NCBI GenBank assembly: GCA_046485285.1
Contig: JAWOHE010000021.1
Coordinates: forward strand, 994 to 64,993
Length of the DNA: 64,000 nucleotides
Source: a bacterium
GTDB taxonomy: Bacteria > Hydrothermota > Tepidihabitantia > Tepidihabitantales > Tepidihabitantaceae
Direction of reading: 5' to 3'
In this document: positions 1-64,000 of the stretch, one piece after another
How positions within the stretch are numbered: the stretch's first letter is position 1
Layout of the letters: each line of letters opens with the position of its first letter
Notes under the pieces: generated by a model
Seen by the model: the letters and a program-made list of their open reading frames with translations, nothing else
The model's database searches: none
What the model was told of the DNA's origin: nothing
Translations under genes and position numbers: made by a program

Positions 1-235
1 CCACTCGCCCTTCGGGCTCGGTCGAAATGACAGGCGGGCGGTCTTGCCTGCCGGGCGAGGTACGGACCGCTACTCCCCGTCATTCCGACGGAGGCGGCGA
101 GGCCGCCGATTGGAGGAATCCCTTGGTTCGGGTTGGGTTCGCCGGGAGAACCGAAGAGGGATTTCTCCACTCCGGGCCTGCGGCCCTCCGGTCGAAATGA
201 CCGGGCGGGCGGCGGCCGTCGGTCGAAATGACCGG
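1..235. repeat. Cluster of short interspersed repeat units (core GTCATTyCGAC...[GC hairpin]...GGAGrAATCCC) in both orientations, next to tRNA-Met
   Basis: Units read directly: 1-34 (minus orientation, cut by the window edge, internal hairpin GCCCTTCGGGC). 78-123 (plus orientation, CGTCATTCCGAC-GGAGGCGGCGAGGCCGCCGAT-TGGAGGAATCCCT). 158-204 (minus orientation, AGGGATTTCTCCACTC-CGGGCCTGCGGCCCT-CCGGTCGAAATGACC). Half unit at 218-235. Units 78-123 and 158-204 together form a ~125 bp imperfect palindrome. The same core recurs at 52371-52400 and 57188-57217. ORF 44..286 is a translation artefact of these repeats. Confidence 0.75.
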
Positions 236-251
236 CGTGTCACGCGAGGAG

Positions 252-325
252 TGGGCCCGGTCCGGATCGAACGGACGACCTACTGATTATGAGTCAGCTG
301 CTCTAACCATCTGAGCTACGGGCCC
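252..325 (-). tRNA. tRNA-Met (anticodon CAT; lysidine-type tRNA-Ile2 not excluded)
   Basis: Reverse complement reads GGGCCCGTAGCTCAGATGGTTAGAGCAGCTGACTCATAATCAGTAGGTCGTCCGTTCGATCCGGACCGGGCCCA (74 nt). It has a 7-bp acceptor stem GGGCCCG/CGGGCCC, D arm GCTC/GAGC, anticodon loop CT-CAT-AA and T arm GTCCG-TTCGATC-CGGAC. CCA is not encoded. There are no three G-C pairs closing the anticodon stem, so it is not an initiator. Confidence 0.9.
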
Positions 326-559
326 TCAACCGAGAATTTAGCCGGGAACGGCCGCGCGGTCAAGCCGCCCGAATCCTCCGGAACCGGGCCGTGTCTAAAG
401 CCCGCACGCGGAGACCGGGGAACTACTCCCGGAAGAGCAGTCCCCCGGATTTTGACAACCTGGATTCGGCCGCCACGGGTGGTGACCGCTGGTGCCGCTT
501 CTCCACGGTGCCGGCGCTGAGGTCCCGAACGGGCGCGCCGGCTTAACCGGAGGTTTGAA

Positions 560-1633
560 GTGAAGCGCTCTATGCTGGTTCTTGTTCCTGCCCTGATTCT
601 GGTCGCCGGACTGTTCCTGACCGGTTGCGACCGTGCCTGGTCCGACGGCGACGTCGTACTGAACGTCGACCCGGCCGAATGCGGCACGCCGCAGGAGGTC
701 ATCCTCTATGCCGGCCAGCACATCAACGCCGGTAACGTCACGGTCTGGAACGACGCGACCAATCTCTACGTCCAGTTCAACTCATCCGGCGACTGGGTAA
801 TCACCGAGACTCACGTCGCGGTGGCGACCTCGCTCGCCGGCATTCCGCAGAAGAACGGCAACCCGGTTCCGGGCCTGTTCCCCTACAAGGAGGTCCACGA
901 CCCGGCGGTGACGACCTACACCTACACGATCCCGCTCGGTGACTGGGAGCCGGGTCAGGAGCTCTACATCGCGGCGCACGCGAGTATGGCCCTGCTCGAC
1001 GAGTACGGTGAGGTCATCCAGACCGAGACCGGCTGGGGCTACGGTCCCGACTTCCCGGGCCGCAACTGGGCGACCTACCTGATGTATGAGGTCCAGGACT
1101 GCGAGGAACCAATCGGTATGGAAGGCCTGTTCCGGACCCAGACCCAGGGCGGCTGGGGCGCGGTGCCGCAGGGCGGCAACCCCGGCGCCTACCTGCACGC
1201 CAACTTCGCCGGCGCGTTCCCGGGCGGCCTCGTGATGGGCGGCGACTACACCCTGACGCTGACCGACGCGCAGGCGGTGACCGACTACCTGCCCGACGGC
1301 GGCACGCCCGTCGCGCTGACCCAGGACTGGGTCGACCCGGGCAACCAGGCGATCTCGGTGCTCGCCGGCCAGGTGACCGCCCTGAGCCTGAGCGTCGGGT
1401 TCGACCTCTATGACCCGGACTTCGGCGCCGACCCGGTCAACCTGAAGGACCTCGTCGTCGCCGACCTGGCGAGCCCGTACTACGGCTGGACGGTCCAGGA
1501 GGTCCTGGACGAGGCCAACGCCATCCTCGGCGGCGGCCCCGGCAACCCGTCCCAGATCAACGACGCGGTCTCGGCCATCAACGAGAACTTCGTTGACGGC
1601 ACGATTGACAACGGGTTCCTGGCCAAGCCGTAG
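560..1633 (+). CDS. Putative lipoprotein, unknown function
   Basis: GTG start with GGAGG upstream (ccGGAGGtttgaaGTG). N-terminus MKRSMLVLVPALILVAGLFLTGC is a signal peptide with lipobox LTGC. GC3 bias is uniform across 357 codons. No family recognised. Confidence 0.75.
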   Translation: MKRSMLVLVPALILVAGLFLTGCDRAWSDGDVVLNVDPAECGTPQEVILYAGQHINAGNVTVWNDATNLYVQFNSSGDWVITETHVAVATSLAGIPQKNGNPVPGLFPYKEVHDPAVTTYTYTIPLGDWEPGQELYIAAHASMALLDEYGEVIQTETGWGYGPDFPGRNWATYLMYEVQDCEEPIGMEGLFRTQTQGGWGAVPQGGNPGAYLHANFAGAFPGGLVMGGDYTLTLTDAQAVTDYLPDGGTPVALTQDWVDPGNQAISVLAGQVTALSLSVGFDLYDPDFGADPVNLKDLVVADLASPYYGWTVQEVLDEANAILGGGPGNPSQINDAVSAINENFVDGTIDNGFLAKP

Positions 1634-1654
1634 CCCGGACCGGCAGAAGAACCT

Positions 1655-1684
1655 GAGGCAGGGCCCGCGCCCTGCCTCTTCCGT
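1655..1684. terminator. Intrinsic terminator hairpin between convergent genes
   Basis: GAGGCAGGGC-CCGC-GCCCTGCCTC (perfect 10-bp stem, 1655-1678) followed by TTCCGTTC. It lies between the stops of 560..1633 (+) and 1686..2420 (-). Confidence 0.7.
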
Positions 1685-1685
1685 T

Positions 1686-2420
1686 CTACGCGCCCGCCGG
1701 CCGGTTGCGGCTGATTGCCGCCCGGAAGTGGTGGTTCACCGCGGCGATGTGCTGCCGGCGGCTGACCAGCTCCCGGCCGGCGCTCGTCGCGGTCGCCTCG
1801 GAGATCCTGCCGTCGCGGACCAGCTCGCGTCCGGCCTCGCGGCAGGCGTCGAGGACTTCGCCGACCGCGAGCCCGTGCCGCGCCAGCCCGGCGAGCGAAC
1901 CGGCATAGGGCCGCAGGAGCGCGCCCGCGTACTCCCGGCGCAGGTTCCGGCACGCGGCCTTGACGTGCGCGACGAGCGGCTCGAAGTTGTCGAGTTCGGA
2001 GAAGCCGCAGACCGAGACCAGCGCGACCCGGCCCGCCCGGCAGCCCGGGACGAGGTCGTGCCGGCAGTGATCCTCGTGTTCGACGATGAACGGCTGGAGC
2101 ACGGGTATCAGCCGGTCGAGCACCGCCTTCATCGCCGCGTTCATCCCGTCAACGTAGAGCGGCGTCGCGAGGACGAGGATGTCCGAGTCGGCGACCTGCG
2201 GCAGCAGCGCGTCCATGTCGTCGCGCTGGACGCACCGGCCCGGCGTCGCGGTCCAGCAGTGGTAGCAGCCCCGGCAGTAGCCGACCGCCATCCCGTGCGG
2301 GTACGCGAGTTCGACCTCCGCCCCGGCCGCCCTCATCCCCGCGACCATCGGTGCGAGTACCTGCCCGGTGCCGCCCCGGTCCCGGCGCGGGCTCGAGTTG
2401 AGAACCAGTGCCTTTGCCAC
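1686..2420 (-). CDS. Flavodoxin-fold NAD(P)H-dependent FMN reductase / iron-sulfur flavoprotein family protein
   Basis: Within ORF 1686..2504: AKALVLNSSPRRDRGGTGQVL, SDILVLATPLYVDGMNAAMKAVLDRL and the Cys cluster CRGCYHC fit the flavodoxin-like reductase pattern. I place the start at GTG 2420 (MAKALVL...) because homologues begin there and TTGACA (2453-2448) -N16- GAAAAT precedes it. ATG 2504 is the alternative start. Confidence 0.7.
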   Translation of the reverse strand: MAKALVLNSSPRRDRGGTGQVLAPMVAGMRAAGAEVELAYPHGMAVGYCRGCYHCWTATPGRCVQRDDMDALLPQVADSDILVLATPLYVDGMNAAMKAVLDRLIPVLQPFIVEHEDHCRHDLVPGCRAGRVALVSVCGFSELDNFEPLVAHVKAACRNLRREYAGALLRPYAGSLAGLARHGLAVGEVLDACREAGRELVRDGRISEATATSAGRELVSRRQHIAAVNHHFRAAISRNRPAGA

Positions 2421-2523
2421 AGCCGATTTTCCACCGGCCGCGGCCGCTGTCAACCGACGCCTGCCCCGCCTAACTCTTATTGTTTCATACATATCCCGAA
2501 TCATGCCCCTGTGATTGCCGGCC

Positions 2524-2551
2524 TTGACATTTCGCCGCCCCGTGCTACAAA
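2524..2551 (+). promoter_or_regulatory. Sigma70-type promoter abutting the dapL start (leaderless candidate)
   Basis: TTGACA (2524-2529), 16-nt spacer, TACAAA (2546-2551). GTG start at 2558, only 6 nt after the -10 box, and no Shine-Dalgarno sequence. Confidence 0.5.
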
Positions 2552-2557
2552 TTAGCT

Positions 2558-3739
2558 GTGAGTGACGTCCAGGCCCGCCGGCTGGGCCGGATCCCGCCCT
2601 ACCTGTTCCAGGAACTCGACGACCTCAAGGCCCGCACCAGGGGCGACATCATCGACCTCGGCGAGGGCAGCCCGGACCTGCCGACCCCGGCCCCGATTCT
2701 CCGGGCCTTTGCCCGCGCCCTCAAGGTCACCGCGAACCACGGCTACCCGACCTATGCCGGCAAGCTGTCGGCCCGGCAGGCGGTCGCCGGCTGGTACCGG
2801 CGGCGGTTCGGCGTCCGGCTCGACCCCGCGACCGAGGTCACGATGCTGGTCGGCTCCAAGGAGGGCGTCGGCCACCTCATCTGGGGCACCTGCGGCCCGG
2901 GCGACCGCGTCGCCTACGGCGACCCGGCCTACCCGGTGTACCCGAACCAGGCCCGGCTTGCCGGCGCTCTGCCGGTGCCGGTCCCGCTGGCGGCCGGGAA
3001 CGGCTTCCTGCCCGACCTCGGCCGGCTCGAGCGCGTCGCGCCCCGGATCAAGCTCCTCTGCCTCAACTACCCGTCGAACCCGACTGCCGCGACCGCACAC
3101 CTCGGCTTCTGGCGCGAGGTCGTCGCGCTCGCCGCGAAGTACGGCTTCCACGTCGTCAACGACTGCGTCTATTCCGAGCTCTCGTTCGGCACGCGGCCGC
3201 CGAGCATCCTCGAGGTCCCGGGCGCGAAGGAACGCTGTCTCGAGTTCCATTCGCTGTCCAAGACCTTCAGCATGGCCGGCTGGCGCATCGGGATGGCGGT
3301 CGGCAACCCCGCCCTCGTCAAGGCGCTGCTGCGCATCAAGCAGAACACCGACTCCGGCCCGTTCGGCGCGATCCAGGACGCCGCCGCCTGGGCGCTCGAA
3401 CACGGCGACCGGCTCGCCGCCCGGACCCGCGAGCGCTACCGCCGCCGGCGCGACGTCTTCTGCGCCGAACTCGCCCGGCACGGCTGGCCGGTCCCGGTCC
3501 CGGCCGCGACCTTCTACGTCTGGGCGAAGGTACCGCGCGGCCGGGACGACTACGCCTTCGCGCTGGACCTCCTGAAGCACTGCCGGGTCGTCGCCGCGCC
3601 CGGGTCCGGCTTCGGCCGCGCCGGCCGCGGCTACGTCCGCTTCGCGCTGGTCCAGGAAGAAAGCCGCATCCGCGAAGCGGCCCGAAGGATAGGAAGCTGG
3701 ATCAGCGGGACGGGACTGAGGGACAAAGGGCAGGAATGA
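2558..3739 (+). CDS. dapL: Class I/II aminotransferase, LL-diaminopimelate aminotransferase (DapL)-like
   Basis: 393 aa with [41 protein letters not shown], the PLP-lysine motif [33 protein letters not shown] and [10 protein letters not shown] associate this pattern with DapL-type enzymes. It sits immediately upstream of lysC with an ATGA overlap. Exact substrate is inference. Confidence 0.7.
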
Positions 3740-4959
3740 TGCCGCTGATTGTCCAGAAGTACGGCGGGACGTCGCTGGCCGACGTGGATTGCATCCGCCG
3801 GGTCGCCCGCCGCATCGCCGGTACCCGGCGCCGCGGCCACCGCGTCGTCGTGGTCGTCTCGGCGATGGGCTCGACGACCGACGAGCTCGTCCGGCTCGCC
3901 CACCGCATCACCCCCGCGCCCCAGCGCCGCGAGCTCGACATGCTCCTCACCGCCGGCGAGCGCCAGACGATGGCGCTGCTCTCGCTGGCGATAATGAAGC
4001 TCGGCTGCGAGGCGGTCAGCTTCACCGGCTCGCAGGTCGGCATCATCACCGACCGCTTCCACTCCGACGCCCGCATCGAGGAAATCAAGGGCGACCGGCT
4101 CCGCGCCGCCCTGCGCCGGGGCTTCGTGCCGATCGTCGCCGGCTTCCAGGGGATGAGCGCGGACCGCGAGATTACCACTCTCGGCCGCGGCGGTTCCGAC
4201 GTCACCGCCATCGCGCTCGCCGCCGTGCTCGGCGCGGACGCCTGCGAGCTCAACAAGGACGTCGACGGCATCTTCACCGAGAACCCGCGCGAGTTCGCGG
4301 GCGTGCGCTTCGTGCCGGAGCTCAGCTTCGGCGAGTTGAGCGAGCTCGCCGGCTCCGGCTCCGAGGTCATCCACCCGCGGGCCTGCGCGCTGGCCGAGAA
4401 GTACCGCGTGCCGCTCGTCATCCGGTCCACCTTCAGCCGAAAGCGAGGCACCACCGTGAGACAGTCCAGCGAGCTTGAGAAGGCCTTTGTCCGGGCCATC
4501 ACCCACAGCCACGAGATCGCCCGCGTCACCCTGCTCGACGTGCCGCGCCGCGGCCGCTGCCTGAACCAGGTCGTCACCCGGCTCGCCGAGCGACGAATCC
4601 CGGTCCTGCTCTTCAGCCACGGCAGTCTCCACGGCAGGCGCTTCGACCTCGCCTACTACCTGCCCGGCCCCTGTCTTGTCGAGGCGGAGAAAATCCTCGC
4701 CGCGATCGCCCGCGAGGTCGGGGCCCGGGGGGTCGAGACCCGGGACGACCTCGCCTCGGTCTCGGTGGTCGGACCGGGCGTCGGGTCGGACCCGGAGATC
4801 GTCTCCGGCACGCTCGACGCCCTGCGCCAGGTCGGCTGCCACCTCTCGGCCTTCTCGACCTCGGAGACTCGTCTCACCGCCTACTTCGACCGCGCGAACC
4901 TCAAGACCGCCGGCGCCGCGCTCCTCGGCCGGTTCCGGCTGACCGCCCGGAAGCGATGA
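3736..4959 (+). CDS. lysC: Aspartate kinase
   Basis: [27 protein letters not shown] and [15 protein letters not shown] are aspartokinase N-terminal signatures. The C-terminal region is ACT-like. Start overlaps the dapL stop (ATGA). Confidence 0.9.
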
Positions 4960-5735
4960 GCGAGGAAACAACCCGGCCCGAGGCGCCCGGCGGGCCGTAC
5001 CCCGCGGCGACGCCGGAACCGCACGCGGCCCCGGCCGCGCCGGACGCGGTGTTGCTCAACACCATCGAGGCCCTGCTCTTCGCCGCCGAGGAGCCGCTGC
5101 CCGCGTCGCGCCTGGCCGAGATCGGCGGGTCCGACATCGAGGCCGTCCGCGCCGCGGTCGCCGAGCTCAACCGCGTCTACGAGGACAGCGGCCGGACCTT
5201 CCGCATCCACCGGGTCGCCCAGGGTCTCCAGCTCTACACCCTGCCCGAACACGCCCGGCCGGTGCGCCAGCTCTTCCGGCGCCAGCTCGTCCAGCGGCTC
5301 TCACGCGCCGCGCTCGAGGTCCTGGCCATCGTCGCCTACCGCCAGCCGGTCACCCGGCCCCAGATCGAGGAGTTCCGCGGCGTCGACTGCTCCGGCCCGC
5401 TCGTCACCCTGCTCGAGCGCCGGCTCATCGCGACCGCCGGCAAGGCCCACCGGCCCGGCAATCCCTATCTCTACCGCACGACGCGGGAGTTCCTGCGCTA
5501 CTTCGGGCTCGAGACGCTCGGCGACCTCCCACCGCTCGAGGAACTGAGCGCCTTCCTCGCCGGCGCGCTGACCGCGGAGGACCGGCAGCTCGAGATCGAT
5601 ACCGAGGAGCAACTCGCCATCGGCGACACGCGCATCGCCGAGGCCGCCCGGGCGCAGGAGAACGCGCTCAACGGGGCCGGCGCGACGCCGGCCGGCGACG
5701 CCGACGAAGAAGACCCCGAACGGACCGGCGAATGA
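4956..5735 (+). CDS. scpB: SMC-Scp complex subunit ScpB
   Basis: [63 protein letters not shown] and [18 protein letters not shown] are ScpB winged-helix repeats. ATGA overlap with lysC. Confidence 0.88.
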
Positions 5736-6289
5736 CGGCTGGACCCGCAAACCCGGCACCGGACGATTGCGGCCCCCGGGCCCTGCTCGTCTGCGGCATC
5801 CTGGCCGCCGACATCGCACTCCTCGACGAGGCCGAGGCCGCGCTCGGCAGGGAGTTCGGTCCGGTGACGGACCGGAGCGCCGACATCCCGTTCGACTTCA
5901 CCGACTACTACGAGGCCGAGTTCGGCCCGGGCCTTGTCCGGCGCTGGGTCGGCTTCTCGCCGCCCTGCGCCGCGGTCCTGCTCGCCGCGGCCAAGCTCGC
6001 GACCGGCGCGATCGAGCAGGCTTTCGCCGTGGCCGGCCGCCGCCGGGTCAACCTCGACCCCGGTCTGCTGACCCTCCACAACCTCGTGCTCGCGACGACC
6101 AAGGACTTCGCCCACCGCATCTACCTCCGCGACGGCATCCGGGCCGAACTCACCCTCCTCTATGCGGACGGCGGCTGGGTGCCACTGCCCTGGACCTACC
6201 CCGACTACCGAACTGAAGCCTGTCACCAACTCCTCACCCGCTGCCGCGCGCACCTGCTCGACCCGCCGACCAGTCCGTCGCGCAACTGA
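5732..6289 (+). CDS. DUF4416 family protein
   Basis: 185 aa with IPFDFTDYYEAEFG, VNLDPGLLTLHNLVLATTKDF and WTYPDYR, which matches my recollection of DUF4416. Start overlaps the scpB stop. Confidence 0.65.
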   Translation: MTAGPANPAPDDCGPRALLVCGILAADIALLDEAEAALGREFGPVTDRSADIPFDFTDYYEAEFGPGLVRRWVGFSPPCAAVLLAAAKLATGAIEQAFAVAGRRRVNLDPGLLTLHNLVLATTKDFAHRIYLRDGIRAELTLLYADGGWVPLPWTYPDYRTEACHQLLTRCRAHLLDPPTSPSRN

Positions 6290-6636
6290 TGTCCAGGCCC
6301 GTCTACTGGCATATCCCGTCCGCGGACCCGGACGCCGATGCCCGTTTCTTCGAACAACTCTTCGGCTGGAAGCTCACCCCTTCGGAGGACCATTACTGGA
6401 TGTTCGACGTCGAGGCCGGCGTCAGCGGCGGCATAATGCCCGTCAAGGAACCGCCCGGCCACGGCGTGATGGTCTACGTCGGCGTCGACGACATCCCGGC
6501 GACGCTCGCCCGCGTTGTCGAACTCGGCGGCGAGGTCGTGCGGCCGAAGTCCGCCATCGGCGGCGACTGGGGCTACTGGGCCGAGTTCAGGGCCCCGGGC
6601 GGCTGCCGCAGCGTCGCGCTCTGGTCGAAGGCCTGA
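6289..6636 (+). CDS. VOC (glyoxalase/bleomycin-resistance fold) family protein
   Basis: 115 aa with WHIPSADPDADARFFEQLFGWKL and GGEVVRPKSAIGGDWGYWAEFRAPGG, typical of a single-domain VOC protein. Last gene of the dapL operon, with a 1-nt overlap with the upstream stop. Confidence 0.75.
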   Translation: MSRPVYWHIPSADPDADARFFEQLFGWKLTPSEDHYWMFDVEAGVSGGIMPVKEPPGHGVMVYVGVDDIPATLARVVELGGEVVRPKSAIGGDWGYWAEFRAPGGCRSVALWSKA

Positions 6637-6662
6637 CGCGACGTCCCCGCCGAAATTTCCGC

Positions 6663-6690
6663 TTTACACGCCACCCGGGGGGGGTATAAT
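6663..6690 (+). promoter_or_regulatory. Strong sigma70-type promoter with no protein gene downstream
   Basis: TTTACA (6663-6668), 16-nt spacer, consensus TATAAT (6685-6690). Confidence 0.6.
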
Positions 6691-6696
6691 ACAGTG

Positions 6697-6884
6697 TCTT
6701 TGGGTGCCATTCAGGGGGAGTGGTCGGTGCGAATGGCTGAGAGCATCTCAACCTCCTCTGAACAGGCTCTCCGCAATAGCCCCACTATTGCGGCCGCATG
6801 CCTCCCCTGGCCTTCGTACCGGGCCCCACCGCTCCCCCTCTCTTCACCTGCCGACCGGCCAAGTGCCGGTCGGCTTTCGCTTGT
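6697..6884 (+). ncRNA. Candidate ~190-nt small RNA of unknown class (6S-like or riboswitch-like)
   Basis: Bounded by the 6663-6690 promoter and an intrinsic terminator: GCCGACCGGC-CAAGT-GCCGGTCGGC (6850-6874) followed by TTTCGCTTGT. No credible ORF inside. Internal helices: GGGGGAG (6714-6720)/CTCCCCC (6832-6838), CGGTG/CACCG, GAGAGC (6739-6744)/GCTCTC (6766-6771) and CGCAATAG-CCCCA-CTATTGCG (6772-6792). It converges on the pdxA 3' end. Confidence 0.45.
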
Positions 6885-6898
6885 CCCGTGAGAGTTGG

Positions 6899-7834
6899 TC
6901 AGGCGGTGCGCGCAAGCCGCCGCGCGAGGCGGATTGCCGCGACCATCGACCCCGGGTCGGCAATGCCCCGGCCGGCGATGTCGAACGCGGTCCCGTGCAG
7001 CGGCGAGGTCCTGACCGCCCCGAGCCCGAGCGTGACGTTCACGCCCGGGCCGAGGAGCTTGGCCGGGATCATCGCCTGGTCGTGGTACATCGCGACCCAG
7101 CCGTCCACCCGGCCGAGCCACGGGCCGACCGCGTCGGCGCAGACCGGCCCGGCCGCGTCGACGCCCGCCCGGCGCGCGCGGGCGACCCCGGCGGCGATGC
7201 GCCGCTCCTCGCCCCGGCCGAACTCGGCGCCGTGTGGGTTGAGCGCGAGCACGCCGATCCGCGGCCGGCGCCGAAGCTCCCGGCGCAGGAACTCCTCAAG
7301 CAGGACCGCTTTCTCGAAGACCGCTCCCGCGGTGATGGCGCCCGGGACGTCGGCCAGCGGCAGGTGAATCGTGACGAAGACCGCCTTGTAGCGTGGCGTC
7401 CAGGCCAGCATCGCGGTTCGAGCCGCGCCCAGCCGCTCGGCGAGGAACTCGGTCTGGCCGGGCCAGCGGAAGCCGGCTCGCCGCAGCGCGGCCTTCGACA
7501 CCGGCGCGGTCACCAGTGCCGAGACCTCTCCGCGCCCCAGCAGTTCGGCGCCCCGCTCGAGCGCGGCCAGCGCCGCCGCGCCGCAGTTCGCCTGCACCCG
7601 GCCGGGCGTGAAGCGGCCCGGGTTCCCGGTGTCGTCGACCGCGAACCCGGCCGGCAGCGCGAGCCTGAGCCTCCGGGCCGCGCCCGCGATGACCGCCCGC
7701 GGGCCGACCAGCACCGCCCGCCGGACCCGGAGCCGGGCCAGCGCCTTGAGCGTCACCTCCGGCCCGACGCCGGCCGGGTCGCCCAGCGTGACGCCCAGCG
7801 GTGCCGGCCGTCGTCCCGGTCGTGTCTCGCTCAT
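6899..7834 (-). CDS. pdxA: 4-hydroxythreonine-4-phosphate dehydrogenase (PdxA family)
   Basis: LGVTLGDPAGVGPEV, WPGQTEFLAERLG, LALNPHGAEFG and VRTSPLHGTAFDIAGRGIADPGSMVAAIRLA are PdxA family signatures. Confidence 0.88.
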   Translation of the reverse strand: MSETRPGRRPAPLGVTLGDPAGVGPEVTLKALARLRVRRAVLVGPRAVIAGAARRLRLALPAGFAVDDTGNPGRFTPGRVQANCGAAALAALERGAELLGRGEVSALVTAPVSKAALRRAGFRWPGQTEFLAERLGAARTAMLAWTPRYKAVFVTIHLPLADVPGAITAGAVFEKAVLLEEFLRRELRRRPRIGVLALNPHGAEFGRGEERRIAAGVARARRAGVDAAGPVCADAVGPWLGRVDGWVAMYHDQAMIPAKLLGPGVNVTLGLGAVRTSPLHGTAFDIAGRGIADPGSMVAAIRLARRLARTA

Positions 7835-7851
7835 TCGTCGCCCCTCTCCCG

Positions 7852-8730
7852 TCAGTAGTGCGAGAGCGTGCCGCTGCGCCGGGTCCAGCGGTCAATGACC
7901 GCGAAAATGGCCAGCCCGAAGACGACCCAGACCACGCAGAGCAGGCTGAGCCGGAGGAACACCGTGCCCAGCGAGAAGCCCATCTGCTCGCCGAGCAGGA
8001 AGTGCCGGACCCCGAGGATGCCGTAGGTCGTCGGCACGAACAGCGCCGCCTTCTGCATGAACACCGGCAGGACCGCGAGCGGGTAGGCGATCGGCGTGAT
8101 GACCATTATCAGGCTCGAGAGTATCTCCGAGACGATCCAGCCCTGCTTGAAGATCAACGTCGTCGAGGCCATTATCATCCCGACCCCGTAGAGCGCGACG
8201 AGCATCAGCCCGATTATCGCCAGCGACGGCAGGATGCCGGACGGACTGACCGCGATGGCGTAGACCGCGAAGACGAAGATGAGCTGGACCGCGATCATCA
8301 GCGACTGGTGCAGTATCGAGTGGCAGGACATCCCGAGCGTGAACACCCAGCGCGGCACCGGCGCGGCGAAGACCGACTCGAGCGTCCCGTAGAACTGCTC
8401 CTTGCGCAGGCTGAAGCCCATCGCCCAGAGCGCCATGTTCAGGAACCCGATGAACAGGTAGCCGATGGTGATGAAGGTGATGATGTCGGACGTGCCGACG
8501 AGCGACTTCAGGTGCTCCGACTGCCGCCCGCCGACCAGCGCCACGCCGTAGAGCAGGAAGGGCAGGAGGTAGACGACCGGGTCGATCAGGCTCCGGACAA
8601 AGTCGGCCTTGTAGGTCAGCTCGAGCTTCCACTCCTTGATGTTCTCCGCCCAGACCGCCCGGGCGTAGTGGAGGGCCTTTGCCTTCAAACCCGTGGCTAC
8701 CGGCCTGCCCGCGCTCGCCGCCACCGCCAT
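7852..8730 (-). CDS. ABC-2 type transporter permease
   Basis: This is the C-terminal 292 codons of ORF 7852..9630 (the upstream part of that ORF is out-of-frame read-through). Starts MAVAASAGRP... at ATG 8730, overlapping the upstream stop (ATGA). Multiple hydrophobic helices typical of ABC-2 permeases. Confidence 0.8.
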   Translation of the reverse strand: MAVAASAGRPVATGLKAKALHYARAVWAENIKEWKLELTYKADFVRSLIDPVVYLLPFLLYGVALVGGRQSEHLKSLVGTSDIITFITIGYLFIGFLNMALWAMGFSLRKEQFYGTLESVFAAPVPRWVFTLGMSCHSILHQSLMIAVQLIFVFAVYAIAVSPSGILPSLAIIGLMLVALYGVGMIMASTTLIFKQGWIVSEILSSLIMVITPIAYPLAVLPVFMQKAALFVPTTYGILGVRHFLLGEQMGFSLGTVFLRLSLLCVVWVVFGLAIFAVIDRWTRRSGTLSHY

Positions 8731-9557
8731 CAGTGCATCCCGACGGTCCCGTCGCGCCGGGTCTTGCGTTCGAGCGCGACGAAGGTGAAGTACCCGCCGG
8801 TGAGCATGACGACGTCCATCGCCGCGAGCACGCCGACGGTCTGCCAGAGGCTCACGCCCCGGCCCTCGACCAGGATTATCGCCCGGATCGCCACCAGCGC
8901 CCAGGTCAGCGGCACGAGCAGGCTCACGAACCCGGTTATCGCATTGACGTTGACCGGGTAGCGGATCGGCGAGAACAGGAAGAAGACCCATTCGAGGGTG
9001 TGGACCCAGCCGTGGACCTCCTTGATCAGCAGGGTGAAGCCGGCGAAGGCGATCGCGAAGCCGTAGAACCCGACCATCACCATCACGATGATCAGCAGCA
9101 CCGGCAGGATCTTCGCGAGCGTGAAGGTCACCCCGAAGAAGACCGCGATGATGACGCCCTGGATGAGCGCCATCGCGGTCGCCATCGCCGCCTCGGCGAG
9201 GGTCTTGCCGATCAGCACGACCAGCGGGTGGGTCGGCGAGGCGATGATGTACTCCATCGTCCCCCAGTAGGTCTCCTCGCGCAGGCTGTTGCCGACGCCC
9301 CAGAGCGCGCTGAACACGAAGGTCGAGACCATCGCGCCGATGAGCACGAACGCGAGGTAGTTGCCCGACCCGGTGAGCTCGGCGAACGAATCCGAGTTCA
9401 TCGAGCCGACCAGCGCCCGGCCCTGGAACACGAACGGCATCACCCAGAGCAGCGGGAACACGCCCCAGAAGAACATCATTATCGGGTAGGACAGCCAGAT
9501 CCGGACCGTCTTGCGGAACTCGGCCCCGACGACCGACAGCCGCGCCGCCGCGGTCAC
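8730..9557 (-). CDS. ABC-2 type transporter permease
   Basis: 275 aa, polytopic (IWLSYPIMMFFWGVFPLLWVMPFVF...). Start overlaps the stop of the ATPase gene. Confidence 0.8.
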   Translation of the reverse strand: MTAAARLSVVGAEFRKTVRIWLSYPIMMFFWGVFPLLWVMPFVFQGRALVGSMNSDSFAELTGSGNYLAFVLIGAMVSTFVFSALWGVGNSLREETYWGTMEYIIASPTHPLVVLIGKTLAEAAMATAMALIQGVIIAVFFGVTFTLAKILPVLLIIVMVMVGFYGFAIAFAGFTLLIKEVHGWVHTLEWVFFLFSPIRYPVNVNAITGFVSLLVPLTWALVAIRAIILVEGRGVSLWQTVGVLAAMDVVMLTGGYFTFVALERKTRRDGTVGMH

Positions 9558-10582
9558 CGGCCCGCCTCCCCGGGCTCGGCCTGCCGGGTGTCCTCGCCCA
9601 GCGACACCCCGGTCTCGTGCAGGAAGACATCCTCGAGGGTCGGCTGTTTCACGTCCACGCCGAGGAGCCGGCTCTGCGGCCGCAAGAGCTCGAGTATCTC
9701 CGCCAGCACCGCCTCGACGTCGGGCGCGACGACCCGGACCGTCGTCACCCCTTCGGCGCAGTTCGCCGCGACCTTCTCGACCCCGGCCAGCGCCCGGATG
9801 CCGTCGGTCTCGGGCTGACCCTGGCAGCGGACCTCGAGCACGTCCTTGTGCGGGATGTCGCGCTTGTACTGGGCCGGCGTCTTGACGTTGACGATCCGGC
9901 CCCGGTTGATGAAAGCGATCCGGTTGCAGAGCTCGTCGGCCTCGTCCATGTAGTGGGTCGTCAGCAGTATCGTCTTGCCGCGGCGCTCGTTGAGCTCCTC
10001 CCTGATGAACTTCCGCATGAACCGGGCGAACTGCGGGTCGAGCCCGATCGTCGGCTCGTCGAGCAACAGCAGCTCGGGGTCGTGGACCATCGCCCGGGCG
10101 AGCGAGAGCTTCTGCTTCATCCCGGACGAGTAGCGCTCGACCCGCTCGCGCTCGACCTCCTTCAGCCCGAGCAGCTCGATCAGGTAGTCGATCCGCTTCT
10201 CCTTCTCCCGGCCGGCGAGCCCGTAGAGCGCGGCGAAGAACTCAAGATTCGCCCGCGCGGTCAGCTTCCAGTACAGCGTCCGCTCGCCCGAGGTCAGCAG
10301 CCCCGTCCGCTGGCGGCACCACTGCGACTCCCGGAACACGTCCCGGCCCAAAACCCGGATCTCGCCCTCGTCCGGTATCAGCAGGGTCGCGACGCACCGG
10401 ACCAGCGTCGTCTTGCCCGCGCCGTTCGGCCCGAGCAGGCCGAAAAGCTCGCCGCGCCGGACCGCCAGGCTCGCGCCATTCACCGCCCGGGTCACCTTCT
10501 TCTTCAGCCCCCGGCCGCGCCGGAAGTTCTTCACCACGTCCCGGACCGCCAGCGCCGCGCCGGCCTCGCTATCGTTGTTCAT
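9554..10582 (-). CDS. ABC transporter ATP-binding protein
   Basis: Starts MNNDSEAG at ATG 10582. Walker A GPNGAGKTT, signature SSGMKQKLSLA, Walker B LLLLDEPTIGLD. The longer ORF 9554..10846 overlaps the upstream GT4 gene and is rejected. Confidence 0.88.
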   Translation of the reverse strand: MNNDSEAGAALAVRDVVKNFRRGRGLKKKVTRAVNGASLAVRRGELFGLLGPNGAGKTTLVRCVATLLIPDEGEIRVLGRDVFRESQWCRQRTGLLTSGERTLYWKLTARANLEFFAALYGLAGREKEKRIDYLIELLGLKEVERERVERYSSGMKQKLSLARAMVHDPELLLLDEPTIGLDPQFARFMRKFIREELNERRGKTILLTTHYMDEADELCNRIAFINRGRIVNVKTPAQYKRDIPHKDVLEVRCQGQPETDGIRALAGVEKVAANCAEGVTTVRVVAPDVEAVLAEILELLRPQSRLLGVDVKQPTLEDVFLHETGVSLGEDTRQAEPGEAGR

Positions 10583-11699
10583 CTGTATCCTGTCTTCCCT
10601 CGCGCACCGCCTGCTCGAGCGCGGCCTCGGTCGCGTCGGCCGCCGCCTCCCACGTCCACTGCCGCGCCCAGTCAATCGCCTGCCGCCCGAGCCGCCCGCG
10701 CAGCTCGCCGTCGGCCAGCAACCGGCCGATCTTCCCGGCCAGGTCGGCGACGTCGCCGTATTGGTAGAACAGGCCGTTGACCCCGTCCCGCGACGAATCG
10801 ACCAGCCCGGGCGAGTCGGCGACCACCACCGGCATCCCGCAGGCATTGGCCTCCATCACGATCAGCCCCCAGCCCTCCTTCACCGAGTTCTCGACCAGCA
10901 CCGCCCCGCGCCGGTACCAGCCGACCTTCTCCTCCTCGCTCACGAATCCGGCGAAAGTCACCCGCTCGCGCAGGCCGAGCTCGTCGGTCAGCTTTTCGAG
11001 CCGCGGCCGGTCGTCGCCGGTTCCGATGACGACGACGCGGAAATCGCGGCCCCGGTCGGCGAGCAGCCGGGCGGCCCGGAGCAGGTGGTCGGTCGCCTTG
11101 TACTTCTTCAGCCGGCCGACGTGGAGCAGGACCTGCTCGCGCCGGACCGATTCGTCCGGCCTGAACCGCTCGAAATCCGTGCCCGGCGGCACGACCGCGA
11201 CCCGCTCCGGCCGGATCCCGAGCCTAACCACGTCCCGCTTCGAGCTCTCCGACAGCACCGTGAACCGTGAACCCTTGTACGCCCACGGTATCGCGCTCTC
11301 CGCCAGCCAGACGTAGGCCGCGAGCGGGAACAGCGCCTCGCGGAAGATGCTCCCCCGGAACAGGTGCATCAATATCGCCAGCACCGGCCGGTCGGTGAAC
11401 CGGGGCGAGTAGAACGGCACCTTGTTCAGGTCGTCAACAACCACGTCACAGCCGGTCTCGGCCGCGAGCCGGCCGAGGTTCCGCATCACCGCGAAATTGA
11501 AGGTCAGCGCGCCGCCCAGCCGCCGCACCCGCACGCCGTCGAGCATCTCCTCCTCCGCCGACCCGGGGAAGCGCTCGGCGAGCTGGACGACCTCGTGCCC
11601 GCGCGCGGCAAGCCGGCGGAAAATCTCCTGGAAGTAGATTTCCGCGCCGCCCGCGAGCGGGTTTCGGACACAGCGCCAGTTGACGGCAAGCACCTTCAC
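10569..11699 (-). CDS. Glycosyltransferase family 4 (GT-B, group 1)
   Basis: VKVLAVNWRCVRNPLAGGAEIYFQEIFRRLAARGHEV at the N-terminus, and GWGLIVMEANACGMPVVVADSPGLVDSSRDGVNGLFY in the C-terminal catalytic region. GTG 11699 is preferred as the start; TTG 11735 is possible. Confidence 0.8.
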   Translation of the reverse strand: MKVLAVNWRCVRNPLAGGAEIYFQEIFRRLAARGHEVVQLAERFPGSAEEEMLDGVRVRRLGGALTFNFAVMRNLGRLAAETGCDVVVDDLNKVPFYSPRFTDRPVLAILMHLFRGSIFREALFPLAAYVWLAESAIPWAYKGSRFTVLSESSKRDVVRLGIRPERVAVVPPGTDFERFRPDESVRREQVLLHVGRLKKYKATDHLLRAARLLADRGRDFRVVVIGTGDDRPRLEKLTDELGLRERVTFAGFVSEEEKVGWYRRGAVLVENSVKEGWGLIVMEANACGMPVVVADSPGLVDSSRDGVNGLFYQYGDVADLAGKIGRLLADGELRGRLGRQAIDWARQWTWEAAADATEAALEQAVREGRQDTDEQR

Positions 11700-11753
11700 G
11701 CCGGTCAGTCTATTGACGGTTCCGATGCCGGTCAACCTCGACGCGGCTCTCGT

Positions 11754-11781
11754 TTGACCGGCCCGGTTGCCGCCCTATACT
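11754..11781 (+). promoter_or_regulatory. Sigma70-type promoter abutting a start codon (leaderless candidate)
   Basis: TTGACC (11754-11759), 16-nt spacer, TATACT (11776-11781), then 6 nt to ATG 11788. Confidence 0.6.
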
Positions 11782-11787
11782 GACCCC

Positions 11788-12423
11788 ATGCCCGGCGTCA
11801 AGCTTGACCCGGCCCGCAGCCTGCTCGCCCCGCTCTCCGCGGACGAGCTCGCCCTGCTCGCCCGCCGCGCCCGGGTCGGCCCCGCGCCGCGCCGGGCCGC
11901 GCTCGTCGACGCCATCACCGCCCGGCTCGACACCGACGGCATCGTCGACCACCTGCTCCGGCTCTTCCCCAAGCGCCGCGCCCCGCAAGCCGGGCCGGCG
12001 CCGGACCGGCTCGACCGCACGCCGCGCCGGCACGGCGAGGCCACCGTCCAGGTCTCCGCCCGCACCGACCCGTCGCTCGGCCGGCTGATGATCGAGACCG
12101 GCGACCGCTGCCGCCAGCTACGCCTGCCCGCGGTCCAGCTCTTCCTCGAGAACCGCTGGCCGGTCATCGCGCTCGACGCCGGCACGGTCCCGGCCGCCCG
12201 GCTCTTCGCTGGCTTCCTCGCCCGGGGCCGGGTCCACCGCGCCGCCGGGATGCCGCCGGCCCGGAACCGGCCCTTCATCCTCGACGAAGGTAACTACGGC
12301 CTGCGCAGCGGCCGGCTCCGGCTCGAACTCAAGCGCGCCGGCCCGCTCTCGTTCCGGGTCCGGCTCCTGCGCTGGTCCCCGCGCACCGGCCGGCCGGAAT
12401 ACCTCCTGCTCCCCATCGCCTGA
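11788..12423 (+). CDS. Hypothetical protein
   Basis: 211 codons with host-like codon bias. The start is chosen at ATG 11788 because of the abutting promoter. No family recognised. Confidence 0.5.
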   Translation: MPGVKLDPARSLLAPLSADELALLARRARVGPAPRRAALVDAITARLDTDGIVDHLLRLFPKRRAPQAGPAPDRLDRTPRRHGEATVQVSARTDPSLGRLMIETGDRCRQLRLPAVQLFLENRWPVIALDAGTVPAARLFAGFLARGRVHRAAGMPPARNRPFILDEGNYGLRSGRLRLELKRAGPLSFRVRLLRWSPRTGRPEYLLLPIA

Positions 12424-12765
12424 GCCGCAGCGACCCTGCCGGTCCGACATCCTGAACCACGACCGGTAAGTCCAAGAAGCGGAGAGTGCGCCTGAGTCCG
12501 GTTCAGGCACCCTGTCACCAACCACATTCCCCTGGCGGCCCCGGTAGCCGCCCCGGGGACGGGGGAGGGGGAAATCCGGACGGGTGACAAGCAGTGTGGA
12601 GTGATGAGGTTATGGCGACCGGCGGCAGATGTGGGCGTTTAGCTTATCCAAGCGCGCCCTTCGGAAATTCGGCCGCAGTCCCGGTGTCGGCAGGCAGGGC
12701 CGGGCGAGGATAACCGGGCTGGAGAGCGCGCAGAGTGCGACAAGAGTGTGTCAAGCTATGTACTG

Positions 12766-15171
12766 CTATCTCCTTGCCAGCTCGGCCTTGAGCGCCTCGA
12801 GCTCGGCGCGCATCTCGCGGTTCTGCTCATACAGCGCCTGGATGGCCGCGAGGGTGACACCGTCCATGTCGGCCATGTTGATGCTGGTGTTGTTCTCGCC
12901 GTAACCGAACGCGGCCGAGAAGTCCTGCGCCACTGGCCCGATGTGCCGGGTGCCGTCCTCCTGGTCTTTCATCCGGTACTCGCGCACCCGCAGGGCCGTG
13001 ACCTTCTCGAGCAGTTCCTTTCGGTCGACCGCCCGGAAATCGGTCTTGGTCACCGAGTCGCAGGCCGAGGCCCACGCGTTGGAGCCCGCGGCAAGATACG
13101 CCCCGGTCGTCATCCCGGCGTTCGAGAAGAACCAGGTCCCGCCCCGGGCCCGGACCCGGAACTGGTTTGCGCCGGTGGAATACACGCTCTCACTGGTTGC
13201 GGTCGACGAATCGCTCCAGACAAACGACCCTTGGTGGTTGGCGCGGGCCCGACGACCTGCCGCGAAGGTGTGACTGCCCCGGGCATGGTTGAATTGGCCG
13301 CCGGGAATCGCGGCGTAGCTTCCGGTGGCGATGTTGTTGGCACCACCAGCCACGGTTCCAGCTTCTCCGACGGCATGGTTCCCTGAGCCACCTGCGACAG
13401 ACGCCACGAGGCCGCTTGCGAGGTTAGCGTACCCGCCGGCAACCGTGGCGTAGTTGTTGCTTGCCTCATTAACCACTCCGCCGCCGACAGCCGCGTAGTC
13501 GCCGCTTGCGATGTTCGAGGCGCCGCCCGCGATCGTCCCACCCATTCCCGACGCCGTATGGTTCCGTCCGCCGCCGACCGTGGCGAACATCGCGGTCGCC
13601 GCGTTGTTCTGGCCGCCGGCGACGGTCGCGGCAGTGTCGCCCGCCGCGTTGCCCGCTGAGTTCCGGTATCCGCCGCCGACGAATGCCCGTCTGCCTCGCG
13701 CTCCGTTGCCCCACCCGCCCGAAATCGCAGCCGAGACGGCCGACGCCTCATTGCTGGCTCCGCCGCCGACCGTGGCGTTGTCGGCGCTGGCGTGATTCGA
13801 GCTACCGCCGCCGACCGCGGCGCTCTGGCCGCTCACCTCGTTGTCGTTTCCGCCTGCGATTGTGGCATAGACACCGCCGGCTACGTTGCGGATGCCGCCG
13901 CCGACCGTGGCCGCAAGAGCGCTGGCGGCGTTGTACTGCCCGCCGACCACAACGGCGGCGTTTGCGGTTGCCTTGTTGCGATACCCGCCGCCGACAAAGG
14001 CGTACCAGTCCGACGCTGTGTCGCACTGCCCGCCGCCGACCGTGGCCGCAAGAGCGCTGGCGGCGTTGTACTGCCCGCCGCCGACAAAGGCGTACTCTGC
14101 GATCGCAAGGTTGCCGTAACCCCCGGTAACGGTCGCGCCGGTATCTGCGACCGCATCGCCGGCCGTGTTTCGCAGGCCACCGCCGATGGCCGCATAGAGG
14201 CCGTAGGCCTCGTTGTCCGAGCCGCCGACAACCGAGGACCTGCCGCCGCTGGCGTGGTTCGACGCACCGCCGCCGACAAACGAGTAGCCGCCGGCCGCGC
14301 GGTTCTCACCACCGCCGCCAATGTGCGAGTAGATGCTGGAGGCGCTATTGTCTGCACCGCCCGAAACCGACGAGTAGTTCGCCGATGCGACGTTGCCCTC
14401 GCCCGCGACAAACGCCGCGGTGCCGGCATTCGAGTTGCCCGGCCCTATGCGTCCCTTGCCGTACACCCGCAGGTCGGTCGTCACCGCGAAACTGCCCGGC
14501 ACCGAGTCCGGTACCGTGCCACCGCCACCAATGCTGTCGTTCCTAGGCGCCCAGGCCGTGCCGGTCCATTTCAGCACCTGCCCGGTCCCCGCGCCCATCT
14601 GGTTCAGGTCCGACGCGACAATCGTGCCGTTGATTATCATCGCCGAGGTCACCGAGCTCGCCTGCCCGGTCCGGACAAACCCCGTCGTGTCCTTGCCCTG
14701 CAACAGGTCCGCGCTCGCCGCCCGCTCGGAAAGGTAGGCATAGCCGGCTGATGCTATCCGCAACCGCGGCACGAGCTCTGCCCCGCCCTCAATCGCCATC
14801 GTGAGATACGCCGCGCCCGCGTCCGGCATCGAGCCAATCGGCGTCACCGACCCGAGCAGGACCGCGAACAGCCCATCCTCCGTCGTCACGCTCCGCGTCT
14901 CGTTCCAGAACGCGCTCCCGCCCGAAGGCAGGGTGTAGAGCCGGAACACCACCGAGTAGCTGCCGTTGGGCACCGGCACGCCGAGCGTGTCGGTCAGCCT
15001 GCCCTGGTAGGACAGGAACCGCGGTATCGTAATGGCGTCGAGGTTGTCCGAGCCTGGCGCCTGTCGGTTGTCGCTTTTGGTCTGGTGAATGCCGATTTGC
15101 GGCAATACCGCGTCGTCCGCGGCAGATGCCGCCAGGCACAGGACTGCGAGCAGGACTGTCGTCCTACACAT
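12766..15171 (-). CDS. Secreted repeat adhesin-like protein with C-terminal tail-fibre / peptidase S74 intramolecular-chaperone domain
   Basis: Start ATG 15171 follows GGAGGAGAAG. Signal peptide MCRTTVLLAVLCLAASA. N-domain ISYQGRLTD-type (FLSYQGRLTDTLGVPVPNGSYSVVFRLY). About 400 aa of GGxxNxAxGxxxxVxGG head-like repeats. The C-terminus TDFRAVDRKELLEKVTALRVREYRMKD...GPVAQDF...DGVTLAAIQALYEQNREMRAELEALKAEL matches the S74 chaperone domain of phage tail spikes. The 121-codon N-terminal extension of ORF 12766..15534 is rejected. Confidence 0.8.
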   Translation of the reverse strand: MCRTTVLLAVLCLAASAADDAVLPQIGIHQTKSDNRQAPGSDNLDAITIPRFLSYQGRLTDTLGVPVPNGSYSVVFRLYTLPSGGSAFWNETRSVTTEDGLFAVLLGSVTPIGSMPDAGAAYLTMAIEGGAELVPRLRIASAGYAYLSERAASADLLQGKDTTGFVRTGQASSVTSAMIINGTIVASDLNQMGAGTGQVLKWTGTAWAPRNDSIGGGGTVPDSVPGSFAVTTDLRVYGKGRIGPGNSNAGTAAFVAGEGNVASANYSSVSGGADNSASSIYSHIGGGGENRAAGGYSFVGGGASNHASGGRSSVVGGSDNEAYGLYAAIGGGLRNTAGDAVADTGATVTGGYGNLAIAEYAFVGGGQYNAASALAATVGGGQCDTASDWYAFVGGGYRNKATANAAVVVGGQYNAASALAATVGGGIRNVAGGVYATIAGGNDNEVSGQSAAVGGGSSNHASADNATVGGGASNEASAVSAAISGGWGNGARGRRAFVGGGYRNSAGNAAGDTAATVAGGQNNAATAMFATVGGGRNHTASGMGGTIAGGASNIASGDYAAVGGGVVNEASNNYATVAGGYANLASGLVASVAGGSGNHAVGEAGTVAGGANNIATGSYAAIPGGQFNHARGSHTFAAGRRARANHQGSFVWSDSSTATSESVYSTGANQFRVRARGGTWFFSNAGMTTGAYLAAGSNAWASACDSVTKTDFRAVDRKELLEKVTALRVREYRMKDQEDGTRHIGPVAQDFSAAFGYGENNTSINMADMDGVTLAAIQALYEQNREMRAELEALKAELARR

Positions 15172-15599
15172 CTTCTCCTCCTTACTCCTCTGTGAACCTG
15201 CCCCCAAGCTCGGGCGGGCGCGTGCTATGTGACCTATGCCGCGCGGCCGCGCCCGGAGAGTCCGGTAACTCCCCGTCTTCGCGTCTCCATTGCCGCGAAA
15301 TCCCTGTCCGAGGGTGGGATGTAACAGGTTGAGGATAGATGCGGGTCGCCCGGCTGTCAATGGCCGGTGTCTGGGAACCGGCCAGTTGCTGCCTGAACCC
15401 GGACCCCCAGACCCTATCCCCACCAGCATCCCCGGAGCGGCCCCCGGAACCGTCCCGGGGGATATCCCCAGGTATACCCCCGGAGCGCTCCTGACTGCCT
15501 CGGACTTACAGGAAAAGTGGGTAGTGTGCGCCAATTCTGTTGGAAATCGGGGCGGGTACAGGAGGATGGCCGCGGATGCGAGCGCCCCGCGCGGCCGGT

Positions 15600-15635
15600 C
15601 GAAAGCAGCCGCCCCGTTCAGGGCCGGGGCGGCAG
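15600..15635 (-). terminator. Terminator-like hairpin after the TonB-type receptor gene
   Basis: On the minus strand: CCGCCCCG-gccctgaa-CGGGGCGG followed by CTGCTTTCG, starting about 15 nt after the stop at 15652. Confidence 0.5.
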
Positions 15636-15651
15636 AACCGCTACCCGCCGG

Positions 15652-18099
15652 CTAGAGCTCGTCCCCGCCGAAGTCGTCGTCGCCGTTGTCGTCCGACGGC
15701 TGGCGGCGACGGTCGAGCCGGAAGTCGTTGAAGTTCCAGGTCAGGCTGAACGACGCCTGGGGCCAGGCCCGGCCGAAGACATCGCGGCTGTAGAACTCGT
15801 AGCCTTCGCCGCCTGAGGTGAAGTCGTGCCGCGACTGGCCGAGCAGGTTGCGGGCCGAGAGCGCAACCGACAGCCGGCGGCCGAAGAACTGCTGGCGGAT
15901 GCCGGCGTCGGTCCGGATGAAGCCCTCAGACCGACCCTGCGAGGTCACGCTCGGGCTCTCGTAGCCGGCGTTGAACTGGAGCCGGGTGTTGGTCGGCAGG
16001 CGGAACTCGTTGCCGAGCCGGCCGCTCCAGTTGTGGCTGGAGCGCTCGCCCCGGTCGGTCTCGATCCGGTAGTCATAGGTTGTCGCGGTCAGGTTGATGG
16101 TCCACCACTTGAACGGAACGAGCTCGGACGAGAGCTCGACCCCGAGCGACCGGTCCTTGCCGACGTTGTCCATCGTGTGGAGGATAACCTCGGGCGCATA
16201 GACTGTCCGGACGCGCTCGATGAGGTCCGTCGTCGCGCGCAGGTAGGCCTCGAGCGAAACCCGGTTCGCGCCGAACGGCAGGGTCGCGCCCGCCTCGTAG
16301 GAGTTGATGCGCTCGGGCAGCAGGCTCGGATTGCCGCGCCGGACGTTCCAGGCGTCCTGCCAGACGAGGAACGGGAAGAGTTCCCAGCCCCGCGGCCGGC
16401 GAATGCGCCGGGCGTAGCTCGCCATCAGCTCGACGTTGGCCGGCAGGCGCCAGGACAGGTGGGCGGTCGGGAAGATGTCAAGCGTCCTGATCGGCGGGAC
16501 CGGGCCGGAGTCGGTCTCCATCACCCGGCGGTTGTGCTCGCCGCGCAGGCCGGCCTTGTAGCCGAGCGGGCCGAACTCCCCGGTCCAAGTCGAGTAAAGC
16601 GCGTGGACGTCGTTGACCATCCTCATCCCGTAGCTGTAATCGGGCCGGGGTATGAACCGGCCCGAGTCCGGGTCAAAGACCTCGAACGCGCTGGTCTGGC
16701 GCGGCCCGCCCAGCCCGGCCGAGTAGCCGGCTTCGAGCTTGGCGGCGGCGGCGGCGACCTCGAGCGGCAGGACGTAGTCGAGGTTAACGCCCCAGCGGTC
16801 GCCCGGCCCGGAGCTCAGCGCTTTCCAGCCGTAGGTCAGCGTGCCGGCCGTGTCGGCCAGCGTCGTCACCGCGTCGGCGTCGTGGCCGCGCCGGCTGTAC
16901 TCGACCCGCCCGCTGAGTTCGTGGGCGTCGCCGTTGGTGGCCGCCGGGCCGAACCGGTGCCGGTGTTCGAGGTTGACCGCGAGGTGGTTGCCGCCCATCG
17001 TCGAGCTGTCGGCGCTCGAGTAGCGCGCCGTGTCGGCGGCGGTGGTCCAGCGCGTGAAGTCGGTCGCGCCGCTCCTGCCGTTGCTCCGGAGCCCGAACCG
17101 GCTGCCGAGGATGGTCCGGTCCGCCGCGCTCCACTGGAGTTCGACCCCGGCTCGCGCGCCGCCGAACTGCCCGCCCCAGTTCGAGCTACCGTCCGCGAGC
17201 GACCAGGTCGTGTCCGCGCCGTCCGCGGTCCAGCCCTCGGAGCGGCGGGTCCCGGGCGACGCCCGGCGGTTGTAGTCCGCGCCGACGATGAAGCTGGCGA
17301 TGCCGGTCCGCCAGTTGAGCATCAGGTCCCCGCCGTACCGGCCCCAGAGGCCGGCGGTCGCGCTCGCCTGGCCGCTCAGGCCCTGCCGGCGCTGCTGCCT
17401 GAGGATGAGGTTGATGATGCCGGCCGCGCCCTCCGGGTCGTACTTCGCCGACGGGTTGGTGATTATCTCGACGCGCTCGAGCGAGCTCGCTGGCGTCTGC
17501 TGGAGCGCCTCGTCCGGCTCGAGCAGGGTCGGCCGGCCGTCGATCAGGACCGTGAAGTTGCCGCTCCCGCGCAGGGTGACGTTGCCCTCGACGTCGACCT
17601 TGACCGAGGGCGCGTTCTCGATGATGTCGACCGCGGTGCCGGACACCGCCGCCGCCTGCCGACCGACCTCGATGACTTTCTTGTCGATCTGGTAGGAAAA
17701 CGTCGGCCGGTCGGCGACCGAAACCGCGCCCTCGACCGCGACCGCGAGCTGGCGCAGGTCGATGCGGCCGAGGTCGAGCCGGGCCCCGGGCGCGAGCTCG
17801 ACGTCGCTCACCGTCCGCGGCCGGTAGCCGATGAACGAGACCTCGACGTGGTACCGGCCCGGCGGCAGGTTGGGAACCTCGAACCGGCCGTCGGCCCGGC
17901 TGACCGCGCCGCTGACCTGGCTCGAGTCGCGGAGCCGGTAGACCACGATATTGGCGTACTCGACCGGCTCGGAGAACTGCGAGTCGAAGACCTGGCCGGT
18001 CAGCGCGCCCGGCGCCCGGCCCGGACCGGGCTGGGCCGCCGCGGGAAGGACGAGAAAAGAGGCTGAAACCGCCAGTGCAAGTAGGGTTCGCTGACTCAT
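15652..18099 (-). CDS. TonB-dependent-receptor-like outer-membrane beta-barrel with CarboxypepD_reg domain
   Basis: Starts MSQRTLLALAVSASFLVLPAAAQ (signal peptide) at ATG 18099. CarboxypepD_reg-like GQVFDS...GRFEVPNLPPGRYHVEVSFIGYRP. Plug-like IENAPSVKVDVEGNVTLRGSGNFTVLIDGRP. A long beta-strand-rich region ends ...SFSLTWNF. Confidence 0.82.
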   Translation of the reverse strand: MSQRTLLALAVSASFLVLPAAAQPGPGRAPGALTGQVFDSQFSEPVEYANIVVYRLRDSSQVSGAVSRADGRFEVPNLPPGRYHVEVSFIGYRPRTVSDVELAPGARLDLGRIDLRQLAVAVEGAVSVADRPTFSYQIDKKVIEVGRQAAAVSGTAVDIIENAPSVKVDVEGNVTLRGSGNFTVLIDGRPTLLEPDEALQQTPASSLERVEIITNPSAKYDPEGAAGIINLILRQQRRQGLSGQASATAGLWGRYGGDLMLNWRTGIASFIVGADYNRRASPGTRRSEGWTADGADTTWSLADGSSNWGGQFGGARAGVELQWSAADRTILGSRFGLRSNGRSGATDFTRWTTAADTARYSSADSSTMGGNHLAVNLEHRHRFGPAATNGDAHELSGRVEYSRRGHDADAVTTLADTAGTLTYGWKALSSGPGDRWGVNLDYVLPLEVAAAAAKLEAGYSAGLGGPRQTSAFEVFDPDSGRFIPRPDYSYGMRMVNDVHALYSTWTGEFGPLGYKAGLRGEHNRRVMETDSGPVPPIRTLDIFPTAHLSWRLPANVELMASYARRIRRPRGWELFPFLVWQDAWNVRRGNPSLLPERINSYEAGATLPFGANRVSLEAYLRATTDLIERVRTVYAPEVILHTMDNVGKDRSLGVELSSELVPFKWWTINLTATTYDYRIETDRGERSSHNWSGRLGNEFRLPTNTRLQFNAGYESPSVTSQGRSEGFIRTDAGIRQQFFGRRLSVALSARNLLGQSRHDFTSGGEGYEFYSRDVFGRAWPQASFSLTWNFNDFRLDRRRQPSDDNGDDDFGGDEL

Positions 18100-18149
18100 G
18101 ACACCATAGACCCGGCGGCCGGCAGAACCCTGCGCCCGGCCGGTGTCGC

Positions 18150-18177
18150 TTGACAAGTCGACCGCCGGGCCTACCAT
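18150..18177 (+). promoter_or_regulatory. Sigma70-type promoter for the 18260 gene
   Basis: TTGACA (18150-18155), 16-nt spacer, TACCAT (18172-18177). The ~80-nt leader contains AAAGGAGG before ATG 18260. Confidence 0.5.
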
Positions 18178-18259
18178 TTCTGCGGACGCAGCGCAGAACC
18201 GTGACGCGCCCGCCCGTCCGCAGCGGCGGTCGCTGTCGCACGAAACCAAAGGAGGACTG

Positions 18260-20101
18260 ATGCTGTCAACCATCCTGACCCTGGCCATCGCGGCCGTGAC
18301 CTCGCTCACCCCCTCGATCGGCGACGTGCCGAACCCGGGGAACTGGGGTGGCGGCGGTCCCGACCAGTATGGCTACCGCTACCTCGATTCCGACACCACC
18401 GCGCCCGGCGCGCCGACCTACAACTGGAAGGATATCAAGGGTGTCGGCGAGCAGGTCCCGAACCTCGGCGACGACAACGTCATCGGCCCGTACAACATCG
18501 GCTTCGACTTCCCGTACTACTGGTACACCGTGACGAGCTTCTTCGTCGGCTCGAACGGCTACATCGCCTTCCACGACAACACCCTCGCCGCCCACGCGTT
18601 CCGGCCGGTCCCGAGCACCTACCGGCCCAACAACACCCTCGCGCCGATGATGTCCGACCTCGACCCGTCGCAGGGCGGCTCGCCCAACGGCTCGGTCTGG
18701 GTCTGGACCAACTCCGCCAACGACACCTGCATCATCCAGTACGACAGTATCCGCTTCTGGAACACCGGCGGCAACAACTCGTTCCAGATCATCCTGAGTC
18801 GGCCCGACAGCGCGATAACCTTCCAGTACAAGGAACAGTCGGGCCAGCCCTATAACGGCTGGGCGCCGGAGCAGAACCAGACCGGCATCGAGAACGTCTC
18901 GGGCGCGGTCGGCCTGAACTACCTCTCCGGCACGATCCCGTCCCAGAACATGTACCACCCCGAACTAGCGGTGCGCTTCTACCCGCCTGCGACGACGACG
19001 ATGGAGGTCCACGACGTCGGCGTCCGCAACGCGATGAACGACCGCAGCGGCGGCTTCTTCGTCGTCAACGGCCAGAGTATCCAGCCCTGGGCGGTCGTCG
19101 CGAACTTCGGCAACCAGACCGAGAGCCCGTACAAGGCCTATGTCCGCATCAAGCGGACCTCGGGCGCGGTCGTCCATATGGACTCGACCACCGCGACGAC
19201 CAACAACCCGGGAGACATCGACTCGCTGGTCTTCCCGAACACCTGGACCGCGACCCAGAACATGACCTTCATCGCCGAGTTCTACACCCGACTCACCGGC
19301 GACGTCTTCCCGCCCAATGACACCGTCAAGGTCGAGTGCCGCGTCCTCGCCCTGCCCGGCTGGCTCAGCTACGACAAGGGCACGGCGGACGCCTACTACT
19401 CGTGGAACGGCCCGGGCGGCTACGGCGCGCGCTTCGTGCCGCCGGTCTACCCGTGCAGCGTCTCGAGTATCCGGATGATGTCGCAGTCGGCCACCGGCGT
19501 CAACTGCGTCCTCGGCATCTTCGCCGACAACGGCGCGGGCGGCGGCCCCGGCGATACGCTCTACCTGGGCTCGGTCAGTGTCTCAGCCCCGCAGTGGTAC
19601 GTCCTCAACCCGCCGAGCCCGGTCGTCATCGAGGACGGCGCGTTCTTCGTCGGCGCGATGTCGGCGACCTCGTCCGACCCGAGCTTCGGGATGGACACCA
19701 TCGCCCCGATCTCCGGCCAGAGCTGGGAGTACACCGGCGTCTGGGCCCCGAGCCGCGACCTCTGGGTCCGCGAGGCGATGTTCAACGCCTCGATACTCGG
19801 CGCGACCGGCATCGAGGAGTGGGTCGGCCCTGCGCCGGTCCCCCAGCCGGTTCGGCTTGACGTCAGCCCGAACCCGTTCGGAACCACGGCCCGGCTCAAC
19901 CTCATCAACCCCCGCGGCTCCGAGGGCGCGGTCGAGGTCTATGACGCGACCGGCAGCGTCGTCCGCACGCTCGAGCTTGACCGCGGTACTGCGGTCTTCA
20001 ACGGCCGTGACGACGCCGGCCGCCTGCTCGCCGAGGGCATCTACTTCGCCCGCGCCCGGGGCGAAGGCGCGTCGGTCGCCAAGGTAGTTATCTCCCGCTG
20101 A
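18260..20101 (+). CDS. Secreted protein with T9SS/FlgD-like C-terminal sorting domain, unknown function
   Basis: ATG 18260 follows AAAGGAGG. N-terminal hydrophobic signal MLSTILTLAIAAVTSL. C-terminus VSPNPFGTTARLNLINPRGSEGAVEVYDATGSVVRTLELD...GIYFARARGEGASVAKVVISR has the T9SS C-terminal-domain pattern. Confidence 0.8.
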   Translation: MLSTILTLAIAAVTSLTPSIGDVPNPGNWGGGGPDQYGYRYLDSDTTAPGAPTYNWKDIKGVGEQVPNLGDDNVIGPYNIGFDFPYYWYTVTSFFVGSNGYIAFHDNTLAAHAFRPVPSTYRPNNTLAPMMSDLDPSQGGSPNGSVWVWTNSANDTCIIQYDSIRFWNTGGNNSFQIILSRPDSAITFQYKEQSGQPYNGWAPEQNQTGIENVSGAVGLNYLSGTIPSQNMYHPELAVRFYPPATTTMEVHDVGVRNAMNDRSGGFFVVNGQSIQPWAVVANFGNQTESPYKAYVRIKRTSGAVVHMDSTTATTNNPGDIDSLVFPNTWTATQNMTFIAEFYTRLTGDVFPPNDTVKVECRVLALPGWLSYDKGTADAYYSWNGPGGYGARFVPPVYPCSVSSIRMMSQSATGVNCVLGIFADNGAGGGPGDTLYLGSVSVSAPQWYVLNPPSPVVIEDGAFFVGAMSATSSDPSFGMDTIAPISGQSWEYTGVWAPSRDLWVREAMFNASILGATGIEEWVGPAPVPQPVRLDVSPNPFGTTARLNLINPRGSEGAVEVYDATGSVVRTLELDRGTAVFNGRDDAGRLLAEGIYFARARGEGASVAKVVISR

Positions 20102-20121
20102 CCGGGGGCGTTCGTTCAAGC

Positions 20122-20152
20122 GGCGGGGCCTTCGGGCCCCGCCCGCCTTTCA
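20122..20152 (+). terminator. Intrinsic terminator hairpin
   Basis: GGCGGGGCC-TTCG-GGCCCCGCC (9-bp perfect stem) followed by CGCCTTTCAC. Lies between the convergent 18260..20101 (+) and recO (-). Confidence 0.65.
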
Positions 20153-20893
20153 CAGCTCCTGCCAGTTGAACGAGTGGAACGCTGGTACCTCGACGTGGCG
20201 GGCGACAAACGCCCGGACCAGGCCGAGCAGCTCCCGGTCCGGTGGCAGCCCGCCGAGCTCGCTCGCCGGGCTGTGGAGCAGGCGGCTGAGCTCGGCCAGC
20301 CACGCGGCCGGCACCACCGGCGCGTTGCGGCCGGCGCCGCAGTCCGGGCAGACCGCCCCGCCCCGGCCCGGGTCGAACCGCCAGCCCTCGCCGCACCCGG
20401 CCGCCGCGCCGCAGCCGAGACACTTACGGACCTCGGGCCGGAACCCGGCGAAGCTCGCCGCTTTGAGCAGGAACGACACTGCCAGCCCGGCAATCGCCGG
20501 CCCGGACGCGGCCTCGAGCTCGCCGAGGTAGACCACCCCGAGCCGGAACAGCGCCTCGTTCGCGTCGTGCTCCCGGGTCGCCCGGAGCAGGAACTCGGCG
20601 AACTGTTCGGCGGCGAGAAACCGCGCCGGCTCGGCCGGGATGCCCGGGTGGGCGCGGGCGAGCGCGGCGTCGGAAATCGTGTAGACCGTCTTCTGCTCGT
20701 GCCAGTACCAGGTGACTTCGGAAAGCGCGAACGGCTCGAGCGCGGCCCCGAGCCGGCTCTTCGGCCGCCGCGCGCCCTTGGCGATGCCGGTGAGCCGGCC
20801 GCTCGAGCGGGTGAAGAAGGTGACCAGCTTGCTCGACTCCCGGTGCGGCCGGACGCGCAGGCAGAGCGCGAGGTCGCGGGCGATCCGCCGCAT
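20150..20893 (-). CDS. recO: DNA repair protein RecO
   Basis: Starts MRRIARDLALCLRVRPHRESSKLVTFFTRSSGRLTGIAKGARRPKSRL at ATG 20893 after GGGAGGA. OB-fold N-domain plus Cys4 zinc motif CLGCG...CPDCG. The N-terminal extension of ORF 20150..21331 overlaps the upstream gene and is rejected. Confidence 0.85.
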   Translation of the reverse strand: MRRIARDLALCLRVRPHRESSKLVTFFTRSSGRLTGIAKGARRPKSRLGAALEPFALSEVTWYWHEQKTVYTISDAALARAHPGIPAEPARFLAAEQFAEFLLRATREHDANEALFRLGVVYLGELEAASGPAIAGLAVSFLLKAASFAGFRPEVRKCLGCGAAAGCGEGWRFDPGRGGAVCPDCGAGRNAPVVPAAWLAELSRLLHSPASELGGLPPDRELLGLVRAFVARHVEVPAFHSFNWQEL

Positions 20894-20904
20894 TCCGTCC
20901 TCCC

Positions 20905-21855
20905 TCAGTCCTCGCTTCGAATCTCGCCGACCAGCTCCTCGAGGATGTCCTCGAGCGTGACGATACCGGTGACCCGGCCGCCGGACTCGACCGCGGCGAG
21001 GTGCTCGCCCCGGCGCTGCATCTGCTCGAGCACCTCCATTATCCGCGCGCCGGCCGCGATGCGCCGGGCCGGCCGGACCCGGACCGGCCCGCCCGCGAGC
21101 AGATCCTTGGCGAAGACGACGCCGGTGATGTTCTCCGGCGCGCCGCGGTAGAGCGGGATGCGCGAGAAACCGTGCCTGCGGACAAACGCGAGCAGCTCCT
21201 CCCGCGTCGCGCCCTCCGGCGCGGACCGGACCCGGGCCAGCGGTATCGCCGCCTCGCCCACCCGGGACCCGGACAGCCGGAACAGCCTGGCGGCAAGGCT
21301 CGAGACCGGAGTTCCCTCCGGGCTCCCGCATTCCCGCTCACGCTGGCGCAGGGCGGACAGGAGGTCCTGGCGGGTCAGCGCCGGCCGCGCCGCCGACGGA
21401 CCCGGCCCGGACCGCGTCAGGAGCCGAGCTAGCCCGGCCAGGAGCAGCACCGCGGGCGCGAACAGCACCATCGCACCGGCCAGCGGCCCGGCCGACCGCC
21501 GGAGCCAGAGGTTCGGGCTCGACTGAGCAAGCGCCTTGGGCGCGAACTCCCCGAACGCGAGCGTCAGCGCCACCAGCGCGACCACCCCGACCGGCGTGAA
21601 CCCGGGCCCGAGCACCCGCGCGAAGAACTCCGACACCAGGACCGACGCGAAGACGTTGACGAGGTTGTTGCCGACCAGCGTCGTGATGACCGTCGCCTCG
21701 CGGTGCCCGAGCAGGCGGAGCGCCAGCCCGGCCCCGGCCAGCTTCCGATCCGCCTGGTTCGTCAGCCGGACCCAGTGCGCCCGGTATATCGCGGTCTCCG
21801 CGCCCGAAAAGAACCCGGACAGCGCAACCAGCCCGGCCGCGGCGAGAAGCTGCAT
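20905..21855 (-). CDS. CNNM/DUF21 transmembrane domain + CBS-pair protein
   Basis: LVALSGFFSGAETAIYRA and TLVGNNLVNV (DUF21), followed by a CBS pair (IPLYRGAPENITGVVFAKDLL, AAVESGGRVTGIVTLEDILEELVGEI). Confidence 0.8.
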   Translation of the reverse strand: MQLLAAAGLVALSGFFSGAETAIYRAHWVRLTNQADRKLAGAGLALRLLGHREATVITTLVGNNLVNVFASVLVSEFFARVLGPGFTPVGVVALVALTLAFGEFAPKALAQSSPNLWLRRSAGPLAGAMVLFAPAVLLLAGLARLLTRSGPGPSAARPALTRQDLLSALRQRERECGSPEGTPVSSLAARLFRLSGSRVGEAAIPLARVRSAPEGATREELLAFVRRHGFSRIPLYRGAPENITGVVFAKDLLAGGPVRVRPARRIAAGARIMEVLEQMQRRGEHLAAVESGGRVTGIVTLEDILEELVGEIRSED

Positions 21856-21857
21856 CG

Positions 21858-23111
21858 CTAGCCCTGCCCCCGGCGCGCCCGGCGGATCAGCGCTTTCTCC
21901 AGCTTGTGCTCGCTCGTCTCGCTGACTTCGATTTCCAGCCCGCCGAACCGGACGACGTCACCCCGGGCCGGCAGGCGGCCGAGCCGCTCGTGCACGAAAC
22001 CGGACAGCCGCTCCTGCTCGACGCCGGCGAACCGGCCGCGCATAAGCCGGTCGAGCGTCGCGATGTCCACCTCGCCGTCGACCTCGAGGCTCCCGTCCGC
22101 CAGCCGCCGCCAGGGCAGCTCGCCCGGCTCGTCGTACTCGTCGGCGATCTCCCCGAAGATCGCCTCAAGCACGTCCTCAAGGGTCACCAGCCCGGCAGTC
22201 TGGCCGAACTCGTCCACCACCACCGCGATATGCGAGCCCTTCTTCCGGAGCTCGTCGAGCAGGGACGGTAGGCGCTTCACCTCTGGCACGAAATACGCCC
22301 GGCGCATCAGCTCCGCCACCGGCCGGTCCGGATCCGCGCCCGGCAGTTCCTTGGCGTAGACCACGCCGACGACCCGGTCCACCGACCCGTCGTAGACCGG
22401 CAGGCGCGACAGGAGATGCTCGGCCGCGAGCGCAACCGCCTCCCGCACCGTCGCCGACTTCTCGAGCGCGACCATCTCGATGCGCGGCGTCATCACCTCG
22501 CCGACGGTCCGGTCGGCCAGGCCGACCAGGTTCCAGAGAATCTCCTCCTCCCGCTCGACGATGACCCCGCGTTCCCGGCCGACCCGGAACATCGTGTGCA
22601 GTTCGCTCTCGGACAGGTGCTCGTCCTCGCCCCGCCGTGCGGCCAGCCGGGCGTCGATACGGTCGAGCAGTGCGGCGACCGGCGCGAACAGCGCCCGGAC
22701 CGTGCCGACCACCGGCGCGGCGACGAGCGCGAACCGCACCGGGTCCCGGGCCGCGAGAAGCTTCGGGGTTACCTCCCCGAACACCAGCAGCAGCCCGGTC
22801 ATCGCCAGCCCGCCCAGCCCGAGGTACAGCGCCGGGCTAGCCCCGGCCCGGCCGGACCATTCCACGAGGACGAGCGTGGCGAGCGCGGAGGCTGTGACGT
22901 TGACCGCGACGTTGGAAACGAGGATCGCGCCCAGCAGCCGCGCCGGCGAGGCGAGCAGGTCGTCAACCCGGCGGCCGGCGCGCGGCTGCTGTTGCCTCAG
23001 CTGGTCCCGGCCCGCCGCGGTCAGCGAGAACAGCGCGGTCTCCGAGCCCGAGATGAGCGCCGACAGCGCGAGTAGGAGCGCGATGCCGGCGAGCTGGATG
23101 TACAGCGTCAT
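21858..23111 (-). CDS. Hemolysin-family protein (DUF21-CBS-CorC_HlyC)
   Basis: LSALISGSETALFSL (DUF21), a CBS pair (RLPVYDGSVDRVVGVVYAKEL, IAVVVDEFGQTAGLVTLEDVLEAIFGEI), and a CorC/HlyC C-terminal domain (GSLEVDGEVDIATLDRL...FGGLEIEVSE). Confidence 0.85.
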   Translation of the reverse strand: MTLYIQLAGIALLLALSALISGSETALFSLTAAGRDQLRQQQPRAGRRVDDLLASPARLLGAILVSNVAVNVTASALATLVLVEWSGRAGASPALYLGLGGLAMTGLLLVFGEVTPKLLAARDPVRFALVAAPVVGTVRALFAPVAALLDRIDARLAARRGEDEHLSESELHTMFRVGRERGVIVEREEEILWNLVGLADRTVGEVMTPRIEMVALEKSATVREAVALAAEHLLSRLPVYDGSVDRVVGVVYAKELPGADPDRPVAELMRRAYFVPEVKRLPSLLDELRKKGSHIAVVVDEFGQTAGLVTLEDVLEAIFGEIADEYDEPGELPWRRLADGSLEVDGEVDIATLDRLMRGRFAGVEQERLSGFVHERLGRLPARGDVVRFGGLEIEVSETSEHKLEKALIRRARRGQG

Positions 23112-23129
23112 GGCGCGCGGTGCGCGGCC

Positions 23130-23543
23130 TTACTCCACCCCGGCCATCTGCCGGTGGCTGAGGCCGAGCAGGTGGAGCAGGCCGTGCCGGGCGAGCCGCT
23201 CGAGCTCGCCGTGGTACCCGGTGCCGTACTCCCGGCCCTGGGCCCGCGCGCAGTCCCGCGAGACATACACCTCGCCCAGCATCCGCCGTCCCGTCTCCGG
23301 GTCGTCGTGGCCGAGCGGGAAGGAAAGCACGTCGGTCGGTCCCGCCTTGCCGCGCCAGCGGCGGTTGAGCCGGGCAATTGCCTGGTCGTCAATGAGGATG
23401 ACATTGGCCTGGCCGCCCCGGCAGGCCGGGAACTGCCGCGTGAGGCTGCGCGCGAGTCCCGCCAGCGCCGCGGCCAGTCGACGGTCGCGTGAGTTCGTGT
23501 ACAGCGCGAGGCCGGGTCGGCCCGGGGGAGGCTTGCGCTTCAT
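23130..23543 (-). CDS. ybeY: rRNA maturation endoribonuclease YbeY
   Basis: 137 aa with [10 protein letters not shown] and the zinc motif [11 protein letters not shown] (HxxxHxxxxxH). Start overlaps the phoH stop. Confidence 0.88.
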
Positions 23544-24526
23544 GCCCGGGGCTCTCCCCCTCCCGACTTCCCACCCCGGTCCTCGTAGGCCCGGATTATC
23601 CGCGACACCAGCGGAGGACGGACCACGTCCGACGCGTCGAACCGGCAGATGCCGATGCCCTTGACGCCCGCCAGCCGGCGCTCGGCCTCGACCAACCCGC
23701 TCGCGGCCGGGTCGGCGAGGTCGACCTGGGTCACGTCGCCGGTGACGATGGCACGGGAGTTCCAGCCCAGCCGGGTCAGGAACATCCGCATCTGCGTCGA
23801 GGTGGTGTTCTGGGCCTCGTCGAGGATGATGCAGGAGTCGGACAGGGTCCGGCCGCGCATAAACGCAAGCGCCGCAACCTCGATGACCTCCTCCTCGAGC
23901 AGTCGTCGGGCGCGCTCGAGCGGCAGGAGGTCGAAGAGCGCATCATAGAGAGGGCGCAGGTAGGGGTCAACCTTGTCGCGGTAGGTTCCGGGCAGGTAGC
24001 CGAGCGACTCGCCGGCCTCGACCGCCGGCCGGGTCAGGACGATGCGGCTCGCCCGGCCCGCGACCAGCGCCTCGACCGCGGCCGCCACCGCCAAGTAGGT
24101 CTTGCCGGTTCCGGCCGGGCCGATGGCGAAGGTTATCTCGTTCCGGCCAATCGCCTCGACGTAGCGCTGCTGGTTCGGGCTCCGGGCGATGATCGTCTTG
24201 CGCGGGGTCTTGAGCACGGCCGGCCCGCCCCTGCCCGCCTCCGGCTCCCGCCGCGCGGCGACCTCGGCTCGCACCCGCTCCGGGGTCAGCGACTCGCCGG
24301 CCCGGCAGAGCTCGAGCAGGCGGCGGAACAGGGCGAGCAGTTCCTCGCGCTCCCCGGCCGGACCCGCGAGCCGGACGACACCGGCCCGGACCGCGATGCG
24401 GCTCCGGTAGTTCCGCGCGATTTCGAGGAGGTTGCAGTCGGCCGGGCCCAGCAGGCTCAGCGGGTCGACGTCCTCGAGCGGGACCTCGGCCGCCCCGACC
24501 GCTTCGGCAGGATTGTCGCTGGTCAT
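23540..24526 (-). CDS. phoH: PhoH family ATPase
   Basis: Walker [14 protein letters not shown], Walker [11 protein letters not shown], and [10 protein letters not shown]-type [10 protein letters not shown] motif. Confidence 0.88.
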
Positions 24527-24716
24527 CCGTTGTTGGCCAATTGTAGCCTGCCACCCCGGGGGGTCAAGGCCCCCGGGACAGGATCAACCACCAAGACACC
24601 AGGAAGAACAGGACTCCGGGGTCGGACCCTGAGACTCTCCATCTTCCTGTCTTGGTGTCTTCTTCGGTGTGTCTCTCCTTCCTGGCGTTCTCCGGTCCGG
24701 GCCTTTCGTCGCCGGC

Positions 24717-24744
24717 TTGACTCCCGGAGAGCGTCGGTTAGGCT
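24717..24744 (+). promoter_or_regulatory. Sigma70-type promoter abutting a start codon (leaderless candidate)
   Basis: TTGACT (24717-24722), 16-nt spacer, TAGGCT (24739-24744), then 6 nt to GTG 24751. Confidence 0.5.
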
Positions 24745-24750
24745 GTTTCT

Positions 24751-26181
24751 GTGCTGTGGTCCCCACTGCTGCTCGCCGTTGCGCTCGCCGGGCCGGTCGA
24801 GAGCCTGCCCGGCCCGGTCGTCAGCCCGGTCGCGTTCGCCCTGCTCGCCAACAGCCGCCAGTCGGTTTATTCCGGCTTCCAGCCCGACCTGCCGGTCCAG
24901 GTCCTTGCCAACGTCCTCTGGGCGATGGACCGGGCTCCCCGACTCGGCGCCGACCGTGACCTCTACGTCGCCACGCCGGAGAACCTCTACCGCTACCGGC
25001 CCGGGGCAGGACTGGAACTCCACCGCCCCGGCGACCGGCGCTACAACTCCGGCTCGGCATTCGAGGTCGGGGTCGCGGCCGACGTCCCGGCCGACGCCGG
25101 GCTGGCGGTCCAGTCCGGCCTGCTCGCGGCCACCGCCCTCCGGGCCGAGCACGGAGCGGCCGCCTGCCCGATGAGCTGGGCGACCGACCACGCCAACGAG
25201 GCCTGGGAAGCCGACCGGCCAGTGCTGATGACCGTCGTCTTCGGCCGGGCCGAGGCTCGGCCGCTGGACAGCTCGTGGCTTCAGCCCCCTCGCCCGCGTG
25301 ACGCCCTGCCCGACCCGGTGACCGCCGGGCCGGACAGCTTCGAGATCACCCTGCTCGGCCTGAACCAGGACACCTCCTTCGCAACCTGGAGCCTGTCCTT
25401 GGAGACCGTCTCGCAGTTGCTCTGGGCCGCGGCCGGACCAACCCCGCACCGCACCATCGCCGGCGAGCCGGGCCTCACCATCCCGGCCGGGCTGGCCGCC
25501 TGGCCGGGCACCGCCGAGATCGCGCTTGCCCGGGCCGAGGGGGTCGACCGCTACCGGAACCGGGCCGGGCCCGTGCCCGACCACCGCCTCGAACGGATCG
25601 TTCCGGCCGACCGCCGCGAGGAACTGCTGGTGGCGGCGCCCGGCCTGACGATTGCGCCGGTGCTCTTCGTCATCTCGGTGCCGGACACGGCCGATGGCCT
25701 TGCGGAACAGGAAGCCGGTGCCGCTGCCTTCGGGCTTCTCGCCCAGGCCCGGGCGCTCGGCCTCGCCTGCCGGCTCGCCGGACCGCTCGACCGCCGCCAG
25801 TCCCGCACCGCGGCCCGCGCACTCGGGCTGGTGCGCGGCCTAGCACCGGCACTCGTCGTCGCAGTCGGCGAGCCGGTGAACCAGGATACCCAATCCGGGC
25901 CGGGCACGGTCGAAATCGTCCGAGCTACCTCCTTCACCCGGCGCGGTGAGCCCGCCCGCGTCGAGTACCTCCTGCGTGTCCCGGGCGACGTGCGGGTGGA
26001 TGTGTTTGACCTGCTCGGCCGGCCGGTCCGCCAGCTCCCGGCCGCCCGCCGGTCCGCCGGCTACCACGGCGTCGAGTGGGACGGGCTCGATGACGCCGGC
26101 ACCCGGGTGAAGCCCGGCAGCTACCTAATCGGGGTCTTCGGCCCCGGCGCGGTCGCCCAGCACCGGGTCACGGTTCTGTAG
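24751..26181 (+). CDS. Secreted protein with two SagB/nitroreductase-fold-like domains and a FlgD-like/T9SS C-terminal domain
   Basis: Signal-like MLWSPLLLAVALAGP. Two segments carry the LLWAA-type motif (VLANVLWAMDRAP and VSQLLWAAAGPT) followed by AGxxAxNLxLxAxALGL-like AGAAAFGLLAQARALGLA. The C-terminus VEYLLRVPGDVRVDVFDLLGRPVRQL...GVEWDGLDDAGTRVKPGSYLIGV is an FlgD Ig-like/T9SS-type tail. Confidence 0.7.
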   Translation: MLWSPLLLAVALAGPVESLPGPVVSPVAFALLANSRQSVYSGFQPDLPVQVLANVLWAMDRAPRLGADRDLYVATPENLYRYRPGAGLELHRPGDRRYNSGSAFEVGVAADVPADAGLAVQSGLLAATALRAEHGAAACPMSWATDHANEAWEADRPVLMTVVFGRAEARPLDSSWLQPPRPRDALPDPVTAGPDSFEITLLGLNQDTSFATWSLSLETVSQLLWAAAGPTPHRTIAGEPGLTIPAGLAAWPGTAEIALARAEGVDRYRNRAGPVPDHRLERIVPADRREELLVAAPGLTIAPVLFVISVPDTADGLAEQEAGAAAFGLLAQARALGLACRLAGPLDRRQSRTAARALGLVRGLAPALVVAVGEPVNQDTQSGPGTVEIVRATSFTRRGEPARVEYLLRVPGDVRVDVFDLLGRPVRQLPAARRSAGYHGVEWDGLDDAGTRVKPGSYLIGVFGPGAVAQHRVTVL

Positions 26182-27448
26182 GGCGCGTCGCGCCTGCCCG
26201 CCGGCCGGCGTACTTAAGCTCAATTGAGTACACACCGAGCGCGATGTTGTCGGACCGGCGGCTATGCCACTCCGGGGTCACGCTTGCCATCGCCTCGACC
26301 CTCAACTCGCCCTGCCGCCCACTGAGAGCGGTCCAACTCCCGAACAGGCTGAGCTCGTTGAACCGGTAGTCCGACTGCCAGGCCGTGTCCGCGTGGGGAT
26401 ACCGGCGCAGGCCGAACCGGTCCTCGACGCTCAGCCAGAGCCGCTCGACGCGGTAGAGGTCGACACCGGCGGCAAGCGAGAGCTCGCGGTAGTCCTCGTC
26501 GCCCGGGCCATCGAGCCCGACCCCGAGATCGACTCTCGGCCCGCCCCGGAGCGTCAGCACCGTCCCGATCGGGAAGTCGAACGTCAGCCGGGCGCCGTTC
26601 TCGAACAGGCTGGTGTAGACCGGCGTCGCGGAGTCGTAGACGGTCCAGCGCGCCTCCTCGGCCAGTTCGACCGACCCCGCGCCGAGGTCCATCCCGGCGG
26701 TCGCGGTGACGGCCCGTTCCCGATAGGCCGCCAGCGAACCCCGGTATTCCCGCCGTCGGAACTCACCATCGCCGCCTAGCCGGAGCCCACCCTCGAGGCG
26801 GTGCTCGAGCCCGGCCTGTGCCGACCAGTCGTCGTAGTCCCGGTCTGGGTCCTGCCCGGCCCGGCGCCGGGACCAGACGCCGGCCACATCCGCGCCGGTG
26901 AAGAGCCCGGGTTCCCATCGCCCGGTCAGCCGCGCGCGGTTGACCGCATAGTCGTGGTACCAGCTGTCCGGCCTCGCGTAGCGTACCAAATCGAACCCGT
27001 CCGAGAGCGCGAGCCGGGCGTATGGGACCGGCCGCCAGCGGAGTTCAAGCCGGGTGGAGTTGCTCCAGTAGTCCCGGCCGCCGTAGAGCGTCTCGCTGAG
27101 CGCCGGGAGCCAGCGGTGGTAGTGCCGCAGGTCGGCGTCGTTGCCCGCCCGGAGGACGAGCGTCGGGCCGAGCGCCTGTTCGAGCCCGAGCCCGAGGACG
27201 TCGCGGACCGACCGGGTCGAGACGCTGGCCGCGTTGTTCGCATCGAACCGCGTGCTGGCGGTGTCGAGCGCAAGCCGGAACGCGAGCCCGGCGCGTCCCT
27301 CGCTCTCGACGTCGAGCGTATCCTCCTCGAGCCAGTTCCAGTTGACCGTATCGTAGTTCGCGACCGCGTAGCGCTGGGTCGTGTAATCGGCCCCGATGCC
27401 GGCCTCGGTCGAGAACGACAGTGCGCCGGCGAGGAACAGGAGCAACAT
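26168..27448 (-). CDS. Putative outer-membrane beta-barrel protein
   Basis: Signal MLLLFLAGALSFSTEA. Alternating-hydrophobicity strands throughout, rich in aromatics, Gly and Asp. 14-nt convergent overlap with 24751..26181. No family recognised. Confidence 0.6.
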   Translation of the reverse strand: MLLLFLAGALSFSTEAGIGADYTTQRYAVANYDTVNWNWLEEDTLDVESEGRAGLAFRLALDTASTRFDANNAASVSTRSVRDVLGLGLEQALGPTLVLRAGNDADLRHYHRWLPALSETLYGGRDYWSNSTRLELRWRPVPYARLALSDGFDLVRYARPDSWYHDYAVNRARLTGRWEPGLFTGADVAGVWSRRRAGQDPDRDYDDWSAQAGLEHRLEGGLRLGGDGEFRRREYRGSLAAYRERAVTATAGMDLGAGSVELAEEARWTVYDSATPVYTSLFENGARLTFDFPIGTVLTLRGGPRVDLGVGLDGPGDEDYRELSLAAGVDLYRVERLWLSVEDRFGLRRYPHADTAWQSDYRFNELSLFGSWTALSGRQGELRVEAMASVTPEWHSRRSDNIALGVYSIELKYAGRRAGATRPTEP

Positions 27449-27525
27449 ACGCTAGCCCCGTGCGGCGTGGCCCGGCCCCCGCGGGCAGGGAGCCGGGCCG
27501 CGCGCGGACCGTGCCGGATGCGCGG

Positions 27526-28554
27526 TCAGTCTCTGTCCCCGTCCGGCGCGGTGCGCAGGCTCTCGATCGCCCGATTGAGCATCCGGCGAACTTGGTTCGC
27601 CTCGCGGTAGGCCGGCCCGTACTCGCCAGCGGTGACCCGGACCCGCACCCGGACCTGGAGTTCCATCGCTCGGGCGAACAGCCGGCGCGACTCCTCACTG
27701 CCCTCACTCGTCACAATGTCCTGCCACTCGGCGATGAGCCGGTCGTTATCGGCCGCCGCGGCCTCGGCAAGCTCCGGGTCGGCCTCGCCTTTCGCCCTTT
27801 CCCAGGCCCGGAGCAGGAGGTTGCGGGACGCGAGCGAGAGCCGCAGCGCCTGTTCGAGATGCCCCTTGCCCTCGGCCTCGCGCGCCTGCAGTTGCAGGGC
27901 CTCGGCCCGGGCGAGTAGCTCGCGGATGGGGCTCCTGCCCGACGACCGGCCGATTTCCTCGCGCGCCCGGGCGAGCAGCTCGTCGGTCCGGTCGAGTTCG
28001 AACCGGACCCGCTCCCAGCCGCCCCGGCGCCGGACCTTCGCGAGCCCCTCGCGGACGTGGAGCCGGGCCGCGCGTGCGAACCGGAGCGCGAGCGCATAGC
28101 GCCGCTCGCCGAGGTAGCGCCGGGCGGTCTCGAGCTCGCCCTCGGCCAGCCGGAGCATCTCCTCGGCCGCCCTGATGCCCGAGCCGCGGATGACCGGCCC
28201 GGCCTCGCTGACCAGCTCCGCGGCGAGCCGGATCTCCTCTGCGACTTTCTCCGGGTCGACCTCGACCAGCTCGATTGCCTTCCTGACCCGGACCCGGGCC
28301 TGCATCGTGCCGTTCCGGGCCTGGCGCCAGCGGCGCTCGCGGAACTGCCTCCAGGCGTCGCGCTGGAGGTCCTTCGCCCCGACCAGCAGGCTCGTCGCCT
28401 CCGGGTTCGCGGCCTCGACGATTACCGGCTCGGCCCGCTCGATGAGCTGGTCGGTCTTCTCGAGCTCGGCCTGGGCGTTCCGGGCCTCGTCGCCGCCCTG
28501 GGCCATTGCCAGCGCGGCGGTGATGATGAGTACTGCAATGACTCGTGTTTTCAT
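27526..28554 (-). CDS. Secreted all-alpha repeat protein, unknown function
   Basis: ATG 28554 follows AAGGAGG. Signal MKTRVIAVLIITAALAMAQG. Four ~75-aa Ala/Arg/Glu-rich helical repeats, each starting like (T/N)D(Q/E/R)L(I/L)xRA... Confidence 0.7.
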   Translation of the reverse strand: MKTRVIAVLIITAALAMAQGGDEARNAQAELEKTDQLIERAEPVIVEAANPEATSLLVGAKDLQRDAWRQFRERRWRQARNGTMQARVRVRKAIELVEVDPEKVAEEIRLAAELVSEAGPVIRGSGIRAAEEMLRLAEGELETARRYLGERRYALALRFARAARLHVREGLAKVRRRGGWERVRFELDRTDELLARAREEIGRSSGRSPIRELLARAEALQLQAREAEGKGHLEQALRLSLASRNLLLRAWERAKGEADPELAEAAAADNDRLIAEWQDIVTSEGSEESRRLFARAMELQVRVRVRVTAGEYGPAYREANQVRRMLNRAIESLRTAPDGDRD

Positions 28555-28568
28555 AACGCCTCCTTTAA

Positions 28569-28584
28569 TGCAACGTCCGTGCCG
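28569..28584 (-). promoter_or_regulatory. Sigma54 (-24/-12) promoter candidate
   Basis: Minus strand reads cGGCACGGACGTTGCAt against the consensus TGGCACG-N4-TTGCW, with correct GG-to-GC spacing. It sits 15 nt upstream of ATG 28554 and directly downstream of a sigma54-dependent activator gene. Confidence 0.6.
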
Positions 28585-28669
28585 CGGGCTAACTGACTGA
28601 TAGAGCGTCGCTTGGCGCGCGGGCCCCGGGCGCTAGCCGCACCGCCCGGTTCAACCTGCGCGCCCCGGT

Positions 28670-29937
<1,268 letters not shown>

Positions 29938-29941
<4 letters not shown>

Positions 29942-31203
29942 GCTGCGCCTCCCTTCGCCGGCAGGCTCACCTCGATCTCGGCTCCGGGCCGGCCCGGGTT
30001 GGCGAGCCGCACCCGGCCACCGTGGGCCTCGACGATCCGGCGCACGACGAACAGCCCGAGCCCGCTCCCCTTCTCCCGGGTCGTGAAGAACGGCTCGAAC
30101 ATCCGCCGCGCGGTCCGCTCGTCCACCCCGGGACCGTCGTCCGTCACCCTCAGCACCACCTCACCGCGCCTGGCCCGGGCGCCGAACAGCACCCGGCCGC
30201 CGCCGGGCTGGGCCTGTACGCCGTTCAGCCCGAGGTTGAGCAGGACCTGACGGAGCTCGTCCCGCGCGCCCGCCACCGGCGGCAGGCCCTGTTCCGCCTC
30301 CGCGGCGACCGCCACCCCGCTCCGCGCTGCCTCGACCGCGAGTGAGTGGGCAACCTCGCGGACGAGCTCGCCGGCGTCGATGGGCTCGGCGTCGCCGGGC
30401 CGCGACCGACTGATGCCGAGGTAGTTCGCCACGACCCGGTCGAGCCGGTCCACCTCGTCCTCGATGTAACCGAACTTCGGGTCGGCGCCGCCCGCGCCGT
30501 ACTGCTTGCGGAGCCGCTCGGCGGTCGAGCGAATCGTCGCCAGCGGGTTACGGACCTCGTGCGCCATCGCGGCCGCCATCTGGCCCGCGAGCGCCAGCCG
30601 GCTCGCCCGCGCCGCCGCCTGCTCGACCCGGAGCGCGTGGCGCGCCAGGCTTGCCGAGGCCAGCACGATGCCGGCGATCGCGATGCAGCTCACCACGTTG
30701 ACCAGCGCGAGCCCGCGCCGGAAGTCGGCCAGCGTCGCGAAGAAACGCGCGTCCGCCTCGACCCCGAGCGCCGCGCCGACCGCGCCGGTCGAGTCATCGA
30801 GCGGCGCGTAGGCGCTCTTGAGATAGAGCCGGCCCGCGCGAAGGACCGGCGACTGGCCGGGCACGCCCGCCAGCGCGGCGTAGAGCCCGGCCCGGTCCGC
30901 CGCGACGCCGGCGCCGGACGAGTCGTCGGCGAGGCTCAGCCGGACGGCGAGCCCCTCGTCGACGATGAAGATGTTGAGAAGCCCGTTCTCGGCCCGCACC
31001 TCGCGCAGCAGCCGCTCCGCGCCGGGCGTGTCCCATCGCCCGCCGAGCGCCGCCGAGAGCGTCGTCGCGACCGCCTCGAGCCGCGCGCCCAGCTCCTGCT
31101 CGAACGCCCGCGACGTCCGCTCGAGCGCCCACCAGCCCTGCGCGTTGAGGACCAGCACCGCCGCAGCCGCCAGCACCGACGCCCAGACCGCGTACCTTCG
31201 CAT
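29938..31203 (-). CDS. Sensor histidine kinase
   Basis: N-terminal TM/periplasmic region. H-box MAHEVRNPLATI. HATPase_c boxes (LLNLGLNGVQA, VTDDGPGV, GSGLGLFVV). Stop overlaps the regulator start. Confidence 0.88.
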
Positions 31204-31206
31204 CCG

Positions 31207-31839
31207 CTAACTGCCGCCGACCGCCGAGGTGTCGAAGTAGTCCACCCGCCCGATGCCGAAAGGATAGCTCGCGACCAGCCGCAGGTCCTCGGACTGCTCG
31301 ATGCCGATCAGCGAGACCGAGTCAATCAGCCCGAGCGTGCGGCCGAGTCGGTTTGCCTCGGTCAGCGCCTCGATTCTCCGGTCCGGGTCCGACACCCGCC
31401 CGATGACGAGGACCGGCTCGGGCGGCGGCTCGCCGGTAAGCGACGGCCCGGGTGAGGCGCCGAGCATCCGTCGCTGGAGCGCGGCGAGTCCCTCCTGGCC
31501 GGTCGCGACCGGGCAGACGAGCCTGTCGCCGACCTCGACACAGCGCAGGAAGGTGACCGCGACCGGCGGCTGGCGCCGCCGGGCCTGACTCAGGAAGGCG
31601 GAGACCGACTCAAGCTCGTCGAGCGTCGCCGGCCGGAACGCCGGGACGATCGCGATGTAGGGCCGGGTCTGGTAGAACCGCGGGTCGTACTTCTCCCGCA
31701 GGAGCTGGATTTCCTCCTGATTGTCCAGCTTCGGCAATGCGGCTACGCAGTACTCCAACACGCTCAACAACTGTATGTTACCACACAGGACCGGACTTGA
31801 CAAGACCCGGCGCGGCTCGATAATTGCCGGCAACTTCAT
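31207..31839 (-). CDS. Hypothetical protein, first gene of the kinase/regulator operon
   Basis: Host-like codon bias. Ends 3 nt before the kinase start. The start is uncertain: ATG 31839 is chosen, GTG 31761 and the track start 31923 are alternatives. No family recognised. Confidence 0.5.
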   Translation of the reverse strand: MKLPAIIEPRRVLSSPVLCGNIQLLSVLEYCVAALPKLDNQEEIQLLREKYDPRFYQTRPYIAIVPAFRPATLDELESVSAFLSQARRRQPPVAVTFLRCVEVGDRLVCPVATGQEGLAALQRRMLGASPGPSLTGEPPPEPVLVIGRVSDPDRRIEALTEANRLGRTLGLIDSVSLIGIEQSEDLRLVASYPFGIGRVDYFDTSAVGGS

Positions 31840-31852
31840 AAGGAGGCTCGCA

Positions 31853-32626
31853 GTGAACTGTCGCCGCTTGGTGCTTCTCGCGCTCGTCGCGATTTTCTCC
31901 GGCTGTCCGAAGCAGGTAACCATCCCGGTCCCCGACTACGACATTCTCGTCGCTCGCGACGGCTCGGGCGACCACCGCTCGGTCCAGGAGGCGGTCGAAG
32001 CGGCCCGCCCGGGCGAGGTCATCTACGTCAAGGCCGGTACCTACCCGGGCGCGGTCGAGATCGAAACCGACCGCATCACCTTGCTCGGCGCCGGCCCGGG
32101 CAGGGCGGTCATCGACGCCGGTGACGAGTACGCCGCGCTCACCCTTGAAGGCGGCTCCTGCGCTGTCAGCGGCTTCACGATCGAGAACGCGTCTTCGCAC
32201 GGGGTCTACGTCAAGAGCGGCGACAACAGGATCAGCCGCTGTCTCGTCGTCGGCAACGGCGACCGGGGCATCTACTTCTCGAGTTTTGGCGGCGACCCTT
32301 CGGCCGAGGTCGATCACTGCACCATCACCGACAATGAAGTATCCGGCATCTACATCCCGGCCGGCAACGACGAAACCGCCATCACCAACTGCGTCGTCGC
32401 CTTCAACAGCCGTGGAATCGTCAGCGACGTCGAGTTTGAGGGAATGAGGGTGGACCACAACTGCGTCCACGCCGACGGTGACGGCTTCGACCGGGTTGCC
32501 CGGGGCCGGGGCAACATCGAGCAGGACCCGAGGTTCGTCAACCGCGCCGGCGGCGACTACCGACTCCAGAAGGATTCGCCCTGCATCGGATCGGCCGGCG
32601 ACGGTACGGACATCGGCTGCTTCTAG
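31853..32626 (+). CDS. Lipoprotein with right-handed parallel beta-helix repeats (pectin-lyase fold)
   Basis: GTG 31853 follows AGGAGG. MNCRRLVLLALVAIFSGC has lipobox FSGC. VARDGSGDHRSVQEAVEAARPGEVIYVKAGTYPG is followed by repeated xGIYxxxxxxxxIxxCxV turns. Confidence 0.75.
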   Translation: MNCRRLVLLALVAIFSGCPKQVTIPVPDYDILVARDGSGDHRSVQEAVEAARPGEVIYVKAGTYPGAVEIETDRITLLGAGPGRAVIDAGDEYAALTLEGGSCAVSGFTIENASSHGVYVKSGDNRISRCLVVGNGDRGIYFSSFGGDPSAEVDHCTITDNEVSGIYIPAGNDETAITNCVVAFNSRGIVSDVEFEGMRVDHNCVHADGDGFDRVARGRGNIEQDPRFVNRAGGDYRLQKDSPCIGSAGDGTDIGCF

Positions 32627-33067
32627 CCTTCGCACTGCGCGGCCAAGCCTGCCCGCAACGGCCCGGATGTGAACTGACGGCACAGCCCGACGCGCCGTCG
32701 TCGCTAACGCACTGATAGTATTAGCCTTATGCAATATCGCCTGCATTCGCCCGCCGCCGAAGAGACTCGCTGTCCCCTTCACCCGGGCTAGCGACACCCG
32801 ATGCCCGGGCCACCCATGACGCCATAACATGCTGACAGCAAACCTGTTAGCTCGCCGGCGACCCCTCTACGGCGCTAAGGCCATATCCAATGGGGACTTG
32901 TGGCGACAAAACTGCTTCCGGACGCGGCCCGTAGGGGGGGTGCGGCCCATAACCGAACCGCTGTCAAGCACCTGCGGACTGCACGAGTTTGCTAAACACA
33001 AACATAAGTATGTCAAGCGTATCTAAGTGGCTGACCTGATTGGTGTTACGGATTTCGACACGCTTTC

Positions 33068-33095
33068 TTGACAGCCCCTATGGGGGTGCTACCCT
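33068..33095 (+). promoter_or_regulatory. Sigma70-type promoter inside the 700-bp non-coding gap
   Basis: TTGACA (33068-33073), 16-nt spacer, TACCCT (33090-33095). Confidence 0.4.
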
Positions 33096-33101
33096 GATAG
33101 C

Positions 33102-33273
33102 GGTAGCGTTGACGGTTTCTCCGTTGACCTCTCTACCCACAATCTGGGTTTTCGGAATTGGGCGGACCGAACGGTTCCCGGACCGCTCTTCCGCGGACTT
33201 GATTCGCGGCCTTCACAGGAACCATGACCTCTTTTGTTGAGACGCCCCGGCTTCGGCCGGGGCGTTGTTCTTG
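33102..33273 (+). ncRNA. Candidate ~170-nt small RNA of unknown class
   Basis: Lies between the 33068-33095 promoter and a strong terminator: ACGCCCCGGC-TTCG-GCCGGGGCGT (33242-33265) followed by TGTTCTTG. The terminator is 600 nt after the previous gene's stop, so it is unlikely to belong to that gene. Local hairpins include CCGCG-GACTTGATT-CGCGG. No credible ORF. Confidence 0.3.
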
Positions 33274-33292
33274 CATCGCGCCGGCGTCGGGT

Positions 33293-33322
33293 TTGACAGA
33301 CCCGGCCTGTCTCGTCTAATCT
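33293..33322 (+). promoter_or_regulatory. Sigma70-type promoter abutting the PAP2 start (leaderless candidate)
   Basis: TTGACA (33293-33298), 18-nt spacer, TAATCT (33317-33322), then 5 nt to ATG 33328. Confidence 0.45.
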
Positions 33323-33327
33323 TAGAG

Positions 33328-33978
33328 ATGCTCAGCCGCCCCGCGCTGCGCCGGATCCTGTTCGCGGTCGGCGTCGCAGTCGCGCTCGCCGTCTGCTACT
33401 TCTTCCTCGACCGGCCGCTCGCCCGCGCCGCCGAGCGCATCCCGGCCGGCTTGAACCCGTTCTTTCACGGGCTCAGCGCGTTCGCCGGCCTGCCGGTCGC
33501 GTTCCTCGCCGGCGCTGTGATGGTCGTGATGTTCTTCATTCGGGCGTACGGCCGCGACCTGCCCCGCCGCCCGATGGTCCCGCTCATCTACCTGCCGGCC
33601 GCCGCGCTCACCGCGTCGCTCTCGGCCGAGCTTGTCAAGATCGTCCTCGCCCGCTACCGCCCGGGCCTGCTTATCGACGCCGGGCTCTACGGCTTCGCGT
33701 TCTGGAAGGCCGGCTACTGGTTCAACTCCTTCCCCTCCGGCCACGCAGCGGTAGCGTTCGCGCTCGCCGGCGCGCTTGCGCTCGCGTTTCCGCGCTGGCG
33801 CGGCCGCGCGTTCGCGCTCGCCGGGCTCGTTGCGGCAAGCCGCGTTGTCCTCAACCTTCACTACCTGTCCGATGTCATCGCCGGCGCGCTGCTCGGCCTA
33901 GGCTGGGCGCGCCTCTATCGACGGCTGTTCGCCCGCTTCTCGCTCCCGGTCAACCCCAAGGAGGCAGCAAGTGACTGA
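33328..33978 (+). CDS. PAP2-family phosphatase (membrane)
   Basis: Three PAP2 motifs: KIVLARYRP, FPSGHAA, SRVVLNLHYLSD. Several TM helices. ATG 33328 chosen (MLSRPALRR...). Confidence 0.85.
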   Translation: MLSRPALRRILFAVGVAVALAVCYFFLDRPLARAAERIPAGLNPFFHGLSAFAGLPVAFLAGAVMVVMFFIRAYGRDLPRRPMVPLIYLPAAALTASLSAELVKIVLARYRPGLLIDAGLYGFAFWKAGYWFNSFPSGHAAVAFALAGALALAFPRWRGRAFALAGLVAASRVVLNLHYLSDVIAGALLGLGWARLYRRLFARFSLPVNPKEAASD

Positions 33979-34477
33979 ATTCCGTTCCGTCAAACCGACC
34001 GAGCTTCGCGACAACCCCTTCAAGCTCATCGGCGAAGACTGGATGCTCATCACCGCCGGCACGCTCGAAGGCTGGAACACGATGACCGCGAGCTGGGGCG
34101 GGCTCGGCATCCTCTGGCGCCGGCCGGTCGCCTTCGCCTTCATCCGGCCGACGCGCCACACCTTCGGCTTCGTCGAATGCCACGAGCGCTTCACGCTCTG
34201 CTTCTTCGCCGAGGAATGGCGCGACGCGCTCACCCTCTGCGGCACGAAGTCCGGCCGCGACACCGACAAGGCGAAGGAGACCGGGCTCGTGCCGGTCGCC
34301 GGGCCGCTCGGCACCGTCGTCTTCGACCAGGCCCGGCTCGCGCTCGTCTGCCGCAAGCTCCACGCCCAGGACCTCGACCCGGTCCACTTCATCGAGCCGG
34401 CCGTCCACGACGAGTACCCGAATAAGGACTACCACCGCGCCTATGTCGGCGAGGTTGAACGTTGCCTCGTCCGCTGA
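33971..34477 (+). CDS. Flavin reductase-like (FMN-binding split-barrel) protein
   Basis: 168 aa with NPFKLIGEDWMLITAG...NTMTASWGGLGILWRRPVAFAFIRPTRHT, typical of the flavin reductase family. Overlaps neighbours at both ends. Confidence 0.75.
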   Translation: MTEFRSVKPTELRDNPFKLIGEDWMLITAGTLEGWNTMTASWGGLGILWRRPVAFAFIRPTRHTFGFVECHERFTLCFFAEEWRDALTLCGTKSGRDTDKAKETGLVPVAGPLGTVVFDQARLALVCRKLHAQDLDPVHFIEPAVHDEYPNKDYHRAYVGEVERCLVR

Positions 34478-35190
34478 CCCCGCCCGACACCCTGAGCCGC
34501 CTGCTCGGCGCGGTTGACGGCGGCCGGGTCCTCGACGTCGCCACCCGCCGCGGCGACTTCATCGGCCTGCTGGCCGCCAGCCTCCGCAGTCACGCCGGTT
34601 TCGCCGGCATCGACACCGATTCCGAGGCGCTGGCCGAGGCCCGGCGCGCGCACCCCGACGCACAATTCGAGCGCGCCGACGCCGCGAGCCTGCCCTTCCC
34701 GGACGCGGACTTCGACACCGTCGCGATCGCAAACTCCCTCCACCACCTCCCCGACCTCCCGGCCGCGTTCCGCGAGATGAAGCGCGTCCTGCGCCCAGGC
34801 GGCGCGTTCGTCGTCCGGGAGATGTACCGCGACGGGCAGGACGAGGCCCGGCTCACCCACGTTCTCGCCCACGACTGGTGGGCCGAGGTCAACACCCGGT
34901 CCGGCGAGAGCCACCGCCCGAGCTACACCCGTGCCGAGGTCCTCGCGCTGGTCGTCGGTCTCGGGCTGGCCGACCTGGCGACCGATGACCTCGTCCCCGG
35001 CGGCGACCCGCTCGACCCTGAGAGCATCGAAGTCTTCGCCCGACGAAACCGCGAGGTACTCAGGAAATTGCGCGGTGCGGCCGACTACGCCGCCCACGAG
35101 GCCCGCTGCGAAGCACTCATCGCTCGCGCCCGTGCGGTCGGCATCCTCTCGCCCGCCGCGGTAATCGCCGTCGGCCGCAATCCGGTCTGA
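34462..35190 (+). CDS. Class I SAM-dependent methyltransferase
   Basis: Motif I VLDVATRRGDF. Post-I FDTVAIANSLHHLPD. LRPGGAFVVREM. Confidence 0.8.
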   Translation: MPRPLTPPDTLSRLLGAVDGGRVLDVATRRGDFIGLLAASLRSHAGFAGIDTDSEALAEARRAHPDAQFERADAASLPFPDADFDTVAIANSLHHLPDLPAAFREMKRVLRPGGAFVVREMYRDGQDEARLTHVLAHDWWAEVNTRSGESHRPSYTRAEVLALVVGLGLADLATDDLVPGGDPLDPESIEVFARRNREVLRKLRGAADYAAHEARCEALIARARAVGILSPAAVIAVGRNPV

Positions 35191-35445
35191 CCGGCCGCTG
35201 CCCGGGCCGCTGGGCATCGCCCCGCACCGTACTCCGCTCCCCTGTTAGATGCCGCCGGCCGCGCGGGCGGCCGGTTCGCCCCACGTCCGCAATGGCGCTT
35301 TCGGGCCTCACTGCCAGGACGCCGCTCCGGCCACCGGGGCAGGGCCCGGCCGCGCCGCCCTCCGCGACTCAGTCCTTGCCGGACCGGGAAGGCGGCCCGG
35401 ACTGGGCTGACGTCGACGCCGAACGCGAAGCCCGGCCGTCCGGGC

Positions 35446-36882
35446 TCAGTTGGCAGGGGACTGCCGACCTCGGCGGTTCGCCACCGCGCGCCGGGCCAGC
35501 CAGCCGGCAATCGCCTCGAGCGCGGCGGGCGCGATCGTCTCCTCGATCTGCGCGTACTCCTGGACCGCGCCGGTCCGCGCGGTCTGAAGCAGGTGGTTGA
35601 GCCCGGGCAGTTCCGTCACGGTGTGGTCGCGGTTGCCGCCCGCCTTGAGCGCCGCCTCGATGGCGGGGAGGTTCTGGGCGGCCGGCGCCTGGAGGTCCTT
35701 CGAGCCGGTCAGCGCGAGGACCGGGACCTTGACCCGGCGGAGGTCACGCGCCGGATCGTGGTCGATGAAGAACCGGAACCACGGTGACGCCAGCGCCCGG
35801 ACCTGGGCCGCTACCGCGGCCGGCGCGAGCTCGGCGGCAAGCTCGGTGCGGACCCCCGGGCTCATCGCCGCGAGCTCGTCCTCGAACGCCCGTTTGAGCA
35901 CACCGACCAGCGACTCCGGCGCGAGGCCCCGGCGGACGACCGCGAACAGCCGCTCCTGGAGTCGCCGGTTGGCCTCCACCGCCGCGTCGGTCGCCCCGCC
36001 AACCCGCATCAGCAGCTCGCCCTGTGCGGCAAGCAGCCTCCCGCCCGGCACGCCGGTCCCGGCGAGCAGGACCACGAAGTCCGGACCGCCGGCCCGCGCG
36101 CCGAGCATCGCCGCAATCAGCGCGCCCTCGCTGTGGCCGATTATGCCGACCCGGCCCGGCGCGACCTCGGGCCTCGCCCGCAGCCAGTCGAGCGCGGCCT
36201 GCGCGTCGAGCGCGAAGTCCTCGCTCGTCGCGTCGGACGGGTCGCCGGTCGTGCCGCCGACGCCACGGTCGTCACAGCGCAGGACGGCGAATCCCTGGCG
36301 GGTCAGGTGGTCGGCCAGCACCAGGAACGGTTTGTGGCCGTATATCTCCTCGTCCCGATTCTGCTGGCCCGAGCCGGACACCAGCAGGACCACGGTGAAC
36401 GGGCCCTCGCCCGCGGGCCGGGTCAGCGTGCCGGCGATCGTGCCGGCCGGGCCGCCGAAGGTCACGTCCTCGCTGTCATAGGAGTAGGGCGGTGCCGGCT
36501 CCTGCGGCCGCTCTGCGGCCGGAACGCTGTCGACCCGGGTCAGTTCGAGCGGGAACTCCCCGCCGCCCTGCCGCCACCTGCCGCTGAGCCTGTCGCCCTC
36601 GAGCCGGCCCTCGAAGTTCCCGCCGACAACCGCGACGTCGAGCGTGAGCTTTCCCCCTTTGAACTCCACCCCGGCCACCGGGATGCCGCGCGCGCCCTGG
36701 TCCGGGCTGTCGAGCGTGGCCGACAGTACGCCGTCCTCGCACCTGATATTGAAGGCCACCCTGAGCCGCGCCGCGCCCGCGTCGAGCGTACCCAGCCAGG
36801 TCCCGGTCGGGTCGGCCCGCGAGCAGGTGCCGCCCGCCAGCAGCGCCGCAGCCACGAGAAGGAACATCCGCTTCATCATCAT
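35446..36882 (-). CDS. Secreted alpha/beta hydrolase
   Basis: Starts MMMKRMFLLVAAALLAGGTCS after AAGGGAG. Nucleophile elbow IIGHSEGALIA (GxSxG). The upstream 230 codons of ORF 35446..37572 are antisense to the DUF2284 gene and are rejected. Confidence 0.82.
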   Translation of the reverse strand: MMMKRMFLLVAAALLAGGTCSRADPTGTWLGTLDAGAARLRVAFNIRCEDGVLSATLDSPDQGARGIPVAGVEFKGGKLTLDVAVVGGNFEGRLEGDRLSGRWRQGGGEFPLELTRVDSVPAAERPQEPAPPYSYDSEDVTFGGPAGTIAGTLTRPAGEGPFTVVLLVSGSGQQNRDEEIYGHKPFLVLADHLTRQGFAVLRCDDRGVGGTTGDPSDATSEDFALDAQAALDWLRARPEVAPGRVGIIGHSEGALIAAMLGARAGGPDFVVLLAGTGVPGGRLLAAQGELLMRVGGATDAAVEANRRLQERLFAVVRRGLAPESLVGVLKRAFEDELAAMSPGVRTELAAELAPAAVAAQVRALASPWFRFFIDHDPARDLRRVKVPVLALTGSKDLQAPAAQNLPAIEAALKAGGNRDHTVTELPGLNHLLQTARTGAVQEYAQIEETIAPAALEAIAGWLARRAVANRRGRQSPAN

Positions 36883-37015
36883 CTCCCTTCGTCGGTCAGG
36901 TCTCCGGTACCTCCGGTCCGACTTCATCGTAAGGCAGGATACCGCCTGCCGGGCCGTCGCGCAAGGCCGGCGCGGGACCGCACGTCCCGATGCCGCGCTC
37001 ACTGCCGGCGGGCGG

Positions 37016-37043
37016 TTGACAGCGCTGCGCCGCGGCCTATCCT
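37016..37043 (+). promoter_or_regulatory. Sigma70-type promoter abutting a start codon (leaderless candidate)
   Basis: TTGACA (37016-37021), 16-nt spacer, TATCCT (37038-37043), then 7 nt to ATG 37051. Confidence 0.6.
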
Positions 37044-37050
37044 CGCTGCA

Positions 37051-37590
37051 ATGCTCGCGCGACGTCCGTCCGCCGGTCTCCGCCGCTACGCCGATGCGGC
37101 GCTGGCGGGCGGGGCGTCGGTGGCGAAGCTCGTCCCGGCCAACCGGGTTGTCACCGCCGAGTGGGTCCGGCTCAAGTGCCAGTTCGGCTGTTCGGGCTAC
37201 GGCAAGCGCCTCTTCTGCCCGCCCCGCACCCCGACACCGGCCGGGACGCGCCGGGTCATCGCCGAGTACCGCTGGGCGCTGGTCTATGCCCTTGACCTTC
37301 CCCGGACGCCCGGCCTGCGCCGCAAATGGGCACGGCTGCTCGCCGCGCTCGAGCGCGCCGCGTTTCTCGACGGCCGCTACAAGGCGATCGGTCTCGGCGC
37401 CGGGCCCTGCCGGCTCTGCGCCGCCTGCGACCCCGCCGGCCGGTGCCGGCACCCGGAGACCGCCCGGCCGTCGATGGAGGCCTGCGGCATCGATGTCTAC
37501 GCCACCTGCCGCAACGCCGGCATCAGGCTCGAGGTCGTCACCGGCCGGGAGCAATCCCCGCGCTACGTCCACCTGCTGCTGCTCGAGTAG
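37051..37590 (+). CDS. DUF2284 metal-binding protein
   Basis: 179 aa with WVRLKCQFGCSGYGKRLFCPP and GAGPCRLCAACDPAGRCRHPETARPSMEACGIDVY, Cys-rich motifs as in DUF2284. This is only the 3' part of ORF 36133..37590. Confidence 0.75.
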   Translation: MLARRPSAGLRRYADAALAGGASVAKLVPANRVVTAEWVRLKCQFGCSGYGKRLFCPPRTPTPAGTRRVIAEYRWALVYALDLPRTPGLRRKWARLLAALERAAFLDGRYKAIGLGAGPCRLCAACDPAGRCRHPETARPSMEACGIDVYATCRNAGIRLEVVTGREQSPRYVHLLLLE

Positions 37591-37602
37591 CCCGCCCGCG
37601 CG

Positions 37603-37631
37603 TTGACTCCCGCCCCGCCGGTGCGTAGAAT
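37603..37631 (+). promoter_or_regulatory. Sigma70-type promoter abutting a start codon (leaderless candidate)
   Basis: TTGACT (37603-37608), 17-nt spacer, TAGAAT (37626-37631), then 6 nt to ATG 37638. Confidence 0.6.
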
Positions 37632-37637
37632 CCCGCG

Positions 37638-38345
37638 ATGCACCGGTTCGCCTTCGCGTCGCTCGCGGTCCTGCTCCTCGCCGCGCCTGTCCCTGCCGCC
37701 AACATCCTGCTCAACTCGTCGTTCGAGACCTGGCTCCTCGGTGAGCCGCTCGGCTGGCTGACCTCAAACCTCATCGCCGAGAGTTCGGCAGTGCAGGACC
37801 CGGCCGCCCGCACCGGCGACTGGTGCGCCCGGCTCGGTTCGCCCGACACCCTCGCGTTCGTGGCGACGATGGCCGGCGTCCAGCCCGGCCGGCACTACGG
37901 CTTCAACGGCTGGGCGCGCGTCTCCGCCGTCCTCGGCGGGTCGTTCGCACTCCAGTTCCTGACCGTCGGCCTCGAGCCGATCGGCGACCCGGTCCTGCTG
38001 CCTGCCTACATCTCGGCCGACTACCGCGAGTACGACCAGTGGCTGACCGCCCCGGAAGGCTCCGCGCTCATCGCGGTCTCGTTCGTCGCCCTGCGCGGGG
38101 TGACCGTCCGGGTCGACGACGTCACCCTCGAGGACACCACCGTGCTCGCCATCGAGGGGTCGCCCCCGGCCCTGACCGCCGCGGGTCCACCCAGCCGGCG
38201 CATCCTCGCGACGCCGGCGGTCACCGCCGCGCTCGCCACGGACGCGGTGGTGTTCGACGCCGCGGGCCGCCGGCTCGCCGACCCCCAGGTCATGCGGCCG
38301 TTTCGCGTCTATTTCGTAATCGACCCGCCAAGGAGGATGGAATGA
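37638..38345 (+). CDS. Secreted protein, CBM/jelly-roll-like, with short degenerate T9SS-like tail
   Basis: Signal MHRFAFASLAVLLLAAPVPAA. NILLNSSFETW... resembles CBM4/9-type openings. C-terminus AVVFDAAGRRLADPQVMRPFRVYFV resembles a shortened sorting domain. Confidence 0.6.
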   Translation: MHRFAFASLAVLLLAAPVPAANILLNSSFETWLLGEPLGWLTSNLIAESSAVQDPAARTGDWCARLGSPDTLAFVATMAGVQPGRHYGFNGWARVSAVLGGSFALQFLTVGLEPIGDPVLLPAYISADYREYDQWLTAPEGSALIAVSFVALRGVTVRVDDVTLEDTTVLAIEGSPPALTAAGPPSRRILATPAVTAALATDAVVFDAAGRRLADPQVMRPFRVYFVIDPPRRME

Positions 38346-39046
38346 GAACTGCCGCCTGCGTCGTGGCCGCCGCGCTCCTGCTCGGCGGTGCCGCCTGCAT
38401 CGCCCCGCTCGCCCGCACCAGTGCCAACGATCCGGGCCTCGCGCTCGAGTTCGGCGCCGGGCTCTCGGAGTATCGCGGCCACGTCTTCACCGCCGACTCG
38501 ACCGCGCTCCTCGGCTTCCGCACCGTCCTGCGCGACGTCAACGTCGGTCCTTACGCGGCCGCGCGGGTCGGCTACGGCTTCCGACGGGGCTTCGGCGCGG
38601 ACCTCACCATCGCCGGCGCGTGGGGCGCACCGCTCAAGCGCGGCGCCGACTGGGGCGGCTGGCTCGAGGCCGCCGTCGGGCTCAAGTACCGGCCCTTCCG
38701 GACCAACAACCTGTTCTTCGCCGAGGTCGGCTGGCCGTCGCTCGCGCTCGGCTGGGCCGGCGGGTTCCCGATGAATCGGCCCGAGCAGTGGAGCGTGACC
38801 GCGCGCATCGGCACCGGCTGGCCCGAGGGCATCCCGGAGGAGATCACCCTCGAATGGCTCGCCGGCATGCTGCCGCCCAGCGGGTTCCAGCTCAGCCTCG
38901 GCCGCAACATCGCGCTCGGCCGGGGCAGGATGACGCTGATGCCCCAGGCCGGGGTCGGCATCGGCTTCAACTGGTCGCCGCTCAAGGCCAGCCTCGCCAA
39001 CGTCACCGCCGGGGTCAGCGTCAGCCCGTCCCTGCGCCACCGCTAG
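38342..39046 (+). CDS. Putative lipoprotein / small beta-barrel, unknown function
   Basis: ATG 38342 follows AAGGAGGA and overlaps the upstream stop. MRTAACVVAAALLLGGAAC has lipobox GGAAC. Rich in Gly and aromatics. 3' part of ORF 37823..39046. Confidence 0.6.
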   Translation: MRTAACVVAAALLLGGAACIAPLARTSANDPGLALEFGAGLSEYRGHVFTADSTALLGFRTVLRDVNVGPYAAARVGYGFRRGFGADLTIAGAWGAPLKRGADWGGWLEAAVGLKYRPFRTNNLFFAEVGWPSLALGWAGGFPMNRPEQWSVTARIGTGWPEGIPEEITLEWLAGMLPPSGFQLSLGRNIALGRGRMTLMPQAGVGIGFNWSPLKASLANVTAGVSVSPSLRHR

Positions 39047-39047
39047 C

Positions 39048-39680
39048 TTGAGCGAGCCCTGTGACTGCGGGGCGCCGCGCCCCCGGCATCGCGCCGCGCT
39101 CGCCGTGGCCGCGGTCACCGTCGGCTACAACGTCGTCGAGGGCATCGTCTCGCTCGTCTTCGGCGGGCTCGCGGGCTCGGCGGCGCTCGTCGGCTTCGGG
39201 CTCGACAGCTTCATGGAGTCGCTCTCCGGCGGGATAATGCTCTGGCGCTTCGGCCGGCGCTGGGCCACGCCCGAGGCCGAACTCCGCGCCGAGCGACGAG
39301 CGACGACCGCGGTCGGGATTACCTTCTTCGTCTTCGCGGCCTACGTCCTCTACGAGACGGTCGGGAAGCTCGTCCGGCGCGAGACCCCGGACCCGAGCCT
39401 GCCCGGCATCGTCATCGCGCTGGTCTCGGTCATCACGATGCCGACGTTGTTCTTCCTCAAGCGTCGCGTCGCCCGCCGCATCGGCTCGCGCAGCCTCGCC
39501 GCCGACGCCAAGCAAACCCTCGCCTGCCTGTTTCTTTCGATCGCGCTCCTCGTCGGGCTCGGGGCCAACTACCTCTGGGAATTCTGGCTCGCCGACCCGG
39601 GCGTCGGCCTGCTCATCGTTGGCTACCTCGTGCGCGAGGGCGCGGTCACTCTCCGCGACCGCAGGCTCTGCGCCTGCTGA
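39048..39680 (+). CDS. Cation-efflux (CDF-like) membrane protein
   Basis: 210 aa, polytopic. VEGIVSLVFGGLAGSAALVGFGLDSFMESLSG and LAADAKQTLACLFLS resemble CDF TM2/TM5 metal-site helices. TTG start. No cytoplasmic C-terminal domain. Confidence 0.6.
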   Translation: MSEPCDCGAPRPRHRAALAVAAVTVGYNVVEGIVSLVFGGLAGSAALVGFGLDSFMESLSGGIMLWRFGRRWATPEAELRAERRATTAVGITFFVFAAYVLYETVGKLVRRETPDPSLPGIVIALVSVITMPTLFFLKRRVARRIGSRSLAADAKQTLACLFLSIALLVGLGANYLWEFWLADPGVGLLIVGYLVREGAVTLRDRRLCAC

Positions 39681-41274
39681 CCGGCGGCTTCGGGACCGCG
39701 AGGCCGACCAGTACGCTCGTGACGACGCACAGCCCGGCCGAGTAGTACACCCAGCCCGGCACGCCGAGCGGGAACCGGTACGCCGGCCCCCAGCGCCAAG
39801 GGTCGAGTGCGGCCACAAGCACCAGCGCGAACACCGCGCTCCACGCGAGCCCGCGCCGCGTCGTCCGCGCCCAGGCCTCGGCCCCTGCTCGCGGGAACGC
39901 CAGGCTCCCGGCGACGAGCACCGCGGCGCTGGCAAGCACGACCGGTACGACCGGCAACAGCCCGAACGCCGGCAGCAGCCTGAAGTGGTAGAGCACCACC
40001 AGCGCCTCACCTGCGGCGATTGAGGCAAACCCCGCCCACGGGTTCGCCCGCGGCCACCACGCCGCGGCGAGCGACACCGGGAACAGCACCGCGAGCCCGG
40101 TGAACGCCTCGGTCGCAATCGCCAGCATCGTCGCGCCCGGCCGCAGGGCAATCAGCAGGCCCAATCCGGCCAGCAGCACGACCGCGGTGCGCCGACCCGG
40201 GAACCGCAGCCGCTCGCGTCCGAGGAGCACGGGCAGGTCTCGCACCAGCATCGACGAGAGCGTCAGCAGCTGCGAGTCCATCGTCGACATCAACGCCGCG
40301 AGCCCGGCCGCCAGCACCGCCGCGCCGGCCCATGCCGGCAGGGCCCGGCCGGCGGCAAGCGCCAGCACCCCGTCGGCCGCCTTGCCCTCGAGCCCGGGCA
40401 CGGCCGACCTGCCGATCACGCCGACCGCGATCGGCAGGAAGAACAGCCCGGCGGTCACCAGCGGGTAGAGCGTCGCGGTTCGGATGAGCGCGCGCTCGTC
40501 GCGCGCCGCGAGGAACCGCTGGAAGAGCTGGGGGAACATCGGGTCGGCCGCGAACCACAGGAGGTAATAGGAAAACGTCAGCGCGACGGTGAAGCCGCCC
40601 GGGCCGGGCCGGCTGAACAGCGCCGGGAGCAGGTCCGCGACCTGCCGGTTGGCGTTCCCGAAGCCGCCCAGCGCGCCGGACAGCCCGAACAGCAGCGCGG
40701 CGAGCGCCACGCTCATCACTATGCCCTGCAGCACGTCGGTGAGGACATCCCCGCGCATCCCGGCGAGGAGCAGGTAGCCGACGCCGACGACCGTCACCAG
40801 CACCGCCCCGGCCCCGACCGGCACCCCGAACAGCCCATGCAGCGCGTAGCCGGCCCCGAGCGGCTGGAGCGCGAGGTAGGGAAGGGTGAACACGACCATC
40901 ACCGCAAGATAGGCGCCGTGCAGCCAGCGGTTGCCGAACCGGAGCCGGATGAGCTCGGGCGGCGTCACGGCTCCCAGCCGGCGGGCGGCGCGCATCGCCG
41001 GGATGCCGAAGAAGATGAACGACAACGCCATGAACCCGGTGCCGAACGCCATCACCGGGTAGTACGCCCAGCCCGACCGGTAGCCCTCGCCCGCGAACCC
41101 GAACACCGTGAATGCCGAGAAGTTGGTCGCGGCCATCGTCGCGAGGAGCAGGGCCGGACCGATCGAGCGGCCGGCAAGGAAGAAGTCCTCGTCTCCGGGC
41201 CGGGCCCGGCGCCGGGCCCAGAGCCCGAGGCCGGCCAGCGCCGCAAGGTAGCCGGCGATTATCGCAATCGTCAA
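39646..41274 (-). CDS. Sodium:solute symporter family transporter
   Basis: 542 aa, about 13 TM helices. DFFLAGRSIGPALLLATMAATNFSAFTVFG is the SSF N-terminal signature. TTG start follows GGAGCGGAG. 35-nt convergent overlap with the CDF-like gene. Confidence 0.8.
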   Translation of the reverse strand: MTIAIIAGYLAALAGLGLWARRRARPGDEDFFLAGRSIGPALLLATMAATNFSAFTVFGFAGEGYRSGWAYYPVMAFGTGFMALSFIFFGIPAMRAARRLGAVTPPELIRLRFGNRWLHGAYLAVMVVFTLPYLALQPLGAGYALHGLFGVPVGAGAVLVTVVGVGYLLLAGMRGDVLTDVLQGIVMSVALAALLFGLSGALGGFGNANRQVADLLPALFSRPGPGGFTVALTFSYYLLWFAADPMFPQLFQRFLAARDERALIRTATLYPLVTAGLFFLPIAVGVIGRSAVPGLEGKAADGVLALAAGRALPAWAGAAVLAAGLAALMSTMDSQLLTLSSMLVRDLPVLLGRERLRFPGRRTAVVLLAGLGLLIALRPGATMLAIATEAFTGLAVLFPVSLAAAWWPRANPWAGFASIAAGEALVVLYHFRLLPAFGLLPVVPVVLASAAVLVAGSLAFPRAGAEAWARTTRRGLAWSAVFALVLVAALDPWRWGPAYRFPLGVPGWVYYSAGLCVVTSVLVGLAVPKPPVSRRRACGRGE

Positions 41275-41469
41275 GGCTCCGCTCCTCTCATCCCGCGCGG
41301 ACCTTCGGGCAGACCGGGACGGTATTCACCCGCAACGCATCTCTCCTCTTCCTGCGGCTGTCATCTCGATCTCCACGGAGGGGTCGCTTCCCGGTCCGCG
41401 GTTCGTGGTCCACCCTTCTGCCTTCTTCCTCACCCGTGTCCGTCCAAGGTCGTCCTGTCGGTCGTCCCG

Positions 41470-41560
41470 GGAAAAAGCAAACGCCATCCCGGGCCGGTCG
41501 GGATGGCTTGCGCCTGACATAGCCGGCGGGTGAGAATAACCGACCGGCGCCAGCGGTCAA
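41470..41560 (-). promoter_or_regulatory. Promoter followed about 20-55 nt later by an intrinsic terminator (attenuator or tiny sRNA) upstream of the symporter
   Basis: Minus strand: TTGACC (41560-41555), 16-nt spacer, TATTCT (41538-41533). Then GCCATCCCG-ACCGGCC-CGGGATGGC (41507-41483) followed by GTTTGCTTTTTCC (41482-41470). The symporter start is about 200 nt further on. Confidence 0.5.
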
Positions 41561-41597
41561 ATCCTGCCCGGCCCGTCAGCCGGCGCCGGTTCCCTAG

Positions 41598-41626
41598 TTG
41601 ACATTCTTGCCCCCGGCCTGATAATT
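41598..41626 (+). promoter_or_regulatory. Near-consensus sigma70 promoter for the giant C25 protease gene
   Basis: TTGACA (41598-41603), 17-nt spacer, ATAATT (41621-41626). This leaves a ~215-nt GC-rich leader before TAGGAGG and ATG 41846. Confidence 0.6.
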
Positions 41627-41845
41627 TACCGGTCCTGACCCGGGTTGTGGAGCGCAAACTGGTGATGGCTCCGACGTCGTCCGCCGTTGGCGCGCAACGC
41701 CCGCTTGGCACCAGGCAGTTCGGGCCCGGCCGCCTGCTGCGGGAACCGCAAGCCGGCTTCGACAGGCAGCGGCACGCCGCTATCCCTGCGCGTGCGCTGG
41801 ACGGAACCGAAGTGAGTGCAGTCGGTCGGTCAAGTAGGAGGCAAT

Positions 41846-44800
41846 ATGTCACGGGTACTGGTCGCCTTGTTCGTCGTCCTGCTCGCTGCCCCAATGCCGG
41901 CTCTCGGCGCGTGGTCGGGCCGAGTGGAAATCTCCCCCGCATCTCTCGAGTTCGGCACCGCCACGCGCACGGGCGAAACCTACGACCTCGTGTCGGTGCG
42001 GCCCGACTACGGCCCGCGCCGGGCCGGCCTCGACGTCATCTATCCCCGCACGCCGGGTGAGCCGCTGCTGCCGGCGTGGACGCTGACTATCGTCATCCCG
42101 CAGGGAATGCGGGTGGCGTCGCTTGAAGCCGTGCCCGACCGGGTCGTCGAACTGCCCGGCCGCTTCCGGCTGATGCCGGCCCAGCAGCCGGTGCCGGTCT
42201 CGACCCGCGACCTCCCGACCGCGCTGCCGCTCGACGCGGCGATCGCGGCGTCCGACGCCGCCTGGCCCGCGGCCTGGGCCGAGGTTGGCCCGGTCGGCGT
42301 CAAGTCCGGCTTCCGGCTCGTGACTATCACCCTCACTCCCCTTCGCTGGCACGCCCGGTCCGGCCAGCTCGAACTTGCCACCGGGCTCGCGATCCGGGTC
42401 GACTATGAACCGGACCCGTCCGCACGGCCGGAACAGCTTTCCGAGCGCCAGCTCGCCCGGTTCGCGCCCGCGGTCCGCGCTCTCGTTTTCAACCCGGCCG
42501 AGGTCCGGCGCCACGCGCCCGCGGTCCGCGCGACCGACTTCGGTGACATCGACTGCGTCATCCTGACCTCGACGACACTCGCGCCGGCGTTTGCCCCGCT
42601 CGTCAGCTGGCACACCCGCAAGGGCTTCAAAACCGAGACCCGAACCACGGCATGGGTCTACTCCAACTACTCCGGCCGCGACAACCAGGAGCGCATCCGC
42701 AACTTCGTCCGCGACTACTACAACAACGAGGGTCTGATGTGGCTCCTCCTCGGCGGCGACACCGCGGTCGTGCCGACCCGGCGGGCCCGGGCGGTGGTCA
42801 GCGGCGAGGTCGGCAACATCCCCTGCGACCTCTACTACGCCGACCTCCAGTGGTCCTGGGACGGCAACAATAACAACATCTTCGGCGAGGCCAACGTCGA
42901 CACGGTAGACCTGTACTACGACCTCTACGTCGGCCGGGCTTCGGTCGACGACACCATCCAGGTCAACACCCTCATCAACAAGATTCTGACCCACGAGCAG
43001 AACCCGCCGACCGACTACCTCCGTCGGATGCTGCTCGCCGACGCCCCGCTGTGGACCGGGTACGACCACACCCAGTCCAACGACTCGATCGCCGCGATCA
43101 CCCCGGCGGGCTGGACCGACGTCTTCATCCACAGCCCGACCAACACCACGACCATCCGCGACTCGATCAACCACGGCTTCCAGTTCGTCCACATCGTCGG
43201 CCACGGCAACGAAGTCGGCATCTACAACGGCTCGACGAACATGTACGGCACCAACGCGGCCAGTGCCCAGACCAACGGCGACCGGGTCAACCTGGTCAAC
43301 TCGATCGCCTGCTACCCGGGCAACTTCGAGTACTCCGACTGCCTCGCCGAGGCCGCCCATAACCGGCGCGGCGGCGGCTCGGTCGCGGTGATAATGAACT
43401 CGCGCTACGGCTGGGGCACCCCGCCCAACATCGGCCCGTCCGAGAAGCTCGACATCCGCTTCTACGACTACTTCTTCAACCACGCCACGATGCCGATTGG
43501 TATCACCCACGCCGCGTCGAAAGAAGTCTACCGGAACACCGCGATAAACATGCAGGTCTGGCGCTGGTGCTACTACGAACTCAACCTCTTCGCCGACCCG
43601 CTGCTCGTGATGTACGAGAACGTCCCCGGGACCCTCGCGCTGACCTTCACGAGCCCGATCGCCACCGGCAGTCAGAACTACACCGTCACTGTCCGAAGTG
43701 GCGGCAGCACCCTCGCCGGCGCGCTCGTCTGCCTCCAGAAGGGAACCGAGGTCTACGCCCGCGACTACACCAACTCGTCCGGCCAGGTGACGCTCGCGAT
43801 CGACCCGACCACCGCCGGCTACATGCAGATAACCGCGACCGCCGCGAACCACCTCCCGGCCTACGACTCCTGCCAGGTCGTCGCGACCCTGCACGACATC
43901 GCCGCCGACCGCATCCTCGCGCCGACCGGCAATGTCGTGCTCGGCACCGTCGTCACGCCGCAGGCGGTTGTCCGCAACCTCGGCTCCGCCACCGAGACCA
44001 ATGTCCCGGTCCGCCTCCGCATCGGCACCGGCTACACCGACAACCAGACCATCGGCAGCATCGCCGCCGGCGACTCGGCGGTCGTCAGCTTCACCGGCTG
44101 GACGGCGACGCCGGTCGGCGGCTACCTCGTTCGCTGCTCGACCGGCCTCGCCGGCGACATGCAGCCGGACAACGACACCGCCTCGGCCGCCGCCAACGTC
44201 TACGAACTCCGGGACGTCGCGACGACTGCGATAATCGCGCCGACCGGCACGGTCGACTCGGGCCAGGTCATTATCCCCCAGGCCCGGGTCCGGAACAACG
44301 GCTCGGCGGCGGCATCCTTCCCGGTCATCTTCCGCATCGGCACCGGCTACACCGATACCTCCAACGTCAGCAGCCTGAACCCCGGCGACTCGGCCGTCGT
44401 CAGCTTCGCCGGTTGGACGGCGGGCAGCGTCGGCGTGTACGCGGTCAGCTGCTCGACCGCCCTCCTCAATGACAGCTTCCCGGCCAACAACCGGCTCACC
44501 GGCTCGGTCACGGTGGGCTTCCGCGACGTCGCGGTCACTGCGATCCTCTCGCCGGCCGGGACCTTCGACTCGACCGCGACACGGTCGGTGCAGGCCCGCG
44601 TCCGCAACAACGGCACGACGACGGTCAGCTTCCCGGTGCTCTTCCGCATCACCGGGCCGGTCAACTGGTCGGACACCGCGACCGTCTCGAACCTCGCCCC
44701 GGGCAACGAGGTGACCGTCAACTTCGCGAGCTGGACGATCGGCCCGCGCGGGACCTACGCCGCCGCCTGCTCGACCCGGCTCACCGGCGACGGCCAGAAC

Positions 44801-47320
44801 GGCAATGACCGGGCGACCGGCGAGTTCGTGGTCCGCGTCCGCGACGCCGCCGCCATCGGTTTCGCCGCGCCCGCTGCGCTGGTCGACTCGGGAGAGATCG
44901 TACCAGTCCGGCCCGTCGTCGCCAACTACGGCTCGGTCGCCTCGAACGTCGGGGTCCGGGTCGTGCTCGGCAGCGGCTACGCCGAGCAGTTGGTCGTCCT
45001 CATCAGCGCGGCGACGGTGGACACCGTCGACCTGCCGGACTGGACCGTCACGGCCGGCCGGGGCAACGTGCTGGCGCGCTGCTCGACCTGGGTCACCGGC
45101 GACATCGACCCCGCCAACGACGTCTGCCTCGACACGGTCTTCGTCGCGGTCCGGGACGTCGGCGTTACCGAGCTCATCGCGCCGACCGGCACGGTTGACT
45201 CCGGCGTGACCATCACCCCCCGGGCCCGGGTCCGCAACCACGGCAACCTCGCCGCGGACTTCACGGTCCGGTTCACCATCGCCGACGGCTACGTCGATAC
45301 CCGCCCTCTCACCCTCCTCCCGGGCCAGGACACCGCCCTCTCCTTCGCCGACTGGGTCGCGGCCACGCCCGGTTTCTTCGCGGTCCGCTGCTCGACTCGG
45401 ATGGTCAGCGACTTCTACCCGGCCAACAACCGGCTCACCGGCTCGGTCAACGTCGCCGGCACCGACGTCGGCGTCGTCGCCATCCTCGCGCCCGGCGCCG
45501 GCATCTTCCCCGGCCTAGTCAACCCGGCCGCCCGCTGGCGAAACTATAGCCCGGCGGCCAAGGACTTCACGGTCTGGCTCAGCATCGCCGACTCGCTCGG
45601 CGCGGTCGCCTTCGCCGACAGCGCGGCGGTGGTCGGTCTCGCCCGCGACTCGAGCGTCGACGTCGTCTTCGCGTCTTGGGACGCGGCCCCGGGCCGCTAC
45701 GCCCTGCGCTGCTCGACCTGGATCGCCGGTGACGTGAACCCGGCCAATGACACCGCCGGCCTCGCGGTCCGGGTCTACCGCCGCGACGTCGGCGTCGAGG
45801 CGATTGTCTTCCCGGTCGGCGTTATCCGGCCGATGTCCACCTCGCCGGTCATCCGGGTCGCCAATTACGGCGACGGGCCCGAAAGCTTCTGGGGCCACCT
45901 CGTCATCGAGGACTCGGTGAGCGGCGCGCTCGCCTACCGCGACTCGGTCTACATCACCGGGGTCGACCCCGGCGAGCATGCCACCCGTAGCCTGCCCGGC
46001 TGGACCGCGACCCTCGGCTACTTCCGTCTCACCGGCTGGACCGCTGCCGGCGGCGACGCCGACCGCTCCAACGACACCGCCCGGGCCCGGCTGGTCTGCA
46101 CCCCGGGCGCGCTCGGCTGGCAGGCCGGCGCCGACCTGCCGCCCGGCGCGAAGCCGGTCAAGCAGGGTGGCTGCCTGACCGGACTCGAGACCGACACCGC
46201 CCGGATCTACTGCCTCAAGGGCAACAAGACCTTTGAGTTCTACGGCTACAACGCCGCGACCGGCGAATGGACCGCCCTCGCGGCGCTGCCGCCCGGCCCG
46301 TCCGGCAAACCGGTCAAGAAAGGCGCGGCCCTCTGCGCCGACGGCGAGCGCTACGTCTACGCGCTCAAGGGCAACAAGACCTTCGAGTTCTGGCGCTTCG
46401 ACACCCATGAGAACGAATGGCTCCAGCTCGCCGACCTGCCGGCCGGCGCTCGCAAGCTCGCCGATGGCGCCGGGCTCGCCTTCGCCAGCATCGACGGCCT
46501 CGACTACGTCTACTGTCTCAAGGGCTCGAAGACCCTCGAGTTCCTCCGCTACGAGATCGCCGGCGGCGCCTGGGAAATCCTCACCGACGCGCCTGCCGGC
46601 CCGCGCGGCAAGGTGTTCAAGAAAGGCTCGGCCTTCGGCGCCGGCAACGAGGGCCTCTATGCCCTCAAGGGCGGCACCAACGAGTTCTACCGCTACGACA
46701 CGGACCGCGGCGAGTGGACGGCGCGCGCCGAGTTCCCGGCCTACAGCGCCAACTCCAAGCGCAACAAGGCCAAGGACGGCTGCGCCCTCGCCGGTGACGG
46801 CACCGGCTTCGTCTACGCCTTCGCCGGCGGCAACCGTCAGTACTTCTTCGCCTACGGCGAGGCGCCCGACCAGTGGGCCGAGATCGAGTCCCTGCCCCGG
46901 CTCCCGAGCGGCCGCCGGGTCAAGAGCGGCGCCGCGCTCGGCCACTCCGGCCGGCGGATCTGGGCCCTCAAGGGCAACAAGACCCTCGAGTTCTGGGTCT
47001 ACACGCCCGACACGATGGCGCTCCTCGGCATCCGGCCCGGGCGCGGCGGCGTCGCCGGCGCGCCGGTCCCGACCGGGACCGCGGGCCTCCAGCTCGGACC
47101 CAACCCGGCCCGCGCCGAACTCCGCCTCGTCGCCGGTGCCGGCGCCGGCCCGGCCCGCGCCGAACTGCTGAACGCGCTCGGCGCGGTCGTCGCCGAGCGC
47201 ACCATCCTGCCGCGCGCCCTCGCCCGCATCCCGGTCGGCCACCTCCCGGCCGGCAGCTACTTCCTGCGCGTCGAGCAGGACGGCGTTGTGCTCACCCGGA
47301 AGGTGGTAATCAACCGCTGA
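41846..47320 (+). CDS. Peptidase C25 (gingipain-type) family protein with 7 CARDB repeats, a Kelch-like propeller and a T9SS C-terminal domain
   Basis: ATG 41846 follows TAGGAGG. Signal MSRVLVALFVVLLAAPMPALGA. C25 core: LAPAFAPLVSWHTRKG, LLLGGDTAVVPTR, CDLYYADL, catalytic His in HIVGHGN (codon at 43202) and Cys in NSIACYPGNF (codon at 43310). Seven ~105-aa CARDB-like repeats span 43886-46099. Six YxLKGNKTxEFxxY blades span about 46100-47000. The tail LQLGPNPA...GSYFLRVEQDGVVLTRKVVINR is a T9SS sorting domain. Confidence 0.88.
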   Translation: MSRVLVALFVVLLAAPMPALGAWSGRVEISPASLEFGTATRTGETYDLVSVRPDYGPRRAGLDVIYPRTPGEPLLPAWTLTIVIPQGMRVASLEAVPDRVVELPGRFRLMPAQQPVPVSTRDLPTALPLDAAIAASDAAWPAAWAEVGPVGVKSGFRLVTITLTPLRWHARSGQLELATGLAIRVDYEPDPSARPEQLSERQLARFAPAVRALVFNPAEVRRHAPAVRATDFGDIDCVILTSTTLAPAFAPLVSWHTRKGFKTETRTTAWVYSNYSGRDNQERIRNFVRDYYNNEGLMWLLLGGDTAVVPTRRARAVVSGEVGNIPCDLYYADLQWSWDGNNNNIFGEANVDTVDLYYDLYVGRASVDDTIQVNTLINKILTHEQNPPTDYLRRMLLADAPLWTGYDHTQSNDSIAAITPAGWTDVFIHSPTNTTTIRDSINHGFQFVHIVGHGNEVGIYNGSTNMYGTNAASAQTNGDRVNLVNSIACYPGNFEYSDCLAEAAHNRRGGGSVAVIMNSRYGWGTPPNIGPSEKLDIRFYDYFFNHATMPIGITHAASKEVYRNTAINMQVWRWCYYELNLFADPLLVMYENVPGTLALTFTSPIATGSQNYTVTVRSGGSTLAGALVCLQKGTEVYARDYTNSSGQVTLAIDPTTAGYMQITATAANHLPAYDSCQVVATLHDIAADRILAPTGNVVLGTVVTPQAVVRNLGSATETNVPVRLRIGTGYTDNQTIGSIAAGDSAVVSFTGWTATPVGGYLVRCSTGLAGDMQPDNDTASAAANVYELRDVATTAIIAPTGTVDSGQVIIPQARVRNNGSAAASFPVIFRIGTGYTDTSNVSSLNPGDSAVVSFAGWTAGSVGVYAVSCSTALLNDSFPANNRLTGSVTVGFRDVAVTAILSPAGTFDSTATRSVQARVRNNGTTTVSFPVLFRITGPVNWSDTATVSNLAPGNEVTVNFASWTIGPRGTYAAACSTRLTGDGQNGNDRATGEFVVRVRDAAAIGFAAPAALVDSGEIVPVRPVVANYGSVASNVGVRVVLGSGYAEQLVVLISAATVDTVDLPDWTVTAGRGNVLARCSTWVTGDIDPANDVCLDTVFVAVRDVGVTELIAPTGTVDSGVTITPRARVRNHGNLAADFTVRFTIADGYVDTRPLTLLPGQDTALSFADWVAATPGFFAVRCSTRMVSDFYPANNRLTGSVNVAGTDVGVVAILAPGAGIFPGLVNPAARWRNYSPAAKDFTVWLSIADSLGAVAFADSAAVVGLARDSSVDVVFASWDAAPGRYALRCSTWIAGDVNPANDTAGLAVRVYRRDVGVEAIVFPVGVIRPMSTSPVIRVANYGDGPESFWGHLVIEDSVSGALAYRDSVYITGVDPGEHATRSLPGWTATLGYFRLTGWTAAGGDADRSNDTARARLVCTPGALGWQAGADLPPGAKPVKQGGCLTGLETDTARIYCLKGNKTFEFYGYNAATGEWTALAALPPGPSGKPVKKGAALCADGERYVYALKGNKTFEFWRFDTHENEWLQLADLPAGARKLADGAGLAFASIDGLDYVYCLKGSKTLEFLRYEIAGGAWEILTDAPAGPRGKVFKKGSAFGAGNEGLYALKGGTNEFYRYDTDRGEWTARAEFPAYSANSKRNKAKDGCALAGDGTGFVYAFAGGNRQYFFAYGEAPDQWAEIESLPRLPSGRRVKSGAALGHSGRRIWALKGNKTLEFWVYTPDTMALLGIRPGRGGVAGAPVPTGTAGLQLGPNPARAELRLVAGAGAGPARAELLNALGAVVAERTILPRALARIPVGHLPAGSYFLRVEQDGVVLTRKVVINR
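43886..46099 (+). repeat. Seven tandem ~315-bp coding repeats (CARDB-like domains) inside the C25 gene
   Basis: Each unit has the pattern RDVxxxxIxAPxGxVDSGxxxxPxAxVRNxG...FxxWTA...YxxxCSTxLxxDxxPxND. 738 aa over 7 units gives about 105 aa per unit. Confidence 0.8.
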
Positions 47321-47339
47321 CCGGAAGGCTCGCGACTTC

Positions 47340-47367
47340 GAAGCGCCCCGGCTGCCCGGGGCGCTTC
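47340..47367. terminator. Intrinsic terminator hairpin between convergent genes
   Basis: GAAGCGCCCCGG-CTGC-CCGGGGCGCTTC (12-bp perfect stem) between the C25 stop (47320) and the cupin gene stop (47390). Confidence 0.65.
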
Positions 47368-47389
47368 GCTGATATCGGGTCCGCCGCGC

Positions 47390-47749
47390 CTAGCGAATCT
47401 CCTCGCCCGCGCGGGTCCAGGCCGGGTCGACGATGCAGATAAACGCGACCTCCTCCGCGCCGTCGTTCTCCAGCCACTGCTCGGCCCCGGCCGGGATGTA
47501 GACCGCGTCGCCCGCGCCGACGCGCCGGGCCTCACCCGCGACGTGCATCACCCCGCTCCCCCGCTCCAGCCAGTAGACCTCGGCCCGGTCCAGCCGGTGC
47601 GGCCGCGACGACTCCCCGGCCCCGAGCCGGGCGCGGGCGAGCGAGAAGCGGACCCCGGCCGGGTCGCGGTCCGGGTGCAGGAGCTCGCGCAACAGCGTGC
47701 CGTCACCGGCGGTGATTTCCGGGCAGTCGGCCAGCCGCTTGACCAGCAA
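47390..47749 (-). CDS. Cupin domain protein
   Basis: 119 aa with PHRLDRAEVYWLERGSGVMHVAGEARRVGAGDAVYIPAGAEQWLEN, i.e. the two cupin motifs (H...E...G and P.G..H/Q..N). Confidence 0.78.
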   Translation of the reverse strand: MLVKRLADCPEITAGDGTLLRELLHPDRDPAGVRFSLARARLGAGESSRPHRLDRAEVYWLERGSGVMHVAGEARRVGAGDAVYIPAGAEQWLENDGAEEVAFICIVDPAWTRAGEEIR

Positions 47750-47755
47750 GCCGGG

Positions 47756-49279
47756 TCAGGACTCGAGCCGGCCGACCTCGGCCTCGACCTCGGCCAACAG
47801 CTCGCTCGAGCGGATGACCTCGGCCAGCCGGTTGATGTCGTACTGCACCGGCCGGTCCTCGACCATCGGCTCGACGTGCCGGCGGATGACCTCGTAGGCG
47901 ACCCGCGTCCCCCGGCCCGGCACCAGCGGCTTGCGGAACTCGACCGCCTGCGCCCCGGCCATCAGCTCGATCGCGACGACGTACCACGCGTTGTCGAGAA
48001 TCTGCCGCGCCTTCAGCGCGGCGGTGAACGCCATCGAGACGAAGTCCTCCTGGTCGGCCGCGGCCGGGATCGAGCCGATCGACGCCGGCGCGGACAGGAT
48101 CCGGTCCTCGCAGATCAGCATCCCCTGGGTGTACTGGGTCAGCATCAGCCCGGAGAACATCCCCGCGCCCTTGGTCAGGAACGCCGGCAGGCCGCACGAC
48201 AGGTTCCGGTTCATCAGCCGGTTCGTCCGCCGCTCGGACAGCACCGCGACCATCGTTACGTTCGCGCCGAGCATGTCGAGCCCGATGCCCAGCGGCGTGC
48301 CCTGGAAATTCGCGCCGGTCAGGTAGGCCTCGTCGTCCGGGAAGAACACCGGGTTGTCGCCGACCCCGTTGAGCTCGGTCTCGAACATCCCGCGCGACCA
48401 CTTCCAGGCATCCTTCACCGCGCCGACGACCTGCGGCGTCGAGCGCAGGCTGTAGGCGTCCTGGACCTTCTTGCCCGGCTGGGCCAGCATCTCCGAGCCC
48501 TCGACCAGCCGGCGGACGTTCGCCGCGCAGGTAATCGCGCCGGCAAACCCGCGCGCCTTGTGAATCCGCTCGTCGTAGGCCGCCATGTTCGCGTTCACGA
48601 CCTCGAGCGTCAGCGCGACCGCGACCTCGCTCGTCCGGAAGTAGCGGTCCGCCTCCTCGTGCAGCAGCGCGCCCCAGCCCGCGGTCACGTTCGAACCGTT
48701 AATCACCGCCAGCCCGTCCCGGGTCTCGAACTCGATGCACTCGACCCCGGCCTTCTCCATCGCCTCCCGGCCCGGCATCCGCCGGCCGTCGAAGAACGCC
48801 TCGCCCTCGCCGAGCAGGACCAGCGCGAGCTGGCTCATCGGCGACAGGTCGCCGCAGGCCCCGACCGAGCCCTTGTCGAACACTACCGGCGTCACGCCCC
48901 GGTTCAGCATCGCGACCAGCGTCTCGACCACCTGCAGCCTGATGCCGGAATGGCCCTTCGACAACACGTTCACCCGCGAGCACATCGCCGCCCGGACGAC
49001 CTCGACCGGCAGCGGCTTGCCGCACCCGGCCGAGTGGCTGTAGACGATGTAGCGCTGGAACTGCTTGAGCTGGTCCGGCGACAGCAGGACCTCTGACAGC
49101 TCGCCGATGCCGGTCGTGATGCCGTACATCACCGCCCGCTCCCTGACCTTGCCCTCGACGAACGCGCGGCACTTCAGGATCCGCTCGCGCGCCTCCGGCG
49201 CGAGCTCGACCTCCTCGCCGCGGGCGACCCGGACTACGTCCTCAATGCTGAGGCTGCTGCCGTTCAGGACTACCGCCAT
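47756..49279 (-). CDS. hutH: Histidine ammonia-lyase family (MIO-dependent aromatic amino acid lyase), Ala-Cys-Gly variant
   Basis: 507 aa with YGITTGIGELS and YSHSAGCGKPL (the S-H selectivity pair as in HAL). GSVGACGDLSPMSQLALVLLGEG is the MIO-forming loop, but with Cys (TGC, 48854-48856) where Ser is canonical. Also NPVFF, SIPAAADQEDFVSMA. Confidence 0.85.
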   Translation of the reverse strand: MAVVLNGSSLSIEDVVRVARGEEVELAPEARERILKCRAFVEGKVRERAVMYGITTGIGELSEVLLSPDQLKQFQRYIVYSHSAGCGKPLPVEVVRAAMCSRVNVLSKGHSGIRLQVVETLVAMLNRGVTPVVFDKGSVGACGDLSPMSQLALVLLGEGEAFFDGRRMPGREAMEKAGVECIEFETRDGLAVINGSNVTAGWGALLHEEADRYFRTSEVAVALTLEVVNANMAAYDERIHKARGFAGAITCAANVRRLVEGSEMLAQPGKKVQDAYSLRSTPQVVGAVKDAWKWSRGMFETELNGVGDNPVFFPDDEAYLTGANFQGTPLGIGLDMLGANVTMVAVLSERRTNRLMNRNLSCGLPAFLTKGAGMFSGLMLTQYTQGMLICEDRILSAPASIGSIPAAADQEDFVSMAFTAALKARQILDNAWYVVAIELMAGAQAVEFRKPLVPGRGTRVAYEVIRRHVEPMVEDRPVQYDINRLAEVIRSSELLAEVEAEVGRLES

Positions 49280-49862
49280 TATCCTTTCCTCCTGCTCGCA
49301 CGCGCGGTCCCCGGCCCCGGCGCGGACCGGGCCGGGCCGGCCTCGGCCGTCCCGGCGCCTCGCGGGTGTGACTGCCCGGCCAGAACACGCGCTTGCAGTT
49401 CGGGCACCGGCTGAAATCGTGGTGTATCTGGTAAATGAAGAACGGTATCGACGGCCGCGCCTGGTCCCGGCTTATCCGCTCCAGCGCGGCATTACAGTCC
49501 CGGCACCGGCTCTCCGGCCCGCGCTCCGGCGTCTCGGCAACCGGCGCCTCGCCGGCCGGCGCCGCCTCGGGTTCCCCGGCCGCGAGCCCGAGCCGCTCCC
49601 GCACCTGGACGACCTGCTCGGCCGGGTCGTTGCTCTCGACGAACAACACCCCGGGCAGCTCCTTCAGCCGGTTCGCCCGGGTCAGGAACAGCCGGTCGTG
49701 CCCGAGCGCCTGCCGGTACGCGCGCATCCCGCCGATGCCCCGGTGGTACTGGACGTCAACGCCCTGCGCCCGGAGCTCCCGGCTCAGCTTGCCCAGCATC
49801 GCGTCGCACGTCAGCCGCGCCGGCCCGGCCGCTGCGGGCTGGTTGTCGATGGTATCCTGCAT
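49242..49862 (-). CDS. Mut7-C RNase domain (DUF82) protein with C-terminal zinc ribbon
   Basis: LTCDAMLGKLSRELRAQGVDV...LFLTRANRL (PIN-like Mut7-C N-domain). CRDCNAAL...FSRCPNCKRVFWPGSH (zinc ribbon). A low-complexity Pro/Arg/Gly tail overlaps the hutH start by 38 nt. Confidence 0.7.
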   Translation of the reverse strand: MQDTIDNQPAAAGPARLTCDAMLGKLSRELRAQGVDVQYHRGIGGMRAYRQALGHDRLFLTRANRLKELPGVLFVESNDPAEQVVQVRERLGLAAGEPEAAPAGEAPVAETPERGPESRCRDCNAALERISRDQARPSIPFFIYQIHHDFSRCPNCKRVFWPGSHTREAPGRPRPARPGPRRGRGPRVRAGGKDNGGSPERQQPQH

Positions 49863-49999
49863 CGGCTAAATCTACCCCGAATCCCCCGCGAATCAAGACA
49901 CGCGCCCGCCCCGCGGCGGCAGGAATCCTCGCCGCGGTCCGAGTCTGGACAGCCCGGGCGTGGCCTGTATCATCCGACCCTATCAAACCTGGAGACACA

Positions 50000-51325
50000 A
50001 TGCTCGGCAAATCGACCCTCGCGCTCGCCGTGCTCGCCGCCGTCGCGCCCGCCCAGTTTCTCGAGACGACGATAACCCTGCCGGACTCGTCCTATCCGTA
50101 CGGCCTCTACTACAACCTGCCGAACAACAAGGTCTACTGCGCGAACGCCAATGGCAATACCATCACCATCATCGATGGCGCAGACAACGAAGTCCTCGCC
50201 ACCCTGCCCGCGCGCCTGTACCCGGTCGATTTCTGCTACAGCCCGGTCAGCAACCTCGTCTACTGCCAGAACTACGGCAGTGCCGAGCTGACCGCAATCG
50301 ACGGCGCGGGCGATACGATCGTCGCCATCGTGCCCGGGGTCGGCAGCTCCTGGGAGGCGAGCTACAACTCGGTGGACAACACCATCTACACCGCCTCCAT
50401 CCACTGGACGAACGGCGTGGTCGTGACCAGCTGCGCCGCGAACTCGGCCGTCGACACCATTCCGATCGACTACCCGCCGTTCCGCTTCTGCCACAACCCG
50501 ACCGAGAACAAGATCTACTGCTCGCTCCCCGACACCCTGGCCGCGGTGATAGACTGCGCGACGAACACGATCGTCGCCTGCGTGCGGGTCGCGGCCTCGC
50601 CGCAGGGCCTGCTGTTCATCCCCCGGTCGAACAAGGTCTACTGCGCATCCACCGGCGGCGGCATCTCGGTCATCGACGGCGCGAGCAACCGGGTCACGGC
50701 CACGATCCCGGTCGACGGCATCATGTACGCCGCCGTCTACAACGAACGTCAAGACCGGGTTTACGCACCCGTGGTGGACCGGGACAGCATCCTCGTGGTG
50801 GACTGCGCGGCCGACACGGTGGTCGCGCTGGTGCCCTCCGGCCACAACCCGCTGGCCGTCTGCTACGCGCCGGCCGGCAACAAGGTCTACTGCACGAACC
50901 ACCTCGACAGCACCGTCACGGTTATGGACTGCGCGTCGAACGGCATCGTGACGACGATCGGGGTTGGCGACTACCCGCGGGCAATCTGCCACAACCCCCG
51001 GCATAACCGGGTCTACGTCGCGAACACGGAGAGCTCGACCATCTCGGTCATCCGCGACACGTCGGCCGGGGTGACGGAGCCGACGCGTACCCCGGGCAGG
51101 ACCCCGGGGGGCCGGCCGACCATCGTCCGCGGCGTGCTGGACCTCGGCCCGCAGTCGCCGCCGGGCGGCCGGTGCGCTGAACTCCTCGACGCGGCCGGCC
51201 GCAGGGTAATGAGCCTCGTGCCGGGCGCAAACGACCTGAGCCGGGTCGCTCCCGGCGTCTACTTCGTTCGCTCGACAAACGGGAACCGGCGGCCGACGGT
51301 GTCAAAGCTCGTCGTCGCGCGCTGA
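50000..51325 (+). CDS. YVTN/YncE-type beta-propeller repeat protein with T9SS C-terminal domain
   Basis: ATG follows GGAGA. Signal MLGKSTLALAVLAAVAPAQ. About 8 repeats of the form NKVYCAN...TITIIDGADNEVLATL. Tail ELLDAAGRRVMSLVPGANDLSRVAPGVYFVRSTNG...VSKLVVAR. Confidence 0.82.
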   Translation: MLGKSTLALAVLAAVAPAQFLETTITLPDSSYPYGLYYNLPNNKVYCANANGNTITIIDGADNEVLATLPARLYPVDFCYSPVSNLVYCQNYGSAELTAIDGAGDTIVAIVPGVGSSWEASYNSVDNTIYTASIHWTNGVVVTSCAANSAVDTIPIDYPPFRFCHNPTENKIYCSLPDTLAAVIDCATNTIVACVRVAASPQGLLFIPRSNKVYCASTGGGISVIDGASNRVTATIPVDGIMYAAVYNERQDRVYAPVVDRDSILVVDCAADTVVALVPSGHNPLAVCYAPAGNKVYCTNHLDSTVTVMDCASNGIVTTIGVGDYPRAICHNPRHNRVYVANTESSTISVIRDTSAGVTEPTRTPGRTPGGRPTIVRGVLDLGPQSPPGGRCAELLDAAGRRVMSLVPGANDLSRVAPGVYFVRSTNGNRRPTVSKLVVAR

Positions 51326-51341
51326 CCCCCGCGCCCGGCGC

Positions 51342-51370
51342 TTGACAGCCCGGCCGGCCCGTGCTAACGT
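51342..51370 (+). promoter_or_regulatory. Sigma70-type promoter for the J-domain gene
   Basis: TTGACA (51342-51347), 17-nt spacer, TAACGT (51365-51370). About 80-nt leader to ATG 51451. Confidence 0.45.
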
Positions 51371-51450
51371 GTCGCCATGAGGCGAAGGGTAGTGGTGCGG
51401 CCGGTCGCGAACCCGCGCGGGACCACTCTCCGCGCGCGGCCCGGGGGTAG

Positions 51451-52245
51451 ATGAAGATACCGGTCGACACGACGTTCGAGAACAAGGACCCCTACCGGAT
51501 CCTCGGCGTGCCGGTTGAGGCCGACCCGGCCGCCATCCGCAAGGCCTACCTCGACCTCGTCCGGAAGAACCACCCCGACCTCTTCGCCACCGACCCGACC
51601 CGGTACCTCGCCTCGACCGCGCTGATGCAGGACATCGGCGGCGCCTACGAACTGCTCAGCGACCCGGCCCGGCGCGAGCTCTGGGACCGCCAGCACCCCG
51701 CCGAACGCAAGCCTGCCCCGCGCCCGGCCGCGAAGCGGAAGGTGCATCCCGAGTCCCCGCACGTGAACCTCGTCATCCGGAAATACAACGAGTTCGTCAG
51801 GTCCCTGCGCACCCCGGCCGAACAGCGGGCTGCCGTCCGGAAAGTCAGGGCCTTCCAGGCGAGCCGGGCCGGTTACGCCTTCATCAGGAAGCTCATCGAC
51901 CGCCACTACCTTGAAGTCATCGACCGGCTCAGCCTCTGCGCACGCATCACGGAATTCGACGACGGGCTCGTCGAGATAACCTTCCTCTATCCCGGCGCGC
52001 TCGAAGTCGCGCCCGGGAATGTCTACGTCACCTACGCCTACCTCGTCCACCGGCAGAACAAGGGCAGGCTCCCGCCCGAGCCGGTCGCGCGCCGGCGGGC
52101 GCAGGTTCCTCCGCGCCCCGCTGACTATCGGCTCCGCGTGCCACAGCCGCCCCGCGAGCCCGCGCCGCCTCGCCGGGCACCGAAAAGCGTCTCGGCCCGC
52201 GTCTGGGACTGGCTGATGGCCAAGCCCGGCTCCCCCCGCCGCTGA
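51451..52245 (+). CDS. J-domain (DnaJ-like) protein
   Basis: DPYRILGVPVEADPAAIRKAYLDLVRKNHPDLF is a J domain with the HPD tripeptide. The remainder is unrecognised, with a Pro/Arg-rich tail. Confidence 0.8.
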   Translation: MKIPVDTTFENKDPYRILGVPVEADPAAIRKAYLDLVRKNHPDLFATDPTRYLASTALMQDIGGAYELLSDPARRELWDRQHPAERKPAPRPAAKRKVHPESPHVNLVIRKYNEFVRSLRTPAEQRAAVRKVRAFQASRAGYAFIRKLIDRHYLEVIDRLSLCARITEFDDGLVEITFLYPGALEVAPGNVYVTYAYLVHRQNKGRLPPEPVARRRAQVPPRPADYRLRVPQPPREPAPPRRAPKSVSARVWDWLMAKPGSPRR

Positions 52246-52252
52246 GACCACC

Positions 52253-52532
52253 GGGCCGAAGTTCATCGTTCCTGGTTCATAGTTCAGGGTTCAGAATGCA
52301 TCCTTCGTCGCTCGGGGTTCCGTTCTCTGCAGGAGCGACATCCCTGTCGCGATCCGGTTCGGCAGCCAGTCCGTCATTTCGACCAGCGTGGAGAAATCCC
52401 TCTCCGGCCCGTCAGGGCCGTGGTTCAAGGTTCCTGGTTCATAGTTCAGCGTTCAGCGCACCCCCTCGTACCGGCCTCTCTGGGCCGCTCGACCTCATCC
52501 TCTCCCCACCCACCCACCCATCTGCCCCGCGC
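52253..52532 (+). repeat. Left copy (DR-L) of a composite non-coding repeat, plus an extra heptad array and a REP-like hairpin
   Basis: 52371-52532 aligns at roughly 85% by eye with 57188-57345. Shared parts are CCGTCATTTCGACC..GTGGAGAAATCCCT, GGGCCG..GGTTCCTGGTTCA.AGTTCA..GTTCAGCG and CTCGTACCGGCC...CGCTCGACCTCATCCTCTCCCCAC...CCCCGCGCC. A second heptad array (GGGCCGAAGTTCATCGTTCCTGGTTCATAGTTCAGGGTTCAG) lies at 52253-52294. A GCGAC-ATCCCT-GTCGC hairpin lies at 52335-52350. Confidence 0.8.
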
Positions 52533-52577
52533 CGATTCCAGGGAATCGGGCCGGTCCGAGTGGGGCTGGAAAGACCG

Positions 52578-52838
52578 CTACCGATACCTGCGGCGCTCGG
52601 GTATCACCCCGCGCAAGCCGCCCTCGGGGTCAGTGAGGTCGCCCCGGTATCTCGGTATCACGTGGACGTGGGCGTGCGGGACCGCCAGCCCGGTCAGACC
52701 GGAGGCGGGACATAAAAATGCGGTTGCCGTCACCGGTGGACCCTGGTGAAACCACCGGCGCGAACAGGCCGAAAACTCCCGGCCAATTCGGTCACCGTCA
52801 CCGATAACCCAAGCATTACCCAAGCACGCGTCAACCAT
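52578..52838 (-). pseudogene. HIT-family hydrolase, N-terminally truncated or decayed
   Basis: The 86-aa ORF ends GLAVPHAHVHVIPRYRGDLTDPEGGLRGVIPERRRYR, which carries the HxHxHxx histidine triad and conserved tail. Only about 54 residues precede the triad, versus about 100 in intact HIT proteins, and the usual N-terminal strand motifs are absent. Confidence 0.5.
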
Positions 52839-52850
52839 GAAATTCTAACA

Positions 52851-52879
52851 TTGACCGTTAGGTTTTCATGGTATAGAAT
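52851..52879 (+). promoter_or_regulatory. Sigma70-type promoter abutting a start codon (leaderless candidate)
   Basis: TTGACC (52851-52856), 17-nt spacer, TAGAAT (52874-52879), then 5 nt to ATG 52885. This AT-rich patch contrasts with its surroundings. Confidence 0.6.
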
Positions 52880-52884
52880 TGCCC

Positions 52885-54024
52885 ATGGTTGACCGCAAGC
52901 TGGATATCGGACTGGTACGCACCGCACTGAAACGTAGCCGGGTTGTCGCCCTGCTCGGACCGCGCCAGTGCGGGAAGACCACTCTGGCCCGCAAGTTCGT
53001 TCCGGCCGGTGCCCTCAACTACTTCGACCTCGAAGAGCCGACCAGTTTCGCCCGGCTCAACGAACCGGAAACGGCCCTGCGGCCGCTCAAGGGACTGGTG
53101 GTCATAGACGAAATCCAGCGTCGTCCGGAGCTGCTCCCGCTTCTGCGCGTACTGGCGGACCGACGGCCACTCCCGGCGCGCTTCCTCATCCTGGGCAGCG
53201 CCTCGCCCGAGTTGTTGCGCCGGTCGTCTGAAACCCTGGCCGGCCGACTGGAAACAGTCCCTCTGGCCGGATTCCGGCTGGCCGACCTCGGCAACGCGGC
53301 CCGAAACCGGCACTGGGTGCGGGGCGGCTTCCCCCCGGCATACACCGCCCGGACCGAAACCGACTCGCTGGCCTGGCGGCAGCAGTTCATCCAGGCCTTC
53401 CTTGAACGCGACATCCCCCAGTTGGGAGTCGTCATCCCGGCGGTAGCGCTCCGACGTTTCTGGAGCATGACTGCCCATTACCACGGCCAGACCTGGAACG
53501 GAGCTGAACTCGCCCGTGCGCTGGCGGTCAGTGAGCCGACCGTACGGCGCTACCTCGACCTGTTGACCGGGGTATACATGGTTCGGCAACTGCCGCCCTG
53601 GTTCGAGAACGTCGGCAAGCGACAGGTCAAAGCGCCGAAGGTCTATGTCCGCGACAGTGGCCTGCTTCACGCCCTGCTCGGCGTAGGCGCCCGGCGCGAG
53701 CTCGAATCGCACCCCAAAGTCGGTGCCTCCTGGGAGGGCTACGCGGTGGAAGAAATCCTCAAGGCACTGAACCCGGACCAGGCCTACTACTGGGCCACGC
53801 ACCAAGGGGCGGAACTCGACCTGCTGCTCTTCAAACGCGGTCGCCGCATCGGGGTAGAATGCAAGCGTACTGACGCGCCCGTGCTTACGTCCTCGATGCG
53901 CACTGCTCTGTCCGACCTGAAGCTGAGCGAACTGCTCGTCGTCTACCCCGGCGAGAGGTCCTATAGGTTGGCCGACAAAGTCAGGGTCCTGCCGCTCACC
54001 CGACTCCTGACAACTAACGCCTGA
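52885..54024 (+). CDS. AAA-type ATPase with DUF4143 domain
   Basis: Walker A LLGPRQCGKTTLA, Walker B-like VVIDEIQ, and a DUF4143-like C-terminal half (YLDLLTGVYMVRQLPPWFENVGKRQVKAPKVYVRDSGLLHALLG...GASWEGYAVEE). ATG 52885 is preferred over the track's TTG 52879 because of the promoter. Confidence 0.82.
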   Translation: MVDRKLDIGLVRTALKRSRVVALLGPRQCGKTTLARKFVPAGALNYFDLEEPTSFARLNEPETALRPLKGLVVIDEIQRRPELLPLLRVLADRRPLPARFLILGSASPELLRRSSETLAGRLETVPLAGFRLADLGNAARNRHWVRGGFPPAYTARTETDSLAWRQQFIQAFLERDIPQLGVVIPAVALRRFWSMTAHYHGQTWNGAELARALAVSEPTVRRYLDLLTGVYMVRQLPPWFENVGKRQVKAPKVYVRDSGLLHALLGVGARRELESHPKVGASWEGYAVEEILKALNPDQAYYWATHQGAELDLLLFKRGRRIGVECKRTDAPVLTSSMRTALSDLKLSELLVVYPGERSYRLADKVRVLPLTRLLTTNA

Positions 54025-54029
54025 AACTG

Positions 54030-54165
54030 ACCGGTCCTGCTCACGACCGGGACGTCGGCGAGCGTCGTCCTGCGCTTCGCCCTCGGCGGCAGGTGGCAAA
54101 CCCGCCCCCAGCCCGGTCAGGCCGGACGCGAGAAAGAGAATGCGGCTGCTGTCACGGAATCCCGG
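54030..54165 (-). pseudogene. Relic of a second HIT-family gene
   Basis: 54108-54157 (CCAGCCCGGTCAGGCCGGACGCGAGAAAGAGAATGCGGCTGCTGTCACGG) is homologous to 52685-52736 inside the HIT gene. It translates on the minus strand as ...RILFLASGLTGLGAG..., compare TATAFLCPASGLTGLAV. The histidine-triad segment is deleted. Confidence 0.5.
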
Positions 54166-54170
54166 GGCGG

Positions 54171-55463
54171 TCAGCGGAGCGCCTGACGCTCCCACTCGGA
54201 CTTCACCCTGGCGGAGCAGGCGGCAACGCTGCGATGGAATCCCCGGTCAGCCAGCTCCGCCTGCAGACCTTCGCTCGCCTGCTTCAGCGGAGCGAGGCGC
54301 CGCACTCGGCGGTAGCGGTCATACCACTTCACCCAGCCTGCCGCCAGCTTCTGCTCGGCGGCGGTCCAGTGCGGATTGCGCGGCCCGCGCAGACCCCGTT
54401 GGTGGGCCAGATTCAGGATCGCCATGTGAATCGTGTCGAGCGTATGGCTGGGGAGGCGGCGCAGTTTCAGCGGGCCGGTTCTTGCCAGGCGCGCAACCCG
54501 GCGCCCAATCGCGGCCAGGCACTGCTCGGCCGCGGCCCGCCAGTGCGGCAGTGCGCCGTTGTGAACCATCATCGCATACCGCTCAACCAGCCGCTCCTCG
54601 GTCTTCGTCAGCCAACTGTGACTGCGCGGCAACCCGGTGCGCGTCGCCTCGGTGCGAAGCGCGAACCGCACCGCCTTGTACGTCCGCGAGCCGCCCAGCT
54701 CGCGAAAACAGGCCTGCGCCGCGTCGTCGGAAAACTTGTGGCGTCCCTCGAACAACAGTCGCAGGTGACGGTTCAGCGCCCGGCGTTCGGCGGGTGTCCA
54801 CTCGTGCTTGAGCTTGGGCAGGCCCAGCTCGTGGGCGGCCGTGTACAACATCCAGTAGATGCCGTAGAACGGCCGCGGCCGCGGGTCGGTGCGGGCCAGC
54901 TCGCGCCGGCACGCCCTGGCGGCCTCGCGCATGCTCGGGTAGCGGCCGGCGAGATACGCCCGGGCATACCGGCGGATGGCCTTCATCTCCTGCAACCGGC
55001 GGCGGTGGAACCGCGCGCCCACGCCGGCGGCCCGCAACGCCTTGCTGAGACGCGCGTTCACCGTGCGTGAGGAACGGGCGGGCAACCGCGGCCCGTCGCG
55101 CTGACTCCGGCGCAGCGCTCCCAGCTCGCGCACACACCCCCGCACCGCGCCGGGCACATCCAGCGACGGATTGTCCGCGAACTTCGCGACCCAGCGCCGG
55201 ATGACGTCCAACTCGGCAGGCCGCCAGCGATAGCCGGGTGCGGACACCCCGGCCGCCAGCCTTCGCTCCCCGAGCTTGTACCTGACCGCAGACACCGAAC
55301 GGCGGGCACGACCGCCACTCGAGACCGCCAGCGCCGCGTGGCATGCCCGCGCCGCCTCGCTGCTGGAGACGTACCGGCCCTGCCCGAGCGCCCGGACGAA
55401 ACGGTCAACGACCGCAAGCTCGCGCGCCGTCCAGCCGTCCCGACGCTTCACTCCGGCCCTCAT
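54171..55463 (-). CDS. Hypothetical protein built from six tandem SANT/Myb-like three-helix repeats
   Basis: 430 aa, Arg-rich. Six ~65-70-aa repeats open with W(T/R)xxE: WTARELAVVDRFV, WRPAELDVIRRWV, (R)LQEMKAIRRYA, WTPAERRALNRHL, WLTKTEERLVERY, WTAAEQKLAAGWV. Each is followed by an AAxxCxxEL-like helix and an R(S/T)xxAVxxxL-like helix. Confidence 0.65.
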   Translation of the reverse strand: MRAGVKRRDGWTARELAVVDRFVRALGQGRYVSSSEAARACHAALAVSSGGRARRSVSAVRYKLGERRLAAGVSAPGYRWRPAELDVIRRWVAKFADNPSLDVPGAVRGCVRELGALRRSQRDGPRLPARSSRTVNARLSKALRAAGVGARFHRRRLQEMKAIRRYARAYLAGRYPSMREAARACRRELARTDPRPRPFYGIYWMLYTAAHELGLPKLKHEWTPAERRALNRHLRLLFEGRHKFSDDAAQACFRELGGSRTYKAVRFALRTEATRTGLPRSHSWLTKTEERLVERYAMMVHNGALPHWRAAAEQCLAAIGRRVARLARTGPLKLRRLPSHTLDTIHMAILNLAHQRGLRGPRNPHWTAAEQKLAAGWVKWYDRYRRVRRLAPLKQASEGLQAELADRGFHRSVAACSARVKSEWERQALR

Positions 55464-55564
55464 CTCCGCAGGGCCTCGCGGCCACGCCCGGTATCAATAT
55501 TCACCACGTCCAACTCTTACCCGATTCCCTCCCGGTGTCAACCCGGCCCGCTACGAACTCAACC

Positions 55565-55708
55565 CCTGCCGCGGCCGGAAGGCCCCGGAGAATGCGGTTG
55601 CCGTCACCGCTATCAAGAAACAGGTGGTTGTCCCTGATTCCGTTCTGATTCCTCCTTCTCCAGCGCGAGGATGTCGGCGCGGATTTCTTCGAGCGTGCGG
55701 AGCGGCGG
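55565..55708 (-). pseudogene. Relics: second hsdM C-terminal tail (55613-55708) and third HIT-like fragment (55565-55610)
   Basis: The minus strand translates PPLRTLEEIRADILALEKEESERNQGQPPVS*, and 55654-55699 is a 46-bp copy (1 mismatch) of 56825-56870. Immediately downstream, GCGGTGACGGCAACCGCATTCTCCGGGGCCTTCCGGCC matches the HIT-gene segment CCGGTGACGGCAACCGCATTTTTATGTCCCGCCTCCGGTC. Confidence 0.55.
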
Positions 55709-55731
55709 AGTTACTACGCTTACTAATACGC

Positions 55732-56793
55732 TCACTTGAGGGTAGTACGCTTACTCCGGACCTGCCGCCAGCGGGCGGCCGGGCCGCGGCCGCGGCAGAT
55801 CACTTCGCCGGACCTCTTCATCTCGGCCAGAACCAGCCGAATCCACTCGCGTCCTACGCCGGGACACGCCTGCTCGATGTCAGCCAGGCGGAACTCGCCG
55901 GCGCGAGCCCGAACGGCACGCAGTACGAGTTCACGCTTCGCGCCCCGCGGCGCCTGGACCTGTCCCACCCGCTCCTCGAACTCCCGATAGGCCGACTTCA
56001 GGGTGTAGAGCACGAAGTTGACGTAGTGCCAGGGGTTGTTTTTGCCCTGGTGCCAGCCCTCGGAACTCAGCTCCAGCGTCTCGTAGTAGCGGTCTTTGTT
56101 CTGCTCAACCAGTCGTTCCAGGCTGATGTACCGGCCGACCTCGTATCCGAGGTGATAACACTGAAGCAGCATGAGCAGCCGCGAGACCCGGCCGTTGCCG
56201 TCGCGGAACGGGTGGATGCACAGGAAGTCGAGGTTGAAACCGGCCAGGGCGATTACCGGATGAACCGTGCGTTCGCGACGCAGGTCTCGCCAGAGGTTGA
56301 CCATCTCTTTACTGTCGGCCGCGATCCTCTCCGGGGCGACGGTGCGGAACCGGACGCGCTCGCGCCCGTCCGCATAGCGCTGGATGATGTCGCAGGGTTT
56401 GGTACGGTACTTGCCGGCGTCCCATATCTGGCCGCGGGCCAGCCGGTGAAGACGCTTGATGACCGCTTCGGTGACCGCCAGTCGGCCGCCGCGTTCATGC
56501 ACGTCTTTGAGTGCGTCGCGGTAGCCGCGAACTTCTTCCTCATCGCGGTCACGCAGGAGCGAGCGGCCGATGATGACTGGTCGGATGCGGGCCGGGGCGA
56601 TGCTGACACCCTCGATGCGATTGGACGATACTGCACTCTCAATCAGTGCGTGCTCACGTAGAACCTTGAGTAGTTGCGGCGACTGGCGCGTGAACAGCTC
56701 CTGCCTGCCTTGCGACTTGTCGAGGTCGGCAAGATACCAGGCGGTGACTGCGGGGATAGACTCCAGACCGGCGGCAAACCGGCGCAGGGTCAC
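55732..56793 (-). CDS. Fic family protein (AMPylase-type), with N-terminal inhibitory-helix motif
   Basis: Fic core motif IHPFRDGNGRVSRLL (HxFx(D/E)GNGRxxR). N-terminal SNRIEG fits the (S/T)xxxE(G/N) auto-inhibition motif. The C-terminus is winged-helix-like. GTG start overlaps the stop of the hsdM fragment (GTGA). Confidence 0.88.
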   Translation of the reverse strand: MTLRRFAAGLESIPAVTAWYLADLDKSQGRQELFTRQSPQLLKVLREHALIESAVSSNRIEGVSIAPARIRPVIIGRSLLRDRDEEEVRGYRDALKDVHERGGRLAVTEAVIKRLHRLARGQIWDAGKYRTKPCDIIQRYADGRERVRFRTVAPERIAADSKEMVNLWRDLRRERTVHPVIALAGFNLDFLCIHPFRDGNGRVSRLLMLLQCYHLGYEVGRYISLERLVEQNKDRYYETLELSSEGWHQGKNNPWHYVNFVLYTLKSAYREFEERVGQVQAPRGAKRELVLRAVRARAGEFRLADIEQACPGVGREWIRLVLAEMKRSGEVICRGRGPAARWRQVRSKRTTLK

Positions 56794-57005
56794 TCCAGCA
56801 CCTCCTTCAGCAACCCTTCCGTCTCCTTCTCCAGCGCGAGGATGTCGGCGCGGATCTCTTCGAGCGTGCGCAGTTCCTGCGGCTTGTAGAAGTAGCGGTT
56901 GAAGCTGATTTCGTAGCCAATCTTGGTCTTGCTTTCGTCAATCCACGCATCCTTTGCGTACGGCAGCACCTCGCGCCGGATGAACGCCTCGACCCCGCCT
57001 TCCAC
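56790..57005 (-). pseudogene. 3'-terminal fragment of a type I R-M methyltransferase gene (hsdM)
   Basis: EGGVEAFIRREVLPYAKDAWIDESKTKIGYEISFNRYFYKPQELRTLEEIRADILALEKETEGLLKEVLE is the characteristic HsdM C-terminal tail. An in-frame TGA lies about 10 codons upstream of the GTG, and no methyltransferase core is present upstream. Confidence 0.7.
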
Positions 57006-57187
57006 CAGCAGGGGCTTGTGCGGCGCGCACCTCGTGCTTCTTGTGGACCCTCAGCGTTCCGAACAGGTGGACGAGCGAGTCCATCGTGTACGGGACCTGG
57101 CGCAGAACCTGCGCCCTGTCCGAGCCGCGAGAGTGACTTCCCATACAGAAGTAGTACCTAAAAGCCTCAGGATGTCAAAAGCGCCGC

Positions 57188-57345
57188 CCGTCATTTCGAC
57201 CGAAGTGGAGAAATCCCTTTCCGGCCCGCCAGGGCCGAAGTTTAAGGTTCCTGGTTCACAGTTCATCGTTCAGCGCTCCCCTCGTACCGGCCCATCTCCG
57301 CCGCTCGACCTCATCCTCTCCCCACTCGCCCATCCTCCCCGCGCC
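57188..57345 (+). repeat. Right copy (DR-R) of the composite non-coding repeat
   Basis: Direct-orientation partner of 52371-52532 (see DR-L). Contains the GTCATTTCGACC..GGAGAAATCCC unit, a 5x heptad array AGTTTAA-GGTTCCT-GGTTCAC-AGTTCAT-CGTTCAG (about 57240-57275) and the conserved tail. It ends 22 bp before the -35 box of the PLD-SNF2 operon. Confidence 0.8.
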
Positions 57346-57366
57346 CTCGGCATCGTCCTGCCCGCC

Positions 57367-57394
57367 TTGACTGCCGCCGCTCATCGTCTATTCT
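57367..57394 (+). promoter_or_regulatory. Sigma70-type promoter of the PLD-SNF2 / 4HB-Zn / MTase operon
   Basis: TTGACT (57367-57372), 16-nt spacer, TATTCT (57389-57394). 18 nt to ATG 57413 with no obvious Shine-Dalgarno sequence. Confidence 0.55.
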
Positions 57395-57412
57395 GGCGGA
57401 CCGCAGGGTACC

Positions 57413-60400
57413 ATGGCAGGCAAACTACCGACCATTATCGACAACCAGGGCGAAGTCACGCTCCGGGACGCCGTGGCACAGATCGCAGCCTCGACGAAGG
57501 AGCTCGACATCGCTACCGGGTTCTTCGAGCTGGGCGCGCTTCTCTCGCTCGACGGCGAATGGCAGCGCATCGGCAACGTTCGGATACTCCTCGGCGACCC
57601 GGCCAGCAGGAAAACGCGCCGCGAGTTGGTTGAGGCGTTCCGCCGCGGAAACGAAGATGCCATCGAGCAGTGCAAGGAACGGGACGACACGCTAACCGGC
57701 ATCGAAGCCGTCCGACAGGCACTCGACACCAGAAAGATTGCGGTTCGCGTCTACACCCGGGAGCGGTTCCACGCCAAGAGCTACATCTTCCACACCGAGC
57801 CGCCCAACCCGGTTGACTTCGCGGTCGTCGGCAGCAGCAACTTCACGCGGCCCGGGCTGGTCAAGAACGTCGAGCTCAACCTGCTGACCACCGACCAGGT
57901 CCACATCGAGAAGCTGAGCGAGTGGTTCGCCGGAATGTGGAACGACGCCGAGCAGCGCCTGCTCAACGAGGAAGCACTCGAAATCATCGCCCGCCATACC
58001 CGCGAGTACACTCCGTTCGAGGTCTACGCCAAAGCGCTCTACGAGTTCTTCGCCGGCAGGCAGAAGTCATCGGACGATTGGGAGCGGACCGAAAGCGCCG
58101 TCTACCCGCGCCTGTCCAAGTACCAGCAGGACGGCTATCACACGGCTCTGCGCATGGCCGAGAACTGGGGAGGAGCGCTCGTCTGCGACGGCGTCGGCCT
58201 CGGCAAGACCTACATCGGCCTGATGCTGCTGGAACGGCTCATCCACGACAAGAACCGGGTCCTGCTCATCGTGCCCAAGTCAGCCGAGGACAGCGTCTGG
58301 CTTCGACACATCCGCCCTTCGACAGCGAATCCCGACCCGATTCTCAAGCACCTGCACCGCTCCGTGTTTGGCCAGCTCTTCCGTGTCAAGCGTCACACCG
58401 ACTTCGGACGGCCCGGCACGATCCCCGAAGCCGAACTGCAGGAGCTTGAGCGGGACACCGACGCCATAATCGTCGATGAGGCCCATCACTTTCGGACTCC
58501 CTCGGCCTATCGCAGCAAGATGCTCAAGCGACTGGCGAAGGGAAAGCGGGTATTCCTGCTCACCGCCACGCCCATCAACAACCGCCTGCTTGACCTCTAC
58601 GAGCTCATCAGCTGCTTCGCGCCTGAGAAGGACCACTTCCGGAGCATCGCCATCCAGGACTACCGCCGGCTGTTCTCCAGACCCGACCGGCAGTTCGAGG
58701 AAGCCATCCGGCTCGGAGACTGGCGCGACCTGGCCGAGGTCGACAAGTTTCTGAGCGAGCAGCAGCTCTTCCGGCAGATCCTCATCCAGCGTAGCCGGCG
58801 CTACGTCAAGGAGTCCGAACAGGGCCGGGCCAACGCACCGATCTTCCCGGTGCGCCAGCGGCCGCGCGTCATCCGCTACTCCCTGCGGAAGGTGTACGCG
58901 ACCATCTATGACGAGATCAAGCAGGCGTTCGACCGCGAGGCGCCGTTCCTCAACCTCGCCCTCTACTGCACCGAGGCATACCGGAAGGGCGAGCCGGCCG
59001 AGAAGAAGCTCCTCGAACAGAAGCAGGTCGTCGGACTCATCCGGACGCTCCTGCTCAAGCGGCTGGAAAGCTCCTACAAGGCCTTTGAGGCGTCGGTCGA
59101 AGACCTGCTGGCAAAGATGGCCGAGTTCGTCCGCGCCTACGACCCCGACAAGTACGAAGGCTGGGTCAAAGCCAACGGCCGCTACTGGAGCCGCATCAAG
59201 GACCACCAGCACGCGCGGCTGGAGCTGTCCGACACCGAGGCCGAGGAAGAGGACCAGGAGGAAAATCTCCTGCCCGAGAGCCTGCAGATCGCGACGGCCG
59301 AGTACCATATGGACCGGCTCCTCGGCGACGTCATAGACGATATGAACGTCCTGCTCGAGTTCCTCGCCAAGATTGCGAAGCGGTTCTACACCACCGACGA
59401 CCGTGAGGACCCGGCGAGGGATGACAAGCTCCAGAAACTGCTCCTCCTGCTGACTTCGCCGCCCGACAAGGGCGAGCCGGACATCCGCGGCAGGAAGGTG
59501 GTCATCTTCTCCGAGTTCCGCGACACGGCCCGCTACCTGCTCCGGCAGCTCCGGGACGCTGGCCTGAAGGACGTCGAGGAAATGGACAGCACCCGGAAGA
59601 TGAACCGCGAGGAGGTCATCAAGCGGTTCGCGCCCCACTACAACTGCGAACCCGGTCAGGTCAGCGAGTACCTCGACAAGCCCATCAACATCCTGGTCTC
59701 GACCGACGTGCTCTCCGAGGGGCTCAACCTCCAGGACGCCTCGCTGATGGTCAACTACGACCTGCACTGGAACCCGGTGCGCCTGATGCAGCGCATCGGC
59801 CGCGTCGACCGGCGGATGGACGAGGCAATCGAGCGGCGGCTCAAGCGGCCGCGCCAGTTGGCCGGCAAGGTCTTCTTCTGGAACTTCCTGCCCCCGAAGG
59901 AACTCGAGGAGATCCTCGGGCTGTTCCGCCGCGTCACCGGCAAGGTACTTCGCATCAACGCCGCGCTCGGCATCGAGGGCGCTCTGCTCACGCCCGACGA
60001 CCCGGAGATGACGCTCAAGGAGTTCAACGAAGCCTACGAGGGCCGGGAAAGCGTCGAGGAGCAGATGCGACGCGAACTGGAGCGGGTCGAGCGGGAGCTG
60101 CCCGAGCTCTACGCGGAACTGGCCGACCTGCCGCGCCGGGTCTTCTCCGGCCGGGTAAGGGCGAGCCGAGTGCCGCTCAAGCCAGGGGTCTTCGCCGCCT
60201 ACCGAGTCTGGTCCGACCCGGATGCGAGGACATCCGACGTCCACTGGTACTACCGGGAACGCGGGAGCGGCGCCATCACCGAGGGCCTCGAGGAAATCTG
60301 GAAGACGGTGCGCTGCGAACAGGCCGAGCCGAGGGTGGTCAAGCTAGGCCCGAAGGGCCTGTCGCCGGAGCACGAGGCCATCGAAACCCACCGCGTCCGC

Positions 60401-60472
60401 AAGCTGATGCGCGACCGCGGCCTGCCGCTCTCGGTCAAGCCCGTGCTTGCCTGCTGGCTGGAGATTGCGTGA
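57413..60472 (+). CDS. PLD-nuclease-domain / SNF2-family helicase fusion protein
   Basis: 1019 aa. N-terminal HKD motif RFHAKSYIFH...FAVVGSSNFTRPGL. SNF2/DEAH core: CDGVGLGKTY (I), IIVDEAHHFR (II), FLLTATPINN (III), VSTDVLSEGLNLQ (V), DLHWNPVRLMQRIGRVDR (VI). Confidence 0.9.
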   Translation: MAGKLPTIIDNQGEVTLRDAVAQIAASTKELDIATGFFELGALLSLDGEWQRIGNVRILLGDPASRKTRRELVEAFRRGNEDAIEQCKERDDTLTGIEAVRQALDTRKIAVRVYTRERFHAKSYIFHTEPPNPVDFAVVGSSNFTRPGLVKNVELNLLTTDQVHIEKLSEWFAGMWNDAEQRLLNEEALEIIARHTREYTPFEVYAKALYEFFAGRQKSSDDWERTESAVYPRLSKYQQDGYHTALRMAENWGGALVCDGVGLGKTYIGLMLLERLIHDKNRVLLIVPKSAEDSVWLRHIRPSTANPDPILKHLHRSVFGQLFRVKRHTDFGRPGTIPEAELQELERDTDAIIVDEAHHFRTPSAYRSKMLKRLAKGKRVFLLTATPINNRLLDLYELISCFAPEKDHFRSIAIQDYRRLFSRPDRQFEEAIRLGDWRDLAEVDKFLSEQQLFRQILIQRSRRYVKESEQGRANAPIFPVRQRPRVIRYSLRKVYATIYDEIKQAFDREAPFLNLALYCTEAYRKGEPAEKKLLEQKQVVGLIRTLLLKRLESSYKAFEASVEDLLAKMAEFVRAYDPDKYEGWVKANGRYWSRIKDHQHARLELSDTEAEEEDQEENLLPESLQIATAEYHMDRLLGDVIDDMNVLLEFLAKIAKRFYTTDDREDPARDDKLQKLLLLLTSPPDKGEPDIRGRKVVIFSEFRDTARYLLRQLRDAGLKDVEEMDSTRKMNREEVIKRFAPHYNCEPGQVSEYLDKPINILVSTDVLSEGLNLQDASLMVNYDLHWNPVRLMQRIGRVDRRMDEAIERRLKRPRQLAGKVFFWNFLPPKELEEILGLFRRVTGKVLRINAALGIEGALLTPDDPEMTLKEFNEAYEGRESVEEQMRRELERVERELPELYAELADLPRRVFSGRVRASRVPLKPGVFAAYRVWSDPDARTSDVHWYYRERGSGAITEGLEEIWKTVRCEQAEPRVVKLGPKGLSPEHEAIETHRVRKLMRDRGLPLSVKPVLACWLEIA

Positions 60473-61299
60473 CCTCTGACCGATCGGTCGGACCCGGCCA
60501 ATCCGACCGATTGCCCGGCGTCAAGCGCCTCCGCCCATCCGGTGGCTACCGGCAGTTGCGGACCTTCCACGTCGCCACCGTCATCTACGACGCCACCGTC
60601 GCGTTCTGCGAGCGGTTCGTGGACCGGCAGAGCCGCACCCGGGACCAGATGGTGCAAGCCGCGCGCTCCGGCCGTCAGAACATCGCCGAGGGCAGTCGGG
60701 CCTCGGCCTCGTCCAGCCAGACCGAGCTCCGGCTGGTCAGCGTCGCCCGGGCCAGCCTCGACGAACTCCTTCTCGACTACGAAGACTTCCTGCGCCAGCG
60801 CGGCAAGCGCCAATGGGCCAAAGACGACCCCGAAGCCCGGGCGGTGCGGGAAGTCGGCAGGCGGCATCAGACCGATCGGTCAGATCGGACCGATCAGTCC
60901 GATTCCTCCCTTTACGCCCCTTGGCTCACCGCCGACGACCCGGCGGTCGTCGCCAACGCGGTCATCTGCCTGATTCACCAGGCCAACTACCTCCTCGACC
61001 GGCAGATTGCCGGGCTTGAGCGCGGCTTCGTCAAGGAGGGCGGCTACAGCGAGCAACTCGCCGCGGCCCGCATCGCCGAGCGGGCAAAGCATCAGTCCGA
61101 TCGGTCGGATCGGACCGATCGGTCCGATTCCTCTCCTTCCGCCCCGTTCTGCCCCCTCTGCGGCAGGCCAATGGCCCTGCGCACGGCCCGGAGAGGCGCA
61201 CTGCCCGGCTCGCAGTTCTGGGGCTGTACCGGCTACCCCGACTGCCGCAAGACACTGCCATTAGACGGATCAGTCGGATCCGACCGCTCCGTCCGATAA
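60469..61299 (+). CDS. Four-helix-bundle (23S rRNA-intervening-sequence protein family) protein fused to a topoisomerase-type C4 zinc ribbon
   Basis: GTG overlaps the upstream TGA (GTGA). YRQLRTFHVATVIYDATVAFCERF...MVQAARSGRQNIAEGS...ARASLDELLLDYEDFL is the 4HB family. ICLIHQANYLLDRQIAGLERGFVKEGGYSEQL is the suffix region. CPLCGRPMALRTARRGALPGSQFWGCTGYPDC is the zinc ribbon. Domains are separated by S/D/R/T-rich linkers. Confidence 0.8.
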   Translation: MTSDRSVGPGQSDRLPGVKRLRPSGGYRQLRTFHVATVIYDATVAFCERFVDRQSRTRDQMVQAARSGRQNIAEGSRASASSSQTELRLVSVARASLDELLLDYEDFLRQRGKRQWAKDDPEARAVREVGRRHQTDRSDRTDQSDSSLYAPWLTADDPAVVANAVICLIHQANYLLDRQIAGLERGFVKEGGYSEQLAAARIAERAKHQSDRSDRTDRSDSSPSAPFCPLCGRPMALRTARRGALPGSQFWGCTGYPDCRKTLPLDGSVGSDRSVR

Positions 61300-61303
61300 C
61301 GTA

Positions 61304-64000
61304 ATGCCCAACCCCTCCCGCCTCGAAGACGCGCTAAGAGCGGCCCGCGACTTCGAGTCCTTCGCGCAGGGCCTGCTCCACGGCGCGCTCAAGTGGCCGA
61401 TTCCGGAGGAGGCGGCACGACCCTTCGAGGTCGGCTACGAGTGGAGCGAGAACGAGGTCGGAACCGACCGCACCAGCCACAAGGCCCGGGCCTTCGAGCT
61501 GATGCTTCTGCCCCGGGAGCAACAACCCTGGGGCATCTTCCTGCTCGAGTTCCACGACAGGCGCGTCTTCGACACGCGCGGGTTCGCGACTCCGCTCCGC
61601 GCGGTCTTGCGGCGGCTGGTCGCCGGCCAGCGCAAGGACCCACACCTGCCGTCGTGGAAGCTCGACAATATCCTCTTCATCTGCACCCACGACTACCACC
61701 AGTTCGTGTTCGCGATGTTTCGCGACACCTTCCGGACCGGCAAGGTCAGCGAGGCCCGGCTGGCAAGCTTCGGCTGGCACCAGGGCGAGCCCTGCCGGAC
61801 CGCAATCCAGCACAACCTGCCCCACCTCAACTGGCCGTCCGAGCCGGAGGACAAGGAGGCGTGGGCAAAGCAGTGGGCCGAAGCGTTCAACAAGGAACCG
61901 CTCACCCGCAAGTTCTTCAAGCAGTTCGACTCGGTGCTGGAGCTCATCAAGGCCGACCTTGAGAAGCTCGGCAAGCTGCCTTCGGCCGATGCCTACTCCA
62001 AGGCCCAGCTTCTGCTCGAACGGCTCATCTTCCTCTACTTCGTCCAGAACCGGGGCTGGCTCGACCAGCAGGCGAACTTCCTGCGCGACGGATTCGAACC
62101 GCACAAGAACCGACCCGACAGTCATAGCTACTATGAGGAGTTCCTTGAGCCGCTGTTCTGGTCGCTCAGCTCGCCCGGACATTCTCAGTTGCGCCGGAAC
62201 GAGGCGGTGCCGTTCCTCAACGGCGGGCTGTTCAACGACGACGAGTTTGAACCCTCGCCCCGGCGCAGAAAAGACAACCCGGCCCTGCCGATTCGTAACG
62301 CGACCTTTGCGAAGGTGTTCGACGACCTGCTCGAAGCCTTCAACTTCACCGTCCGCGAGGATACCCCGCTCAACCAGGAAGTCGCGGTTGACCCTGAGAT
62401 GCTCGGCAAGGTATTTGAGAGCATCGTGCTTCACGCCGAGGCCGCGGATGAAACCGCGTCCGCGCCCGACAAGCGCAAGGAAACCGGCTCGTTCTATACC
62501 CCGCGCATCGTCGTCCACTTCATCTGCCGGGAGGTGCTGTACCAGTGGCTCCTGCCCCGGCTGAAAGGCGACAACTGGCCCGCCCGCCTGCGGCGATTGG
62601 TCGGATTGGACGGATCCGACGGATTGGACCAAGAAGAACTGAAGACCCTCAAGTCCTGCCTCTCGCCCGAAGAAGCCTCGGCCCTGCTGGAGTTGGTCAA
62701 GGCCCTGCGCTGCTGCGACCCTGCGGTCGGCTCGGGTGCGTTCATGATTGGCCTGCTCCACGAGCTCACCAACCTCCGTCGCCTGCTCCAGGCCGTTGCC
62801 AACGGCTACATCGACCCCTTGCGCAAAGACGGCGCGAAATGGCTCCACGAGACCAAGGCCGACATCATCCAGAACAACCTGTTCGGGGTGGACATCCAGC
62901 AACAGGCCATCGAAATCTGCATGCTCCGGCTCTGGCTCAGCCTTGTCGTGGACTACGACCTCGGGCTCGACCCGTTCGCCGCGGACCGGAAGGCGTTTCT
63001 TGCCGCGCTCAAGGAAGTTTCGCAACTGCCCAACCTCGAGATGAACTTCAAGCGCGGCGACAGCCTCCACGACCACATCTGCGGGGTGCCGGTCCGAATC
63101 ATCCCCGGGAAGGAACACCGGCACCAGAAGCAGTTCGACGCCATTCACCGGCTCGGCGCGAAACTGCACAAGGCGAAGTCCTGGGACTACAAGCGCAAGC
63201 TCAGGCTTGATATTCTTAAACACCGGCTGGAGGTCAGCGAGCTGGTGATTGCCGATGAGCTCAAGCTCCTCCGCCAGAAAGACTCGGTCCTGACCGGTAT
63301 GTTCGGCGAGGCCGGGTCCGATGCCGACCGGCGTCGGCGCTTCGCCCACGAAACCGGGCAACTGGAAGAAGCGCTTGAGGGAATCCGGGCCGCGCAGAAG
63401 ACGCGCGACTGGCTGGAAGGCCGGCCTCACGAACACAACTACCAGCAGAAGCTCCGCGAGCTCGAGGGCGCGAGCTTTGACGCGCCGTTCAACTTTGCCT
63501 GGCGGATTGATTTCCCGCAGGTCTTCTATCCCGGCGTTTCTTCTCCCTCTCCCTTGAAGGGAGAGGGTCGGGGTGAGGGTGGCTTCGACATCTTCGTCGG
63601 CAACCCGCCGTTTGTCACCGCCCGGAGAAAAGAACAGCGCGAGCGCTGGCGAGAACGCTGGCAGCCGTACTGCCACGGCAAGTATCATCTGCTCGTGCCC
63701 TTTTTCCCGCTCGCGGCCGAACTGCTCAAACCCGGGGGCCAGCTTGGCTACATCGTATCCAACGCCTTTGCCAAACGCGAGTTCGGCAAACCGCTGGTCG
63801 AGAAATTCCTGCCCACCACCGACCTGCAGAAGGTTGTGGACTGCTCCGGCCTGATGTTCCCGGGCCACGGCACCCGACCTGCCTTGTCTTCAGTCGAAAT
63901 GCCAAGCCATCACCGAAAACCCCGGTCCGGGTCGTAGCAACCCTGCCCGGTGGTGGTGACCTCCGCACCCCGCCCGAGGAATCACCGCTCTGGGCAACGC
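61304..64000 (+). CDS. Large N6-adenine DNA methyltransferase, Eco57I/PglX/DrmMI-like (apparent frameshift near 63873; continues past the window end)
   Basis: N-domain LLERLIFLYFVQNRGWL and VPFLNGGLFN. FYTPRIVVHFI. Motif I CCDPAVGSGAFMIGLL. LFGVDIQQQAIEICMLRLWLSL. Motif IV FDIFVGNPPFV. The annotated frame stops at 63937, but the frame starting at 63871 stays open to 64000 with sensible sequence (HPTCLVFSRNAKPSPKTPVRVVATLPGGGDL...). Confidence 0.85.

Follow-up and report, generated by a model that had tools for sequence, protein, structure and literature searches.

Composite REP and heptamer repeats at gene junctions of a bacterial defence island

Introduction

The CGTC-tagged REP super-family, which includes Neisseria dRS3 and Rickettsia RPE-4/6, is described by a terminal CGTC (or TGTC/CCTC), an 8-9-bp stem that begins with two complementary A-T positions, a loop of 4-5 nt (some members have loops of other lengths) and a short tail near CCA that stays unpaired; many dispersed extragenic copies occur per genome, and members have been reported from five phyla (Di Nocera, De Gregorio and Rocco 2013, PMC3733652). 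In NIMEs, reported to be Neisseria-specific, dRS3 elements flank RS units of 50-150 bp, and these arrays were proposed to act as a recombination substrate or recombinase target that promotes the exchange of neighbouring genes (Bentley et al. 2007, PMC1797815). Other small intergenic repeats include REPINs, described together with RAYT transposases (Bertels and Rainey 2011, PMC3116915), and heptamer repeats, such as the cyanobacterial STRR and the TAACTGA repeats of Beggiatoaceae, Cyanobacteria and Bacteroidetes (MacGregor 2015, PMC4679880).

Here we describe repeats of these kinds in a stretch of 64,000 nucleotides of bacterial DNA, hereafter the window, in which two direct repeats enclose 4.8 kb of accessory genes and gene fragments. 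The repeats and their surrounding island represent a further case of known repeat and island kinds. On balance, the repeats are probably NIME-like mosaic intergenic repeats positioned at cassette junctions of a defence island built by recombination, and not att sites.

Copies and anatomy of the composite repeat

A first-pass annotation of the window had described two direct repeats of ~160 bp, ~85% identical, each with a short unit, five GTTCA heptads and a conserved tail. Both the pair and this anatomy were recovered, and a truncated third copy is new relative to that description. The features concerned are as follows:

52252..52298, + strand: truncated third copy of the composite, consisting of the hairpin 3' half (GGGCCGAAGTT) and a five-unit GTTCA heptamer array
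52371..52532, + strand: left composite repeat, with a CGTC-type REP (52371-52404), GC hairpin (52405-52420), heptamer array (52421-52458) and C-rich tail (52459-52532)
52533..52546, no strand assigned: small palindrome GATTCC-AG-GGAATC directly 3' of the left repeat, read from the sequence
57188..57345, + strand: right composite repeat, with a REP (57188-57221), GC hairpin (57222-57237), heptamer array (57238-57274) and C-rich tail (57275-57345)

Global alignment of the left and right repeats gave 139 identical columns out of 163 (85%), with ungapped blocks of 94 nt and 58 nt that were 88% identical, a longest identical run of 26 nt and an nhmmer E value of ~1e-28; zero matches to either repeat motif were expected in shuffled sequence. 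The full copies share the same order of parts, namely CCGTCATTTCGACC-NNNN-TGGAGAAATCCC, the GC hairpin (CGGCCC-N4-GGGCCG), the five GTTCA heptads and, ending in CCCCGCGCC, the C-rich tail. The truncated copy, whose hairpin half and heptads span 52252-52294 and which is identical to the left repeat at 37 of 42 positions and to the right at 36 of 42, begins 7 nt past the stop codon of a conserved J-domain gene (51451-52245), and stands in tandem with the left repeat, the two being 162 nt apart and the truncated copy lying 120 nt before the left repeat.

Within the window the full composite was found at island junctions only, with none in the 52 kb of core sequence, a distribution that would also be expected of a junction-specific element, whether att-like or cassette-linked. 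The ~110-nt extension that follows the REP was common to the window copies only and was absent from the nearest relative (L122), and probes for the heptamer array and for the tail retrieved no further copy from metagenome and viral collections. No Rfam family matched the whole repeat, and RNA folding showed no excess (z = -0.3, +0.7 and -0.5). The composite was also considered as a MITE, and this was rejected: it starts with CCGTCATTTCG and ends with CCCCGCGCC, with no inverted termini and no flanking target-site duplication seen.

The REP palindrome

Judged by its sequence, each repeat opens with a CGTC-tagged REP palindrome of ~50 nt. In addition to the terminal (C)CGTC tag, it has a stem whose opening pairs are A-T, a loop of 4 nt and a CCC tail, and membership of the super-family is established by the match of these features to the published description (PMC3733652). 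The tag reads CCGTC-ATTTCG in both island copies, and GGTC, CCGTC and TGTC in copies beside a tRNA gene. The loops, AGCG and GAAG, are within the 4-5 nt of the super-family, and the tail is CCC(T), not CCA. Stem triplets were fully complementary in 78 of 96 units, counting only units whose stem triplet was not fixed by the search pattern, against a shuffled mean of 25 and maximum of 37.

Four full and two partial REP units were located in the window, all of them intergenic. Those outside the island lie beside tRNA-Met (251-325, minus strand):

1..232, no strand assigned: REP units beside tRNA-Met, in which the full units at 79-120 (+) and 160-201 (-) form an inverted dimer
221-232, - strand: partial unit (half unit)
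1-31, - strand: partial unit running off the window

Beyond the window, the exact 12+11-nt REP core was present at a minimum of 118 loci in many phyla, with a variable hairpin insert (12-32 nt in many members), and genomes with multiple copies were among the matches. In the nearest relative, two direct REP copies bracket a ParE/antitoxin module, whilst another locus (L105) carries an array of four REPs with a heptamer-rich spacer. No RAYT gene was found in the window or near any REP match.

As in the described CGTC REPs, these units have a CGTC/TGTC terminus, an A-T start to the stem, a short or variable loop and a short C-rich unpaired tail; they are extragenic, frequently form inverted dimers, occur in several phyla and have no known dedicated transposase. 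In contrast to those REPs, the stem is imperfect (5 bp, ATTTC/GAAAT, then a small internal loop and 2-3 bp including CC/GG), a long hairpin is inserted in many members, the copies of the island are monomers joined to the extension, and the distribution found here goes beyond five phyla (Patescibacteria, Clostridia, Bacteroidia, Planctomycetota, Acidobacteriota and others). REPINs are likewise small, dispersed, intergenic palindromes, often in inverted doublets able to form a longer hairpin, but their head is GTAG instead of CGTC, they are linked with RAYTs, and the island copies are single and in direct orientation. NIMEs also join a REP of the same super-family to repeat units of ~50-150 bp in tandem or mosaic arrangements adjoining variable genes; they differ in forming long arrays, compared with two to three units here, in a spacer unit that here contains a heptamer array, and in that no recombinase or phage targeting the REP is known here. 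The left junction runs in the order spacer-like unit, REP, spacer unit and small palindrome, and, like the four REPs of L105, it holds too few units to be called a NIME-like array.

The heptamer arrays

The GTTCA array belongs to a widespread class of intergenic 7-mer arrays, which were also present in unrelated contigs. Like the described heptamer repeats, members comprise two to six (sometimes many more) tandem 7-mers and occur in distant phyla; unlike STRR and TAACTGA, the 7-mer here is GTTCA-NN and is fused to a REP. At the other loci examined, the arrays form inverted pairs around four-helix-bundle genes: such flanks were found in L120 (BrxC-4HB-PglXI), L121 and L137, and in six of the six plasmid loci examined, the flanked genes being inserted into defence and other operons. 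At a further locus (L126) it is the core J-domain gene that is flanked, by a composite repeat bearing heptamers and in direct orientation.

The arrays of the window were considered as the bounds of a four-helix-bundle (23S rRNA IVS protein, TIGR02436) cassette. This candidate was rejected: all three arrays have the same orientation, whereas they are usually inverted elsewhere, no remnant of a four-helix-bundle gene was recovered from 52-57.4 kb by profile search, and the only such gene (60469-61299) has no heptamer flanks.

Genes and gene fragments between the repeats

The 4.8 kb between the full repeats encodes three intact accessory genes separated by hsdM-tail and HIT-like fragments:

52581..52844, - strand: C-terminal fragment of a HIT-like gene (VPHAHVHVIPRY); stop-to-stop frame, pseudogene remnant
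52879..54024, + strand: intact AAA_14 plus DUF4143 ATPase (Pfam 7.6e-46), PADLOC candidate defence gene PDC-S01
54105..54160, - strand: short HIT-like fragment with a frame shift, 81% identical over 36 nt to 52682-52717
54171..55463, - strand: intact 430-aa protein with six repeats of ~60-75 aa starting W-T-x-x-E
55573..55612, - strand: third of the short HIT-like DNA fragments, with 90% identity to 54136-54155 over 20 nt and 75% to 52767-52806 over 40 nt
55652..55702, - strand: 51-nt duplicate of the hsdM 3' end (encoding RTLEEIRADILALEKE), 96% identical to 56823-56873
55710..56792, - strand: Fic cassette, with a SoFic-like Fic ORF at 55732-56793
56793..57050, - strand: hsdM C-terminal tail of 86 codons, matching type I M subunit C-termini at 63% identity over 82 aa

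The first-pass view that only accessory or decayed genes occupy this interval agrees with their GC3, their PADLOC matches and the gene fragments themselves. A DUF4143 ATPase was correctly called, a promoter-like TTGACC-17-TAGAAT site (52851-52879) abutting the start codon, as were the Fic gene (Pfam 1.8e-14; SoFic 5e-28) and the hsdM tails, namely the 86-codon tail and its 51-nt duplicate, around which neither a methyltransferase core nor hsdS or hsdR was found. Other assignments held in part. The truncated HIT gene is indeed a fragment, whose HIT identity is suggested by a weak NitFhit match (E 0.004), an HxHxH motif and top PDB matches that were all HIT proteins, with no match in Pfam or NCBIfam; the two further HIT relics are genuine sequence copies, but only as 20-52-nt DNA repeats of this fragment. 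The six internal repeats of the 430-aa protein were confirmed but not their Myb-like nature, since searches of Pfam, NCBIfam and PDB profiles gave no support for Myb/SANT; the family of this protein is small, with 205 representative clusters at E<=1e-3, and uncharacterised.

The short duplicated fragments at every gene junction indicate repeated recombination. The limits of the Fic cassette are established, as nucleotide homology with the locus of the closest relative spans exactly 55710-56792 with none outside, and the 51-nt hsdM duplicate lies 8 nt outside this boundary. The reported lack of an integrase was upheld: all ORFs of 52.5-64 kb were assigned, none to an integrase or recombinase, and intergenic gaps are at most 362 nt, leaving no room for a recombinase between called genes.

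Extent of the defence island

The region from 52.3 kb to the end of the window is a horizontally acquired defence island of at least 11.7 kb that begins directly behind the J-domain stop codon. From 52.3 kb onwards GC3 is reduced as far as the window end, with values of 0.79-0.88 in the segment against 0.90-0.97 in core genes, and the PADLOC families PDC-S01, SoFic, HKD+Snf2 and type IIG-like methyltransferase were identified. The region combines clustered known or candidate defence genes, atypical composition and variability between relatives. Past the right repeat it continues as follows:

57367..57394, + strand: promoter-like TTGACT-16-TATTCT of the PLD-SNF2 operon
57413..64000, + strand: island continuation, with a PLD-SNF2 helicase-nuclease (57413-60472), then further genes to the window end
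60469-61299, + strand: four-helix-bundle plus suffix plus Zn-ribbon protein
61304 onward, + strand: Eco57I/MmeI-type methyltransferase, frame-shifted near 63856-63886

Between the end of the right repeat and the TTGACT -35 box at 57367 there are 21-22 nt, in keeping with the 22 bp first noted. The PLD-SNF2 operons of three relatives retain the promoter/-35 box and lack the repeat, with homology only from ~57410, which marks the boundary of this cassette. Fic and PLD-SNF2 have relatives elsewhere that are 84-89% identical, compared with a best of 65% for the neighbouring core J-domain gene. In the nearest relative, with only 65% aa identity in the J-domain protein and so too distant to represent a true empty site, a peptidase gene lies 25 nt after the J-domain gene, with neither island nor repeat directly following. 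In its PADLOC clustering, its reduced GC3, its pseudogene debris and its absence from the relative, the locus resembles defence islands in which single-gene cassettes accompany type I R-M remnants, and no essential difference was apparent, though the bracketing of cassettes by short duplicated fragments is unusually tidy.

Origin of the repeats

We infer that the repeats are ordinary dispersed repeats, not the products of one site-specific integration. Under the NIME-like interpretation favoured above, composites in which a CGTC-tagged REP palindrome and a short GC hairpin precede a heptamer array of five units and a C-rich spacer would have come to lie at module junctions of the island, and the 4.8-kb stretch enclosed by the full copies would have been assembled piece by piece via recombination, from three single-gene cassettes (DUF4143 ATPase, six-repeat protein and Fic) each edged by duplicated leftovers of the hsdM 3' end or the HIT-like gene. 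The repeats would be at most passive homology or hairpin substrates favouring the gain, loss and exchange of adjoining cassettes; such a passive role may apply by analogy with that proposed for the Neisseria dRS3/NIME arrays, and a looser function as recombinogenic boundaries is possible.

The copies could instead have arisen in place, if unequal crossing-over or replication slippage copied a junction module of REP, heptamers and tail during cassette addition, making them by-products of local rearrangement and not members of a genome-wide family. The tandem placement of the truncated and left copies, an extension restricted to the window copies and not seen in L122, the failure of collection scans to yield another copy and the similar local duplication of the 51-nt hsdM and 20-52-nt HIT-like junction fragments would all accord with this. 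Yet the 15% divergence implies that the duplication would be old relative to cassettes with 84-89% identical relatives elsewhere, and REP-plus-heptamer mosaics at unrelated places in relatives fit a dispersed family, such that we regard local duplication as unlikely.

The first-pass annotation had viewed the locus as a decayed hotspot with att-like or recombinogenic boundaries. An accessory, mosaic and partly decayed segment within a variable, defence-rich region was indeed found, but the att-like boundaries were not sustained. That the repeats are attL and attR of a 4.8-kb integrative element, since decayed with loss of its integrase, would suit their direct orientation, the 26-nt identical run inside them, the accessory content between them, a left end coincident with the end of synteny with the relative, and the existence of integrase-borne islands in the lineage, as in a PLD-SNF2 island of a relative (L130) that has an integrase beside a truncated tRNA-Met. 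This origin is nonetheless improbable: a recombinase gene is absent and has no space, the right repeat is internal to foreign DNA that runs on to the window end, a truncated third copy precedes the left repeat, the 160-bp repeats at 85% identity have no sharply defined common core and consist of two dispersed repeat classes, and no copy follows the J-domain gene in the relative.

Least probable of all is a role of the composite in cis, as a regulatory or RNA element that would serve the adjacent operon, for example as a heptamer binding platform, a 5' leader or an insulator. In its favour are the proximity of the right copy to the PLD-SNF2 -35 box, the position of most L126 heptamer arrays 40-200 nt upstream of start codons and the proposal that heptamer direct repeats upstream of start codons are regulator binding sites in Beggiatoaceae (PMC4679880). 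Against it, the promoter is retained without the repeat in three relatives, the left copy faces a pseudogene on the opposite strand, the nearest same-strand gene is 347 nt from it behind its own promoter-like site, and neither Rfam nor folding gave a signal.

The small palindrome at 52533-52546 resembles a REP/dRS3 stem without the CGTC tag.

Structure of the composite repeats

The two direct repeats of roughly 85% identity reported by the first-pass annotation at 52371-52532 and 57188-57345 were confirmed by global alignment (85%; 139 of 163 columns identical, six gap columns, longest identical run 26 nt). Comparison of the left with the right repeat by nhmmer gave an E-value of about 1e-28, and a repeat search identified two ungapped blocks common to both, of 94 nt and 58 nt, each 88% identical. 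Both repeats start with CCGTCATTTCGACC, four variable bases and TGGAGAAATCCC, these palindrome halves being followed by a GC hairpin (CGGCCC-N4-GGGCCG), an array of five GTTCA units at 7-nt spacing (the heptamer array) and, in the 3' part, a C-rich tail that terminates in CCCCGCGCC. The chance expectation for both repeat motifs was 0 matches (100 shuffles).

A third copy, absent from the first-pass account, was located at 52252-52294, starting 7 nt past the stop codon of the J-domain gene (51451-52245). It consists of the 3' half of the hairpin and the heptamer array, with 37 of 42 positions identical to the left copy, and all three heptamer arrays of the window share the same orientation.

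Several other identities for the repeat were considered and dropped. A structured RNA across the 160 nt was discarded because the whole repeat displayed no excess RNA folding stability on either strand, and no Rfam family matched the repeat, either at gathering thresholds across the window or at E<=10 across 52200-52600. Ribozyme and K-turn readings of the first ~50 nt (the REP core) were dropped by eye, with the conserved cores missing and Rfam silent. A coding reading was set aside on the grounds that insert lengths are not multiples of three and short ORFs lie in differing frames between copies, and a MITE reading on the grounds that there are neither terminal inverted repeats nor a target duplication. 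Viral contigs searched for the heptamer array and for the tail yielded no match, and literature searches with the repeat sequence strings retrieved primers only.

A dispersed REP family forms the first part of each repeat

The CGTC-tagged REP super-family was defined by Di Nocera, De Gregorio and Rocco 2013 (PMC3733652) as elements bearing a terminal CGTC or TGTC motif and an 8-9-bp stem whose opening pairs are A-T, with a loop that is either 4-5 nt or variable and a short, unpaired tail. They occur mostly as head-to-head dimers in several phyla, without a dedicated transposase, and include the dRS3 of Neisseria and RPE-4/6 of Rickettsia (PMC3733652). The anatomy of the first ~50 nt of each window repeat matches this description, and this part is therefore a member of a known dispersed repeat family.

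One genome per species was scanned with the pattern GTCATTTCGACC-N(2-32)-TGGAGAAATCC, and the exact 12+11-nt core was found at at least 118 loci in many phyla. The matches listed include Clostridia, Bacteroidia, Patescibacteria, Alpha- and Gammaproteobacteria, Planctomycetota, Acidobacteriota, Chloroflexota and others, a wider range than the five phyla reported for the super-family. Among these listed matches, nearly all sources were MAGs, several copies per genome were often present, the core halves were separated by 3-4 nt or by a variable-sequence hairpin of 12-32 nt, and many units were followed by an inverted partner. The matched loci contain 96 units whose sequence the search pattern did not constrain; in 78 of these the three inner positions of the stem were fully complementary, with at least seven different pair combinations, against a mean of 25 and a maximum of 37 upon random re-pairing. 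Clustering of 1636 neighbouring ORFs revealed no shared protein family near the matches, and Rfam searches of fifteen loci returned only an unrelated FMN riboswitch.

Further REP units adjoin tRNA-Met (251-325, minus strand) within the window itself, as revealed by a low-stringency search. This tRNA gene, the only one in the window confirmed by Rfam, is intact and is followed by these units:

79-120, plus strand: full REP unit, half of an inverted pair
160-201, minus strand: full REP unit, half of an inverted pair
221-232: REP half unit
Running off the window: a further REP unit

ARAGORN additionally called a 100-nt tRNA-Val(gac) at 16635-16734 (minus strand), inside the long ORF 15652-18309; this call is probably false, since it is absent from the Rfam report at gathering threshold.

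Heptamer arrays and four-helix-bundle genes

A metagenome scan with the array pattern retrieved three unrelated contigs (L119, L120 and L121) of 45-61% GC. L119 has heptamers in forward orientation and then their reverse complement, which together form a long hairpin. In L120, arrays lie on both sides of a 129-aa four-helix-bundle gene (TIGR02436, '23S rRNA IVS protein', 7e-35) situated between BrxC and a PglXI-type methyltransferase, and in L121 on both sides of a truncated gene of this type. The methyltransferase frame of L120 stays open through the arrays (2640-2975, translated GVPGSQFSVQGSGNQEPGTQNQE), so that the arrays may lie inside the annotated coding region, or else the true start may come after them. 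On the contig of the closest Fic relative (L137), a heptamer hairpin precedes the Fic gene and a (GTGAANN)4 array follows it, after which comes a partial ORF that, judged by eye, resembles the beginning of a four-helix-bundle gene.

As an independent test, six stand-alone four-helix-bundle genes were taken from plasmid records (L138-L143). Heptamer arrays were present within about 5-130 nt of both gene ends in all six, the downstream array being the reverse complement of the upstream array in five and direct in the sixth. Most of these genes lie within operons, namely between cas6 and cas4 of type I-D systems (twice), between parA-like and parB genes, and between HlyD-like and ABC transporter genes. 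The 7-mer sequence varies from locus to locus, that of Riemerella (GGTTTAA/GGTTCAA) being close to the window 7-mer. Such a heptamer-bounded gene resembles an intervening cassette. A profile search detected no four-helix-bundle remnant between the left and right repeats, and no description of heptamer arrays bracketing these genes was found in the papers searched. We regard this bracketing as the most interesting by-product of the analysis, lying outside the repeat finding itself; it occurs mostly inside operons and may bear on how small genes invade operons.

Arrays of ~4-5 heptamers were also common across REP-bearing loci, and comparable intergenic heptamer repeats have been described from Beggiatoaceae, cyanobacteria and Bacteroidetes (PMC4679880). 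In L126, a contig encoding a J-domain protein 55% identical to that of the window, the J-domain gene is flanked by two direct copies of a ~95-nt heptamer-bearing composite. These copies (9889-9985 and 10931-11020) comprise (ATTGCAG)x5 and (AGCCGTG)x3, as also in L127, and within 20.8 kb L126 carries at least ten heptamer arrays, most of which precede a start codon by 40-200 nt.

The window repeats are hence composites of two widespread intergenic repeat classes. That they are instead the product of a purely local duplication we consider unlikely.

Genes between the repeats

Genes between the repeats were chosen by third-position GC and then tested against family libraries, with the following outcome:

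52581-52844, minus strand: fragment with a histidine triad, weak HIT matches (NitFhit, E 0.004)
52879-54024, plus strand: AAA_14 and DUF4143 ATPase (Pfam 7.6e-46; PADLOC PDC-S01)
54105-54160 and 55573-55612: shorter DNA repeats of the HIT-like fragment
54171-55463, minus strand: 430-aa protein with six W-T-x-x-E repeats
55652-55702, minus strand: 51-nt copy of the hsdM 3' end (96% identity to 56823-56873)
55732-56793, minus strand: Fic protein (Pfam 1.8e-14; SoFic 5e-28)
56793-57050, minus strand: final 86 codons of a type I hsdM (63% identity to the C-termini of M subunits)

The first-pass inventory was accurate overall, but its 'Myb-like' label for the 430-aa protein lacked any Myb/SANT match in Pfam, NCBIfam, PHROG or PDB-profile searches, and 'HIT' received weak support. 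The 430-aa protein nonetheless represents a real, small and uncharacterised family, since a library of 1.84 billion proteins contains 205 related representative clusters (E<=1e-3); its members range from about 300 to 990 aa, presumably reflecting repeat number. As previously stated, no integrase lies between the repeats, there being none among the called genes and the intergenic gaps being too short for one. The term 'graveyard' overstates the decay, since three of the genes are full length.

Homology to the closest Fic locus is limited to 55710-56792, that is, the ORF plus about 20 nt, and the hsdM tail and its 51-nt duplicate sit just outside the two ends of this homology. Plasmid contexts of Fic homologues revealed no link to hsdM. 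Along the minus strand, the right repeat is followed in turn by the hsdM tail, Fic, the hsdM fragment, a HIT-like fragment, the six-repeat gene, another HIT-like fragment, the DUF4143 gene (on the opposite strand), the HIT-like remnant and the left repeat, so that each intact gene is edged by short duplicated leftovers. Such leftovers are in keeping with stepwise recombination among related islands, or with insertion at gene ends that are conserved, and not with one integration event.

Relatives and island limits

The J-domain protein has its best relative at 65% identity. In the contigs of this relative (L122-L125), a convergent M28 peptidase gene lies 25 nt after the J-domain gene, with neither island nor repeat there, and more distant relatives are uninformative for an empty site because synteny is not conserved. 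Elsewhere in L122 (18512-19346), a ParE toxin/antitoxin module lies between two REP copies in direct orientation, of which the second has a half unit upstream of it. This layout of REP copies around an accessory module is the same as in the window, and homology to the window copies extends over only about 50 nt, up to and including CCCTTTCCGGCCCG. In a more distant relative (L105), four REP units occur in 400 nt with a heptamer-rich spacer.

Three genes form a module in the right flank:

Right flank: PLD-SNF2 gene (PADLOC HKD+Snf2, 5e-60)
Right flank: four-helix-bundle + suffix + zinc-ribbon gene (TIGR04258, 1e-20; TIGR02436, 30 bits)
Right flank: large Eco57I-type methyltransferase gene

This module is also present in three relatives (L130-L132) at 70-84% protein identity, and nucleotide homology with them begins at about 57410. 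All genes between 52.9 kb and the end of the window have a GC3 of 0.79-0.88, compared with 0.90-0.97 in core genes, and the closest relatives in other samples are 89% identical for Fic and 84% for PLD-SNF2, against 65% for the adjacent core gene. From composition and homology, the foreign region begins at about 52246 and extends past the right repeat, which is an internal junction and not the island end.

The proposal that the repeats act as att-like boundaries is not supported, the REP core coming from a dispersed family and the foreign region continuing past the right repeat; that they are true att sites is improbable. Least probable of all is a regulatory element: the right repeat does lie just upstream of the PLD-SNF2 module, but while the -35 box of this module is kept in L130-L132, the repeat is present upstream of it in none of the three.

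Proposed role of the repeats

The repeats occupy module junctions of a larger island, whose modules have sharp, gene-sized boundaries. The first-pass observation stands, and its interpretation is supported in part. On balance we favour the view that these composites of dispersed repeat classes are NIME-like passengers or substrates of cassette gain and loss, either carried along or serving as homology or hairpin substrates. The same substrate role has been proposed for the dRS3/RS arrays (NIMEs) of Neisseria, in which a phage recombinase also targets dRS3 (Bentley et al. 2007, PMC1797815). Two 160-bp direct repeats of 85% identity could also permit rare RecA-dependent loss of 4.8 kb.

The kinds of element here are known ones: a CGTC-type REP in a NIME-like mosaic, heptamer repeats and a defence island. 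A more far-reaching reading, which we hold to be quite doubtful, is that the composite is a NIME-like recombination module outside Neisseria that both marks and promotes the exchange of defence cassettes of one gene each. On this reading its heptamer part would derive from an undescribed class of intervening cassette, whose four-helix-bundle (Avd/23S-IVS-type) genes are bounded on both sides by inverted heptamer arrays and insert into operons (for example BREX, type I-D CRISPR-Cas, parAB). If the repeats only mark junctions, this would be one more defence island with REP-type debris, and a caution against taking direct repeats that surround accessory genes for att sites by default. Should modules of REP plus heptamers indeed promote the exchange of cassettes, the NIME idea would extend to an uncultured high-GC lineage with a type IX secretion signal, and such modules would provide a sequence handle for cassette junctions in defence islands.

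Additional observations in the PLD-SNF2 module

In L130, which belongs to the same lineage (core genes at about 75% nucleotide identity), PLD-SNF2 lies beside a tyrosine integrase and a truncated 5' part of the tRNA-Met that is intact in the window (5947-7074 of L130). Close by are a second four-helix-bundle/Zn-ribbon gene and a partly duplicated N-terminus of PLD-SNF2. In the window, the frame of the Eco57I/MmeI-type methyltransferase changes at 63856-63886 relative to a 1488-aa relative in L132, the ORF from 61304 stopping at 63937, which reflects either a pseudogene or an assembly error. The four-helix-bundle/Zn-ribbon gene contains oppositely oriented 9-nt tandem repeats at 60866-60903 and 61091-61128 that encode SDR/TDR-rich linkers, and a further 9-nt array is present in the methyltransferase gene at 62595-62629.

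What the first reader, a model, noticed from the sequence alone, without database searches (positions are those of the whole stretch)
54171..55463. 430-aa protein made of six tandem SANT/Myb-like repeats in a bacterial accessory island
The ORF has host-like codon bias and a clear ~65-70-aa periodicity. Each repeat opens with W(T/R)xxE(x)3(L/V)xx(W/F/Y). It continues with a helix of type (E/D)AAxxCxxEL and a third helix R(S/T)xxAVxxxL. That is the three-helix layout of SANT/Myb DNA-binding repeats, which are common in eukaryotes and rare as long arrays in bacteria. The protein is very Arg-rich, consistent with nucleic-acid binding. It sits between HIT relics and next to Fic, so it may be a mobile-element or defence-associated DNA-binding factor with no described family.
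Basis: inference. Interest (0 to 1): 0.6.

Follow-up and report, generated by a model that had tools for sequence, protein, structure and literature searches.

The report
Basic six-repeat three-helix protein family
This gene encodes a very arginine-rich protein made only of six tandem three-helix modules, one of an undescribed multi-copy family confined to one family of the uncultured WOR-3 phylum, which most likely binds DNA or RNA and only weakly resembles Myb/SANT repeats.

Summary
ORF 54171-55463 (-) encodes 430 aa, 17.6% Arg, pI 11.6. It consists of six 57-73-aa units, each matching a family repeat profile at E 5e-10 to 4e-20. AlphaFold2 gives 18 helices, 6 x 3, at pLDDT 87.

It is a real, conserved gene. 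There are 205 homologue clusters, all built only of 1-13 such units (mode 6), and dN/dS is 0.24-0.36. In reference genomes the family occurs only in one family of candidate division WOR-3 (18 of 272 genomes of the phylum). Copy number is 1-9 per genome, with five loci in this one. Pfam, NCBIfam, PHROGs, PADLOC and PDB sequence searches give no hit.

The Myb/SANT reading is only partly supported. A profile-profile comparison gives 73-81% probability, restricted to helix 1. A few units hit Myb Pfam models below threshold. Foldseek finds nothing significant, and the best TM-scores are to homeodomains.

The genes sit alone in variable islands rich in restriction, toxin-antitoxin, Fic and DnaJ-like genes, with no constant partner. 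The local GTTCA arrays are not a family-wide companion.

The likeliest function is modular nucleic-acid binding, with helix 3 as a unit-specific surface. That is inferred, not shown. I rate it a new variant of a known kind, of moderate interest.

The parts
54171..55463 (-). Gene for the 430-aa six-repeat basic protein (P0001). The database copy P0002 starts 4 codons later, at GTG.
55248..55433 (-). Repeat unit 1 (residues 11-72)
   Evidence: iE 2.8e-17; helices 13-27, 34-48, 57-70
55023..55229 (-). Repeat unit 2 (residues 79-147), with GRY replaced by DNP
   Evidence: iE 2e-14; helices 82-97, 103-120, 132-145
54819..54992 (-). Repeat unit 3 (residues 158-215). It lacks the opening Trp (HRRRLQE).
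   Evidence: iE 3.9e-20; helices 157-171, 178-192, 199-212
54630..54800 (-). Repeat unit 4 (residues 222-278), the shortest and most canonical. It was modelled alone at pLDDT 90.4, pTM 0.74.
54390..54608 (-). Repeat unit 5 (residues 286-358), with a long helix 2 and loop
   Evidence: iE 2.1e-15; helices 287-301, 308-329, 342-356
54186..54371 (-). Repeat unit 6 (residues 365-426), a distinct C-terminal subtype (WVKWYDRYRRVRRL...AC..R). It is the best-conserved unit among orthologues.
54105..54155 (.). HIT-gene fragment directly downstream of the gene, one of three copies in the island
   Evidence: (D4, D5)
55588..55607 (.). HIT-gene fragment about 125 bp upstream of the start codon
   Evidence: (D4)
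55732..56793 (-). Neighbouring Fic gene (PADLOC SoFic model, 5.2e-28), upstream on the same strand after a 268-bp gap. This is context; it is not shown to be a partner.
51451..52245 (+). J-domain (DnaJ-like) 264-aa gene. It is a recurrent but not constant neighbour of family members. This is context.

Best explanation
The gene encodes one member of an undescribed paralogous family restricted to one family of candidate division WOR-3. Family proteins are built only from tandem ~65-aa three-helix modules and are among the most positively charged large proteins of the cell. The most likely mechanism is as follows. Each module is a small tri-helical, homeodomain-like/Myb-like bundle. Its core is held by W2, Y/F13, Y/F22, A28, C32, L36, V54 and L58. 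Helix 1 carries a conserved Arg-rich face. Helix 3, capped by an invariant R-T/S, carries a surface that differs from unit to unit. Strung together flexibly, six such modules would bind an extended stretch of nucleic acid, most probably double-stranded DNA. The basic faces would give affinity and the helix-3 faces would give specificity. The protein would then act as a stand-alone regulator or architectural factor. The genes live, duplicate and decay in variable islands rich in restriction-modification, toxin-antitoxin, Fic and other accessory genes. Shown here: the repeat architecture, the fold class, the family, its taxonomic range, selection, charge and genomic context. Inferred: nucleic-acid binding, helix 3 as the recognition surface, and any regulatory role.
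For: Each of the six units matches the repeat profile. The structure is 18 helices, 6 x 3, at pLDDT 86.7; a single unit modelled alone gives pLDDT 90.4 and pTM 0.74. The whole-protein pTM is only 0.46, which fits modules joined flexibly.

The family is large and homogeneous. There are 26 close homologues and 205 cluster representatives at E<=1e-3. Members carry 1-13 units, mode 6, with no other domain.

Net charge is +56. The paralogues rank #1, #2 and #4 of 905 predicted proteins of at least 300 aa in this genome for charge density. Arg is 17-21% against a genome median of 9.5%.

Selection is purifying: dN/dS is 0.24 and 0.36. Each unit keeps its own identity across orthologues: core positions are 0.76 identical for the same unit index against 0.43 for different indices.

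The exposed face of helix 3 is the most variable surface. Relative entropy is 0.1-0.8 bits at positions 51, 52, 55, 56, 59 and 60. Identity there is 0.07 between different units but 0.36 for the same unit across orthologues.

There is a Myb/SANT-like signal. hhalign gives 73-81% probability (P 1e-5 to 3e-5) over W-T-x-x-E...G-x-Y, while homeodomain, Cro and P22 c2 controls give below 0.5%. Three sub-threshold Pfam Myb hits occur among 99 units. The best Foldseek TM-scores are to DNA-bound homeodomains: 4uus_F at TMq 0.60 and rmsd 2.6, and 4j19 at TMt 0.57.

No constant operon partner was seen across about 28 loci.
Against: No binding experiment exists, and no significant sequence or structure match to any solved DNA-binding domain was found. 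The Myb-like similarity covers helix 1 only, and the helices are longer than in Myb. No candidate target motif was found; the local GTTCA arrays are absent from the family's loci in other genomes. High-GC genomes inflate Arg and Ala content in general. A variable exposed helix face would equally fit protein or RNA recognition, or simply weak constraint.
Confidence: 0.5

Rival explanations
1. It is a true, divergent member of the Myb/SANT superfamily: a bacterial tandem array of Myb-type DNA-binding repeats, homologous rather than merely analogous.
For: hhalign gives 73-81% probability to a Myb/SANT profile that itself retrieves c-Myb, TRF1/2, CDC5, SNAPC4 and SANT domains from the PDB. W2, T3, E6 and the aromatic at +20 align with the first and second Trp of Myb. 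The R-T/S cap of helix 3 aligns with the Myb 'RT' when the alignment is extended. Myb_DNA-bind_4 and Myb_DNA-bind_6 are hit by 3 of 99 units, and by the consensus of the C-terminal unit at E 0.1 over its full length.
Against: All Pfam hits are far below the gathering score, and the whole protein gives none at E<=10. The confident alignment covers only 19-28 columns. The third conserved aromatic is replaced by Leu/Ile, and units are 57-73 aa against about 52. Foldseek lists no Myb/SANT structure among the hits for the single unit. A PDB profile search hits c-Myb only at E about 1.
Confidence: 0.35
2. It is a modular RNA-binding helical-repeat protein, working like PUF, PPR or OPR proteins. It would bind specific transcripts or structured RNAs.
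For: It combines extreme basicity, a tandem helical-repeat architecture, a variable unit number of 1-13, and one hypervariable helix face per unit.
Against: There is no similarity to any RNA-binding repeat family in Pfam or the PDB. The only specific signals point to tri-helical DNA-binding folds. No adjacent RNA gene or RNA-processing gene recurs.
Confidence: 0.15
3. It is a protein-interaction scaffold or co-chaperone client or adaptor, as many SANT domains are. It might work with the neighbouring J-domain protein or with Fic, for example as a regulator, target or decoy of a Fic AMPylase in a defence module.
For: A Fic gene is adjacent in 3 loci: the window, L001 and L059. The window's Fic matches the PADLOC SoFic model. 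A 260-aa J-domain protein lies adjacent or within 10 kb in 4-5 loci. Its genome distribution overlaps that of the family: 12 genomes have both, 6 have only the repeat family, 3 have only the J-protein, and 23 have neither, out of 44.
Against: The Fic partners are only about 28% identical and occur in three different orders and orientations. Most loci have neither Fic nor the J-protein next door. The co-distribution is dominated by one genus; at genus level the overlap is 3 genera against 1.6 expected. A net charge of +56 is unusual for a protein scaffold. PADLOC has no model for the protein.
Confidence: 0.12
4. It is a decaying or non-functional ORF in a mosaic of gene relics.
For: The gene lies between HIT and hsdM fragments in a 4.8-kb mosaic. 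Some paralogues elsewhere carry stops or frameshifts.
Against: The frame is intact, with all six units and all family-invariant residues present. GC3 is 0.854. dN/dS against the 61%-identical orthologue is 0.36.
Confidence: 0.03

Closest known systems
Myb/SANT repeats (Pfam PF00249 and relatives; c-Myb R1-R3, TRF1/2, CDC5, SNAPC4 arrays)
   Same: Both are tandem three-helix units. Each unit opens with W-(T/S)-x-x-E and has a second aromatic about 20 residues later. An R-T/S caps helix 3. The basic character is that of DNA-binding Myb rather than acidic SANT. hhalign gives 73-81% over helix 1.
   Different: Units here are 57-73 aa with longer helices and a variable loop before helix 3. The third Trp is replaced by Leu/Ile. 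A buried Cys sits in helix 2. The protein is below every Pfam threshold. Arrays reach up to 13 units with no other domain. The host is bacterial (WOR-3) and the family is confined to one taxonomic family.
Homeodomain-like tri-helical HTH fold (homeodomains, Tc3/IS transposase HTH)
   Same: These give the best structural superpositions: Exd homeodomain 4uus_F at TMq 0.60 and rmsd 2.6 A over 53 columns, HOT1 4j19 at TMt 0.57, and TnpE 2rn7 at TMq 0.51.
   Different: Foldseek E-values are 4-7, so none is significant. hhalign to homeodomain sequences gives below 0.5%.
Modular nucleic-acid-binding repeat proteins (TALE, PUF, PPR)
   Same: All are stand-alone arrays of helical units with a variable unit number. 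Each unit has a conserved scaffold and one hypervariable exposed patch.
   Different: No sequence or fold relationship was found. Units here are only 22-42% identical to each other and keep a fixed order among orthologues, so this is not a recently shuffled array. No recognition code is known.
RecX (three tandem three-helix repeats, basic, binds RecA-DNA filaments)
   Same: It is a small, basic bacterial protein made of tandem three-helix units. Two of 99 units give weak hits to RecX_HTH2.
   Different: The best E-value is only 0.13. RecX lacks the W..E/GRY/AA..C signature. NCBIfam and Pfam give no hit for the whole protein.

Membership tests
Myb/SANT (PF00249 and related Pfam models) | A match to a family HMM at or above the curated gathering score | tested here: not met
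   The whole protein gives 0 families at E<=10. Single units give Myb_DNA-bind_4 at E 0.0048 (2 of 99) and Myb_DNA-bind_6 at E 0.016 (1 of 99). The consensus C-terminal unit scores 13.4 bits against a cut-off of 27.
Myb/SANT | A unit of three helices forming a small bundle, with helices 2-3 as the HTH | tested here: met
   AF2 gives three helices per unit in all six units at pLDDT 87. The single unit has helices at 6-20, 27-38 and 44-58, with pLDDT 90.4 and pTM 0.74.
Myb/SANT | Three regularly spaced Trp or aromatic residues (W-x18-19-W-x18-19-W) forming the core | tested here: not met
   The first is W in 94% of units. The second position (+20) is Y/F in 68%. The third is replaced by L/I (position 58) after a variable loop.
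Myb/SANT | Profile-profile similarity over the whole unit | tested here: inconclusive
   hhalign gives 73% (A2 vs A3) and 81% (936 units), with P 1e-5 to 3e-5. Only 19-28 columns align, covering helix 1 and the turn. The extended alignment places R-T at the helix-3 cap with low confidence.
Myb/SANT | Structural superposition on solved Myb/SANT domains | tested here: inconclusive
Myb/SANT | Sequence-specific DNA binding through helix 3 | not testable with these tools
   This needs EMSA, SELEX or a co-structure.
SoFic / Fic-based defence (PADLOC) | The protein matches a component model of the system, or is a constant partner of Fic | tested here: not met
   PADLOC gives no hit for the repeat protein or for 4 relatives, whereas the neighbouring Fic hits SoFic at 5.2e-28. 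Fic is adjacent in only 3 of about 28 loci.
Phage-encoded protein families (PHROGs, IMG/VR) | A match to a phage protein family, or presence on viral contigs | tested here: not met
   PHROGs gives no hit for P0001. No relative was found in IMG/VR using two conserved motifs. BFVD fold search gives nothing at E<=0.001.
RsfA-type bacterial Myb-like regulators (NCBIfam) | A match to the NCBIfam model | tested here: not met
   NCBIfam gives 0 families at E<=10.

The most novel reading that the evidence does not exclude
The family is a new modular nucleic-acid-recognition scaffold. Each ~65-aa tri-helical unit would read a few bases through its hypervariable helix-3 face, and arrays of 1-13 units would spell long, lineage-specific targets. 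The paralogues would diversify in defence and mobile islands of WOR-3 bacteria as regulators or sensors of foreign DNA. This would be functionally analogous to TALE or PUF codes but built from Myb-like units.
Probability: 0.12. Interest if true: 0.8.

Novelty: new variant of a known kind. Interest (0 to 1): 0.5.

Why it matters
Long stand-alone arrays of Myb-like or homeodomain-like three-helix units are typical of eukaryotic factors and are not a described bacterial protein class. Here a whole family of more than 200 sequence clusters, with up to 13 units, has expanded within one family of an uncultured phylum. Its members are among the most basic large proteins of the cell. The family escapes every curated library searched. 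If the units bind DNA or RNA in a modular way, the family would be a new recognition scaffold, and it would give a handle on gene regulation or island biology in WOR-3, where almost nothing is known experimentally. If it is only a lineage-specific architectural protein, it is still a clean candidate for a new Pfam family.

Tried and rejected
Whole-protein Foldseek against the PDB and BFVD gave only long, low-TM helical matches. This is expected, because the inter-unit geometry is uncertain (pTM 0.46).

A PDB profile search with the repeat alignment gave a BMC-H shell protein at 2.6e-5. I reject it as an Ala/Arg compositional match in a non-helical-repeat fold.

The search for related loci with the 25-sequence alignment failed because no conserved 7-10-column stretch exists. 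With the single protein it found only two WOR-3 genomes.

I tested the GTTCA heptad arrays as a candidate target. There are 23 arrays in this genome, near 2 of its 5 paralogue loci. There are none in about 350 kb of family loci from other genomes. I reject them as a family-wide partner.

The consensus promoter and terminator scan around the gene found nothing.

Two literature searches found no description of such a family.

I looked for HIT-gene fragments near other family members or elsewhere in the genome. There are none, so the cassette-like flanks are a feature of this locus only.

Full report
1. THE OBSERVATION

The ORF 54171..55463 (-) exists and encodes 430 aa. Its GC by codon position is 0.71/0.575/0.854. 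That is the pattern of a true coding frame in this ~70% GC contig and matches the neighbouring genes. Arg is 17.6%, Ala 15.5% and the pI is 11.6.

I cut six units by eye and aligned them. I then built a repeat profile iteratively over 170 family proteins, giving 936 units. Against this profile the six units of the window protein, at residues 11-72, 79-147, 158-215, 222-278, 286-358 and 365-426, score independent E-values of 4.9e-10 to 3.9e-20. The periodicity, the opening W(T/R)xxE, the AAxxCxxEL helix and the R(S/T)xxAV helix are therefore real. They are also the family consensus: RWTPEELRVLDRYARALARGRYRSARAAARACRRELARLRRRGPRLPPRTLSAVRARLLRRARALGR.

2. IT IS A REAL, CONSERVED GENE FAMILY

The word-indexed search found 26 homologues, the closest at 61% identity from a GenBank (NCBI) MAG. 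The exhaustive HMMER search of 1.84 billion representatives found 205 clusters at E<=1e-3, 141 at E<=1e-10 and 52 at E<=1e-30.

All members consist of the same unit repeated 1-13 times, with a mode of 6. Only four have more than 90 aa not covered by units, so there is no enzymatic or other domain.

Among orthologues the six units keep their order and individual identity. The C-terminal unit is a distinct and best-conserved subtype: W..WVRWYDRYRxVRRLxPLxQAAEGL...RS..AC.

Nei-Gojobori dN/dS is 0.36 against the 61%-identical orthologue, and 0.24 for another pair. dS is about 0.85, near saturation.

3. WHO HAS IT

Record titles of the two related GTDB (release 232) reference-genome contigs read 'candidate division WOR-3 bacterium'. 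A profile search of 272 genomes of the phylum found the family in 18. All 18 belong to the window's own taxonomic family, in 6 of 110 genera, with 1-9 matches per genome. Some copies carry internal stops.

The window's genome is 2.34 Mb in 102 contigs and 88% complete. It has five loci: C64 (this gene), C42 (7 units), C101 (6), C9 (5-6) and C51 (3+3 units in two frames, so frameshifted).

No relative was found in IMG/VR.

4. STRUCTURE

With the 25-sequence alignment, AlphaFold2 gives mean pLDDT 86.7 and exactly 18 helices, three per unit. pTM is only 0.46, which I read as confident modules with uncertain mutual orientation. Unit 4 modelled alone with 99 aligned units gives pLDDT 90.4, pTM 0.74 and helices at 6-20, 27-38 and 44-58.

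Foldseek found nothing significant.
- For the whole model against the PDB, the only compact local hit was the DNA-bound HOT1 homeodomain 4j19 (probability 0.72, TMt 0.57).
- For the single unit, the best superpositions were the Exd homeodomain 4uus_F (TMq 0.60, rmsd 2.6 A over 53 columns, E 7) and the IS protein TnpE 2rn7 (TMq 0.51).
- BFVD gave nothing useful.

So the fold class is a small tri-helical bundle of the homeodomain-like kind. This is suggested, not proven.

5. IS IT MYB/SANT?

Pfam and NCBIfam give no hit for the protein even at E<=10. The PDB sequence search gives none. A PDB profile search with the unit alignment gives c-Myb R3 only at E about 1, and a compositional false positive on top.

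Scanning 99 diverse units one by one against Pfam gave about 33 weak hits. Three of them fall in Myb families: Myb_DNA-bind_4 twice (best E 0.0048) and Myb_DNA-bind_6 once (E 0.016). PhyR_sigma2 was hit three times and RecX_HTH2 twice. That is an enrichment for Myb, but every hit is far below the gathering score.

I checked that it is a valid Myb/SANT profile. It retrieves c-Myb, B-Myb, WER, SNAPC4, TRF1/2, CDC5/CEF1, RADIALIS, Ada2-like and ZZZ3 SANT domains from the PDB, at E down to 1e-70.

hhalign of the unit profile against this Myb profile gives 73% probability, P 3e-5, over 28 columns. With all 936 units it gives 81%, P 1.2e-5. Engrailed and Antennapedia homeodomains, Cro and P22 c2 give 0.1-0.3%.

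The aligned part is helix 1 and the turn. W2 aligns with the first Trp of Myb, T3 with T, E6 with E, and Y22 with the second Trp. Extending the alignment places the family's R-T/S on the 'RT' that caps Myb helix 3, after a 17-residue insertion, but with low confidence. The C-terminal unit subtype behaves the same way, at 71% over 19 columns. Its consensus hits Myb_DNA-bind_4 at E 0.1.

My verdict is that the units have a Myb/SANT-like signature and a compatible fold. Membership is not established: two defining features were tested and not met, namely the HMM threshold and the third aromatic.

6. WHAT THE UNIT LOOKS LIKE FUNCTIONALLY

Per-position statistics over 936 units show three things.
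- A conserved core: W2 94%, E6 94%, Y/F/W13, A14, G20 74%, Y/F22, A28 90%, C32 70% (otherwise L/F, so a buried position), L36, V/I54, L/I58, G66 92%.
- A conserved Arg-rich exposed face on helix 1 (R8, R12, R15), and R49 (85%) with T/S50 at the N-cap of helix 3.
- One clearly hypervariable stripe at positions 51, 52, 55, 56, 59 and 60, which is one face of helix 3.

Across nine six-unit orthologues, these helix-3 positions are 36% identical between units of the same index and 7% identical between different indices. The corresponding figures are 55% and 22% for the helix-1 face and 76% and 43% for the core. Each unit therefore carries its own, partly conserved helix-3 surface. That is what one expects of a recognition helix, though it does not prove one.

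The protein's net charge is +56. In a crude gene call of the whole genome, the paralogues rank #1, #2 and #4 of 905 proteins of at least 300 aa in charge density. The genome median for Arg is 9.5%. GC content alone therefore does not explain the basicity.

7. GENOMIC CONTEXT

In the window, the gene sits in a 4.8-kb mosaic bracketed by ~150-bp direct repeats at 52371-52519 and 57188-57335, which are 88% identical. Three related fragments of a HIT gene lie at 52682-52733, 54105-54155 and 55588-55607. They separate an AAA_14/DUF4143 ATPase, the repeat gene and the next cassette. Fic is itself flanked by two copies of an hsdM 3' tail.

PADLOC models match three neighbours. Fic matches SoFic at 5.2e-28. 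The ATPase matches PDC-S01 at 6.2e-88. The downstream PLD-SNF2 helicase matches an HKD+Snf2 model at 4.6e-60. The repeat protein and four relatives match nothing. The HIT fragments occur nowhere else in the genome or in the other loci.

Across about 28 loci from other genomes and metagenomes, the gene is usually a stand-alone gene, sometimes a tandem pair. Its neighbours change from locus to locus.
- Toxin-antitoxin genes: HepT/MNT, PIN/Phd, Gp49/HTH and BrnT.
- Restriction and helicase genes: Eco57I-like RM enzymes and SNF2+SWIM.
- Phage-like genes: KilA-N with small genes around it.
- Other genes: DUF2130 and an ECF sigma factor.
- Several families with no Pfam hit: c8 (76-87 aa) and c9 (about 280 aa).

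Fic is adjacent in three loci, but in three different arrangements and with Fics only about 28% identical. A 260-aa J-domain protein is adjacent or within 10 kb in four or five loci. Its genome distribution overlaps that of the repeat family, 12 genomes with both out of 44. The overlap is dominated by one genus.

The GTTCA heptad arrays are part of a repeat dispersed through this genome: 23 arrays, near 2 of the 5 paralogues. They are absent from all family loci of other genomes. They are therefore not a family-wide target.

8. INTERPRETATION

The evidence fits best a lineage-specific, expanding family of modular tri-helical repeat proteins that bind nucleic acid, probably dsDNA. The units resemble Myb repeats in signature and homeodomain-like domains in fold. 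The basic helix-1 faces and R49 would supply affinity, and the helix-3 faces would supply specificity. The residence of the genes in variable islands, their duplication and their occasional decay suggest accessory roles, such as regulators or architectural or sensor proteins of island DNA, rather than housekeeping ones.

RNA binding, a protein-scaffold role (possibly with the J-protein or Fic) and true Myb homology remain open and are scored as rivals. The binding function and the target are inferred only.

No paper describing such a family was found.

9. VERDICT

The Myb/SANT affiliation is suggestive only, and the Fic and GTTCA links are not supported. I rate it a new variant of a known kind (tandem tri-helical HTH-like repeats) of moderate interest.

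Noticed in passing
window 52371-52519 and 57188-57335; genome C62:30357-30702 and dozens of other sites: The first ~40-60 nt of the ~150-bp direct repeats that bracket the mosaic (CCGTCATTTCGACC..GTGGAGAAATCCC..) form a repeat dispersed genome-wide. One site, on contig C62, is a head-to-tail array with ~37-42-nt spacing. It looks like a MITE- or REP-like element.
   Followed up: partly
window 52260-52294, 52422-52456, 57240-57274; 23 arrays genome-wide (e.g. C42:5102-5136, C42:6597-6645, C72:12670-22395): Phased GTTCA heptad arrays form the 3' part of that dispersed element. They lie near 2 of the genome's 5 repeat-protein loci. None occurs in about 350 kb of homologous loci from other genomes.
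   Followed up: yes
window 52682-52733, 54105-54155, 55588-55607; 55652-55702 and 56823-56873: Three diverged copies (80-90%) of an internal HIT-gene segment and two copies (96%) of an hsdM 3' tail delimit single-gene cassettes: ATPase, repeat protein, Fic. The HIT fragments occur nowhere else in the genome.
   Followed up: partly
genome C51:4911-6391 (loci L013, L014): This paralogue of the repeat gene is split into two overlapping frames of three units each. It is either a frameshifted pseudogene or an assembly error.
   Followed up: no
window 51451-52245 (+); L049:6557-7333, L051:15552-16340, L066:7009-7785: A 258-264-aa protein has an N-terminal J-domain and an unknown C-terminal half. It is found in 15 of 44 genomes of the same taxonomic family and recurs near repeat-protein genes.
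   Followed up: partly
L049:4933-5163, L059:9222-9485, L006:6815-7060; L049:3951-4805, L054:6974-7825, L053:7602-8105: Two families with no Pfam match recur directly beside or between tandem repeat-protein genes. One is a 76-87-aa protein (KRKPVVVRADKF...). The other is a ~167-284-aa protein.
   Followed up: partly
window 52879-54024 (+) and 57413-60472 (+): The AAA_14/DUF4143 ATPase matches the PADLOC candidate system PDC-S01 (6.2e-88). The PLD-SNF2 helicase matches an HKD+Snf2 model (4.6e-60). The surroundings are therefore a defence-type island.
   Followed up: partly
genome C81:8468-9547 (-): A 359-aa ORF with 17% Arg ranks third in positive charge density among large predicted proteins. 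It does not match the repeat profile and is unexamined.
   Followed up: no
L064 (G000:C42) 9209-15927: The 7-unit paralogue lies next to four genes: a 119-aa protein I read by eye as a four-helix-bundle (23S rRNA-intervening-sequence type) protein, not scanned against any library; a TPR protein; a small fragment; and a 1196-aa Eco57I/MmeI-like type IIG restriction-modification enzyme.
   Followed up: partly

Follow-up and report, generated by a model that had tools for sequence, protein, structure and literature searches.

A PLD-SNF2 helicase-nuclease and a large adenine methylase as a probable two-gene ATP-dependent restriction-modification-like module

Of the systems described so far, the sister architecture of the gene pair discussed here is MANTIS (MtsABCD; BREX-related type 2 or Gao_RL), by now characterized, in which an N-terminal single-HKD PLD domain is fused to an SF2/SNF2-type ATPase and an N6-adenine methylase marks self. 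Its effector MtsD is a dimeric PLD and SF2 protein with one shared active site (H122, with Walker A K260); targeting requires the methylase, and deletion of mtsC is not toxic. Type ISP enzymes (LlaGI, LlaBIII) combine a nuclease, an SF2 motor, a gamma-class methyltransferase and a recognition domain, Type_ISP_C, in a single polypeptide, and cut via translocation and collision between head-to-head asymmetric sites. In class 1 DISARM (DrmD, DrmMI, DrmA, DrmB, DrmC) a PLD nuclease accompanies an SNF2 helicase and the large N6-adenine methylase next to it; SauUSI fuses a PLD nuclease to an SF2 ATPase and acts as a dimer. The PLD-SNF2 fusion itself has been catalogued as PADLOC model PDLC01075, "C3a139 HKD+Snf2" (Shah 2018, PMC6546367), and pairs of PLD/SNF and Cj0031-like Type II restriction-modification genes, with the PLD domain cited as CDD cd09178, stand in a table in Milman 2023 (PMC9881135). 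The former cluster is the family of the helicase described below, and the latter pairs resemble our locus in having a Type IIG-like methylase adjacent to PLD/SNF, but both are catalogue entries that give no system definition, mechanism, or phenotype. In the open-access literature, where the pairing of PLD-SNF2 protein and methylase is mentioned only in passing, we found neither a name nor an experiment for it.

The window (the whole stretch of 64,000 nucleotides analyzed here) ends in such a pair. The PLD-SNF2 protein and the large adenine methylase probably constitute a widespread two-gene, ATP-dependent restriction-modification-like module, with the gene between them, encoding a four-helix-bundle and zinc ribbon (4HB-Zn) protein, as a dispensable passenger; the best reading of the pair is an ATP-dependent restriction-modification system of Type ISP/MANTIS-like kind, split over two genes. 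The sequence features listed in the initial annotation of this DNA (reading frames, motifs, gene overlap, frameshift, and promoter-like site) are all present.

The first gene (57413..60472, forward strand) encodes a 1019-amino acid PLD(HKD)-SNF2 helicase-nuclease. The proposed fusion of both activities in one polypeptide is borne out by Pfam domains PLDc_2 (aa 22-176), SNF2-rel_dom, ResIII, and Helicase_C (aa 692-800), by the PLD motifs FHAKSYIFH (aa 119-127) and VVGSSNFT (aa 138-145), and by the helicase motifs DGVGLGKT (aa 259-266), IIVDEAHHFR (aa 352-361), LLTATPINN (aa 382-390), STDVLSEGLNLQ (aa 763-774), and HWNPVRLMQRIGRVDR (aa 785-800). No variation occurs across 20 homologues in H120, GSSN, Walker A GLGKT, DEAHH, or motif VI; the catalytic residues H120 and K265 compare with H122 and K260 of MtsD. 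PDLC01075 matches aa 13-899 over model positions 8-808 of 948 (E 4.6e-60), whereas the HmaA model (BR type 1, Hma) gives a partial match of 87 bits to aa 462-800. The AF2 model of the protein is of moderate confidence (pLDDT 72.6, pTM 0.46), and its top fold matches are SNF2 remodellers, RapA, and ZorD.

A candidate sigma-70-like promoter, TTGACT-N16-TATTCT (57367..57394, forward strand), lies 19 nt upstream of this gene. It is a consensus match only, and the sole promoter-like site in the 4.6 kb from 56900 to 61500, where shuffled sequences would yield 0.2. The neighbors that had been named as a relic hsdM, a Fic gene, and an ATPase gene were each identified by profile: the last approximately 66 codons of a type I hsdM (56793..57005, reverse strand; PDLC03029 positions 595-660 of 661, E 2.6e-26) abut a SoFic-like Fic gene (55735-56793, reverse strand; SoFic, 96 bits), and the DUF4143 ATPase matches PDC-S01 with 293 bits.

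The other member of the pair (61304..64000, forward strand, running off the window) is, from its reading frame, profiles, and homologues, a large gamma-class N6-adenine DNA methyltransferase of Eco57I/MmeI/PglX-like type. The initial annotation placed a methylase of more than 890 aa four nucleotides after the middle gene, and this is where its ATG stands, four nucleotides past the TAA, with 899 aa in the window once a frameshift is repaired. The two motifs named there were found, motif I at aa 470-480 and motif IV (GNPPFV) at aa 766-771, and DPAVGSGAF and GNPPF are nearly invariant among homologues; the Eco57I profile scores 92 bits, and MmeI_hel and MmeI_Mtase match weakly. Homologues are 1488-1501 aa in length and carry a C-terminal DUF7008, which is the recognition region in the window's clade, while others, many partner methylases among them, use Type_ISP_C (294 bits in the partner methylase of locus L003). 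The methylase is free of a nuclease: conservation among homologues reveals no conserved acidic/lysine (D/E/K) triad in aa 1-190. Compared with Type ISP enzymes, nuclease, motor, gamma-class methyltransferase, and recognition domain are all present, but they are distributed over two polypeptides, with a PLD/HKD nuclease and an SNF2-type motor in place of an Mrr/PD-QxK nuclease and an SF2 motor in one chain.

Comparison with homologues reveals a 1-nt deletion in the methylase gene (63869..63883, forward strand; GGCACCCGACCTGCC); the reading frame is lost behind FPGHGT and runs into a stop at 63935-63937. Homologues have GGCACACCAACCTGC (G-T-P-T-C) at this site versus GGCACCCGACCTGC in the window, with one base missing at about 63873; the frameshift noted at the outset is real in the deposited sequence, and the NCBI annotation is of a truncated 877-aa product (P0241). 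Since the contig totals only 65,377 nt, the assembly gives no extension past the methylase, whose 3′ third is missing. With its frameshift ahead of the recognition region and the contig ending inside the gene, the window copy may be inactive. There is a substantial chance, somewhat short of even, that this copy is a decaying non-functional relic, which concerns its own state and not the nature of the family. The deletion truncates the protein past motif IV, a helicase or methylase gene is often split in related loci (L022, L045, L059, L060, L068, and L072), and the hsdM relic is among the neighboring genes. However, the helicase reading frame is fully intact, and the shifted methylase frame is 69% identical to the L002 homologue and stop-free to the end of the window, as expected of either a mutation that arose very recently or a misassembly in a short run of C.

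The methylase begins with a family-specific N-terminal domain (61304..61888, forward strand) with a QPWGIF..EF motif, for which the evidence is conservation, an AF2 model, and HMM co-occurrence. The model is confident (pLDDT 87) and has no PDB match (best E 0.33). An HMM of the domain matched 83 ORFs, every one directly downstream of a PLD-SNF2 gene and with both recognition-domain flavors represented; among 1.84 billion clusters it occurs in 374, nearly all at the N-terminus of proteins of approximately 1000-1500 aa. No single-polypeptide fusion of this domain with the helicase occurs among the best 150 representatives. Judged from sequence, the domain is the hallmark common to partner methylases regardless of their recognition domain, and its co-occurrence alone leads us to propose that it may act as a docking module for the helicase-nuclease.

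Relatives of the PLD-SNF2 protein number 575 among GTDB species representatives, and 84 related loci were compared. Of the 73 loci where 1.5 kb or more of downstream sequence is available, 71 have this methylase after the PLD-SNF2 gene on the same strand, often at a spacing of 0-10 nt or in overlap. These loci span Planctomycetota, Poribacteria, Chloroflexota, Acidobacteriota, Proteobacteria, and Bacteroidota, along with one Thermoplasmatales MAG; L060 and L074, in which a methylase was not detectable, both look disrupted. The co-occurrence that the initial annotation put up for testing holds for helicase and methylase, while the 4HB-Zn gene is rarely linked to them, and no third partner emerges: other flanking families recur in 4 of the 84 loci at most.

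The 4HB-Zn gene (60469..61299, forward strand) starts with a GTG at 60469 that the TGA of the helicase gene (60470-60472) overlaps, as had been described. Its three proposed domains all score above profile cut-offs: the four-helix bundle (23S-rRNA-IVS/TIGR02436, 30 bits versus 24), the 4helix_suffix (TIGR04258, 73 bits versus 40), and a topoisomerase-type C4 zinc ribbon (Zn_ribbon_Top1, 37.8 bits versus 32). Counted from the GTG, the protein has 276 aa; the NCBI start, 14 codons later, gives 262 aa. Four copies of a GATCGG(A/T)CNGATC-type palindromic repeat lie within the gene. The first, at the 5′ edge (60472..60511; hairpin of -21.4 kcal/mol), encodes an SDRS... leader; the second (60864..60903; -25.7 kcal/mol, z -3.9) encodes the linker TDRSDRTDQSD between bundle and suffix; and a repeat search places the third in the linker SDRSDRTDRSD between suffix domain and zinc ribbon (61089..61128) and the fourth in the C-terminal tail just 5′ of the stop codon (61258..61297).

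We consider it unlikely that the system truly has three components in the window's clade, with the product of this gene indispensable as a DNA-binding or regulatory subunit. The GTGA overlap with the helicase gene and the 4-nt gap before the methylase suggest co-translation, locus L002 has the same arrangement at 70% identity, L001 contains, in decayed form, a copy of the entire cassette with the gene still between relics of helicase and methylase, and conservation of the protein across phyla is high (65-79% identity). But the gene occupies this position only in the window and L002 among the 84 loci; it is missing from the intact system of L001 (80% identity, genes abutting), from L003 and L004, and from 80 of 80 genome-scan loci, and members at 72-74% identity lie upstream of type I hsdR and adjoin AbiE. 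The slot is empty in most loci and elsewhere holds other genes, toxin-antitoxin genes among them: PIN, MazF, MqsA, ORF6N, NYN, Fic, GIY-YIG, DUF1016, RhuM, or AAA+S8. The 4HB-Zn gene is one of several facultative guests in a variable slot. Of the compact, undescribed helicase-nuclease/methylase system envisaged as one option in the initial annotation, the compactness stands, whereas the conserved unit has two genes rather than three and the catalogue entries PDLC01075 and Milman 2023 precede it.

Alternatively, the PLD-SNF2 protein could be an autonomous, modification-dependent Type IV nuclease like SauUSI, with the methylase, Type IIG or orphan, working independently of it in the same island. 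SauUSI is among the fold matches (rank 24), and partner methylases would be labeled "REase_MTase_IIG" by PADLOC (754 bits in L003). This too is improbable: SauUSI has its own domain for reading modified cytosine and no partner methylase, whereas Pfam, PADLOC, and NCBIfam-type profile searches detected no modified-base reader in the helicase, and the methylase here is an obligate neighbor, same-strand and overlapping or abutting across phyla, without a nuclease domain and with an N-terminal domain exclusive to partners of PLD-SNF2 genes.

The reading of these genes as the beginning of a class 1 DISARM or BREX locus that continues past the window, which the initial annotation held open for DISARM, is very improbable and largely refuted, as homologous loci with complete flanks (63-80% identity), among them L002 with housekeeping genes on its borders, contain no DrmA, DrmB/DUF1998, PglZ, or BrxC. 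Class 1 DISARM does include all three kinds of protein (SNF2 helicase, PLD nuclease, large N6-adenine methylase), the PADLOC DrmD and DrmMI models match partially, and the sequence downstream of the methylase is outside view in this MAG. Yet the DrmD equivalog scores 144 bits against a cut-off of 610, over aa 514-904 only, PLD is fused to SNF2 here, and the core triplet of DrmA, DrmB (DUF1998), and DrmC is absent. A full-length methylase homologue comes near the NCBIfam BREX-2 PglX cut-off (397.3 versus 400 bits; 429 bits with PADLOC PglX), but only positions 358-792 of the 1185 in the model are matched, by the part of the homologue that runs from motif IV to within the recognition region, and its first 750 aa and terminal DUF7008 fall outside; PglZ, BrxC/PglY, BrxA/B, and BrxL are absent. 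Nothing is conserved in the flanks of the 84 loci, neither DrmA/DrmB, PglZ, BrxC/DUF499, nor DUF3780, and the two-gene module lies outside DISARM and BREX. The last two families, found in none of the related loci, also separate it from MANTIS, which has a DUF499 AAA+ ATPase (MtsA) and a DUF3780 protein (MtsB), and whose COG1743-type methylase MtsC needs a loader, whereas the methylase here, an Eco57I/MmeI/PglX-like gamma-class enzyme, is from another family and has its own recognition domain.

For the two-gene module, we infer a role in defense by the following route. The methylase, through its own target-recognition region, would methylate host DNA at a short and probably asymmetric site. The PLD-SNF2 protein would be the only nuclease and motor, a single-HKD PLD domain fused to an SNF2 double-stranded DNA translocase, and two copies of its PLD domain would be needed for one active site. 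At an unmodified site the methylase may recruit the PLD-SNF2 protein via the family-specific N-terminal domain; ATP-driven translocation would then let two complexes, or two PLD domains, meet, and the foreign DNA would be cut by the PLD site formed in the dimer. The module would in this way resemble a Type ISP enzyme as two polypeptides, or MANTIS minus its AAA+ loader.

The conserved unit of the operon is a pair of genes, a helicase-nuclease followed by a methylase. Searching a single genome for each GTDB species returned 575 relatives, from which 80 loci were fetched. Of 84 loci, 77 have a methylase homologue after the helicase on the same strand. Where 1.5 kb or more of downstream sequence is available, the figure is 71 of 73, the other two being L060, in which the helicase is broken, and L074, an IS-interrupted contig end. 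Complete genomes carrying the pair include Sedimentisphaera cyanobacteriorum CP019633 and Desulfonema magnum CP061800. The compact helicase-nuclease/methyltransferase system envisaged in the initial annotation is thus upheld, as a two-gene family, and the clustering of homologues proposed there supports linkage of these two genes and not of the gene between them. Of the four close relatives inspected first, L001 (helicase 80% identical) has the helicase abutting a 1,501-aa methylase, L002 (70%) has the helicase, a four-helix-bundle zinc-ribbon (4HB-Zn) gene, and a 1,488-aa methylase with housekeeping genes on either side, L004 (63%) carries an NYN gene in the middle slot, and L003 (50%), from the complete genome of Sedimentisphaera, has the helicase and a 1,166-aa methylase with Type_ISP_C.

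Clustering of all flanking ORFs from the 84 loci produced no family common to more than four of them, the few shared families representing synteny between close relatives, and a Pfam search of the 65 largest ORFs in the flanks found nothing recurrent, with DUF1998, PglZ, and DUF499 not among recurrent families. Two candidates for a third gene were rejected: a 432-aa ORF after the L001 methylase, which is non-recurrent and has no Pfam or PADLOC match, and a reverse-transcriptase and SF1-helicase pair found after the methylase in L059, L081, and L082 only. In an Acidobacteriota/Binatia subclade, the methylase is followed at once by a protein of 1,050 to 1,250 aa with a weak RVT_1 match and then by an SF1 helicase (AAA_30/UvrD_C_2), with ORFs at L059 18273-22031, L081 16981-20745 and 20742-23120, L082 17160-20324, and L052 17117-20782. 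These two proteins may constitute an adjacent DRT-like defence system.

The helicase-nuclease gene (57413..60472, forward strand) encodes 1,019 aa, with a PLD domain (PLDc_2, aa 22-176) fused at the N-terminus of an SNF2 protein (SNF2-rel_dom/ResIII, and Helicase_C at aa 692-800; Pfam), and its product contains every motif first quoted for it. In an alignment of 20 homologues with 50-80% identity the catalytic residues are invariant (H120, G140-S142, D259-T266, D355/E356/H358-R361, and T384-N390), as is the stretch H785-R801 save for M792, I795, and V798, which are at least 90% conserved. Each chain contains a single HKD motif and, from what is established for Nuc, BfiI, and SauUSI and more recently for MtsD, two chains must pair to build one active site. 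An AF2 model of the helicase (pLDDT 72.6) had its best fold matches in SNF2 remodellers, RapA, and ZorD, with SauUSI also matched, and a sequence search of the PDB gave generic SNF2/DEAD matches only. The top PADLOC model was PDLC01075, "C3a139 HKD+Snf2" (202 bits, E 4.6e-60), and the near full-length match of aa 13-899 to model positions 8-808 of 948 places the protein in this HKD+Snf2 family; the PADLOC models for DrmD, HmaA, BrxH, and DpdE matched only partially. The promoter-like site previously noticed ahead of the operon was recovered at 57367-57394 as the sole such site in 4.6 kb, scans for Rho-independent terminators returned chance levels, and Rfam had no match in 56500-64000.

This promoter region and the gene start lie just beyond a break in a type I hsdM gene. 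Only the last ~66 codons of hsdM persist (56793-57005, minus strand), directly preceding a SoFic-like Fic gene within 55735-57412. Since the body of hsdM is gone and the PLD-SNF2 gene starts just past that point, the two-gene module may have taken the place of a type I system. The neighbouring hsdM relic, Fic gene, and ATPase gene were confirmed, the ATPase being of the DUF4143 type; a 430-aa Arg/Ala-rich ORF between the latter two (54171-55463, minus strand) has no Pfam or PADLOC match.

The methylase begins at ATG 61304 on the forward strand, 4 nt past the stop of the middle gene, and carries motif I (aa 470-480) and GNPPFV (aa 766-771), as had been described. Its scores against Eco57I (91.9 bits, cut-off 25.3) and the PADLOC REase_MTase_IIG model (E 1e-45), with MmeI_hel and MmeI_Mtase slightly under their cut-offs, point to an Eco57I/MmeI-type gamma-class N6A methyltransferase core with a helical spacer. 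The suspected frameshift is real relative to homologues: one base is absent at ~63873 (GGCACCCGACC against GGCACACCAACC), and the shifted frame keeps 69% identity up to the window end. Because full-length homologues have 1,488-1,501 aa and the window covers 899 aa, and because the source contig of the identical proteins P0001, P0121, and P0241 (the last being NCBI's truncated 877-aa methylase) is 65,377 nt long in this NCBI MAG, it is the end of the contig that truncates the gene. Exact look-ups of the window's helicase, 4HB, and P0001 proteins gave no contig record, and the last 46 nt of the window had no exact match among the metagenome contigs scanned. The contig thus could not be extended, and related loci were used in place of the missing 3' flank.

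The first ~190 aa of the methylase have conserved hydrophobic and aromatic motifs (QPWGIF..EF, LR..LR.LV, LLFI, FGW), and no conserved catalytic D/E/K triad was found in aa 1-190. An AF2 model of aa 1-340 (pLDDT 87) had no significant fold match in the PDB (best E 0.33), so an MmeI-like nuclease fold for the N-terminus is unsupported, and the endonuclease domain that defines Type IIG enzymes within the gamma-methyltransferase polypeptide was not detected by either approach. By sequence, the PDB returned only CamA, at motif IV. The central part of P0243, an intact homologue of the L002 type that is 72% identical to the window methylase, scored 397.3 bits against the BREX-2 PglX model (cut-off 400) over model positions 358-792 only; the truncated window methylase scored 102 bits against the PglX equivalog (cut-off 400), and an L003-type methylase 754 bits against a REBASE-derived "Type IIG" model. 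With an N-domain that lacks both the triad and a PDB fold, and with this likeness to PglX and "Type IIG" enzymes, the methylase is thus a Type IIG/PglX-like gamma-methyltransferase without a nuclease of its own.

The N-terminal domain itself (N-domain; 61304..61888) is specific to the family. An HMM built on it matches 83 ORFs of the fetched loci, every one directly downstream of a PLD-SNF2 gene, and recognises both flavours of partner methylase, those with DUF7008 and those with Type_ISP_C. Among 1.84 billion cluster representatives it has 374 matches only, N-terminal in nearly all of those listed, with complete proteins of ~1,000-1,500 aa. Poribacteria loci contain an extra small ORF consisting of the N-domain alone between helicase and methylase (L014 13049-13519, L016 10946-11653, L018 13150-13692, L023 12867-13661, and L027 13118-13606), possibly an adaptor that was duplicated, or else a relic; a full methylase lies downstream in four of the five, and the L027 contig ends first. 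A tblastn search of plasmids found only more distant relatives (27-30% identity) on a Thermococcus profundus plasmid (L091) and on Microcystis aeruginosa plasmid p1 (L092), where the gene order is reversed: methylase, guests (AbiEii, or a nucleotidyltransferase and SLATT), then helicase. Their methylases were not matched by the N-domain HMM, and because they lack this domain these loci were set apart as a sister architecture, one that shares the habit of housing guests in the middle.

Taken as a whole, the pair is most likely a split Type ISP-like or loader-free MANTIS-like restriction-modification system. Somewhat more tentatively, we lean towards an autonomous, unnamed ATP-dependent class ("split Type ISP" or "loader-free MANTIS") in which the N-domain acts as an adaptor, a claim that extends to at least 575 species-level genomes. 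Type ISP enzymes are one polypeptide with an Mrr-type nuclease, whereas the functions here are divided between two polypeptides and the nuclease is of the PLD type, and no protein above 1,520 aa, as a single-chain form would be, occurs among the 150 best N-domain matches. Type_ISP_C is present in L003-type partners (294 bits); the clade of the window has DUF7008, and the window gene is cut before this region. The MANTIS effector MtsD shares the architecture of the window helicase, with HKD N-terminal to an SF2/SNF2 ATPase. Of the other MANTIS parts, DUF499 (MtsA) and DUF3780 (MtsB) are absent from L001-L004 and no flanking family is recurrent, small ORFs of DUF3780 size having been covered by clustering alone.

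The logic of such a pair is familiar from ATP-dependent restriction-modification. The methylase and its recognition region would recognise and methylate a site, probably an asymmetric one, and at unmodified sites the methylase would recruit the PLD-SNF2 protein, probably through the N-domain, which would couple site recognition to a dimerising PLD motor-nuclease. ATP-driven translocation would then bring two PLD domains together in a collision that cuts the DNA, with restriction as the expected phenotype. The analysis establishes which domains are present, that their motifs are intact, that the genes are linked, and that the methylase carries no nuclease; recruitment, collision, asymmetry of the site, and the phenotype are inferred. 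In the MANTIS preprint, which is experimental, the effector acts as a dimer sharing one PLD site, requires the methylase complex for targeting, and prefers inverted site pairs, and deletion of mtsC is non-toxic (10.64898/2026.09.23.753747). The intact helicase beside a frameshifted methylase in the window is compatible with methylase-dependent targeting of this kind, by analogy with the mtsC deletion, and equally compatible with an assembly error. The window copy is of lower value because it is frameshifted and incomplete.

Both the PLD-SNF2 fusion and its pairing with a methylase have been catalogued already. "C3a139 HKD+Snf2" is an entry in a catalogue of type III CRISPR-linked genes (PMC6546367), Milman et al. 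[quoted passage not shown] In the open-access literature we found neither a name for the two-gene form nor an experimental test of it; the family has been seen before, yet is uncharacterised.

A less likely reading than the split system places the emphasis on the middle gene, whose 4HB-Zn product with palindromic GATCGGNCC linkers may be a mobile cassette that settles, as a passenger, specifically in restriction operons. The gene (276 aa, forward strand) starts at GTG 60469, overlapping the helicase TGA, and encodes TIGR02436, TIGR04258, and Zn_ribbon_Top1 domains, in agreement with its first description; TIGR04258 scored 73 (cut-off 40) and TIGR02436 30 (cut-off 24) in NCBIfam, identifying a four-helix-bundle suffix protein, in line with its NCBI annotation ("four helix bundle suffix domain-containing protein"). 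Helicase and methylase are 0.4-4 kb apart in 28 related loci, and the gaps contain ORF6N (4 ORFs), PIN (3), DUF1016/YhcG, GIY-YIG, DUF3800, MqsA, MazF, RhuM, Fic, NYN, and AAA+subtilase genes, making the middle slot a landing pad for variable genes. The 4HB-Zn family is very large, with at least 8,000 candidates, all those scored having E 1e-5 or better, and its best 120 matches, the 100% self-match apart, share 65-79% identity across phyla. Because 4HB-Zn holds the slot in the window and L002 only, and relatives at 72-74% identity lie upstream of a type I hsdR or adjoin AbiE on a plasmid-like element, it is a guest and no specific subunit of the helicase/methylase system.

The 4HB-Zn genes carry in-frame palindromic repeats, GATCGG(A/T)CNGATC, with a 9-nt period, at 60472-60511, 60864-60903, 61089-61128, and 61258-61297 in the window and at L001 5315-5570, L002 13417-13808, L085 7076-7866, and L090 7104-7896 elsewhere. 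They encode (T/S)DRSD(R/P)(S/T)D linkers in the N-leader, at both domain junctions, and in the C-tail, are confined to 4HB-Zn genes across all fetched loci (just over 1.3 Mb) bar one match in L054, and every copy could fold into a hairpin of 10-12 bp (-16 to -26 kcal/mol). They may serve recombination or the shuffling of domains, confer mobility, or act as structured RNA between the genes for nuclease and methylase. In the window's nearest clade, 4HB-Zn recurs in the window, L002, and a second, decayed version of the complete cassette in L001 (4575-5874), which adjoins a phage-type integrase 5 kb upstream of the intact, guest-free two-gene system. There, a PLD fragment (equivalent to aa 88-176) is fused to a "...CRLE" helicase C-terminal relic and the methylase N-terminus is a 38-aa relic; the 4HB-Zn gene is intact, the guest having outlived its host genes.

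The weakest alternative, that the locus is part of DISARM or BREX, is rejected, since the defining genes are absent in relatives and the DrmD score is far under cut-off. Pfam annotation of the related loci L001-L004 shows neither DrmA and DrmB (DUF1998) nor PglZ and BrxC/PglY, and none of them recurs among the genes flanking the 84 loci, so that the suggested 5' end of a class 1 DISARM-like locus did not hold up, and downstream genes of the related loci complete neither system. Against the DrmD equivalogs (NF038317/NF038318), the window helicase scored 144 vs 610 and 93.9 vs 950 bits, both partial, and the protein P0078 scored 138 bits (cut-off 610). Class 1 DISARM has a separate DrmC PLD gene, whereas here PLD is fused to SNF2, and no stand-alone PLD gene is conserved nearby in L001-L004 or the clustered flanks.

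If the split restriction-modification reading is true, the pair would be the simplest known motor-driven, methylation-guided restriction by a PLD nuclease, with two proteins and no AAA+ loader. Set beside MANTIS, Type ISP, and DISARM, it would offer a clean view of the handover of an unmodified site from methylase to translocating nuclease, and of the tolerance of hemimethylated asymmetric sites. Under their current rules, defence finders would miss the pair as a system and report only a lone "Type IIG" or "PglX" methylase and an isolated SNF2 helicase. Annotation would be corrected in hundreds of genomes where a "helicase-related protein" now stands beside a "hypothetical protein" or a methylase labelled "Type IIG". 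The middle slot, being variable, shows that restriction operons serve as landing pads on which toxin-antitoxin genes and other small genes tied to defence settle.
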